Positions 1-23,265 of a stretch of DNA of 23,265 bases are shown piece after piece. The DNA is taken from positions 1 to 23,265 of the forward strand of contig JBDIWJ010000030.1 of the NCBI GenBank assembly GCA_039638295.1. The letters run 5' to 3'. The number at the start of each line of letters is the position of its first letter. Positions within the stretch are counted from its first letter, which is position 1. Source of the stretch: Candidatus Phoenicimicrobium oleiphilum (GTDB taxonomy: Bacteria; Atribacterota; Phoenicimicrobiia; Phoenicimicrobiales; Phoenicimicrobiaceae). The translations under genes and the position numbers were made by a program. Below the pieces are notes generated by a model. It worked only from the letters and a program-made list of their open reading frames with translations, made no database searches and had not been told where the DNA came from.

Positions 1-588
1 ATTGATGATCAAAAATTTGTTGATCGCTTTATTAGGGAGATTAAAAAGGAAGTTGAACGAATAGATAAAATATTTAAGAATCTTTTTTCTTTGGTACGTT
101 CTCCTGTCCATTATTTTGAATATACTAATATTAATATTATAATTGATGAAGTTTTATTTTCTATAAAGGGAATATTCAAAACACATCAAGTTGAAATAAT
201 CAAGAAATTTGAAAAGGATTTGCCAAAAGTAATGGTCGATGTAAATCAAATTAAACAGGTCTTTTTAAATATAATTCTTAATGCTTTATATGCTATGCCT
301 GAAGGTGGAATTTTGAAAGTTTGCACTATTTATGATCACGAAGATAGTTGCCTAAAAATTATATTTAAAGATAGTGGTTGTGGAATTGCACTCGATGTTT
401 TAGTTAAAGTTTTTGAACCATTCTTTACTACTAGAGAGAATGGAGTAGGAATTGGTCTTGCTGTCTCATACAATATTATTCAACAACATGGGGGGTTTAT
501 TCAAGTAGACAGTAAAGAGGGAGAAGGTTCAACCTTTACCATTGTTTTGCCAGTCAATATGGAGGAAGGAAATTGTTTTGAAAAATAA
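1..588 (+). CDS. Sensor histidine kinase (AtoS/NtrB-like), 5'-truncated; end of HisKA plus HATPase_c domain
   Basis: Frame is open from base 1 (IDDQKFVDRFIREIKKEVERIDKIFKNLFSLVR, a HisKA second helix). N-box QVFLNIILNA, G1 DSGCGI, F-box FEPFFTT, G2 GVGIGLAVS, C-terminal GEGSTFTIVLP. Overlaps the downstream response regulator start. Confidence 0.95.
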   Translation: MDDQKFVDRFIREIKKEVERIDKIFKNLFSLVRSPVHYFEYTNINIIIDEVLFSIKGIFKTHQVEIIKKFEKDLPKVMVDVNQIKQVFLNIILNALYAMPEGGILKVCTIYDHEDSCLKIIFKDSGCGIALDVLVKVFEPFFTTRENGVGIGLAVSYNIIQQHGGFIQVDSKEGEGSTFTIVLPVNMEEGNCFEK

Positions 589-1972
589 AATATTAATAAT
601 AGATGATGAACCGAATATAAGATGGACCTTATCTGAACTATTTAGTGGTTCATATGATGTTTTTACTGCAGATGGTTCGGCTAAAATTTTTGATGTGATA
701 ATTCAGGAAGAACCCGATTTGATTTTTTTAGATCTAAGATTAAAAAAAAACGATGGAATGGATATCCTTCGTCAGATTAATAAGAAAAAAGTAGTTACTA
801 CAGTAATTGTTATAACTGCTTACGGCAGTATTGAAACAGCCGTTGAAGCCTTAAAATTAGGTGCTTATGATTATATTACTAAACCTTTTGATATCAATAG
901 AGTTAAACTAATATCCCAAAAGGCTTTAGAGAAAACACGTTTATCCAGAGAGGTAATTCATTTACGCTCTCAATTAGAAGGAAGATATAGTCTTGAAGGT
1001 ATTATTGGAAAAAGCCCTAAAATGCAAAAAATATTTACCGCTATTAAAAAATTGGGTGAAGTTGATTCCACTGTGTTATTGCAAGGTGAAAGCGGGACAG
1101 GCAAAGATATTATCGCTCGTGCCATACATTTCAAGAGTTTTCGGAGGGAAGGTCCCTTCATAGTTGTCAATTGCGCTGCTTTACCCCAATGCTTACTAGA
1201 AAGCGAGTTATTTGGGTATGAGCGGGGGGCTTTTACCGGAGCTGTAGCAAGAAAATTAGGTAAATTTCAACTTGCCAATAAGGGGACTTTATTTTTAGAC
1301 GAGATCAGCACTTTATCTTTAGACACTCAAGCAAAATTACTTAGGGCTGTAGAGAATAAACAGATCGAACCATTAGGTGGAAATAAAAGTATTAAAATAG
1401 ATGTTAGAATTATTGTTGCTTCTAATGATAATTTAGAGAAGTTGGTAGGGCAAGGGGCTTTTAGGGCTGACTTATTTTACAGGCTAAGTATTATACCCAT
1501 TTATTTACCTCCTTTGCGTGATCGAAAAGAAGATATTCCTCTGTTGGCAGATCATTTTTTAAAGGTATTTAATAAAAAATATTCTCAAGTGTCATCAAAA
1601 TCTATTTCCAAAGAATTTTTATCATTATTAATGGAATATTCTTGGCCGGGGAATGTTAGAGAATTGTCAAATGTTATAGAGAGAGCTGTAGTAATGAGTG
1701 AAGGAAGCGTACTGACACCAAAAGATTTACCTTACGACATACGTATCCAACATAAAGGGGAAGGGCTATTTTTATCTAATACTTTATCAGAAGAGAGAAA
1801 AGATTCTTTCAAAGATATTAAAATTTCTCTAATAAGGGATTATGAAATTAAAAGTATAATTAGGGAATTAAAAGAAACAGGCTGGAACAAGAGCAAAGCT
1901 GCCGAAAGGTTAGGGATTTCTAGAAGGTCGCTTCTTTACAAGCTGAAGAAATATAGAATAAAGAAAGAGTAA
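578..1972 (+). CDS. Sigma-54-dependent response regulator (NtrC/AtoC family: REC-AAA+-Fis HTH)
   Basis: REC domain (ILIIDDE, FLDLRL, ITAYG, YITKPF), Walker A GESGTGKD, GAFTGA loop, Walker B TLFLDEI, FRADLFYRL, WPGNVREL, Fis-type HTH WNKSKAAERLGISRRSLLYKLKKY. Start moved from 542 to TTG at 578 because of the GGAGGAAGGA RBS at 561-570. Confidence 0.96.
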   Translation: MKNKILIIDDEPNIRWTLSELFSGSYDVFTADGSAKIFDVIIQEEPDLIFLDLRLKKNDGMDILRQINKKKVVTTVIVITAYGSIETAVEALKLGAYDYITKPFDINRVKLISQKALEKTRLSREVIHLRSQLEGRYSLEGIIGKSPKMQKIFTAIKKLGEVDSTVLLQGESGTGKDIIARAIHFKSFRREGPFIVVNCAALPQCLLESELFGYERGAFTGAVARKLGKFQLANKGTLFLDEISTLSLDTQAKLLRAVENKQIEPLGGNKSIKIDVRIIVASNDNLEKLVGQGAFRADLFYRLSIIPIYLPPLRDRKEDIPLLADHFLKVFNKKYSQVSSKSISKEFLSLLMEYSWPGNVRELSNVIERAVVMSEGSVLTPKDLPYDIRIQHKGEGLFLSNTLSEERKDSFKDIKISLIRDYEIKSIIRELKETGWNKSKAAERLGISRRSLLYKLKKYRIKKE

Positions 1973-1973
1973 T

Positions 1974-2012
1974 TATATACATTCTTTCACATTATGTGAA
2001 ATATATTGCGCA
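1974..2012. promoter_or_regulatory. Putative upstream activator (enhancer) sites for the sigma-54 activator
   Basis: Perfect inverted repeat TTTCACAT-T-ATGTGAAA (1985-2001). It can also be read as two tandem 18-bp sites ending in TTTCACA (1991) and TTGCGCA (2012), 21 bp apart; the second (TGTGAAATATATTGCGCA) is a 14/18 palindrome. Lies about 110-145 bp upstream of the -24 element. Confidence 0.65.
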
Positions 2013-2056
2013 TTAATTAGCAATTTTTATTAGTAAATCTTTGAAAAAGTGTTATT

Positions 2057-2099
2057 AAGAAAAGCCGTATTTACTTTGTAAATATGGCTTTTCTTTTTT
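2057..2099 (+). terminator. Rho-independent terminator of the two-component operon
   Basis: AAGAAAAGCCGTATTTAC-TTT-GTAAATATGGCTTTTCTT: an 18-bp stem with one G-U pair, running into a T-tract. Confidence 0.75.
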
Positions 2100-2118
2100 G
2101 TTTAATGAAATATATATT

Positions 2119-2135
2119 TTGGCACAAAAATTGCT
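2119..2135 (+). promoter_or_regulatory. Sigma-54 (-24/-12) promoter
   Basis: TTGGCACAAAAATTGCT matches TGGCAC-N5-TTGC, with GG at 2121-2122 and GC at 2133-2134 exactly 10 nt apart. It is adjacent to a GAFTGA-containing activator gene and about 120 bp upstream of the CoA-transferase start. Confidence 0.92.
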
Positions 2136-2252
2136 TAAAATCATTAAGTAGAATATTTGTCTAAATAAAAAATATTTATCAGCTGTTATTAAAAAGTTTT
2201 TATTTAGGTAGTAGTTTTATTATTTTTTTACAAATAAGAAAAGGAGGTAAGT

Positions 2253-3227
2253 ATGGAAACACAAGGAAAGATTTTCACTAAGATTAACCCTGATGTAATG
2301 AGAGACTTTTTTAAAAAAAAGTCAAAAAAGATGGTGAACAAAGTAACAACTGTGGGAAAAGTAGTATCTGAAATGATTCATGACAAAGATTACATTGCAA
2401 TAGGTGGATTTGGTTCTATAAGAATACCAACCGCAGTTCTGCATGAAATTGTAAGGCAAGGGAAGAAAAATCTAGGTTTTTCGGGGCATACTTCAACACA
2501 CGATTGTGAGATTCTTGCTGCTGGTAAGTGCATTAATAGGTGTGATATTTCATATGTAATTGGTCTTGAAGCACTAGGAATTCCCAAGATGACGAGAAAG
2601 TACTTTGAAAACGAAGTGGAATTTACTGAATGGACTAATGCCACAATATCCTGGAGATTTAAGGCAGCTGCTATGGGACTTTCTTTCTTGCCAGTAAGAA
2701 CTATGTTGGGTACTGATACAGGAAAATACAGTGCAGTAAAAGAAATAACTTGCCCGTTTACCGGTAAAAAGTTATTTGCTGTGCCTGCCCTTTACCCAGA
2801 TGTTGCTGTTATTCATGTTCATGAAGCTGATATTTATGGAAATAGCCATATTAAAGGAATTATTGTTTCTGACACAGATCTTGCAAAGGCATCGAAAAGA
2901 TTAATTATTACCACAGAAAAAATCGTTCCAGCAGAGTTTTTTAGAAATAATCCTGAAAATACGACAATCCCCTTTTATTTGGTAGATGCTGTTATAGAAG
3001 TGCCTTATGGAAGCTATCCAGGAAATATGCCTTACGAGTACTTCTTAGATGTGGAACATCTTAGAGCTTGGCTGAATGCAGAGAAAGACCCAGAGACATA
3101 TAAAGAGTTTATAGAGAAAAATATCTATAATTGCAAGAATTTTAATGAATATTTAAACTTGAATGGCGGTCTGGAAAAAATGAGAAAACTAAGAAATATA
3201 GAATATCTAATAGATAAGGAGAACTAA
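2253..3227 (+). CDS. Family I CoA-transferase subunit A (glutaconate CoA-transferase GctA-like)
   Basis: IAIGGFG..RIPTAVLHEIVRQ, EWTNATISWRFKAAAMGLSFLP..TMLGTD, CPFTGKKL.AVPALYPDVAVIHVHEAD.YGN, DAVIEVPYGSYP; AAGGAGG RBS. Confidence 0.92.
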   Translation: METQGKIFTKINPDVMRDFFKKKSKKMVNKVTTVGKVVSEMIHDKDYIAIGGFGSIRIPTAVLHEIVRQGKKNLGFSGHTSTHDCEILAAGKCINRCDISYVIGLEALGIPKMTRKYFENEVEFTEWTNATISWRFKAAAMGLSFLPVRTMLGTDTGKYSAVKEITCPFTGKKLFAVPALYPDVAVIHVHEADIYGNSHIKGIIVSDTDLAKASKRLIITTEKIVPAEFFRNNPENTTIPFYLVDAVIEVPYGSYPGNMPYEYFLDVEHLRAWLNAEKDPETYKEFIEKNIYNCKNFNEYLNLNGGLEKMRKLRNIEYLIDKEN

Positions 3228-3228
3228 G

Positions 3229-4008
3229 ATGGAAGAATACAATTCAATGGAAATTATGATTAGTGTTGCCTCAAGGTTCTTAGAGGATGGTGCTAGTATT
3301 TCCGTGGGGACAGGAGGACCCTGTGCTGCTGCAATGCTTGCCCAAAAACTATATTCTCCGAATCTTTTAATTATCTTTGAAGCAGGAGGAATTGCACCTT
3401 TACTTCGCTCAATGCCAATTTCTGTAGGAGATTCTCGCACAATGTATAAAGCAATTCAAACTACTTCAATGCCAGAAATTATGGAATCACTTCAGAGAGG
3501 GGTAGTAGATTATTGCTTTCTTGGGGGAGCTCAGATTGATATGTATGGGAATTTAAATTCAACAATGATTGGAACAGATTACCAGCATCCCAAGGTAAGA
3601 TTCCCGGGGAGTGGTGGTGCAAACGACTTTGGTTCGCTTGCTTGGAGAACCCTCATTATGACTCCGCAGAGTTCCCGTCGATTTGTGCCAAAAGTAGATT
3701 TTATTACCACGCCTGGCTATCTCACAGGGCCAGGTGCGAGAGAAGAAGCTGGTCTTCCACCGGGAACAGGTCCTTATAAAGTAATTACGAACCTTGCTGT
3801 ACTTGGATACGATGAGGAGACAAGGAGAATGAGGATAGAATCTATACATCCCGGTATCACTGTTGAGGAAGTTCAGAAAAATACAGGTTTTGAGTTAATT
3901 GTTAAAGGAAAAGTTCCTGTGACTGAACCTCCCACAAAAGAGGAGCTCAAGATCCTCCGCGAAGAAGTAGATCCTCTGAGATTAATAATTGGAAGAAAAG
4001 CAGAATAG
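3229..4008 (+). CDS. Family I CoA-transferase subunit B (GctB-like)
   Basis: VGTGGP, catalytic Glu motif IIFEAGG, FLGGAQIDMYGNLNST, RFPGSGGAND, VDFITTPG, SIHPGITVEEVQKNTGF; starts 1 nt after the subunit A stop. Confidence 0.92.
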   Translation: MEEYNSMEIMISVASRFLEDGASISVGTGGPCAAAMLAQKLYSPNLLIIFEAGGIAPLLRSMPISVGDSRTMYKAIQTTSMPEIMESLQRGVVDYCFLGGAQIDMYGNLNSTMIGTDYQHPKVRFPGSGGANDFGSLAWRTLIMTPQSSRRFVPKVDFITTPGYLTGPGAREEAGLPPGTGPYKVITNLAVLGYDEETRRMRIESIHPGITVEEVQKNTGFELIVKGKVPVTEPPTKEELKILREEVDPLRLIIGRKAE

Positions 4009-4018
4009 GAGGAAAAAT

Positions 4019-5254
4019 ATGAAAGAAGTTGATTTAATAAGTGTTGGGATGACTAATTTTGGGAAACACTTTGATAAAACAGGAAGAGACTTACTTATTG
4101 AAGCAGCAAGAGAAGCAATTACCCATGTGGATAAAGGTATAGATATGAAAAGAGATGTAAAAGCTCTTTGTATTGGCTATTTTACTCCAGATTTATTTGA
4201 ACATCAAGGGCATATTGGCGCTTTAAGTGCTGAATGGCTTGGACTCTCAGGGATACCTGCATTCAGAACAGAAAGTGCTTGTGCGTCTTCTTCTGCTGCT
4301 CTTGCTACAGGGTATTTCGCAGTTGCTTCAGGGATGTATGACCTTGTGATGGTTGCTGGAGTAGAAAAGATGACAAATTTAGATACTCCAGGGGTGACTA
4401 ATGCACTTTCCATTGCTGCAGATGATGTGTTTGAACTTACTACCGGCATTACATTTCCTGGCCTTTTTGCATTAATGGCTCAAGAATATTTTGAAAAATA
4501 TAGTGGAAGTTGGGAGGACCTTCAAACTGTTACATTGAAAAATCACCATAATGGTTCTCTTAATTCAAAAGCACAGTTTCAGGCAGAAATTTCTGCTATT
4601 GCTGAAAAGACTGCTATTAAAAAAGGTGTTACCTTTAAGGATGAGATGGATTTCTTAAAATCAAAATATAATCCTTTGGTTGCCTATCCACTGCGTCTTT
4701 TTGATTGCTCTCCAATATCCGATGGTGCTTCTGTTGCATTCCTTACAAGTAGGGAAATCTCAAAGAGATTTACTGATAAACCTCTACATATTATCGGAGT
4801 TGGTCTTGGAACAGATACAATATCACTTTCAGGAAGGCCTGATTTAACTACTTCAAAAGCTACTGAAAATGCTGCAGTTGCAGCTTACAAGATGGCTAGA
4901 ATTACGCCAGAAGATATTGATATAGCAGAGGTACACGACTGCTTCACTATAAACGAGGTAATACTCTCTGAAGACCTTGGATTTTTTAAAAAAGGGGAAG
5001 GTTTGAAAGCAGCACAAGAAGGGAGGACATCTCTTTCTGGTGACAAACCTATTAATACAGATGGAGGTCTTAAAAGCAAAGGGCACCCTGTGGGAGCAAC
5101 AGGTATAGCAATGGTGCACGAAATATGGCTACAGCTTAGAGGAGAAGCAGGTAAAAGACAGGTAAAAGGTAATCCAAAAATTGGGCTTACCTGTAATGTT
5201 GGAGGCTCAAGTGCTAGTGCAATGGTATTTATATTTGAAAGAGGTGAAAAATGA
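4019..5254 (+). CDS. Thiolase, SCP2/archaeal type (acetyl-CoA C-acyltransferase family)
   Basis: Nucleophile motif ESACASS, VAGVEKM, CSPISDGA, EVHDCFT, GHPVGATG, C-terminal NVGG. Start set at ATG 4019 behind AGGAGG (4007-4012), rather than the ORF-track TTG at 3989. Confidence 0.92.
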   Translation: MKEVDLISVGMTNFGKHFDKTGRDLLIEAAREAITHVDKGIDMKRDVKALCIGYFTPDLFEHQGHIGALSAEWLGLSGIPAFRTESACASSSAALATGYFAVASGMYDLVMVAGVEKMTNLDTPGVTNALSIAADDVFELTTGITFPGLFALMAQEYFEKYSGSWEDLQTVTLKNHHNGSLNSKAQFQAEISAIAEKTAIKKGVTFKDEMDFLKSKYNPLVAYPLRLFDCSPISDGASVAFLTSREISKRFTDKPLHIIGVGLGTDTISLSGRPDLTTSKATENAAVAAYKMARITPEDIDIAEVHDCFTINEVILSEDLGFFKKGEGLKAAQEGRTSLSGDKPINTDGGLKSKGHPVGATGIAMVHEIWLQLRGEAGKRQVKGNPKIGLTCNVGGSSASAMVFIFERGEK

Positions 5255-5634
5255 TGCTTACTGTACAGAATTATGTAAATGGTTTAAAAGATAATAAGAT
5301 TTTGGGGACTAAATGCAAAAATTGTGGCAATATAATGATTCCCTTGAAACCTGTTTGTTCCAAATGTGGAAGTTTTGATGTTGAAGAGTTTGAAACAAAA
5401 GGCAAGGGAGTTATAAGGAGTTTTACTGTAATTTATGTGGCACCCGAAAAATTTAAAGATAAAGTTCCTTATGTAGTTGCTATTATTAACCTCGATGAAG
5501 GTGGGGCAATTATGGGTAGATTAACCGGAGTGGACCCAAATAAACCGGAAAATATTAAAGTTGGTACAAAAGTTAAATTTGAGGCTTTGGTAGAAGGTGA
5601 AGAAGTAGTTGTAGTATTTAGAGTTGATAACTAA
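5251..5634 (+). CDS. DUF35-family Zn-ribbon/OB-fold protein (thiolase accessory subunit)
   Basis: CKNCG-x10-CSKCGS zinc ribbon, then an OB fold (GKGVIRSFTVIY, PYVVAIINLDEG, IKVGTKV). ATGA overlap with the thiolase stop. Confidence 0.92.
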   Translation: MMLTVQNYVNGLKDNKILGTKCKNCGNIMIPLKPVCSKCGSFDVEEFETKGKGVIRSFTVIYVAPEKFKDKVPYVVAIINLDEGGAIMGRLTGVDPNKPENIKVGTKVKFEALVEGEEVVVVFRVDN

Positions 5635-5952
5635 ATACAAAATATATTTTAGGAAATTAGCAAGGTAAAATTGTTTTAAGTTACAAAAAAAGAGACTTTT
5701 TAAGATGTAAAATTGTGTTTTGGATTGAAAGTAAATCACGCAGAAGGGGGTGAGAATAAGAAATAAACAAAGTAATCTCTCAGTCTAAAAGTTAACGCAA
5801 GTTCTAATGAATAGCATAGAAAATTAAAAAAAATAAGGTAGGCTTTTAGAGAATTTTAAAATAGAGGAGTTGATACAAAAATAAAGTAGTTATAAGATAA
5901 AGATTTCAGAGTTTTTTAAAAAATACTATTATAAAACTTAGGAGGTAAAAAA

Positions 5953-6726
5953 ATGAGTAAAATTGTATTAATTGATTTAAGCGTGCCAATTGAACACGAT
6001 TCTTCATCTGAGCCGTGGCCAGCAAAGTTTAGCTATTTAGATCATAGAACAGGTGCTGTTGAAATGGGGGGTAAGCTTGGAGTAGCGCAGAAAGATTTTG
6101 TTTTTTCTAATGGCTTAGGTTGGTCGTATGAAGAGATAACTATGATAACCCATTGTGGGACCCATTTAGATGCGCCATGGCATTTTCATCCCATAGCAGA
6201 AGGTAAACTGGCAAAAACAATTGATGAAGTGCCTTTGGAATGGTGTTATTCGGATGGTGTGGTTTTGGATTTACGACATAAGAAACCAAGAGAAGAAATT
6301 TCTGTTGAAGATATAAAAATAGCTTTAGAAAAAATTAATTATACACTTAAACCTTTAGATATTGTTCTTATTATGACTGAGTGTGATAAGAAATTGGGGT
6401 CTCCAGAATATTTTGAGCAACCTGGAATGGGAAGAGAATCTACTTTATGGATACTTAAACATGGAGTAAAGGTAATAGGTGTAGATATGTATGGTTATGA
6501 CAGGGCGTTTAAGGATATGGGCCACGATTATAAGGAAGCTGGAGACGGCAAAAAAATTTGGCCTGCACATTTTGCTGGAATAGAGAAAGAATATTGTCAT
6601 ATTGAAAAATTGGCTAATCTTGATAAAATTCCAATTCCTTTTGGTTTTAAAGTAGCGGTTTTCCCAATAAAACTTATTAAAGCGAGTGCAGCTTGGGTTA
6701 GACCAGTAGCTATTATTGAAGAATAA
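5953..6726 (+). CDS. Cyclase-family metal-dependent hydrolase (kynurenine formamidase KynB-like)
   Basis: DLSVPI start, signature HCGTHLDAPWH (HxGTHxDxPxH), GVKVIGVD, HIEKLANLD, FPIKL..ASAAWVRPVAI; AGGAGG RBS. Confidence 0.9.
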   Translation: MSKIVLIDLSVPIEHDSSSEPWPAKFSYLDHRTGAVEMGGKLGVAQKDFVFSNGLGWSYEEITMITHCGTHLDAPWHFHPIAEGKLAKTIDEVPLEWCYSDGVVLDLRHKKPREEISVEDIKIALEKINYTLKPLDIVLIMTECDKKLGSPEYFEQPGMGRESTLWILKHGVKVIGVDMYGYDRAFKDMGHDYKEAGDGKKIWPAHFAGIEKEYCHIEKLANLDKIPIPFGFKVAVFPIKLIKASAAWVRPVAIIEE

Positions 6727-6755
6727 ATAAAAAAATAAAAAAAGGAGTGATAATT

Positions 6756-8732
6756 ATGTCAGGTATTACTGTTTTTGGAATTTTCTTTGTAATATTTGGG
6801 GTTTTAATGACATTTATAGGATTTGTTACAAAAAAATGGATTGGGAGAAGTAGTGATTTTATAGTTGCAGGTCGTGAAGTAAATTTAATAGTGAATATCC
6901 TTGGGGTTGCTTCCATAGGTTATGCTGGAACTACTTTAGCATTGTCTCCAGCTTTTACTATTATGGGTGGTCTTACTAAAAGTGTCTTTATGTTAGGTGT
7001 TTGCTATGCGTTAGTAGGGATAATTTCTTATGGAATATTTGTAGCCCCAATTGCAAGAAGAAGTGGAGCTCATACACTTCCCGAATGGATGGAAATAAGA
7101 TATGATAACAGGGTTCGTACAATTATCGCTTTAACTGCAATTATGGCAATGATAGGGATTACTGCTAATAACGTTGTATCTATGGCCTACATACTTACTG
7201 GCTTTACTTCGTGGAATTTGCTTTTAACGATTACAATATGCTTTATTATTTTTCTGTCTTTTACGTACCTTGGAGGACTATGGGCAATTACTTTAACAGA
7301 TTTTGTTCAAGGTATTATTTGTGTTTTTGCAGTTCCTTTGTTAATCATAGTTTTGTTAATGAAATATGGAGGTTGGAATTTCGTTGCATCTAATTGGCCT
7401 GGTGGGAATCCTTTACTTTTTGGTATTAGCGGAACCACATTCCCCTGGTTTTCTTTAAGATACCCTAGTGTGTTTGTTGCTTTATTTTTATACGGGATGG
7501 CTCTAGTATGGGGTTCAAACCACTACTGGATAAGATCAAGTTCTGTAAGAAGCGATAGAATTGCAAGAAATTCTTATCTCTGGGCAGCATTAATTCTTTT
7601 TGTTGCAAATGGAATAATTTACCCTATACTTGGTGGTTATGTAGGTGCTGCTTATCCAAGTACATTTGCTCCATTGGGGAAAATTCCACCTGCTGCTAGT
7701 TTTGGAGTTTTTCTTAAGGCTATTTCTCCCGTTTCCGCGGCTTATTTACTTTTAACTACTGTAGCTGCATCTATTTCAACTGCAACCGCAACTCATATTG
7801 CTGGGAGTTCAATGATATTTCGTGATATTTATCAAAGGATATTTAGGCCAAATGCTAAACCAGAAGAAATGGTGACACCATCTCGGGTTATATCTCTAGT
7901 ATTTGGTATTGTTTGTCTTGGATTATGTTTTTTCCCAGGTGGGCCTGTATATCTTTTTGCTTTTGGTTGTGCATGGCTTGCTCCCTCTGCAATAATTGTT
8001 TTTTTAGGTATGTACTGGAAGAGAACTACTAATAAAGGGGCATTTATTGGCGGAATAATTGGAATTTTATTCTTAAGTGTTTGGACAATTCTTGATCTTA
8101 CTAAGCTTTATCCTATGACTGCAAAATTTGGCCATATGGTAATTCCTGGAGTAGTGATTACCTTTGTATTAACAGTTATTGTTAGTCTTTTTGATAAGTC
8201 TAAATATTTTGGAAAGCTGGAAGAAAAAGATAAAATAAAATTAATTGACAAAGATATTAAAGTTTTAGACTGTGTAAGAAAAGGTTATAATACAATGGCT
8301 GAAATTACAGATATATTGGATGTAGATTCTTCAATAAGTAATAAGGTTGTAGGAAAATTGGAAAATGGAGGGTATATAAAAAGATTAGCTAACTGTGGAG
8401 TTGGCTTTTATACCTTTGAATTAACAAGAAAAGGTAAAGAGGTATTTCCTCCTCCCTCTTCTACGAAAGAAGAAAAACTTACCGAAGATAAATTAGACAT
8501 GGTAAGTCTTAAAATATTAAGGTATATCGATACCAATCCAAATTTAGTAGCGAATAAATTAATAGAAATAACTGGTTTAAATCAAATGGCAAATTCTGTA
8601 CTGATTGCTTCATTAATTAGACGGGGGCTTCTTAAAGAAAGTGGAATGTGGAGGAGGATTGTAACAATAACTCAAAAAGGAAAAGAGATGCTTAGGAAAC
8701 ATAGAGAATTGTTGGAGGGAGGAGAAATATAA
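6756..8732 (+). CDS. Sodium:solute symporter (SSS/SLC5) with C-terminal tandem MarR-like winged-helix domains
   Basis: About 13 hydrophobic segments with SSS motifs DFIVAGR, TLPEWMEIRYD, YLGGLWAITLTDFVQG, AASISTA, RDIYQRIFRP, GMYWKRTTNKGA. The last ~165 aa are soluble and carry two wHTH-like repeats. ATG 6756 follows AAGGAG (6742-6747); the ORF-track GTG at 6747 overlaps that RBS. Confidence 0.88.
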   Translation: MSGITVFGIFFVIFGVLMTFIGFVTKKWIGRSSDFIVAGREVNLIVNILGVASIGYAGTTLALSPAFTIMGGLTKSVFMLGVCYALVGIISYGIFVAPIARRSGAHTLPEWMEIRYDNRVRTIIALTAIMAMIGITANNVVSMAYILTGFTSWNLLLTITICFIIFLSFTYLGGLWAITLTDFVQGIICVFAVPLLIIVLLMKYGGWNFVASNWPGGNPLLFGISGTTFPWFSLRYPSVFVALFLYGMALVWGSNHYWIRSSSVRSDRIARNSYLWAALILFVANGIIYPILGGYVGAAYPSTFAPLGKIPPAASFGVFLKAISPVSAAYLLLTTVAASISTATATHIAGSSMIFRDIYQRIFRPNAKPEEMVTPSRVISLVFGIVCLGLCFFPGGPVYLFAFGCAWLAPSAIIVFLGMYWKRTTNKGAFIGGIIGILFLSVWTILDLTKLYPMTAKFGHMVIPGVVITFVLTVIVSLFDKSKYFGKLEEKDKIKLIDKDIKVLDCVRKGYNTMAEITDILDVDSSISNKVVGKLENGGYIKRLANCGVGFYTFELTRKGKEVFPPPSSTKEEKLTEDKLDMVSLKILRYIDTNPNLVANKLIEITGLNQMANSVLIASLIRRGLLKESGMWRRIVTITQKGKEMLRKHRELLEGGEI

Positions 8733-8733
8733 A

Positions 8734-10002
8734 ATGGAAAAAGTTGAAATAGAAATTTTAGAAAATTGCAATTTAATTCCGCCGTATTTTACAAATGAAA
8801 AATGGGTTCCCCATCTTAATTTTTCCGAAGAAATTCGTTCCAAAATGGATATTCCAAAAAAAATTATTATTCACGATGTGACTCTTCGTGATGGTGAACA
8901 AACGGCGGGAATTGTTTTTACTGAGGATGAAAAAGTATTTATTGCACAGGAACTTGATAGAATTGGTATTCCATTAATTGAAGTGGGAACTCCTGCGGTT
9001 TCAGATGATGATAAGAGAGTTTTTAGAAGACTTTCTGAAATGAATCTTAGGGCTAAAACTCTTGCTCTTTCAAGGGTAATAGAGAAAGATGTGGAGTTAG
9101 CGATCGAAAATAAAGCTGACGGAATTTTTTTAGAAACGAGCATAAACCCCTATTTTCTTAAACATGTAGTGGGGTGGGATGTTAATGAATTAATTAAAAG
9201 AGCTATAAGGTGTACAAAACTTGCAAAAAAGGCAGGGTTGTTTGTCGAATTCTGTGGATGGGAAACCTTTAGGGTTAGCAATCTTGATGTTATTAAAAGA
9301 GTCTTCTCTGAGATTGTAGATAAGGTAGAAGTTGATCAAATAGGAATTTCCGATACATTTGGCCAAGCACATCCATTGGTTGTACAATTTCTAGTTAAAA
9401 AGATGAAAGAATGGGTTCCTGATGTTCCTTTATCTTTTCATATTCATAATGATTTTGGCTTAGCAACTGGTTCGGTTATGATGGCAGTCGTTTCAGGGGT
9501 TGATGCGGTAGAATGTGCTTTTAATGGCCTAGGGGAAAGAGCAGGGAATGTTGCCACTGAAGAAGTAATTGCTTCGTTAGAATTACTCATGAATATAGAT
9601 ACAGGAATAAATTTAAAGGAAATATACAGGGTTTCTAAACTGGTAGAAGAAATTTCTAAATTAAAAGTTGCGAGGACAAAGTCTATTATAGGGGATGGGA
9701 TTTTCGATTGTGAATCTGGAATAGTTGTAGATGCTAATATTAAGTTGGAGAAAAAATTAGGATTAAAGGATAGTTTTTTCCCATATTCTCCTTCAGTATT
9801 TGGTAGGAAATCTAAATATGTAGGCGGGAAAAAGAGCGGTAAAGCTTTTGTGAAAAATATCCTTATAGAAAAAGGACTTAGCGCTACAGATGAGCAGATA
9901 ACAAAAATTTTAGAAAAAGTTAAGAGCAGAGGCATAATCCTTAAAAATATTCTTTCTGATCAAGAGCTTGATATGATTGTGGAAGAAGAGATATCAAGCT
10001 AG
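8734..10002 (+). CDS. DRE-TIM metallo-enzyme, homocitrate/2-isopropylmalate synthase-like, without the LeuA regulatory domain
   Basis: DVTLRDGEQ, IEVGTP, ISDTFG, FHIHNDFGLA, NGLGERAGN, GKKSG. At 422 aa it lacks the C-terminal allosteric domain. Starts 1 nt after the symporter stop. Confidence 0.88.
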   Translation: MEKVEIEILENCNLIPPYFTNEKWVPHLNFSEEIRSKMDIPKKIIIHDVTLRDGEQTAGIVFTEDEKVFIAQELDRIGIPLIEVGTPAVSDDDKRVFRRLSEMNLRAKTLALSRVIEKDVELAIENKADGIFLETSINPYFLKHVVGWDVNELIKRAIRCTKLAKKAGLFVEFCGWETFRVSNLDVIKRVFSEIVDKVEVDQIGISDTFGQAHPLVVQFLVKKMKEWVPDVPLSFHIHNDFGLATGSVMMAVVSGVDAVECAFNGLGERAGNVATEEVIASLELLMNIDTGINLKEIYRVSKLVEEISKLKVARTKSIIGDGIFDCESGIVVDANIKLEKKLGLKDSFFPYSPSVFGRKSKYVGGKKSGKAFVKNILIEKGLSATDEQITKILEKVKSRGIILKNILSDQELDMIVEEEISS

Positions 10003-10019
10003 ACAAGTGAGAAGAGAGA

Positions 10020-10071
10020 GGGGAAGGTTGATATAATTTTGCATTAAATCAGCCTTTCCCACAAATTTTTT
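10020..10071 (+). terminator. Probable intrinsic terminator after the DRE-TIM gene
   Basis: GGGGAAGGTTGAT (10020-10032) pairs with ATCAGCCTTTCCC (10048-10060) using two G-U pairs, followed by ACAAATTTTTT. Confidence 0.5.
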
Positions 10072-10243
10072 GAAAGATATTAGTCTTACAAAATCTTTTA
10101 TAATGAAACTTTTTAACTATAGTAAGTATTGTTAAAGCAAATAATATAATTTACTATGTTAATTATTAGACACAATATACACGATTTTTCAGAGAGATTT
10201 TGAATAAAAGTGTTTTGTGGGACAGGGGTAAGTAAAAAAGCGA

Positions 10244-10491
10244 ATGATATATTTAAAATTATTATGTTAGTCTGCTTTAGCATTGCTTAGCTATTTTCTA
10301 TCTATAAGTCATACAAATCAAGAAGTAATACTGGTAAGTGTATTTTCTTATTAGTTGTATTGGAAGGATATTTTTCGAAATATTGTATAAATTAGTTTAT
10401 AATTTGATTCAGTAATTTACCTGTATATTTTAATTTTTGTTTAGTGTTTACCGATATAATTTTATATTTTAGGAATAAAAATAATAACTGA
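10244..10491 (+). pseudogene. Decayed small three-TM membrane protein (PQ-loop/SemiSWEET-like family)
   Basis: Manual reading across frameshifts gives M-x-IFKIIMLVCFSIA*LFSIYKSYKSRSNTGKCIFLLVVLEGYFS/ILYKLVYN/DSVIYLYI/NFCLVFTDIILYFRNKNNN*. There is an in-frame TAG at 10288-10290 and about four single-base deletions. It resembles my recollection of the 'MLxCFGxxWPxSIxKSxxSRsxxGKS...D..LYFRN' family. Confidence 0.72.
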
Positions 10492-10509
10492 TACTAATCA
10501 AACTGTAGG

Positions 10510-12156
10510 TTAAGATTTTAATAAATTTTTTAGCGTTTCTGCTGAGAAGAAATAGTACGGGAATTCTCTAAAAGTATAGACCTTAGATTGTTTCATCTTT
10601 TCATCCTCATCTTCTAACTTTTTGTTTAGCTTACCCTTCAAAGGTCTCATTTTTTCTCCAATAAAATTATTTATAGCTTTAATCTCTTCAGAAATTTCCC
10701 ATTTTTCGATAGGTGAAGAAATTTCCCTAATTTTTTTAATCAATCGGGCTTTTTTCGCTGCCATCTTTCTAATAAGATTTTTTTCTTCTTTGGTTAAAGA
10801 CAATTCATCAACATATCTTTCGGGATTAAATTCCAAATCCCTTATCTTCTTCTTTAGGTCAGATATTTTAGAATTAGGCGCGTCAGAGGAAGATTTAAGA
10901 TGAAGATATAAAGTGCAGGAAACAACCAAAAAGTGAGGAGGTTCCACCTTAAAAAATTCTCTGATAATTTCATCAGTTACCAGGTCATATTTTGCTCCTC
11001 CCAATCCGTGAATGAAAAGGTCAGAAATAAATAGTCGATTGTATAGAGTTAACAAAAGAGCTTTGGGTCTTATCTTTAAGTCCCGTTCTTTGAGGAGGGT
11101 TTTAAATGAAGATAGAGATTTTAAACTGTCTTCTTCTACAAGAAATATTTTCCCATAAGAATTATTATAAAGATAATTTCCTCCTCCCTTTCTTAAAATA
11201 AAAATTTTTCTCCTCTGGTCTTGCTCTCTCCAGATCCAGAAAGGGGCTTCGATAAGGTTTTCTTTAATGGTTAAATTAAGCGAGGGGTGTGCTTGATTTC
11301 TAATTTTAAATAACTTTCTGTATTCATCTAATTTATTATTATAAATTTCAGAAAAGGATTCGATGTTTTTAATAATATGCAAAAAGAAGGAGAGAAATTC
11401 ATCGCTATCGCAAATTTTCGAAAAAGGAATTTCCAGATAGGTTGGATGAATTTCTTGCTCGTAAAGACGGCGAGCTAAGCCAAGAAATTCTCCCAGATTG
11501 GCTTTTGGATAATTTTGGCTACATAGGTGGAAAGAATCTTCCAGACATTGAGAAAATATTTGAAAATTATTTAAAATTTCTTTATTTTCTGATTCTAATA
11601 GTTTAAGCCTATAGGTGGTATCCTGAATAAATTTGGTGGTAACTTCCTGAGGAGGGTAGGGATATTCTTCAAATGGGAGATGGGAAGCAAATTCCGAGGG
11701 GAAGAAATTTATTTTCTTTAATCTTAAATTTCTTTCTGAAGAAAGAGCAGGCAATAAAAAGTTAAGGTCTTTACAGATATCATTGTCCAGAATGATATTT
11801 AATCCTAAACATTTATCCGGCAAAGGAGATTTTAGAAGTTCATTTAAAAATATATTTTTAATCCATACTCCAGGATGAAAAAATACTGGTTGATGGCCAG
11901 TCTGGATAATATATTGGAAAGAGGAATTAATTTTTTCTTCAATATGGGGGTCAAATTTAGAACTAAACTTTAATGCCCTTTGAAGAACTTCTTTTCGGTT
12001 TTTTTCCCTAACTTCCTTGAAAGGCTGGTTAAGAAGTTTAAAGGAATACTGGCTAAAAATTTTCTTATTCTCTTCTAATAGGGAGGGTATCTCTTCTGTT
12101 GAATAAGAGAGTAAAATCTGCCTATTTTGCGGAACTTTAATATTTATTTTTTTCAT
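10510..12156 (-). CDS. Uncharacterised protein, distantly BshC-like (HUP/Rossmann-type ligase fold plus C-terminal coiled coil)
   Basis: 548-aa ORF with GAGGTG RBS. Motifs IIQTGHQPVFFHPGVWIKN, ILDND, EAPFWIW, IRPKALLLTLYNRL, LFIHGLGGAKYD, and a K/E-rich helical C-terminus. The layout parallels BshC (TGQQ motif, SEDHD, coiled coil); the function assignment is inference. Confidence 0.55.
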   Translation of the reverse strand: MKKINIKVPQNRQILLSYSTEEIPSLLEENKKIFSQYSFKLLNQPFKEVREKNRKEVLQRALKFSSKFDPHIEEKINSSFQYIIQTGHQPVFFHPGVWIKNIFLNELLKSPLPDKCLGLNIILDNDICKDLNFLLPALSSERNLRLKKINFFPSEFASHLPFEEYPYPPQEVTTKFIQDTTYRLKLLESENKEILNNFQIFSQCLEDSFHLCSQNYPKANLGEFLGLARRLYEQEIHPTYLEIPFSKICDSDEFLSFFLHIIKNIESFSEIYNNKLDEYRKLFKIRNQAHPSLNLTIKENLIEAPFWIWREQDQRRKIFILRKGGGNYLYNNSYGKIFLVEEDSLKSLSSFKTLLKERDLKIRPKALLLTLYNRLFISDLFIHGLGGAKYDLVTDEIIREFFKVEPPHFLVVSCTLYLHLKSSSDAPNSKISDLKKKIRDLEFNPERYVDELSLTKEEKNLIRKMAAKKARLIKKIREISSPIEKWEISEEIKAINNFIGEKMRPLKGKLNKKLEDEDEKMKQSKVYTFREFPYYFFSAETLKNLLKS

Positions 12157-12179
12157 TTCTATAACAACACCTCAATATC

Positions 12180-12587
12180 CTAAATATCTATCTCTTTCTT
12201 TTTGACCCACAATCCTGCTCTCTCCAAAACTTTCTGTACACCACCAGGGCTGATTACTTTTTTATTATTGTTTTCTTTTACAATTACTGAAGCTATAGTC
12301 CGGCGTCCCCAATTAGGATTTTTTTTCTTTAGTTCAATTATCCTAAGGGCATATTTTTCTGGGACTCTCCCCGGATTTTTTCTTATACGTTTTTTTGGCT
12401 CTCTTATCCCTCCTATGCCTTGTTCTAAATAGCGAGGATACCATCTACGAAAAGTATTTATAGATATTTTTGCTTTTCTACAAGAGAAACTTATATTATG
12501 TGTCTTTTGATAAGTTTCTATCATTAGTTTTCGCTGGGTAAAAGTGGTAGGTTTAATATATCTTTTGACTTTTCTTTCTTCTTTCAT
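12180..12587 (-). CDS. Helix-turn-helix protein resembling the N-terminal DNA-binding region of IS481/IS3-like transposases; no DDE domain
   Basis: ISFSCRKAKISINTFRRWYPRYLEQGIGGI (HTH 1) and IIELKKKNPNWGRRTIA...ISPGGVQKVLERAGL (HTH 2), then a stop. ATG at 12587 has GAGAGG about 7 nt upstream; the alternative start is 12605. Confidence 0.7.
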   Translation of the reverse strand: MKEERKVKRYIKPTTFTQRKLMIETYQKTHNISFSCRKAKISINTFRRWYPRYLEQGIGGIREPKKRIRKNPGRVPEKYALRIIELKKKNPNWGRRTIASVIVKENNNKKVISPGGVQKVLERAGLWVKKKEIDI

Positions 12588-12697
12588 CTTTTGACCTCTC
12601 ACCATTTATCTTAAGCTTTATTCTGTAAGTAGTCAATATCTGCGTGACCAGATAATAAAAAATATTTATTAAAAAAGAAGGATTTTTGAAATTTATA

Positions 12698-12706
12698 TGG
12701 TATTAT
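12698..12706 (+). promoter_or_regulatory. Possible extended -10 element for the iclR-panB operon
   Basis: TGG-TATTAT (TGn plus near-TATAAT) about 35 bp upstream of the iclR ATG; no convincing -35 at 17 bp spacing, and the region is AT-rich. Confidence 0.35.
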
Positions 12707-12730
12707 AAATATAGAAAATAAGGAAAGAGG

Positions 12731-12747
12731 TTTCCGTAATATGGAAA
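12731..12747. promoter_or_regulatory. Putative IclR-family operator overlapping the iclR start codon
   Basis: Imperfect palindrome TTTCCGTAATATGGAAA (TTTCC-N7-GGAAA). Its right part AATATGGAAAA recurs as AATATAGAAAA at 12708-12718, 30 bp upstream. Confidence 0.55.
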
Positions 12748-13508
12748 AACAAACGGGCAAAAAAGAGAGAATAAAATCTATAGATAAAGCCTTGGATTTA
12801 TTAGAATTTCTTTCAGTTAATGAGCAAGAAACAGGCATAACTGAAATAAGTAAAAAGTTGCATATGGGGCTAAGTACAGTGCATAGAATAATAACTACCT
12901 TAAAATCTCGCGGGTATGTTATTCAGAATCAACAAACAACGAAGTATAGATTAGGAATTAAGTTATTTGCGCTTGGTTGTGCAGTCCAAAGTACAAAACG
13001 TTTGGTCGAGATAACAAAACCCTATCTTAGACAGTTATCGCAAGTTACTAATGAGACAGCAAATCTAGCAATTTTGGAGGGTAAGGAAGTCATTTATCTT
13101 GATACAATTGAGAGCCCAGAAATTTTGAGGACGGAGATTATGGCAGGGACTAGAACTCCAGCCCATTGTACTGCTTTAGGGAAGGTCTTATTAGCTTTTA
13201 TTTCTGATGGGGAATTTGAAAGTTTATATAAAAATGACGAACCATTAACTTCCCTTACGTCTAATTCAATAGCTTCATTAGAGGAATTAAAAAAACATTT
13301 AAAAAAGGTTAAAGAACAGGGTTATGCGCTTGATAGAGAAGAATATAAAATTGGTATTAATTGTATAGGTGTCCCTATATTTGGTAGAAATGAAGCTATA
13401 GCTGCTATTAGTATCACTGGTCCAGCATCACGTTTTACTTTAGATAAGATGGAAAAAGTTAAGGATGAATTAATAACTATATCTAAAAAAATTTCTAATC
13501 AGTTTTAG
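12741..13508 (+). CDS. IclR-family transcriptional regulator
   Basis: IKSIDKALDLLEFL, HTH GITEISKKLHMGLSTVHRIITTL..RGYV, ETANLAIL, PAHCTALGKVLLA, GYALDREE..GINCIGVPI, AAISITGP. Confidence 0.96.
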   Translation: MEKQTGKKERIKSIDKALDLLEFLSVNEQETGITEISKKLHMGLSTVHRIITTLKSRGYVIQNQQTTKYRLGIKLFALGCAVQSTKRLVEITKPYLRQLSQVTNETANLAILEGKEVIYLDTIESPEILRTEIMAGTRTPAHCTALGKVLLAFISDGEFESLYKNDEPLTSLTSNSIASLEELKKHLKKVKEQGYALDREEYKIGINCIGVPIFGRNEAIAAISITGPASRFTLDKMEKVKDELITISKKISNQF

Positions 13509-13546
13509 ATATATAAAAATATATTATAGAAAGGAAGGATTAAAAG

Positions 13547-14401
13547 ATGAATAAAAAGAAGACCCGCTTAGATTTCATAGAAATGAAAAAGAAAGGAGAA
13601 CAAGTAGCTTGGGTAACTGCTTATGATTTTCCCACTGCCTCATTTGTTGAGCAAGCCGGTATGGATATGATCTTAGTCGGTGATTCATTAGGGATGGTAG
13701 TATTAGGTTATCAAGGTACAGTCCCAGTTACTATGGAAAACTGTATCTCTCATTGCCAGGCAGTTCGGAGAGGTGCACCGAATACTTTCTGTATCGGGGA
13801 TATGCCCTTTCTGTCCTATCAGATTTCCGACCAGGAAGCAGTGAGAAATGCAGGACGTTTTTTGAAAGAGGCGGATATGGATGCAGTAAAATTAGAAGGA
13901 GGAAGGAGAGTCTGTAGCAGAATAAAGGCTATAGCTGATGCCGGAATATTAGTTATGGGGCATATTGGTCTTACTCCCCAAAGTTCAGGTCAATTAGGTG
14001 GATTTAAAGCTCAAGGTAGAGATGCTGCTAGTGCACGAGAATTAATTAAGGATGCTTTGGCCATTCAAGAAGCTGGTGCTTATGCCCTCTTGTTAGAAGC
14101 AGTTCCACCAGAATTAACCGTATTTATTACTAAAAAATTGTCTATACCCGTCTACTCTATTGGAGCAGGGGGACCCTGTGATGGCCAGTTATTAATATGT
14201 GGCGATATGTTAGGCCTCTTCCAGGCCTTTACCCCTAAGTTTGTTAAGAAATATGCTAATATCGCCGAAATAGAAACCAATGCCTTTAAGGAATATATCA
14301 AAGATGTAAAGACCGGAGCCTTCCCTACAGATGATCACTGCTATCATATTTTAAAAGGCAAAGAAGAAGAGTTTTATGAGATGCTGAAAGAGTTTGAGTA
14401 A
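13547..14401 (+). CDS. panB: 3-methyl-2-oxobutanoate hydroxymethyltransferase (PanB) family enzyme
   Basis: VTAYDFPTA, LVGDSLGMV, GDMPFLSY, VKLEGG, MGHIGLTPQ, LLEAVP, SIGAG, DGQ, PKFVKKY. Confidence 0.93.
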   Translation: MNKKKTRLDFIEMKKKGEQVAWVTAYDFPTASFVEQAGMDMILVGDSLGMVVLGYQGTVPVTMENCISHCQAVRRGAPNTFCIGDMPFLSYQISDQEAVRNAGRFLKEADMDAVKLEGGRRVCSRIKAIADAGILVMGHIGLTPQSSGQLGGFKAQGRDAASARELIKDALAIQEAGAYALLLEAVPPELTVFITKKLSIPVYSIGAGGPCDGQLLICGDMLGLFQAFTPKFVKKYANIAEIETNAFKEYIKDVKTGAFPTDDHCYHILKGKEEEFYEMLKEFE

Positions 14402-14437
14402 ATCTTTAATATTTAAAGAAACAAAGGAGCAAATACA

Positions 14438-15388
14438 ATGAGTAAAACGATAAAAGAAATTAGAGAATTTATGGAGGGGATGGGGATTCCTGGAAGAGAT
14501 TTGGGTGAACTTCCTTCTTCAACAAAAACCTTTCCAGATGGCGCACAATGGAGAATAGAAATTTCGGGGGTCGAGCACCCATCAACTTTTGAAGCAATGA
14601 TTGACGAAGCAAAAAAAAGGAATGTACCCATTCATAGAGCCATAATAACAGTAGCAGGATCAACTTTAAGTGATTTTAGTGAATTGAAGGCTATGGCTCA
14701 AATGGGAAAAGATGAAAAGATAGAGGTTATAGCTACAATGGGTCCACGTAAAGCTTGGGACGTAGGGGCAAAGGCCGCAGCTTTTTCTGAAGGTGCTATG
14801 GTAGGGTTTAGGCTAAGAGGCTCTGATAACATTTCTTATTGGCTGGCAGATATGATGAGAAATATTGAAGCTGGGCTCAGAGGATTTCTGGTGCTTGACG
14901 AAGGAATACTTTCTATTGTGACTCGCATGCGTGAAAAGGGTTTTATACCTAAAGATGTAGTCTTTAAATGGTCTGCATTTGGTGGATACTGCAGTGCTGC
15001 CGGAGCTAAGGTTATTGAGAAGATGGGTGCTAATTCAATTAATCCTACATCAGATGTTTCGCTCCCAATTTTGGCAGGAATGCGAAAAGCGATTAATATA
15101 CCAATAGATATTTATATGTTTATTACAGATGCTGAAGGGGGGATGTTTAGGGTCTATGAAGCTCCGGAAATCGCCAGGGTTACCTCACCTTGTTACTTTA
15201 AAATTGAACCGGGAACTAGCCAGGCTGATATTTATAAACCCTGGGTGAAAGAGAGTTGGCATGCAGAATTTATGAGAGAGAAAGTCAAAGAAGCTGCCAT
15301 TTTTCAAGAGATTATGGAAAGACAAGCACCTAAATTAAAATTATCTAAGAAGGGTCCTTCTGATTTAATTCTCCCAGATCCTAAATAA
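14438..15388 (+). CDS. Uncharacterised TIM-barrel protein (often labelled peptidase U32-like)
   Basis: FPDGAQWRIEISGVE, VPIHR, GPRKAWD, GLRGFLVLDEG, FKWS, GANSINP..D, IPIDIY, EAPEIAR..SPCYFK. Family recognition is from memory, and the Fe-S Cys cluster of UbiU/TrhP-type U32 proteins is not evident. Confidence 0.55.
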   Translation: MSKTIKEIREFMEGMGIPGRDLGELPSSTKTFPDGAQWRIEISGVEHPSTFEAMIDEAKKRNVPIHRAIITVAGSTLSDFSELKAMAQMGKDEKIEVIATMGPRKAWDVGAKAAAFSEGAMVGFRLRGSDNISYWLADMMRNIEAGLRGFLVLDEGILSIVTRMREKGFIPKDVVFKWSAFGGYCSAAGAKVIEKMGANSINPTSDVSLPILAGMRKAINIPIDIYMFITDAEGGMFRVYEAPEIARVTSPCYFKIEPGTSQADIYKPWVKESWHAEFMREKVKEAAIFQEIMERQAPKLKLSKKGPSDLILPDPK

Positions 15389-15424
15389 ACTAATGGAACA
15401 AGCAATAAGAGGAGGAAAAAAATA

Positions 15425-16660
15425 ATGAAAAACGATCCATTTGAAACAGCTTTAAATACCTTGCGCGCTGCAGGGAAAATTGCAGGCTTGGAGCCCAATG
15501 CAATTAAAATTCTTAGTCAACCTAAACGTGTTTTTGAATTTATCATTCCTATGAAAATGGATAATGGTGAACTTAGGATATTTAATGCTTTTAGAGTTCA
15601 TTATAATGATGCCTTAGGAGAAATTAAGGACGGGACAAGATTTGTACCCAATTTAGATTTAAATACTGTAAAAGCTTTAGGATTTTGGATGACCATCAAA
15701 CACGCTGTTGCTGGTATTCCTGCTGGCGGAGGGAAAGGCGGTGTAAGAGTTGATCCTTCTGAGTTAAGTGAATGGGAATTAGAACGCCTTGTTCGTGCTT
15801 TTATTCGCAAGTTACCTATGAAGGGAGCGTGGGTTGATGTGCCAGGAGCAGATATTGGAACTAGTGCAAAAACACAGGCCTGGATGCTTGACGAGTATGA
15901 AGAAATAGTTGGATTTCATAGCCCTGCAGCAATTAATGACAAGCCAGCCGAAGTCAATGGTACTTTAGGTAGTATGGAGGCAACCGGAACTGGTGCATTT
16001 TTTGTTACTAAGGAAGTGGTGAAAGATATAGGATTAGCTAAAAGCCCATCAGTAGTTGTTCAGGGATTTGGAGATGTTGGACGTACTGTGGCGAGATTAC
16101 TTTATAATGATGGGTTTAAAGTCATAGCAGTAAGTGATATTAAAGGCGGGGTACATTCAGAGGAAGGAATTAATATAGAAGAACTTGCAAAATATGTTGA
16201 AGATACCGGATTTGTTGCAGGCTTTCCAGGAACAGTAGAAATAACTAATAAAGAGTTATTAGAAACGAAGTGTGATATTTTAATCCCTGCTGCGGTTCAA
16301 AGTGTTATTACTGATGAAAACGCAGATAAGATAAAAGCACAATTAATCATTGAAGGAGCAAATGGTCCAACTACCCCAGGAGCTGAAAAGATACTCGAAG
16401 AAAAAGGAATTACAATTATTCCTGATGTATTAGCTAACTGTGGTGGTGCTATTGTGTGTAGTTTTGAACGTACTCAAGGGTTAACTGATACTTACTGGGA
16501 TTTAGAAACTGTTAATAAAAAGCTTAAAGAAAGAATTTTAAAAGCCTATAAGGAAACCGTTACAACTGCAAGAGAAAAGAACATCTCCCTTAGAAATGCT
16601 GCCTGGGTTAATGCCTTGACCAAGATAAGCAAGGCAATGAAAGCCAGGGGATGGATATAA
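15425..16660 (+). CDS. Glu/Leu/Phe/Val dehydrogenase family protein; substrate probably not glutamate
   Basis: FRVHYN, MTIKHA, GGGKGG, DVPGADIGT, EATG, VVQGFGDVG, DILIPAA, IEGANGPTT, IIPDVLAN. Several substrate-pocket residues differ from the GDH consensus. Confidence 0.9.
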   Translation: MKNDPFETALNTLRAAGKIAGLEPNAIKILSQPKRVFEFIIPMKMDNGELRIFNAFRVHYNDALGEIKDGTRFVPNLDLNTVKALGFWMTIKHAVAGIPAGGGKGGVRVDPSELSEWELERLVRAFIRKLPMKGAWVDVPGADIGTSAKTQAWMLDEYEEIVGFHSPAAINDKPAEVNGTLGSMEATGTGAFFVTKEVVKDIGLAKSPSVVVQGFGDVGRTVARLLYNDGFKVIAVSDIKGGVHSEEGINIEELAKYVEDTGFVAGFPGTVEITNKELLETKCDILIPAAVQSVITDENADKIKAQLIIEGANGPTTPGAEKILEEKGITIIPDVLANCGGAIVCSFERTQGLTDTYWDLETVNKKLKERILKAYKETVTTAREKNISLRNAAWVNALTKISKAMKARGWI

Positions 16661-16763
16661 GAATTTGTAAAATGAATTCTTTTTTCAGATAAATTTTATT
16701 AGAAAGATATCTCGGCAGATACCTAAAAGATATTAGTAAGATAGATTATAGAGGGAATTTGTA

Positions 16764-17291
16764 GTGAAAATATCAAACTTTTTGGCAAAGACAAATATGG
16801 TGTTAGAGAAAATAGAGGAAGTTATCCTCTGTATAGGGGTTAGCGTGCTGGCTATAATTTTAATTGTCAATGTAGTAGCCAGAAAAGCAGGAACCTCGAT
16901 CTATTTTATCGATGAAATAGCTATGTTTTTAGTGATCTGGATAACCTTTATTGGCGTAAGTTATGCCTCGAGGAAGGCAAGGCATATCCGTATGGGGGCA
17001 ATATTTGACTTATCTTCGGTGAGGGTGCAAAAAATCATGATATTTGTAATTTCTACAATCAGTGCTATAGTCATGTTCTACCTGACCTATATTTCTGTTA
17101 ATTACGTATATACTACTTATCGTTGGCAACAAGTGGCCCCAGCTCTAAGAATGCCCTATTGGATTGGTATCGTAGTCGTTCCGGTGGGTTTCTTCCTGGC
17201 CGGAATACATTATGTTCGGACCATTGTGAAGAACATCCAGGTAAAAGAGGAGGTCTGGCTCTCTCCTGAACAAAAGAGCGAATATGAGTGA
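16764..17291 (+). CDS. TRAP transporter small permease (DctQ/TeaB-like)
   Basis: Four TM segments; NVVAR, DEIAMFLVIWITFIGVSYASRKARHIRM, PALRMPYW; GTG start after GAGGG. Confidence 0.92.
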   Translation: MKISNFLAKTNMVLEKIEEVILCIGVSVLAIILIVNVVARKAGTSIYFIDEIAMFLVIWITFIGVSYASRKARHIRMGAIFDLSSVRVQKIMIFVISTISAIVMFYLTYISVNYVYTTYRWQQVAPALRMPYWIGIVVVPVGFFLAGIHYVRTIVKNIQVKEEVWLSPEQKSEYE

Positions 17292-17316
17292 GGAAGGAGG
17301 TTAGAGAGGAGGAATT

Positions 17317-18600
17317 ATGTTACAATTGATGGGAGTGGTAGCGTTCACCTTGCTTTTTCTTGGTTTCCCCTTTATGGTGGTACTCCTTGCTACTTTTCTG
17401 TTAGTTAGTTTTTTCTTTTTTCCTGATCTTAATCTAAATATACTAATACAGCAAATATTGAGTGGGATTAAGCCACTTTCTCTGGTTTGTGTGCCTATGT
17501 TTATACTGGCGGCTAATATTATTACTTCCGGACAGGCTGCCAAGAGAATGATAAATATGGTAAAGGCTTTCCTGGGACATCTATTTGGGGGCCTGCCTAT
17601 AGTTACTAATGTTGCCTGTACTTTATTTGGGGCTGTATCTGGCTCCACGCAGGCAACTGTAGCTGCTATAGGGGGGACAATGCGCCCCATGCTCCTCGAG
17701 GCTGGTTATTCCAGCCCTTTTACCCTTGGTTTAATTATTAATTCCAGCGACATTGCTTTTCTTATTCCTCCCAGCATAGGTTTTATTGTATATGGAGTAG
17801 CAACGCAAACTTCTGTTGGAAAATTATTTCTTGCCGGTATTCTTCCCGGATTACTTGTTTGTGCTTTATTCTCAATCTTTTCCTATTTTTACTCCAAATT
17901 TTATAATATTGGGCTTTATCCCAAGGCTAGTTGGAAGGAAAGGAAGCAGGTTACCAAGGAAGGCATCTTGATAATTGGTTTTCCTATATTGATCCTTGGA
18001 GGGATCTATGGGGGGATATTCAGTCCTACGGAAGCAGCTGCTTCTTCTGTACTATATGCTTTAGTCTTAGAGGGACTGGTTTATAAAACATTAACATTTA
18101 AAAAACTCATAGATATTGCCCTGTCTACGGCAGTGGTCACTGCCGTGGTTTTCATATTGGTGGGAGCGGGGCAAGCCATATCCTGGCTTTTAAGTTATTC
18201 TGGAATATACAAACTAATCCTGCCACCTCTTTTTGGGGATGAACCTTCTGTCCTAAAGGTTATTATCATAATTAATATTGCTTATTTCATTGCTTGTATG
18301 TTTGTTGATCCCATTGTCGCTATTTATGTTCTAACTCCACTTTTTGCGCCCTATGTAGCTCAAGCAGGGATTGACAAAGTTTTTCTGGGAGTTTTAGTAA
18401 CAATGCAAGCAGCAATAGGTTCGGCTACTCCACCTTGTGGGTGTGATATTTTCACTGCCATGGTGATCTTTAAAAGACCTTATTTAGAAGTGATAAGGAT
18501 GACCTGGCCTTTTGTGCTTATTTTACTAGTAGCAGTGGCCATAGTAATCACTTTTCCTGAACTGGCTCTTTTTATACCAAGGAGCGCTTTAGGGGGCTAA
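17317..18600 (+). CDS. TRAP transporter large permease (DctM/TeaC-like)
   Basis: LVCVPMFILAANI, GHLFGGL, LFGAVSGSTQATVAAIG, LIPPSIGFIVYG, LFLAGILPG, GGIFSPTEAA, IGSATPP. Confidence 0.95.
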   Translation: MLQLMGVVAFTLLFLGFPFMVVLLATFLLVSFFFFPDLNLNILIQQILSGIKPLSLVCVPMFILAANIITSGQAAKRMINMVKAFLGHLFGGLPIVTNVACTLFGAVSGSTQATVAAIGGTMRPMLLEAGYSSPFTLGLIINSSDIAFLIPPSIGFIVYGVATQTSVGKLFLAGILPGLLVCALFSIFSYFYSKFYNIGLYPKASWKERKQVTKEGILIIGFPILILGGIYGGIFSPTEAAASSVLYALVLEGLVYKTLTFKKLIDIALSTAVVTAVVFILVGAGQAISWLLSYSGIYKLILPPLFGDEPSVLKVIIIINIAYFIACMFVDPIVAIYVLTPLFAPYVAQAGIDKVFLGVLVTMQAAIGSATPPCGCDIFTAMVIFKRPYLEVIRMTWPFVLILLVAVAIVITFPELALFIPRSALGG

Positions 18601-18691
18601 AAGTAAAGGAGATGATGCTTATGTAATGAAAATAAATGAGTAGATATATTTCTTGGATATTAATAAAATTAAACAAAAAGGAGGGATAAAT

Positions 18692-19744
18692 ATGAGAAAT
18701 TTCAGGTTGATTCTAATCTTAGGTTTAGTAATAGTGCTAATAGCTTTTGTCTTCCCCGTATTTGCTCAAGAAAAAACTGAGGTCTACAAATGGAAAATGA
18801 TCTCTGAAGAGGTGACGGGGGATCCCATGACGGTCTTTGCCGAGCGATTTGCTGATCTAGTAGAAAAAAAATCAAATGGGAGAATAGAAATCGAAGTCTT
18901 TCCCTATGGTACTCTTGGAGGAGAGAGGGATATAGTTGAGCTTGTTCAGATGGGAGAGATAGAATTGGGCAGTGTAGACTATGGATGGGTTGGAGGCTTT
19001 GTGCCTCAAGCTCAGGTCTTGGCTTTACAATATCTCTGGCCAAAAGAGAATACCGCTGAAGTTATGCATGAAGTTTGCCAGAATGGTCGGGCTATCCAAC
19101 TACTGGAAGAAGGTTTTAGAAATAGAGGTTTTCAGTTATTAGGTGTATGGAGTTCAGGTTGGATGAGGGTCACCTCTAATGTTCCCATCCATTCTCCGAA
19201 AGATGTTAAAGGACTTAAACACAGGGTAATGGCAAATCCTATCCTGGTAAAGGCTTACAATACCTATGGTTTTAATGCACAAAGCTTAGACTATGGCGAG
19301 ATCTATGGAGCTCTACAGACTGGATTGCTAGATTCACAGGTTCAGCCGATGTATGCCCACTTAAGTATGGGTTTCTATGAAGTTCAAGACTATATTACCA
19401 ACTTGTGGAATGAAGCATTTATGGTCACCCCAGTAGTTAATCGTGAACTTTTTGATAGCATACCTGAAGATCTACAGCAGATACTTATTGACTCCTGTGC
19501 GGAACTTATAGTACCAATGACTAACTGGTCTTTCCGAAACAACGAACTAATAGGGATGAAGATTAGGGAGGCCAAACCCACAATTACAATTTATGAGTTA
19601 AATGACGAAGAGATAGTGCCATTCAAAGAGCTGGCCTGGCAAGAAGGTGGCCCCGTCGATACTTACTTGAAAATTGGTGGTGAGGGCGCTAAGGAGATAC
19701 TTGATGCATTATTAAATGATATTAAGACTGCTCAAAGACAATAA
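18692..19744 (+). CDS. TRAP substrate-binding protein (DctP; TeaA/UehA ectoine-binding-like)
   Basis: Signal peptide MRNFRLILILGLVIVLIAFVFPVFA|QE. WKMISEE..G, FADLVEKKSNG, VFPYGTLG, DIVELVQMG, GLKHRVM, YGEIYGALQTG, FYEVQDY. ATG 18692 follows AGGAGG. Confidence 0.9.
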   Translation: MRNFRLILILGLVIVLIAFVFPVFAQEKTEVYKWKMISEEVTGDPMTVFAERFADLVEKKSNGRIEIEVFPYGTLGGERDIVELVQMGEIELGSVDYGWVGGFVPQAQVLALQYLWPKENTAEVMHEVCQNGRAIQLLEEGFRNRGFQLLGVWSSGWMRVTSNVPIHSPKDVKGLKHRVMANPILVKAYNTYGFNAQSLDYGEIYGALQTGLLDSQVQPMYAHLSMGFYEVQDYITNLWNEAFMVTPVVNRELFDSIPEDLQQILIDSCAELIVPMTNWSFRNNELIGMKIREAKPTITIYELNDEEIVPFKELAWQEGGPVDTYLKIGGEGAKEILDALLNDIKTAQRQ

Positions 19745-19768
19745 TATTTTTGGTTTACTGAATTTTAG

Positions 19769-19799
19769 CCTATAGCACAGGTAAAACCTGTGCTATAGG
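19769..19799. other. Perfect RNA stem-loop after dctP (mRNA-stabilising or partial termination element)
   Basis: CCTATAGCACAGGT-AAA-ACCTGTGCTATAGG: a 14-bp perfect stem with no U-tract on either strand. Confidence 0.7.
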
Positions 19800-19952
19800 T
19801 GGAAAGTTCCAGAACAAACAATCAATTAGAATAAAATTAACTAAGTTTACAGTCATTACCATACTACGATTGTCTGCACTGTCTTTTAATGAAAGCCAAA
19901 TGCAGCTCGCATAAGGTTTTTATTTATTTTTTAAGCAAGGAGAAATAATTAG

Positions 19953-21122
19953 ATGTTATATTTTTATATTAATGAATATAAAGATAGGATTAAAAAAACA
20001 AAAAAAAGAATGGAAGCAGAAGGTATTGATGTTTTATTTATTTCTCAACCAGCAAATATGAACTACCTTACTGGTTATGATGGATGGAGTTTTTACGTTC
20101 ATCAGGGTGTAATTGTATCATTAGACAAAGAAGAGCCAATTTGGGTCGGTAGAGCTATGGATGCTAACGGAGCTAAAATAACCACGTTTCTTAAAGATGA
20201 AGATATAAGAGGTTACCCTGATGATTATGTTCAATCAAAAACAAAACACCCGATGCAATTTGTTGCAGATATAATCAAGAAAAAAGGATGGGATAATAAG
20301 ACGATTGCCGTTGAAATGGATCAATTTTATTTTACCCATCGTTGTTATTTAGAATTAGAAAAAGCTCTGCCTAAAGCAAAATTTAAAGATGGTAACCTTT
20401 TAGTTAACATGGTAAGGATGATAAAATCTGAAAAAGAAATTGAGTTTATGAAAAGAGCAGGTAAAATTGCTGTAAAAGCAATGCAAGCGGGTATAGATTC
20501 TGTTAATGTCGGAGTAAGGGAATGTGATGCAGCAGCAAATATTTCTTATGCCCAGATAAAGGGTACTGAAGAATATGGTGGAGATTATCCGGCTATAGTG
20601 CCTTTGATGATGGCTGGCGAAGGAACAAGTACCCCTCATTTGACCTGGTCTGATAGAAAGTTTGAGAATAATGAAGCTGTTCTTTTAGAATTGTCTGGAG
20701 TGTATAAACATTATCATGCACCTATTGCAAGGACTATTTATCTTGGTACCCCGCCTAAAATAATGAGAGAGACTGCAGATGTTGTAACAAATGGATTGGC
20801 TAAAACACTGGAATTTATTAAACCAGGAGTTACCTGTGAAGAAGTAGAAGCAAAGTGGAGAGATGCTATTTCCCACTCAACTGTTGTTAAAGAATCACGT
20901 TTGGGGTATTCAATCGGCTTGAACTATCCGCCTGACTGGGGCGAACAAACCATAAGCCTGAGGCCTGGCGATAAAACTATTTTACAGCCAAATATGACCT
21001 TACACCTTATACCAGGCATTTGGTATAAAGAAGTTGGATTTGAAGTAGACGCATCGATAAGGATTACTAAAAAGGGATATGAATCGTTATACGATTTTCC
21101 CATGGAACTTTTTATTAAATAA
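19953..21122 (+). CDS. doeA: Ectoine hydrolase (DoeA/EutD; M24 pita-bread fold, creatinase-like)
   Basis: Subfamily-typical strings PANMNYLTGYDGWSFYVHQ, WVGRAMDANGA, GYPDDYVQS..HPM, GGDYPAIVP, PHLTW, GYSIGLNYPPDWGE. The canonical Xaa-Pro peptidase metal ligands are largely replaced (ELSG, HAP, GYS, HLIPG). Confidence 0.85.
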   Translation: MLYFYINEYKDRIKKTKKRMEAEGIDVLFISQPANMNYLTGYDGWSFYVHQGVIVSLDKEEPIWVGRAMDANGAKITTFLKDEDIRGYPDDYVQSKTKHPMQFVADIIKKKGWDNKTIAVEMDQFYFTHRCYLELEKALPKAKFKDGNLLVNMVRMIKSEKEIEFMKRAGKIAVKAMQAGIDSVNVGVRECDAAANISYAQIKGTEEYGGDYPAIVPLMMAGEGTSTPHLTWSDRKFENNEAVLLELSGVYKHYHAPIARTIYLGTPPKIMRETADVVTNGLAKTLEFIKPGVTCEEVEAKWRDAISHSTVVKESRLGYSIGLNYPPDWGEQTISLRPGDKTILQPNMTLHLIPGIWYKEVGFEVDASIRITKKGYESLYDFPMELFIK

Positions 21123-21160
21123 TATTCTATTTCGAAAAATTAAAGGAGGGGTAGAGGTAC

Positions 21161-21895
21161 ATGTTGTATAAAGCCAAAAAGGGACAAGCAAGTTATGGTG
21201 AGGCTATAGGAATTCTTTTATTGGATACATCCTTTGCCCCTTATGTTCCAGGTGACGTGGCTAATGCTACTTCTTATTCCTTTCCGGTAAGATTTAAAGT
21301 AGTAAATGGTCTTACTGTCGAAAGGATCTTTAATAAAGAGATTAAATTTTTAGATCGAGTAATTGAAGCTGGTAAGGAATTAATAGAACATGGAGTAAGA
21401 GCAATTACAGGCGATTGTGGATTCATGGCTTTATTCCAAAGAGAAGTGGCCAAACAATTAGAAGTTCCCGTATTTTTATCCAGTCTTCTTCAGTTACCTT
21501 TCCTGACAAGAATAATTGGTGAGGGACAAAAAGTTGGAATAATTACGGCAAATTCAAAGATACTTGATGATACTTTATTAAGAGAAGTGGGCATTAAAGA
21601 TATGAATTCTGTCTATATCAAAGGAGTGGAAGGTAAAGAATATTTTAGAAAAGCAATTATTGAAGAAGTTGGCTGGCTTGATTTCGAGAAGGTGGAAAAA
21701 GAAGTGGTGTCTGCAGCCAAGGAGATGACCAGAGAAGATCCTAAAATAAAAGTTATTTTATTAGAATGCAGCTGTCTGCCTCCCTATGGAGCGGCAGTTC
21801 AAGAGGCAATAAATCTTCCTGTTTTTGATTATATCACTATGATAAACTATGTCTATTCAGCCGTTGTTAAGAAGAATTTCAAAGGTTTTATGTAG
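21161..21895 (+). CDS. Aspartate/glutamate/hydantoin racemase-family protein
   Basis: GEAIGILLLD, PGDVANA.SYSFPV, two catalytic-type Cys motifs ITGDCGF and LLECSCLPPY, PVFLSSL, LPVFD. Confidence 0.85.
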   Translation: MLYKAKKGQASYGEAIGILLLDTSFAPYVPGDVANATSYSFPVRFKVVNGLTVERIFNKEIKFLDRVIEAGKELIEHGVRAITGDCGFMALFQREVAKQLEVPVFLSSLLQLPFLTRIIGEGQKVGIITANSKILDDTLLREVGIKDMNSVYIKGVEGKEYFRKAIIEEVGWLDFEKVEKEVVSAAKEMTREDPKIKVILLECSCLPPYGAAVQEAINLPVFDYITMINYVYSAVVKKNFKGFM

Positions 21896-21942
21896 CATTT
21901 AAAACGTAATTTTTTATTACGAAAGGATAATATAAAACCACT

Positions 21943-23121
21943 ATGAATATAAAAAAGAAAATAACAAGTCTAAAAGATGAATTAATTGAATTAAGAAGAG
22001 ATTTTCATAAGCATCCCGAGCTGGGATTTAAAGAATATAGGACTGCAGAAATTGTAGCAAATTATCTTGAAAAATGCGGATTGAAGGTAAAAAGAGGTAT
22101 TGCAAGAACAGGTGTTGTTGCTCTGCTTGAGGGAAATGCTCCGGGTCCTACTTTACTTTTACGTGCCGATATGGACGCCTTACCTATTCAAGAAGAAAAT
22201 GAGGTACCGTATAAATCGGTAAATAATGGAGTAATGCACGCTTGTGGTCATGATGCTCACACAGCTATGCTCTTAGTGGCTGCGAAAATTCTTTCTAATT
22301 ATAAGGAGAAAATAAAAGGGAATATTAAATTTGTTTTTCAGCCGAATGAAGAAGTTGGTGGGGCAAAAGTAATGGTAGAAGAAGGAGTTCTTGAAAATCC
22401 TCTGGTAGATGCGGCAATGGCTCTACATTTATGGACCCCGATAGAAAGTGGGAAGATTGGAGTTACAGCTGGTCCTATAACCGCAACTCTTGATGTCTTT
22501 AACCTTAAGATTAAAGGGAAAGGTGGGCATACAGGTTATCCGGAAAACGCAGTGGATCCAATTATTGCCGCTGCAAATATTATTCAGACTATCCAAACTA
22601 TACAGACAAGAGAAATAAGTGCGTTAAAGCCTACTATTATTATGTTTACTAAAATAAAAAGTGGAGTAAAATCTAATATTATACCTGATACAGTTAATTT
22701 AGGAGGGACAATAAGGTATTTTTATAAAGAGGGAGTGAAGGACGAAGAGAAAATAAATAAAAGATTTGAAAGAATAGTAGAAGCTATTTGTAGAGCTTAT
22801 AGAACGAAATATAAATTAAAATTTTATAATGAGAATCAGTCAGTCATTAATAATCTGAATATGACAAAATTAGTGATAACTATAGGTGAAGAATTACTAG
22901 GCAATGGTGACAAAATTATACCGTATGTATCCACTGCCGGTGAAGATTTTTCTGAGTTTGCCAATAAGGTTCCGAGTGTCTTCTATTTTGTTGGGGCTGG
23001 CAATATAGAAAAAGAATCCCATTACCCTCATCATAATCCGCGTTTTAATATCGATGAGGATGTAATGTTAATTGGAGTTGAAATGCATGTTCGCAGCGCA
23101 TTAGAATTTTTTAATAAATAG
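21943..23121 (+). CDS. M20D-family amidohydrolase (N-acyl-amino acid deacylase-like)
   Basis: RRDFHKHPELGFKE, LRADMDALP, MHACGHDAH, FQPNEE, GKGGH, GEDFS, HHNPRF. Confidence 0.93.
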   Translation: MNIKKKITSLKDELIELRRDFHKHPELGFKEYRTAEIVANYLEKCGLKVKRGIARTGVVALLEGNAPGPTLLLRADMDALPIQEENEVPYKSVNNGVMHACGHDAHTAMLLVAAKILSNYKEKIKGNIKFVFQPNEEVGGAKVMVEEGVLENPLVDAAMALHLWTPIESGKIGVTAGPITATLDVFNLKIKGKGGHTGYPENAVDPIIAAANIIQTIQTIQTREISALKPTIIMFTKIKSGVKSNIIPDTVNLGGTIRYFYKEGVKDEEKINKRFERIVEAICRAYRTKYKLKFYNENQSVINNLNMTKLVITIGEELLGNGDKIIPYVSTAGEDFSEFANKVPSVFYFVGAGNIEKESHYPHHNPRFNIDEDVMLIGVEMHVRSALEFFNK

Positions 23122-23184
23122 TAAATGAGTATTTTTAAGACAGAGTAAGATATATTAAAATAATAAAAATTAGGAGGAACTAAA

Positions 23185-23265
23185 ATGAAATCAGATCTAC
23201 AGATAGCCCAAGAAGCTAAACTAAAACCCATCACCGAAATCGCTGAATCGATCGGAATAAGAGAA
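23185..23265 (+). CDS. fhs: Formate--tetrahydrofolate ligase, N-terminal fragment (runs off the window)
   Basis: AGGAGG RBS, then MKSDLQIAQEAKLKPITEIAESIGIRE, which matches the characteristic Fhs N-terminus (xSDIEIAQxAxxKPIxEIAxxLGI). Only 27 codons are visible and it is not in the ORF track. Confidence 0.85.
   Translation, partial: MKSDLQIAQEAKLKPITEIAESIGIRE

Follow-up and report, generated by a model that had tools for sequence, protein, structure and literature searches.

The last eleven genes of a contig from Candidatus Phoenicimicrobium oleiphilum probably form an operon for the fermentation of ectoine, with a predicted chemistry in which 2,4-diaminobutyrate (DABA) would be deaminated at C2 and a PanB homologue would pass C4 to tetrahydrofolate (THF), leaving pyruvate. 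The operon closes the window, as we call the whole stretch of 23,265 nucleotides analysed (GCA_039638295.1 JBDIWJ010000030.1:1-23265). A broader reading, whose chances we judge to be evenly balanced, is that ectoine and hydroxyectoine are fermented by strict anaerobes from several phyla via a hitherto undescribed hub compound, 4-amino-2-oxobutanoate, formed by a novel DABA 2-dehydrogenase or by EutB with RidA, and discharged in two mutually exclusive ways: through a novel U32-fold lyase or hydratase and a catabolic PanB (C4 to THF, ATP from Fhs), or by oxidative decarboxylation to beta-alanyl-CoA and propionate. The core of the original prediction (ectoine to DABA, C2 deamination, transfer of C4 to THF by PanB, then FolD and Fhs) is supported as a prediction; its support lies in neighbourhood conservation, the lack of panC, panD, eutE and doeC, the altered pockets of the GDH-like and PanB proteins, and independent gene replacements. 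Many anaerobic bacteria have such genes, which probably enable them to split ectoine into pyruvate and a folate-bound C1 unit, a route that was not found in the literature searched. The earlier reading is largely supported and refined, and the anaerobic lower pathway is likely undescribed.

The co-directional run predicted at 12741..23265 was confirmed as iclR-panB-U32-like-gdh-like-dctQMP-doeA-racemase-M20-fhs, all on the + strand and separated by intergenic gaps of 25-208 bp (Table 1). The predicted absence of doeB, doeC, doeD, enuR and doeX from the window also held. The regulator of the cluster is of the IclR family, EnuR and DoeX being absent from it, and an iclR gene is present in 32 of the 53 loci that carry a dehydrogenase of the same clade (gdh-clade loci). 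Nor did the search for doeB and doeC elsewhere in the genome return eutE or doeC: the EutE/DoeB profile (TIGR02994) had no match above cut-off in this genome or in 30 related ones, and for DoeC/Ssd the 91%-complete genome yielded only a weak PF00171 match, to one 414-aa frame of ProA size. No class III aminotransferase (DoeD/Atf) is linked to the cluster, and unlinked ArgD and GabT-like genes are present in the genome.

Table 1. Genes of the run, with assigned or proposed functions and the evidence for them
Feature	Position	Strand	Evidence
IclR-family regulator, probable local regulator	12741..13508	+	Pfam PF09339+PF01614
Catabolic PanB paralogue, proposed 4-hydroxy-2-oxobutanoate:THF hydroxymethyltransferase	13547..14401	+	TIGR00222 above cut-off
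U32-like TIM-barrel protein, proposed 4-amino- to 4-hydroxy-2-oxobutanoate enzyme (guess)	14438..15388	+	Predicted fold, panB/gdh linkage
GDH-fold amino-acid dehydrogenase, proposed 2,4-diaminobutyrate 2-dehydrogenase (deaminating)	15425..16660	+	PF00208+PF02812, altered pocket
TRAP small permease DctQ	16764..17291	+	PF04290
TRAP large permease DctM	17317..18600	+	TIGR00786 above cut-off
TRAP binding protein DctP, TeaA/UehA lineage, rearranged pocket	18653..19744	+	PDB 3gyy/2vpn/3fxb
M24 hydrolase resembling DoeA/EutD, putative ectoine ring-opening enzyme	19953..21122	+	TIGR02993 below cut-off; 6twk
Two-cysteine Asp/Glu-racemase-family protein (PRK07475)	21161..21895	+	NF005679
M20D amidohydrolase, proposed N-acetyl-DABA deacetylase	21943..23121	+	TIGR01891 above cut-off
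fhs 5' end, contig-truncated	23185..23265	+	NF010030/PF01268 match on 27 aa

The neighbourhood search bore out the linkage of panB, gdh-like and doeA genes. In 26 other genomes of Atribacterota and Bacillota (16 from one locus set, five from a second and five from a Bacillota sample), they share one locus with a U32-like gene, the gene order being shuffled; these locus counts are not independent, because the loci were retrieved with window proteins and many of the genomes are related MAGs. Partial gene sets also occur in Chloroflexota and Thermodesulfobacteriota. Many carriers bear soda-lake or halophile genus names, and such habitats are where ectoine is expected. No doeA gene is seen in 25 of the 53 gdh-clade loci (10 of the 35 that span at least 12 kb), indicating that sources other than ectoine also feed the lower module.

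The upper part of the operon resembles known ectoine systems. DctP has its best PDB matches in TeaA and UehA (E-values of 5e-45 to 3e-42). From the ligand cage of TeaA, which we take to consist of Glu, Arg, Asn, Trp, Trp and Phe, it keeps only Glu (E52/E53), Arg (R191) and one Phe (F256), the Trp, Trp, Asn and Phe positions being occupied by Y214, A235, Q231 and W112. The Trp replaced by A235 is absent clade-wide and kept in Arcobacter and Desulfobacula copies. Given this pocket, the transporter may import something other than ectoine. The DoeA-like protein scored 475.9 bits against TIGR02993, under the cut-off of 613 (838.9 for the Sinorhizobium meliloti control), matched the Halomonas elongata DoeA structure 6twk with an E-value of 2e-109, and is identical to S. 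meliloti EutD in 28 of 31 chosen columns. Its H229, E246, Y48 and R316 align with 6twk, and work by Mais in 2020 reportedly assigned active-site roles in ectoine hydrolase to such His, Glu, Tyr and Arg residues. On this strong homology, we propose that it opens the ectoine ring. The M20 protein, found at 42% identity or more in 40 of the 53 clade loci, scored 377 bits against TIGR01891 and 279 against DoeB2 (cut-off 550); since the latter, even under its cut-off, is the nearest ectoine-related profile, an M20-type DoeB function has precedent. The racemase-like protein (299 bits against NF005679, cut-off 231), with the motifs GDCGF at 84 and LECSCLPP at 201, is encoded in 17 of the 53 loci and would probably admit the other enantiomer of an intermediate.

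The GDH-like protein falls under every GDH equivalog cut-off while retaining the catalytic K92, K104 and D143 and the Rossmann motif. The gamma-carboxylate pocket of glutamate dehydrogenase, which presumably reads K-G-G, A-P-D, T-G, R and S, appears here as KDG, GAD, ND, S183 and C345, whereas the two other GDHs of the genome show the canonical pattern. D/N69, G141, N171, D172, C345 and the loss of Arg at 183 are common to all 64 rows at 55% identity or more. That 4-amino-2-oxobutanoate is the hub of the pathway is suggested by three gene replacements. A class I/II aminotransferase takes the gdh position in a Desulfobacula locus (L257). EutB occurs with RidA in all seven EutB-bearing gdh-clade loci and with EutC in none of the 53, the EutB-EutC pair being found, without a gdh-clade gene, in 11 of 28 doeA loci. 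Finally, 34 of the 53 loci encode the U32-like protein and 11 a 2-oxoacid:ferredoxin oxidoreductase, none encoding both. A Kal-like beta-aminoacyl-CoA ammonia-lyase (NF052388, 115 bits, cut-off 160) accompanies the oxidoreductase in eight of these 11 loci, and an acyl-CoA dehydrogenase in one locus (L113) scores best as acryloyl-CoA reductase. These genes fit a putative branch from 4-amino-2-oxobutanoate through beta-alanyl-CoA to acryloyl-CoA. This ammonia-lyase/oxidoreductase sister branch lies outside the window.

The window PanB, the only one in the genome, scored 325.6 bits against TIGR00222 (cut-off 207.55), retains the catalytic D46/D85/K115/H139/E184 and falls in a clade of its own, with a pocket (L182/L215/I217) bulkier than the V/V(I)/V of panC-linked copies. 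Neither panC (PF02569) nor panD (PF02261) had a match in the 91%-complete genome, the controls being positive in 9 of 14 and 8 of 14 cases. Since the genome lacks panC, panD, EutE and a DoeC-type gene, this PanB is not for pantothenate. Among genomes with a panB-U32-like pair, 20 of 32 lack panC, and all 12 that have it carry a second panB. Related PanBs adjoin tetronate genes (IlvD, a DtnK-like kinase, PdxA and fhs) or 2-hydroxy-acid dehydrogenases. These neighbours favour 4-hydroxy-2-oxobutanoate as the substrate over the 4-amino or 4-acetamido compound originally predicted, which suggests that PanB cleaves the hydroxy acid and that the U32-like protein bridges the step to it.

That protein had been given no role, a reading refined by its being the tightest partner of panB, tightly linked to gdh as well. 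Its 316 aa matched no Pfam or NCBIfam profile, PF01136 included; ESM Atlas placed it as U32-like, and 26 of 65 relatives have weak PF01136 matches (best E-value 5e-9). The model (pLDDT 94.7) is a (beta/alpha)8 TIM barrel with no specific structural match, the U32 structure 5d88 (Z 13.8) standing no higher than other barrels. A conserved Cys cluster for Fe-S is absent, no Cys column exceeding 59% in either U32-like clade; the invariant residues are R39, E41, D154, K177, S179, D206, D224 and K255. The homologues, 2313 in number, form a large unannotated family. Some adjoin panB where no amino-acid gene is present (six loci), others have sugar-acid genes beside them (three loci), and 28 of 103 rows form a further clade, located with fumarate hydratase and malic enzyme. 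These settings suit a pure deaminase poorly; conversion of 4-amino- to 4-hydroxy-2-oxobutanoate is a guess from co-occurrence.

The window contains the first 27 codons of fhs, up to the contig end at 23265. An identical 99-bp end on contig C64 lies behind purB/purA/guaA-like ORFs, and two relatives (G086 and G087) have two fhs starts each; the window fhs is probably a second, operon-linked copy. The folD gene looked for downstream is on contig C45 instead. Across the gdh-clade loci, fhs or folD is near only five of 53 (fhs in four, folD in two, both in L080); these five (L001, L062, L065, L080 and L081), where it adjoins the cluster, represent two lineages. L001, from a relative, has the same gene order and an Fhs above cut-off (713 vs 652).

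In the proposed pathway, ectoine would enter through the TRAP transporter, whose family is clear and whose ligand is conjectural, and be opened by DoeA to N-acetyl-DABA, from which the M20 enzyme would release acetate and DABA. The GDH-fold enzyme, judging from its pocket and the gene swaps, would deaminate C2 oxidatively to give 4-amino-2-oxobutanoate, NH4+ and NAD(P)H. The U32-like barrel would then replace the amine on C4 with a hydroxyl group, probably via 2-oxo-3-butenoate, yielding 4-hydroxy-2-oxobutanoate; this is the weakest step, read only from co-occurrence. PanB, running hydroxymethyl transfer in reverse, would form pyruvate and 5,10-methylene-THF; FolD and the operon Fhs would turn the C1 unit into formate and ATP, and pyruvate would go to acetate and CO2. 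By an arithmetical balance of carbon and nitrogen, ectoine would give 2 acetate, formate, CO2, 2 NH4+ and 3 electron pairs, with up to 2 ATP by substrate-level phosphorylation.

There is a minor chance that the same lower pathway is fed not by free ectoine but by ring-opened N-acetyl-DABA, DABA derived from peptides or the cell wall, or an ectoine homologue, opened or interconverted by DoeA. The altered TeaA pocket, with its extra acidic and aromatic residues, would suit such an import, as would the two DoeA paralogues of several loci, a Desulfobacula genome with both TeaA-like and window-type TRAP systems, and three loci (L083, L090 and L097) that have peptide ABC or alanine-symporter genes and no doeA. 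However, the near-identity of the DoeA active-site columns to EutD, the EutB-like genes that are frequent neighbours (400-411 bits, cut-off 413) and the carriers' genus names speak for ectoine. It is rather unlikely that PanB cleaves 4-amino- or 4-acetamido-2-oxobutanoate directly, by a retro-Mannich reaction onto THF, with the U32-like protein in damage control, lactam or lactone handling, or as a PanB partner. In its favour, DoeA gives both acetyl isomers, 2:1 (PMC5924519), of which the gamma isomer would not be lost on an acetamido route, and six loci have a panB-U32-like pair but no amino-acid genes. Yet PanBs of the same clade and identical pocket pattern lie in sugar-acid or hydroxy-acid clusters without U32-like genes (five loci), where an amine substrate is hardly possible, and the U32-like gene is missing from all 11 oxidoreductase loci, where the amine stays.

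It is improbable that ectoine-derived DABA takes the known route to aspartate-semialdehyde through genes outside the operon, while the GDH-like enzyme supplies PanB by acting on homoserine, or the module handles a different amino acid. An unlinked GabT-like aminotransferase (contig C5; TIGR00700, 492 vs 507 bits) and Asd (C21), or homoserine dehydrogenase, could route DABA in this way, and deamination of homoserine yields 4-hydroxy-2-oxobutanoate directly, the reverse reaction being described in the available part of bioRxiv 2025.02.17.638773. Against this, a class III aminotransferase occurs in one of the 53 clade loci, and this GDH-like pocket pattern also supplies the ammonia-lyase branch, where the C4 amine is required. 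A chance assembly, with panB for pantothenate synthesis, gdh for glutamate metabolism and unrelated neighbours, is scarcely credible: PanB does exceed its equivalog cut-off with every catalytic residue kept, but panC and panD are lacking, two canonical GDHs lie elsewhere, and the linkage, conserved across phyla in shuffled order, largely refutes it.

Among osmolytes, ectoine is abundant, and its described degraders take the aspartate route. If the preferred reading, fermentation of ectoine through PanB, is true, it would close a gap in the C and N turnover of anoxic saline sediments, soda lakes, oil reservoirs and guts, and add three new enzyme activities: a DABA 2-dehydrogenase, the first small-molecule function of the U32-like family, and a natural PanB joining pyruvate and methylene-THF via 4-hydroxy-2-oxobutanoate, a task for which synthetic C1-assimilation cycles use promiscuous aldolases. 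It would also mean that the panB and gdh annotations of many anaerobe genomes are probably wrong. The cultured isolates among the carriers make the prediction testable now.

With the Doe/Eut systems (H. elongata doeABCD, S. meliloti ehuABCD-eutABCDE and Ruegeria pomeroyi uehABC-eut), the window shares a DoeA/EutD-like hydrolase and a TRAP transporter of the TeaA/UehA lineage, and relatives share an EutB-like dehydratase, with DABA as the presumed intermediate (PMC5924519). It lacks EutE, DoeC and a linked DoeD, and IclR replaces EnuR/DoeX; DABA is transaminated at C4 towards aspartate in Doe/Eut, whereas here it would apparently be deaminated at C2, towards pyruvate and C1-THF. In Bacillota and Thermodesulfobacteriota, the putative clusters around eutD (PMC13188858, 2026), as far as the accessible portion of that source goes, likewise have eutD without eutE, often two eutD, an M20/AbgB amidohydrolase and TRAP genes. 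They comprise eutBCD-atf and abgB-thrA-adh; the accessible main text contains no occurrence of 'panB', 'anaerob' or 'Atribacter', and the grey unassigned genes of its figures may include members of our cluster. The sister branch matches the beta-aminoacyl-CoA ammonia-lyase chemistry of beta-alanine fermentation in Clostridium (Anaerotignum) propionicum and of lysine Kal (accessible portion of PMC4619459), but C. propionicum makes beta-alanyl-CoA by a CoA transferase, and the branch would do so by oxidative decarboxylation of 4-amino-2-oxobutanoate. The TIM barrel and weak PF01136 matches are shared with the U32 family (RlhA, TrhP and UbiU/V; structure Mk0906), the conserved Fe-S cysteines are not. 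Escherichia coli KPHMT (PanB), a class II aldolase that combines formaldehyde with many 2-oxo acids and whose I202, I212 and V214 variants broaden its scope (available parts of PMC7610986 and PMC7611260), has the fold and catalytic residues of the window PanB, which differs in its separate clade, bulkier pocket, lack of panC/panD and proposed catabolic role on a 3-unsubstituted substrate. The link between pyruvate plus C1 and 4-hydroxy-2-oxobutanoate also underlies the synthetic homoserine cycle (HOB aldolase and HOB transaminase), where it is called non-native (available part of bioRxiv 10.1101/2025.02.17.638773); that cycle is engineered and assimilates free formaldehyde, whereas the window would encode a natural, THF-coupled cleavage.

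The eleven co-directional genes that run to the end of the contig very likely form a real catabolic cluster of the 2,4-diaminobutyrate (DABA)/ectoine type with a catabolic PanB. That it serves to ferment ectoine via 4-amino- and 4-hydroxy-2-oxobutanoate to pyruvate and methylene-tetrahydrofolate (methylene-THF) is a reading we hold with moderate confidence. The original prediction took ectoine to DABA, deaminated it at C2 and let PanB move C4 to THF, with Fhs releasing formate and ATP; its calls for all eleven genes stand. The genome (G000) measures 1.65 Mb and is 91% complete, and the window is an entire contig of it (C30). The nearest loci to the window are from Atribacterota. Public runs containing the stretch are mainly metagenomes from oil fields and aquatic sites, and several of them are possible sources. 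A scan of the window for promoter-like (33 vs 35.2 in shuffles) and terminator-like sites (9 vs 7.2) was uninformative. Three RNA runs and one DNA run covered the operon, intergenic DNA and unrelated genes evenly; given this flat cover and possible DNA carry-over, they provide no evidence of operon expression.

Features of the window and of one related cluster
Location	Strand	Feature	Remarks
Window 2253-10002		Separate same-direction run: CoA-transferase alpha/beta-like pair, thiolase, OB-fold partner, cyclase family, sodium:solute symporter, homocitrate/isopropylmalate-synthase-like enzyme	CoA-transferase pair assigned by inspection, with no NCBIfam hit at 1e-20; symporter carries C-terminal winged-helix domains
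Window 10510-12156	-	548-aa protein without Pfam/NCBIfam hit	Kept upstream of the operon in the related locus L001
Window 12180-12605	-	Small HTH protein, IS481 N-terminus-like	Kept upstream of the operon in L001
Window 12741-23265	+	Operon: iclR, panB, 316-aa unknown, GDH-family, dctQ, dctM, dctP, doeA-like, PRK07475 racemase-like, M20 amidohydrolase, fhs	Gaps of 25-208 bp; fhs cut by the contig end (first 27 codons)
Window 14438-15388	+	316-aa TIM-barrel protein (U32-like)	
Window 15425-16660	+	GDH-fold dehydrogenase	
L005:7028-9848		pxpBCA (5-oxoprolinase-like) set and APC permease	Between gdh and doeA in an Atribacterota cluster

Related loci were found by searches with the U32-like, DoeA and dehydrogenase proteins, annotated, and tabulated for gene presence by tblastn. 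The neighbourhood of doeA, panB and a GDH-family gene in anaerobes had been put forward as a check, and this linkage proved to be conserved: 26 other genomes have panB, the U32-like gene, the dehydrogenase clade and doeA together at a single locus. Of these genomes, 3 are from Atribacterota and 23 from Bacillota, among them the isolates Alkaliphilus peptidifermentans, two Anoxynatronum and two Gudongella. The order of the operon genes is shuffled from lineage to lineage. Parts of the set are found in Chloroflexota (L004, L009, L022), Thermodesulfobacteriota (L010, L257) and Synergistota (L096). Of 401 Bacillota genomes sampled evenly, 33 encode the U32-like protein; it lies together with gdh and doeA in 7 of the 39 places fetched (of 44 listed), 5 of them also with panB. 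At E<=0.001 its profile has matches in 17 of 86 Atribacterota genomes, strong ones in 14, and several of the matches belong to a different U32-like clade. Since window proteins served as queries and the carrier genomes are related to one another, these counts describe recurrence, not independent trials.

Three gene swaps point to 4-amino-2-oxobutanoate as the hub of the pathway. In Desulfobacula (iclR-panB-U32-like-aminotransferase-doeA-M20-TRAP-eutB), a class I/II aminotransferase occupies the usual position of the dehydrogenase. All seven EutB-bearing loci of the dehydrogenase clade also encode RidA, and none of the 53 clade loci pairs EutB with EutC, a pair found without the clade dehydrogenase in 11 of 28 doeA loci. 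In the Mais 2020 model, EutB reportedly dehydrates hydroxy-DABA; if so, RidA would hydrolyse the enamine to 4-amino-2-oxobutanoate. A 2018 review puts EutB action on the ring (PMC5924519). Finally, the U32-like gene is present in 34 of the 53 clade loci and a 2-oxoacid:ferredoxin oxidoreductase in 11, never both, with neither module in 8. In the oxidoreductase branch, 4-amino-2-oxobutanoate would undergo oxidative decarboxylation to beta-alanyl-CoA, which PMC4619459 gives as a substrate of Kal-type beta-aminoacyl-CoA ammonia lyases (Kal being that of lysine fermentation). A Kal-like lyase is encoded in 8 of the 11 oxidoreductase loci (115 bits, cut-off 160), and the acyl-CoA dehydrogenase of one, L113, is closest to acryloyl-CoA reductase.

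This sister cluster (L094, L104, L105, L108, L110, L113) combines the same dehydrogenase, M20, DoeA-like and TRAP genes with the oxidoreductase, usually with the Kal-like lyase and in some cases with an EutA-like gene and acyl-CoA dehydrogenase/ETF. Its carriers include Anaerotignum neopropionicum, Clostridium sp. MD294 and gut clostridia, and it is predicted to encode a DABA-to-propionate route.

The dehydrogenase retains the catalytic residues K92, K104 and D143. All 64 rows at >=55% identity carry D or N69, G141, N171, D172 and C345 and lack Arg at 183, vs the canonical G69, A141, T171, G172 and R183 in both other GDHs of the genome; of the 21 rows farther away, 20 share this canonical pattern, the sole exception being a clade member at 49% identity. 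Positions 69, 141, 171, 172 and 183 are sites that we take to have roles in glutamate binding. Since positive charge is lost and aspartates are gained, the pocket appears to suit an amine side chain.

The U32-like protein was modelled as a TIM barrel (pLDDT 94.7) with invariant charged residues at the strand ends. Fold searches returned generic TIM barrels alone (best Z 15.3, CutC, with many within 1-2 Z); there was no sequence match in the PDB and nothing further than U32 in the Atlas. A role as Fe-S hydroxylase or protease was rejected, as there are no conserved cysteines. Its presence where the amine must go and absence where the amine stays suggests that it performs the amine-to-hydroxyl step, with the caution that it occurs also with panB alone or with sugar-acid genes. 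In its tree (FastTree, as for DoeA; rows <280 aa, or <340 aa for DoeA, and duplicates excluded), a 75-row clade contains every panB/gdh/doeA context, and a 28-row clade adjoins fumarate hydratase, malic enzyme, Ldh_2, IolN and PrpD. This second clade, from Bacillota and Atribacterota (L226, L227, L232, L235-L238, L258-L266), also has TRAP genes beside it, and its IolN scores 563 bits, over cut-off. Six loci (L223, L224, L225, L229, L234, L270) join panB and the U32-like gene, and no catabolic genes for amino acids or sugar acids were recognised around the pair, which in L223 follows penicillin-amidase-family and HpaB-family genes.

The operon PanB is the only one in the genome, in which, at 91% completeness, neither panC nor panD was found. 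In 32 genomes, mostly incomplete MAGs, panB adjoins a U32-like gene; 20 of these lack panC, and all 12 panC carriers have a second panB. U32-linked PanBs form a separate clade (support 98) in a quick IQ-TREE run excluding duplicates and rows <240 aa. Of the 54 rows at >=60% identity, 52 show L182, L215 and I217 (E. coli numbering); at these positions eight panC-adjacent and two housekeeping-candidate PanBs carry V, V/I and V. Smaller residues at I212 or V214 broaden the scope of E. coli PanB, according to PMC7610986, so the bulkier pocket would fit a smaller substrate. Where sister or nested PanBs have no U32-like gene beside them, their neighbours are IlvD, a DtnK-like kinase, PdxA and fhs, or else FMN/FAD 2-hydroxy-acid dehydrogenases and LarA. 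Dehydration of tetronate would yield 4-hydroxy-2-oxobutanoate, as would oxidation of 2,4-dihydroxybutyrate; we take this compound as the putative substrate of the clade. Loci L168-L187 (genomes G102, G105, G111, G112, G116-G119 and others) belong to anaerobes with up to 5-6 PanB paralogues, which adjoin IlvD, LarA, UxaA, a DtnK-like kinase with PdxA, 2-hydroxy-acid dehydrogenases, TRAP and fhs and probably represent a wider catabolic PanB family.

As for the C1 unit, fhs follows M20 in L001, L002 and L059, and in L065, L080 and L081 the cluster has fhs, folD or both next to it. Sought downstream of the window, folD was instead found on a separate contig (C45). In L059 the order M20-fhs-gcvH-gcvP-gcvT would allow fhs to be a mere part of a neighbouring glycine-cleavage cluster; contig C33 of the present genome is colinear with L059 but begins in a repeat, which leaves its join to the operon a possibility. 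The ends of C30 and C64 share an identical 99 bp spanning the fhs start; two near-identical fhs copies probably broke the assembly there. Two fhs starts also occur in genomes G086 and G087, and these duplicates favour an operon-linked copy. Given the glycine-cleavage genes after fhs in L059, glycine or purine metabolism might be a further outlet for the C1 unit.

Full-text searches of the accessible literature brought up no paper on the fermentation of ectoine by anaerobes, on a dehydrogenase acting at C2 of DABA or on a PanB with a catabolic role. The gene maps of PMC13188858 may include some of these clusters, with their genes unassigned. Spirochaetota loci from anaerobes (L044-L050, L053, L055) carry doeA-eutB-eutC, and several add M20, Asd, a PPDK-like ATP-binding protein and an aminotransferase of class III; these may represent a further route for ectoine in anaerobes, via aspartate semialdehyde.

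The lower half of the pathway is apparently an undescribed conserved module. The upper half, judged from its sequences, resembles the Doe/Eut system in its working, but fails several tests of membership. DoeA scores 475.9 bits with TIGR02993, below the cut-off of 613 (838.9 for S. meliloti EutD); the H. elongata structure is nonetheless hit with E 2e-109, and DoeA agrees with EutD in 28 of 31 chosen active-site columns; its tree neighbours include spirochaete copies adjoining eutB and eutC. No EutE over cut-off was found in the genome or in 30 relatives, and M20 (DoeB2 profile 279, below the cut-off of 550) is present in 40 of the 53 dehydrogenase-clade loci, which makes it the likely N-acetyl-DABA deacetylase. 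The ligand of DctP may not be ectoine: its closest solved relatives are TeaA and UehA, but four cage positions are changed clade-wide, in contrast to the Arcobacter and Desulfobacula copies.

Follow-up and report, generated by a model that had tools for sequence, protein, structure and literature searches.

A PanB-family paralogue in a candidate anaerobic ectoine-type cluster of Candidatus Phoenicimicrobium oleiphilum

Candidatus Phoenicimicrobium oleiphilum carries a panB gene whose product very probably has some catabolic role. By its profile scores the protein belongs to the PanB family, yet in its grouping, its substrate pocket and the pathway genes of its genome it does not look like a biosynthetic PanB; the gene cluster around it resembles ectoine catabolism, yet appears to lie outside the known lower pathway. 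On balance we consider it probable that ectoine is degraded through 2,4-diaminobutyrate (DABA) and 4-amino-2-oxobutanoate to pyruvate, methylene-tetrahydrofolate (methylene-THF) and ammonia, the one-carbon unit finally giving formate and ATP. We infer all of these reactions, and the substrate, from gene identities, conserved linkage, module exchanges, clade membership, pocket changes and the failure to find panC. An earlier, sequence-only reading had suggested a catabolic PanB that donates a C1 unit to THF by retro-aldol or retro-Mannich cleavage, and this appears to be the best-supported interpretation. The two substrates named there, 4-hydroxy- and 4-amino-2-oxobutanoate, are those to which the comparative evidence points; ectoine or diaminobutyrate as the upstream substrate, and a partner TIM barrel, go beyond what that reading named.

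The panB gene, its neighbours and its clade

The window, by which we mean the whole stretch of 23,265 nucleotides analysed here, belongs to a genome of 1.65 Mb that is 91% complete. The panB gene (13547-14401, forward strand) encodes 284 aa and lies in a run of genes that are co-directional from iclR to fhs and separated by intergenic gaps of 25-208 bp. The order is iclR, panB, U316 (a 316-aa uncharacterised TIM barrel), a glutamate dehydrogenase (GDH)-like gene, the TRAP transporter genes dctQMP, a DoeA-like M24 hydrolase gene, a racemase-like gene, an M20 gene and the start of fhs. The sequence-only reading had placed panB first in an IclR-linked run without panC, panD or panE. The linkage stands, as does the absence, none of the three genes being detected by profile searches among the 21 window ORFs scanned; panB itself, however, is second, since iclR (12741-13508, forward strand; PF09339 and PF01614) ends 38 bp before its start. 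An IclR gene accompanies 29 of 80 PanB-clade loci and 53 of 80 U316 loci. The run contains no MocR-type ORF of the EnuR (MocR/GabR) kind, and IclR is likely to be the local regulator in place of EnuR. That the run is shared with a transporter, hydrolases and fhs (formate-tetrahydrofolate ligase) is also borne out, although fhs is represented by its first 27 codons only (23185-23265, forward strand), truncated by the contig end. Of the 27 encoded residues, 26 agree with the Fhs start of the nearest relative locus, L029, in which the cluster recurs at 87-93% nucleotide identity. The remainder of fhs was not found in the assembly of the window's genome; FolD-like and FchA-like genes lie on other contigs.

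Several other features of the window were noted. An ORF of 548 aa without Pfam or NCBIfam match (10510-12156, reverse strand) also precedes the cluster in L029. A 141-aa helix-turn-helix protein resembling the N-terminus of IS481/IS630 transposases (12180-12605, reverse strand) is encoded upstream of iclR in several Atribacterota loci. A 661-aa sodium:solute symporter with C-terminal winged-helix/MarR-like domains (6747-8732) adjoins a cyclase-family gene and an isopropylmalate/homocitrate-synthase-like gene, and positions 91-5634 hold AtoS/AtoC-like two-component genes followed by CoA-transferase A/B, an archaeal-type thiolase and a ChsH2-like OB-fold partner. Promoter and terminator scans gave counts at chance level (34 against 35.2 +/- 5.6 and 11 against 8.4 +/- 3.4) and were not used. 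Contigs from three RNA runs were rejected as evidence of transcription, as they cover 28-30 of 30 bins and extend over the stretch upstream of the cluster as well.

The PanB protein scores above the cut-offs of TIGR00222 (325.6 bits, cut-off 207.55), NF001452 (351.4, cut-off 272) and PF02548 (359.5, cut-off 28.7) in profile searches and shares approximately 40% identity with E. coli PanB. The E. coli residues D45, S46, D84, K112, E114, H136, E181 and D217, which we take to be the metal-binding, keto-acid-binding and catalytic positions, are all retained, as D46, S47, D85, K115, E117, H139, E184 and D220. Intact catalytic motifs had been claimed from the sequence, and 8 of 8 E. coli-equivalent positions agree. 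In family score and in binding and catalytic positions the protein is thus like KPHMT (EC 2.1.2.11; PF02548, TIGR00222; PDB 1m3u, 1oy0). Unlike KPHMT, it falls in a separate clade, has no panC or panD beside it in 80 loci, and is proposed to run the reverse reaction on an unbranched substrate.

In a FastTree phylogeny of 128 rows, the window PanB lies in a 93-row clade with support of 100. An IQ-TREE analysis of 39 of the 128 rows, in which near-duplicates were dropped and 12 of the 93 clade rows kept, recovered the clade with support of 100/100 and apart from the panC-linked rows, a thin reference sample of six. The segment LLICGD (14189-14206, forward strand; residues 215-220, equivalent to E. 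coli I212-D217) serves as a marker of the clade: (I/M)(C/S)GD after DGQxx occurs in 90 of 93 clade rows and in 0 of 35 others, the Desulfobacterota clade members mostly reading LMICSD. The sequence-only reading was right about the presence of LLICGD after DGQ but not about VLVxHD as the usual form. Four of six panC-linked PanBs read xQD, so that xHD as a strict rule for the biosynthetic norm was rejected.

Between E. coli PanB and the window PanB the substitutions V152A, V179L, I200Y, G201S, I212L, V214I and H216G were noted. The branched-substrate pocket of the E. coli enzyme, V179, I202, I212 and V214, corresponds to L182, I205, L215 and I217 in the window protein and is not preserved as such. 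Smaller residues in E. coli KPHMT (I202A, I212A, V214G) gave a wider substrate range (PMC7610986; PMC7611260). V179L and V214I, by adding bulk at or near range-widening positions, would suit an unbranched substrate that lacks the two methyls.

The 80 PanB-clade loci are the best 80 of 568 genomic matches, at 70-94% identity, and 59 of them are at least 10 kb long; these best 80 come from Atribacterota, Synergistota, Bacillota and Calditrichota, the nearest named ones being mostly Atribacterota. IlvD is found in 7 of the loci, an aminotransferase in 16, MttB in 3, a 421-aa barrel in 5, PanE in 3, Fhs in 10 and FolD in 5, with panC and panD each in 0 of 80. Since the clade is present in many other contexts, it does not appear to be ectoine-specific. 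In L103 and L104, two or three PanB paralogues stand in tandem, together with genes for PanE, IlvD and a TRAP transporter.

Ectoine-like upper genes and exchangeable lower modules

The upper genes, all on the forward strand, look like those of ectoine catabolism, their nearest solved relatives being ectoine proteins. The TRAP binding protein (18653-19744) is nearest to TeaA and UehA: its best PDB matches are 3gyy/2vpn (E 1e-44) and 3fxb, and 2vpn and 3fxb are these two ectoine binders (PMC5924519). The small permease DctQ (16764-17291; PF04290) and the large permease DctM (17317-18600; TIGR00786 above cut-off) complete the transporter. Residues E9, E121, R144, M146, W167, N184, W188 and F209 presumably have ligand-pocket roles in TeaA; the window protein keeps E9, R144, M146 and F209 and carries E121S, W167Y, N184Q and W188A. 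Among 68 binding proteins of DoeA-bearing loci, W167Y and W188A are seen in 64, and the TeaA-like W167/N184/W188 is kept in 4. Given this changed pocket, the imported compound may be other than ectoine itself.

The putative DoeA/EutD-like ectoine hydrolase of M24 fold (19953-21122) has DoeA (6twk) as its best PDB match at E 2e-109, the next family, the prolidases, following at 2e-32; its score against TIGR02993 is 475.9 bits, below the cut-off of 613. The M20 amidohydrolase (21943-23121), a proposed N-acetyl-diaminobutyrate deacetylase, passes the cut-off of TIGR01891 and reaches 279 bits against the DoeB2 model NF038260, below the cut-off of 550; profile searches gave no EutE match among the window ORFs. 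The gene at 21161-21895 encodes an Asp/Glu/hydantoin racemase-like protein of the PRK07475 family, as judged by profile matches.

The GDH-like amino-acid dehydrogenase (15425-16660; PF02812/PF00208) has an altered side-chain pocket. We assume that the distal-carboxylate pocket of GDH consists of the KGG motif, an Arg and the Ser of the VSYFE motif. Canonical-type GDH rows keep the G, R and S in 24 of 24 cases; the window protein and 51 subfamily rows have K[DN]G and Cys345, with Ser/Ala183 replacing Arg, so that the distal-carboxylate pocket of glutamate dehydrogenase is absent from the window enzyme. Two ordinary GDH-type genes are found elsewhere in the window's genome. We propose that the GDH-like enzyme is a diaminobutyrate 2-dehydrogenase.

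The core of PanB, U316 and DoeA occurs on 68 distinct contigs after deduplication of 261 pooled loci (Bacillota 27, Thermodesulfobacteriota 26, Atribacterota 3, Synergistota 2, Myxococcota 1, unassigned 9), these counts coming from loci biased to relatives of the queries and from non-independent genomes that are mostly incomplete MAGs. A GDH-like gene is present on 46 of these contigs and a class I/II aminotransferase on 18, with both on none; the racemase-like gene is on 51, an EutB-like dehydratase on 13 and RidA on 11. Fhs adjoins on only 6 and FolD on only 2, which counts against the proposed route. A search with U316 yielded a similar picture in 80 loci, mostly from Desulfobacterota, of which 55 contain PanB. 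The recurring order is IclR-PanB-U316-X-DoeA-racemase-M20-TRAP, where X is GDH-like in 28 of the 80 loci, a class I/II aminotransferase in 32 and both in none. As dehydrogenase and aminotransferase replace each other, both would be expected to remove the alpha-amino group. Where EutB-like and RidA genes occur, dehydration of 3-hydroxy-DABA would yield the same keto acid. Four U316 cassettes from Desulfobacterota (L297, L307, L330 and L315) add MttB methyltransferases, three of them with extra DoeA copies, which hints at methylated ectoine-like substrates.

In the known route, ectoine is converted to N-alpha-acetyl-DABA, DABA and, through Atf and Ssd, aspartate (PMC8739950); the aerobic clusters are uehABC-eutABCDE-ssd-atf in Ruegeria pomeroyi and doeABCD in Halomonas elongata (PMC5924519, PMC8739950). 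The cluster studied here resembles these in having a TRAP transporter nearest to TeaA/UehA, a putative EutD/DoeA-type hydrolase, a proposed deacetylase and, in some copies, the EutB-like dehydratase. It is unlike them in that DABA 4-transaminase (Atf/DoeD), Ssd/DoeC and EutC were found on 0 of the 68 core contigs, and in that IclR stands for EnuR and an M20 enzyme for EutE. Furthermore, the attack on DABA would apparently take place at C2 and yield pyruvate and a C1 unit, where the known route leads to aspartate. Elsewhere in the window's genome, class III aminotransferases reach only about 25% identity and no Ssd match was obtained with the query used. A classical C4 route to aspartate within the cassette was rejected, as its genes were not found on the 68 contigs.

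Further evidence comes from the GDH-like subfamily, of which a search with the window gene recovered 53 loci, with identities down to about 61%. Among these loci are DoeA in 29, M20 in 42, DctP in 30, U316 in 35 and PanB in 28, all 28 with U316. Eleven loci carry a three-subunit 2-oxoacid:ferredoxin oxidoreductase, eight of them together with a beta-alanyl-CoA ammonia-lyase-like gene of hot-dog fold; the oxidoreductase is found with U316 or PanB in 0 of the 53. At the genome level, 35 of 50 genomes searched among those with GDH-like loci contain U316, and 32 of the 35 have a PanB of at least 68% identity (one a contig-end fragment), leaving three U316 genomes without a close PanB; none of the 15 U316-less genomes has a PanB above 59%. 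The lyase of locus L220 is near-identical (E 1e-83) to PDB 4mtu, which we take to be the beta-alanyl-CoA ammonia-lyase of Clostridium/Anaerotignum propionicum, and the gene belongs to a different lower module that adjoins the same set of upper genes. The lyase was not found in the window's genome. It counts against this line of evidence that the lyase is multicopy in genomes with the oxidoreductase module (5 matches in G131) and that the copy of locus L228 scores above the cut-off for 3-aminobutyryl-CoA lyase.

Beta-alanyl-CoA is precisely what 4-amino-2-oxobutanoate would yield on oxidative decarboxylation, which suggests a shared intermediate. The oxidoreductase and lyase need 4-amino-2-oxobutanoate; PanB and U316, which stand in their place in other loci, would most likely act on this keto acid too, and we regard it as most likely the intermediate common to both lower modules. 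Cultured carriers are known for the PanB module (L178, L179, L180 and L271, the last from Desulfosarcina widdelii) and for the oxidoreductase module (L220); Alkaliphilus peptidifermentans DSM 18978 is among the cluster carriers.

The alternative cassette (L220:6758-18995; also L209, L219, L223, L225 and L228) comprises the lyase-like, oxidoreductase, GDH-like, M20, DoeA and TRAP genes and is a candidate for converting ectoine or DABA to acryloyl-CoA in Anaerotignum and in clostridia of the gut. Locus L220 also has EutA-like and EctA-like genes, which score below cut-offs. In G131, the lyase copies L334, L337 and L339 adjoin a CoA-transferase, a hydantoinase/carbamoylase-family amidase and further genes that may supply beta-alanine. 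Two further loci, L204 and L212, combine GDH-like, M20, alanine/glycine symporter and alanine-racemase-like genes without DoeA, and perhaps use DABA or N-acetyl-DABA directly.

It is somewhat unlikely, in our judgement, that the C1-donating PanB is catabolic but fed by another upstream compound, namely some other cyclic or N-acylated amino acid, from which a different 2-oxo acid, 4-substituted or 3-branched, would arise. The binding-protein pocket changed in 64 of 68 cases, the DoeA and DoeB2 scores below cut-off, the racemase-like gene, for which the known ectoine route offers no step, and the many other contexts of the PanB clade would all agree with such a compound. Yet four cassettes with the same core, including that of Desulfosarcina widdelii, have a TeaA-like pocket, the beta-alanyl-CoA lyase module is compatible only with a C4 skeleton that bears a 4-amino group, and DoeA relatives with 57-74% identity adjoin EutB and EutC genes.

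The proposed route and the U316 barrel

In the route that we propose, the run would serve the anaerobic catabolism of ectoine or of a closely related compound. The TRAP transporter would import the substrate, the DoeA-like hydrolase would open the ring to give N-acetyl-DABA, and the M20 enzyme would remove acetate to give DABA. The GDH-like enzyme would then remove the 2-amino group of DABA, where the known route removes the 4-amino group, yielding 4-amino-2-oxobutanoate and NH3. PanB, acting in reverse, would cleave the C3-C4 bond and transfer the C1 unit onto tetrahydrofolate, with pyruvate, 5,10-methylene-THF and NH3 as products, and FolD/Fhs would oxidise the C1 unit to formate with a gain of ATP. 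Catabolic transfer of hydroxymethyl or aminomethyl groups to THF, feeding FolD/Fhs, is carried out by serine hydroxymethyltransferase and by the glycine-cleavage T protein, which are PLP- or lipoyl-dependent; unlike these, PanB is proposed to act as a metal-enolate TIM barrel on a 2-oxo acid. Reverse C1 transfer from ketopantoate to THF by PanB has been named as a possibility (PMC7073904).

U316 (14438-15388, forward strand) has no match in Pfam or NCBIfam and no sequence match in the PDB, and at least 2338 homologues were found. Its predicted structure is a confident TIM barrel (pLDDT 89.8). The best structural match (Z 15.5, rmsd 3.0 over 197 residues, 11% identity) is tied with several unrelated barrels, and the match to the U32 structure 5d88 (Z 14.8, rmsd 3.0, 184 aligned) is tied with CutC and class II aldolases. 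Foldseek places class II aldolases nearest (E 1e-8, 13% identity), a fold likeness that is generic. Invariant residues are R39, E41, E96, D154, K177, D224, K255 and E257, with no invariant cysteine. PF01136 is found on 17-23% of members of U316 atlas clusters; assignment of U316 as a U32 peptidase was rejected, as the window protein has neither a PF01136 match nor an invariant cysteine.

We propose that U316 is an ammonia-lyase/hydratase or catalyses a partner step for 4-amino-2-oxobutanoate. This amino-keto acid can lose ammonia to form a reactive enone, and such reactivity would be a reason for an adapter enzyme. A tentative version of the route is that U316 first converts the amino-keto acid to 4-hydroxy-2-oxobutanoate, which PanB then cleaves by a retro-aldol reaction; that PanB takes 4-amino-2-oxobutanoate directly, by a retro-Mannich reaction, seems a more doubtful one. 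Because the PanB clade also lies beside IlvD-type dehydratases, aminotransferases, MttB and the 421-aa protein, 4-hydroxy-2-oxobutanoate is favoured as the common substrate of the clade, with U316 as a putative DABA-specific adapter. U316 and IlvD occur together in 6 of the 80 U316 loci, and the role proposed for U316 does not account for IlvD.

It is improbable that PanB instead runs forwards as a scavenger or sink, with an aldolase-like U316 cleaving the keto acid and PanB capturing formaldehyde or reactive by-products, or recycling methylene-THF onto a 2-oxo acid, and so not providing the main cleavage. The Foldseek matches of U316 to class II aldolases would fit, as would the ability of KPHMT to act as a THF-independent aldolase (PMC7610986) and the 25 of 80 U316 loci, many of them short, without a nearby panB; for these 25 loci, 7 genomes have no PanB match of at least 61% beyond a short fragment. 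The fold matches of U316 are, however, generic, and loci L061 and L077 pair PanB with Fhs/FolD and an aminotransferase in the absence of U316, which suits PanB as a C1 donor.

Pantothenate synthesis and the wider meaning of the clade

A genome search found no second panB in the window's genome. The sequence-only reading had advised looking for a copy near panC; there is a single panB only. PanC, PanD (PF02261) and the archaeal pantothenate synthetase PPS (PF02006) were not found in this genome, which is 91% complete and thus shows no pantothenate ligase (PanC or PPS); it does contain a type III pantothenate kinase and one PanE-family gene. That reading was to be given up if the protein grouped with biosynthetic PanB in a genome with complete pantothenate synthesis; PanC, PanD and the archaeal-type synthetase were not found, and the protein stands apart from panC-linked PanB. 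None of 41 genomes of the order, among them 23 that are at least 90% complete, yielded PanC (PF02569); PanB is present in 17 of the 41, and in only 6 of 24 other genomes of the same family.

Among 50 searched genomes of PanB-clade carriers, PanC is above cut-off in 12. Many of the 50 have more than one PanB, with a maximum of 8 matches in G087, and five clade carriers (G061, G065, G066, G071 and G084) hold a separate, different panB beside panC. Conversely, the carrier G055 has panC and panD, yet the clade PanB only. This genome calls for caution; together with the PanE-family gene of the window's genome, it leaves some probability that the clade makes ketopantoate. In G087, two of the eight PanB-family copies, at loci L100 and L106, adjoin MttB methyltransferases, and panC lacks an adjacent panB. 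A second PanB lineage occurs in relatives without panC (L170:3879-7029; L017-L024), in the order PanE-PanB and sometimes followed by a class III aminotransferase. It forms its own 9-row clade in the FastTree phylogeny and possibly serves pantoate or pantothenate breakdown.

We consider it very unlikely that the window protein is an ordinary biosynthetic PanB, placed in the run by chance and making ketopantoate or, with the PanE-family gene on another contig, pantoate for another ligase or for cross-feeding: it passes TIGR00222, is the sole panB of its 91% complete genome and has the counterpart in G055, but PanC was found in none of the 41 genomes of the order, the distribution within the family is patchy, the order PanB-U316-deaminating enzyme is kept across phyla, and the clade and pocket are distinct.

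In the literature searched, which largely leaves subscription journals uncovered, we found no paper that describes PanB in a catabolic role, a dehydrogenase acting on DABA or the breakdown of ectoine by anaerobes. EutD homologues in untested clusters without eutE and ssd have been described from Thermodesulfobacteriota and Bacillota (PMC13188858 and a preprint), and those of PMC13188858 share this feature with the window cassette. The main text of PMC13188858 contains no mention of panB, hydroxymethyltransferase, glutamate dehydrogenase, Atribacter- or anaerob-; its figures and supplements may show the genes as grey ORFs.

Ectoine is an abundant osmolyte, and its described breakdown, in the literature examined, is the aspartate route of Proteobacteria. 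The cluster offers a complete candidate route for saline sediments, soda lakes, oil fields and digesters. In broader terms, we would give even chances to the view that at least four phyla of anaerobes break down ectoine and hydroxyectoine along a hitherto undescribed route, with a new DABA 2-dehydrogenase or transaminase, a new TIM-barrel family and a dedicated catabolic PanB clade that converts C4 2-oxo acids to pyruvate and folate-bound C1 units, with ATP gained via Fhs. A second branch would proceed via beta-alanyl-CoA, and the PanB clade would perhaps be a general outlet for C4 keto acids derived from homoserine, tetronate and betaine. If this is true, automatic 'panB' calls in many anaerobes do not signify vitamin B5 synthesis, three enzyme activities would be added, and a family of more than 2,300 unannotated proteins would gain a function. 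It would also provide a natural enzyme linking pyruvate and methylene-THF with 4-hydroxy-2-oxobutanoate, which would be relevant to synthetic one-carbon metabolism.

Follow-up and report, generated by a model that had tools for sequence, protein, structure and literature searches.

A remodelled-pocket relative of glutamate dehydrogenase in ectoine-type gene clusters, a predicted L-2,4-diaminobutanoate 2-dehydrogenase of mostly anaerobic bacteria

The window, a 23,265-nucleotide stretch of DNA from Candidatus Phoenicimicrobium oleiphilum (Atribacterota; assembly GCA_039638295.1, contig JBDIWJ010000030.1), carries ten genes on the same strand between positions 12741 and 23121, separated by gaps of 25–208 bases (Table 1). 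The three best PDB matches of the TRAP solute-binding protein were 3gyy, 2vpn and 3fxb (E 5e-45 to 3e-42); according to excerpts of one report, 2VPN is TeaA with ectoine and 3FXB is UehA (PMC5924519). The DoeA-like protein matched solved DoeA with E 2e-109, compared with 2e-32 for the next family, and the M20 protein scored 279 bits against the DoeB2 model NF038260, below its cut-off of 550. Pfam searches of the window revealed neither a class III aminotransferase (Atf/DoeD) nor Ssd/DoeC, and no EutB gene lies in the window. Scans of the window for promoters (34 sites, 33.7 expected) and terminators (10 sites, 7.9 expected) gave nothing above chance, and its GC profile showed no clear island.

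Table 1. Genes of the cluster in the window, with the basis of each assignment
Feature	Position	Strand	Basis
IclR-family regulator, likely controller of the cluster	12741..13508	+	Pfam IclR_C, HTH_IclR
PanB-like hydroxymethyltransferase, distinct clade	13547..14401	+	TIGR00222, 325.6 bits (cut-off 207.55)
U32-like TIM-barrel protein	14438..15388	+	fold, ESM Atlas neighbours
GDH-fold amino-acid dehydrogenase, predicted L-2,4-diaminobutanoate 2-dehydrogenase, likely NAD-linked	15425..16660	+	411 aa
TRAP small permease (DctQ)	16764..17291	+	PF04290
TRAP large permease (DctM)	17317..18600	+	PF06808, TIGR00786 above cut-off
TRAP solute-binding protein, TeaA/UehA type, likely ectoine-binding	18653..19744	+	PDB matches
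DoeA/EutD-like ectoine hydrolase, M24 fold	19953..21122	+	TIGR02993, 475.9 bits (below cut-off of 613)
Asp/Glu/hydantoin racemase-like protein (PRK07475)	21161..21895	+	profile matches
M20 amidohydrolase, likely N-acetyl-DABA deacetylase	21943..23121	+	TIGR01891 above cut-off

The fourth gene encodes a relative of glutamate dehydrogenase (GDH). Both Pfam domains of its two-domain fold, ELFV_dehydrog_N and ELFV_dehydrog, were far above cut-off (PF02812 and PF00208, 145 and 233 bits; cut-offs 25 and 23). Archaeal GDHs are its best solved relatives (E 3e-111), and the predicted model of the protein matched archaeal and plant GDHs with TM values of 0.90–0.93 at 43–45% identity. It also matched five GDH models, all of them below cut-off (best NF040817, 424 bits; cut-off 750). 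Matches of the LeuDH/PheDH type were far weaker than those to GDH (E 1e-12 to 1e-15 versus 1e-111), the Trp dehydrogenase model gave 64 bits (cut-off 600), and a model search found no match to Ord. Proteins with 87–92% identity to it carry the label Candidatus Atribacteria. Two further GDHs with canonical motifs are encoded in the same genome, and the window protein was therefore rejected as a candidate for the sole housekeeping GDH. By family logic, with the fold and residues K92, K104 and D143 intact, it should be an active 2-amino-acid dehydrogenase.

To define the family, genome contigs were scanned over 15 of 64 parts, and the best 80 matches comprised 45 loci with altered motifs and 35 canonical GDH loci, the latter serving as controls. 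A search of 401 Bacillota genomes gave 13 matches; one of these was L038 and one lay on a short contig, and the other 11 were added with wider DNA. The resulting sample of 56 family loci encodes 57 proteins, or 58 with the window protein. In a quick tree of the 58 family rows and 15 of 40 canonical rows, the family was separated with an SH-aLRT of 100. Its hosts belong to Atribacterota, Bacillota, Thermodesulfobacteriota, Synergistota, Chloroflexota, Cloacimonadota, Myxococcota and Marinobacter, and are mostly anaerobic bacteria. Occurrence was patchy, with the gene in 5 of 61 relatives (own genome included). A search across the phylum Desulfobacterota gave a match in 1 of 301 genomes. Three loci considered below, L038, L044 and L107, fall within the starred 16-row set of the tree that holds the window protein, to which the L038 protein is 66% identical; L115 forms a deep branch. 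Seven Marinobacter-type loci stand alone, without ectoine-type genes, and all four Marinobacter-type genomes tested lacked both a U32-like gene and a DoeA match near cut-off.

The 58 family rows were aligned with 40 canonical GDH rows. All residues on which the original prediction was built (K68, D69, G70, K92, K104, G141-A142-D143, N171, D172, K173, S183, A342, C345 and S346) are present at those positions in the window protein, and the lysines for alpha-carboxylate binding and catalysis are kept as it had claimed: K92 and K104, together with D143, K173 and G216, were invariant in the family (58/58) and in the canonical set alike. Seven positions differed between the two sets, in agreement with the claim that the pocket motifs are altered together: 69 (D in 44 family rows and N in 14; G in all 40 canonical rows), 141 (G in 58; A in 40), 171 (N in 57, D in 1; T in 40), 172 (D in 58; G in 40), 183 (S in 28, G in 28, T in 2; R in 39, K in 1), 342 (A in 46, V in 8, I in 1, C in 1, two rows being incomplete there; V in 40) and 345 (C in 56, two rows being incomplete there; S in 40). 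Since these changes are common to 58 sequences from several phyla, sequencing error and lineage drift were ruled out as their cause. One further family change lies beyond those described originally: position 349 is R in all 56 family rows that cover it, and W, M or Q in canonical rows.

Excerpts of a study on Clostridium symbiosum GDH describe K89 and S380 as binding the gamma-carboxylate, and A163, V377 and G90 as giving the pocket its shape (bioRxiv 10.1101/2024.12.26.630402). By motif and by alignment to 2yfh, K89, S380, A163, V377 and G90 correspond to K68, C345, G141, A342 and D69 of the window protein. Numbered through the same 2yfh alignment, T193, G194 and R205, which we take to be pocket residues as well, correspond to N171, D172 and S183. 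Of the two new Asp residues proposed originally, D172 stood, as the only invariant new acid (58/58), while D69 is replaced by Asn in 14 of the 58 rows. Likewise, the conserved Arg (R205) and Ser (S380) are lost as predicted, but the conclusion that gamma-carboxylate binding is gone was only partly upheld, K68, the equivalent of K89, being kept as a basic residue in 57 of 58 rows (K in 32, R in 25, G in 1). As judged from these substitutions, the pocket of the family is predicted to be roomier than that of GDH, with S380 and R205 lost and one invariant acid gained. Taken alone, such a pocket would say that the substrate is not glutamate, and an amine and an acetamide would both fit; since position 68 retains Lys or Arg, the pocket alone does not choose between these two. 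The pocket loops, G141 and D172 among their residues, are poorly placed in the AlphaFold model of the window protein, which has a pLDDT below 50 at residues 133–146 and 163–183, and of 52 in the block 61–70. Position 238 is acidic and followed by Ile or Val in 45 of the 58 family rows, and is Ser in 31 of the 40 canonical rows; under the rule that presumably links this pattern to cofactor preference, it suggests that the family uses NAD.

Ectoine-type genes (DoeA-, M20-, TRAP- or EutE-like) were found in 39 of the 56 family loci, and the 17 loci lacking them include short contigs and the seven Marinobacter-type loci. Counted singly, U32-like genes were present in 36 loci, DoeA-like genes in 32, M20 genes in 32 (several clusters having two), DctM in 28, PanB-like genes in 27, the IclR gene in 22 and the racemase-like gene in 20; none of the cluster genes tested occurred at any of the 35 control GDH loci. 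The known exit of L-2,4-diaminobutanoate (DABA) is through a class III aminotransferase, with conversion to aspartate via Atf and Ssd, as described in parts of one text (PMC13188858). Such an aminotransferase was encoded in only two of the 56 family loci; the genome of the window has two, both unlinked to the cluster. This context, ectoine-type genes without a class III aminotransferase, points to DABA as the substrate. A EutB-like gene was present in 14 of the 56 loci, in none of them with a EutC-like gene.

Three downstream modules accompany the family gene and never overlap: a U32-like gene in 36 of the 56 loci, a 2-oxoacid:ferredoxin oxidoreductase of the VorABG type together with a hotdog beta-aminoacyl-CoA ammonia-lyase in four (L038, L044, L107 and L115, all without U32-like and PanB-like genes), and a D-2-hydroxyacid dehydrogenase with a class III aminotransferase in two (L023 and L029, which form one clade). 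The fetched DNA of the other 14 loci held no module. The L038 lyase matched a solved beta-alanyl-CoA ammonia-lyase with E 1e-83. Because oxidative decarboxylation gives beta-alanyl-CoA from 4-amino-2-oxobutanoate only, the lyase module points to that keto acid. At L044 the lyase and oxidoreductase genes lie about 7–9 kb downstream, and genes of this module could belong to a separate beta-alanine metabolism. L107 and L115 also carry an acyl-CoA dehydrogenase (best model acryloyl-CoA reductase, below cut-off), and their lyases pass the cut-off for 3-aminobutyryl-CoA lyase (Kal). L115 adjoins a complete ornithine operon (Ord, OrtAB and OraE above cut-off), with no DoeA match in its genome and no M20 gene within 20 kb; a five-carbon diamino acid is a possible substrate there. 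L029 adds an SSADH gene (above the TIGR01780 cut-off) and a tartrate/malate-dehydrogenase-like gene (below cut-off), a set whose route would pass via 4-amino-2-hydroxybutanoate and malate. The three mutually exclusive modules fit a single product, 4-amino-2-oxobutanoate.

The PanB-like protein belongs to a clade with support of 100/99 that keeps the metal and catalytic motifs and shows the changes I212L, V214I, H216G/S and G201S/G (E. coli numbering). Each of the 27 loci that have its gene has a U32-like gene too; conversely, 9 of the 36 loci with a U32-like gene lack PanB at a 55% threshold, five of these having long flanks. A search for panC gave no match in the genome of the window (91% complete), and among five other genomes tested, four had panC and four had at least three PanB matches. 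Pseudomonas putida PanB, according to sections of a preprint, works in part as a pyruvate–formaldehyde aldolase, giving 4-hydroxy-2-oxobutanoate (bioRxiv 10.1101/2025.02.17.638773). This compound is ketopantoate minus its two methyls. FolD is present in the genome of the window, in which formyl-THF synthetase gave no match. For the PanB-like enzyme we predict cleavage of 4-hydroxy-2-oxobutanoate, or else of its 4-amino counterpart, to pyruvate and methylene-THF.

The U32-like protein gave no Pfam match (PF01136 included), no NCBIfam match and no PDB sequence match, and PF01136 was assigned to 17–23% of the members of its ESM Atlas neighbours. Its model (pLDDT 87) is a TIM barrel that matched CutC, class II aldolases and the U32 protein Mk0906 with Z values of 14–15, none standing out; the Mk0906 match, at Z 14.6, was tied with unrelated barrels. 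Distant homologues on plasmids were in unrelated contexts. Since some other loci have an ammonia-lyase or an omega-aminotransferase in place of the U32-like gene, the protein may remove the 4-amino group, acting on the 2-oxo acid; this is the weakest step of the pathway proposed below.

Class I aminotransferases act on alpha-amino groups, at the alpha carbon. At locus L126 the order is IclR-PanB-U32-X-DoeA-racemase-M20-TRAP-EutB, with a class I PLP aminotransferase at place X, and the cluster is otherwise identical. A U32-like gene was present in 40 of 301 Desulfobacteria genomes, and the best 30 of these loci were examined. The slot after the U32-like gene held the remodelled-pocket dehydrogenase in 11 of the 30 and a class I aminotransferase in 16, never both, and another gene or a contig end in the remaining three. 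As a class I aminotransferase works at the alpha carbon, an enzyme in this slot would make a 2-oxo acid. The swap between aminotransferase and dehydrogenase appears as one switch on the U32-like tree, and thus as a single event. The original suggestion of a DABA 2-dehydrogenase is strengthened by these results, with a class I aminotransferase replacing the gene in the same slot and modules that fit 4-amino-2-oxobutanoate travelling along.

We propose that the window protein is probably an NAD-linked L-2,4-diaminobutanoate 2-dehydrogenase that converts DABA to 4-amino-2-oxobutanoate and ammonia during anaerobic ectoine breakdown. By homology, the TRAP system would import ectoine, the DoeA-like hydrolase would open it to N-alpha-acetyl-DABA, and the M20 enzyme would free acetate and DABA. 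The GDH-like enzyme would then deaminate DABA at C2, as pocket and gene swaps suggest. The U32-like barrel may next take off the 4-amino group, probably giving 4-hydroxy-2-oxobutanoate, from which the PanB-like enzyme would cleave the C3–C4 bond to yield pyruvate and methylene-THF. In loci with EutB, dehydration of hydroxy-DABA of the threonine-dehydratase type would yield the same keto acid, 4-amino-2-oxobutanoate. More tentatively, anaerobes of at least six phyla may ferment ectoine and hydroxyectoine through a 4-amino-2-oxobutanoate hub supplied by a DABA dehydrogenase of the GDH fold; most commonly, a TIM-barrel deaminating enzyme and PanB working in reverse would give pyruvate, ammonia and methylene-THF, so that three new activities would reside in one operon.

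One point against DABA is that 57 of 58 rows keep a basic residue where GDH binds the gamma-carboxylate, an unexpected partner for an ammonium side chain. Further points against the proposal are the Asn at position 69 in 14 rows, the low-confidence pocket loops, the single event behind the aminotransferase swap, the one clade behind the class III module, the lone Marinobacter-type loci, the scores of the window's DoeA-like and M20 proteins below their curated cut-offs and, in its genome, the two unlinked class III aminotransferases and the missing match for formyl-THF synthetase. Changes of the A163G and V377A type enlarge the pocket and would thus suit an acetylated substrate too. The main rival of DABA is such a substrate, N-gamma-acetyl-DABA, formed as a second product when the ectoine ring is opened. 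Its alpha-amino group is free, and the acetyl group would come off after oxidation; the roomier pocket (G141, A342, S/G183), the basic residue 68 and D/N69 could hold its acetamide. In the portions of the literature consulted here, Halomonas elongata DoeA yields gamma and alpha isomers at 1:2 (PMC7192451) and the gamma isomer (gamma-ADABA) is abundant in Ruegeria pomeroyi on ectoine (PMC8739950). L038 also encodes an EctA-like acetyltransferase (73.6 bits, cut-off 120.6), and the paired M20 genes of several clusters can be read in the same way. We nevertheless regard this substrate as unlikely. The alpha isomer is given, in excerpts of the former paper, as the main or sole product of the hydrolases studied (PMC7192451), and DABA would therefore be left without an exit in 54 of the 56 loci. 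A full EctA-like gene was found in only one of the 56 loci, and at L115 the enzyme occurs with an ammonia-lyase but without M20 in 20 kb or DoeA in the genome.

L115, behind its ornithine operon and with a lyase passing the Kal cut-off, could instead signal a broader 2,4-diamino-acid dehydrogenase (for DABA, 3-hydroxy-DABA and 2,4-diaminopentanoate), and the absence of EutC from all 14 loci with EutB could signal a reductive substitute for EutC in the hydroxyectoine branch, the more so as GDH-type equilibria lie toward amination. We consider either version improbable: the window has no EutB, most loci would be left without an onward route for DABA, and L115 is a deep branch. Moreover, the product of ornithine mutase is D-configured at C2, whereas the remodelled-pocket enzymes belong to what we take to be an L-specific family. 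A role for L-homoserine as substrate, whose oxidation would supply the PanB-like enzyme with 4-hydroxy-2-oxobutanoate, would draw on the position of that keto acid as the direct ketopantoate analogue for PanB in the parts available of the preprint (bioRxiv 10.1101/2025.02.17.638773), on locus L127, where a PanB of the same clade adjoins an aminotransferase alone, and on the homoserine dehydrogenase that Bacillus ectoine clusters carry, according to passages of PMC13188858. It is highly improbable, given that the class III aminotransferase needed to take DABA toward homoserine is missing in 54 of 56 loci and that close homologues of the window protein pair with an ammonia-lyase, which requires an amino group. 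Finally, its 43–45% identity and TM of 0.90–0.93 to archaeal and plant GDHs and the retained K68 might mark the protein as an ordinary or non-catalytic GDH that serves the cluster by recycling ammonia or 2-oxoglutarate. This is barely plausible, as the equivalents of S380, A163, V377, G90, T193 and R205 are all changed, the protein falls below the cut-offs of all five GDH models matched, two canonical GDHs are encoded in the same genome, and the gene is swapped for an aminotransferase, not paired with one.

The DABA 2-dehydrogenase reading thus preferred sets these clusters apart from the known systems for ectoine catabolism, uehABC-eutABCDE-ssd-atf of R. pomeroyi and doeABCD of H. elongata and methanotrophs. 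The TeaA/UehA-type TRAP system, the DoeA/EutD-like and deacetylase-like proteins and, in 14 of 56 loci, the EutB-like gene are held in common. In the known route, as described in parts of PMC13188858, Atf/DoeD removes the 4-amino group of DABA, and oxidation to aspartate follows; the family clusters in contrast lack Atf/DoeD and Ssd, and have a predicted C2-deaminating enzyme with U32-like/PanB-like or other keto-acid modules. Excerpts of the same text report unusual Thermodesulfobacteriota clusters without eutE and ssd (PMC13188858), and these excerpts mention no panB or GDH-like gene, although the figures and supplements of the paper may label such genes. The view that a DABA 2-dehydrogenase had gone undescribed agrees with our search of the open literature, a body that leaves most subscription journals outside, which returned no DABA 2-dehydrogenase, no 4-amino-2-oxobutanoate and no such pathway; the single phrase match (PMC10648994) concerns the dat/ddc diaminopropane route.

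Ectoine is abundant in saline sediments, and its only described breakdown goes via transamination of DABA to aspartate. From the cluster, anaerobes, uncultured Atribacterota among them, are predicted to use a different lower pathway, which, if true, would be an oxygen-free route and would wire an osmolyte directly into one-carbon metabolism in Atribacterota, in sulfate reducers and in haloalkaliphilic clostridia. It would also give the GDH fold a new natural substrate, provide functions for a U32-like family that is still an orphan and for a PanB clade that is mis-annotated, and make a natural amino-acid dehydrogenase with a large pocket available to biocatalysis. Cultured strains that offer tests are Anaerotignum neopropionicum DSM 3847 and Anoxynatronum buryatiense.

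The hexameric small GDHs (Thermococcus litoralis 1BVU, T. profundus 1EUZ and C. symbiosum 1BGV) share with the family the fold (TM 0.90), about 44% identity, the alpha-carboxylate Lys, the catalytic Lys and Asp, the GxGxxG Rossmann motif and the K89-equivalent lysine. The family departs from them in having D/N in place of G90, G for A163, N for T193, D for G194, S/G for R205, mostly A for V377 and C for S380, as well as the new invariant R349, a separate clade and ectoine-type clusters. The Leu, Phe, Val and Trp dehydrogenases have an apolar residue at the K89 position. They share the ELFV superfamily and a changed side-chain pocket with the family, which is far more distant from them, keeps a basic residue at that position and adds acids. 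The PanB-like protein, like E. coli PanB (1M3U), passes the PanB cut-off and keeps the metal and catalytic motifs; it differs in its separate clade, a bulkier residue at V214, the loss of H216 and the lack of a panC match in its own genome, and unlike biosynthetic PanB it is predicted to be catabolic, with an unmethylated substrate. Precedents for the proposed chemistry are Ord, the 2,4-diaminopentanoate dehydrogenase of clostridial ornithine fermentation, and Kdd, the 3,5-diaminohexanoate dehydrogenase of clostridial lysine fermentation. Both are enzymes of anaerobes that use NAD(P) to deaminate a diamino acid, with CoA-linked cleavage or an ammonia-lyase step coming next; they are of other protein families and act at C4 or C3, whereas the window enzyme would act at the alpha carbon.

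Members of the dehydrogenase family were also found in settings other than that of the window. At locus L115 (G390:C12, 1057-16825), the dehydrogenase gene lies directly after an ornithine fermentation operon, grouped with the genes listed in the table; no ectoine genes were found at this locus. One Acetomicrobium cluster (L034) carries two family copies, at 1563-2801 and 8970-10220, the first of which has a long branch and Gly in place of K68, the lysine that contacts the gamma-carboxylate in GDH. Members at seven loci in Marinobacter-type genomes (L033, L036, L040-L043 and L045) stand alone, with no conserved neighbours around the gene.

At three loci, the dehydrogenase has different neighbours. 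At L166 (5013-9851), it is separated from DoeA by an amino-acid permease and three further genes that, judged by eye, look like 5-oxoprolinase subunits and could open a DABA lactam. At L106 (10842-17482) and L026 (4652-8164), amidohydrolases and deacylases replace DoeA and TRAP beside the U32-like and dehydrogenase genes, and these clusters perhaps serve a different DABA-containing substrate.

PanB-like genes occur at loci without the window arrangement. L128 (G003:C34, 5161-10538) contains three PanB paralogues, a PanE-like reductase, an IlvD-like dehydratase and a TRAP transporter; this set resides in a genome (G003) with no match to panC and suggests catabolic PanBs for hydroxy acids. L127 (G004:C12, 7205-10399) combines IclR and a class I aminotransferase with a PanB-like protein of the same clade as that of the window (86% identical), without a U32-like gene, a possible homoserine route. 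At L164 (9069-13851), PanB-like and U32-like genes are followed, in place of the dehydrogenase, by a 937-aa protein that by eye looks like an FAD/Fe-S 2-hydroxyacid oxidase. Distant U32-like homologues adjoin a galactonate-dehydratase-like gene at L121 (4906-8936) and L123 (5503-8882), hinting that the wider U32-like family acts on 2-keto-3-deoxy acids.

Besides the ectoine-type cluster, Pfam and NCBIfam profile searches revealed another catabolic gene run in the window. The MarR-like winged-helix extension of its symporter is C-terminal, with Pfam matches at 503-563.

Genes grouped with the dehydrogenase at L115, and further features of the window
Feature	Location	Strand	Remark
Kal-like lyase, VorABG, acyl-CoA dehydrogenase, ETF	L115, after ornithine operon		grouped with dehydrogenase
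Two CoA-transferase subunits	within window 2253-10002		profile search
Thiolase with ChsH2-type OB-fold partner	within window 2253-10002		profile search
Cyclase-family protein	within window 2253-10002		profile search
Sodium:solute symporter (SSS family), winged-helix domains fused	window 6747-8732		Pfam
DRE-TIM synthase	within window 2253-10002		scores under every IPMS/homocitrate cut-off
548-aa ORF	window 10510-12156	-	no match in Pfam and NCBIfam profile searches
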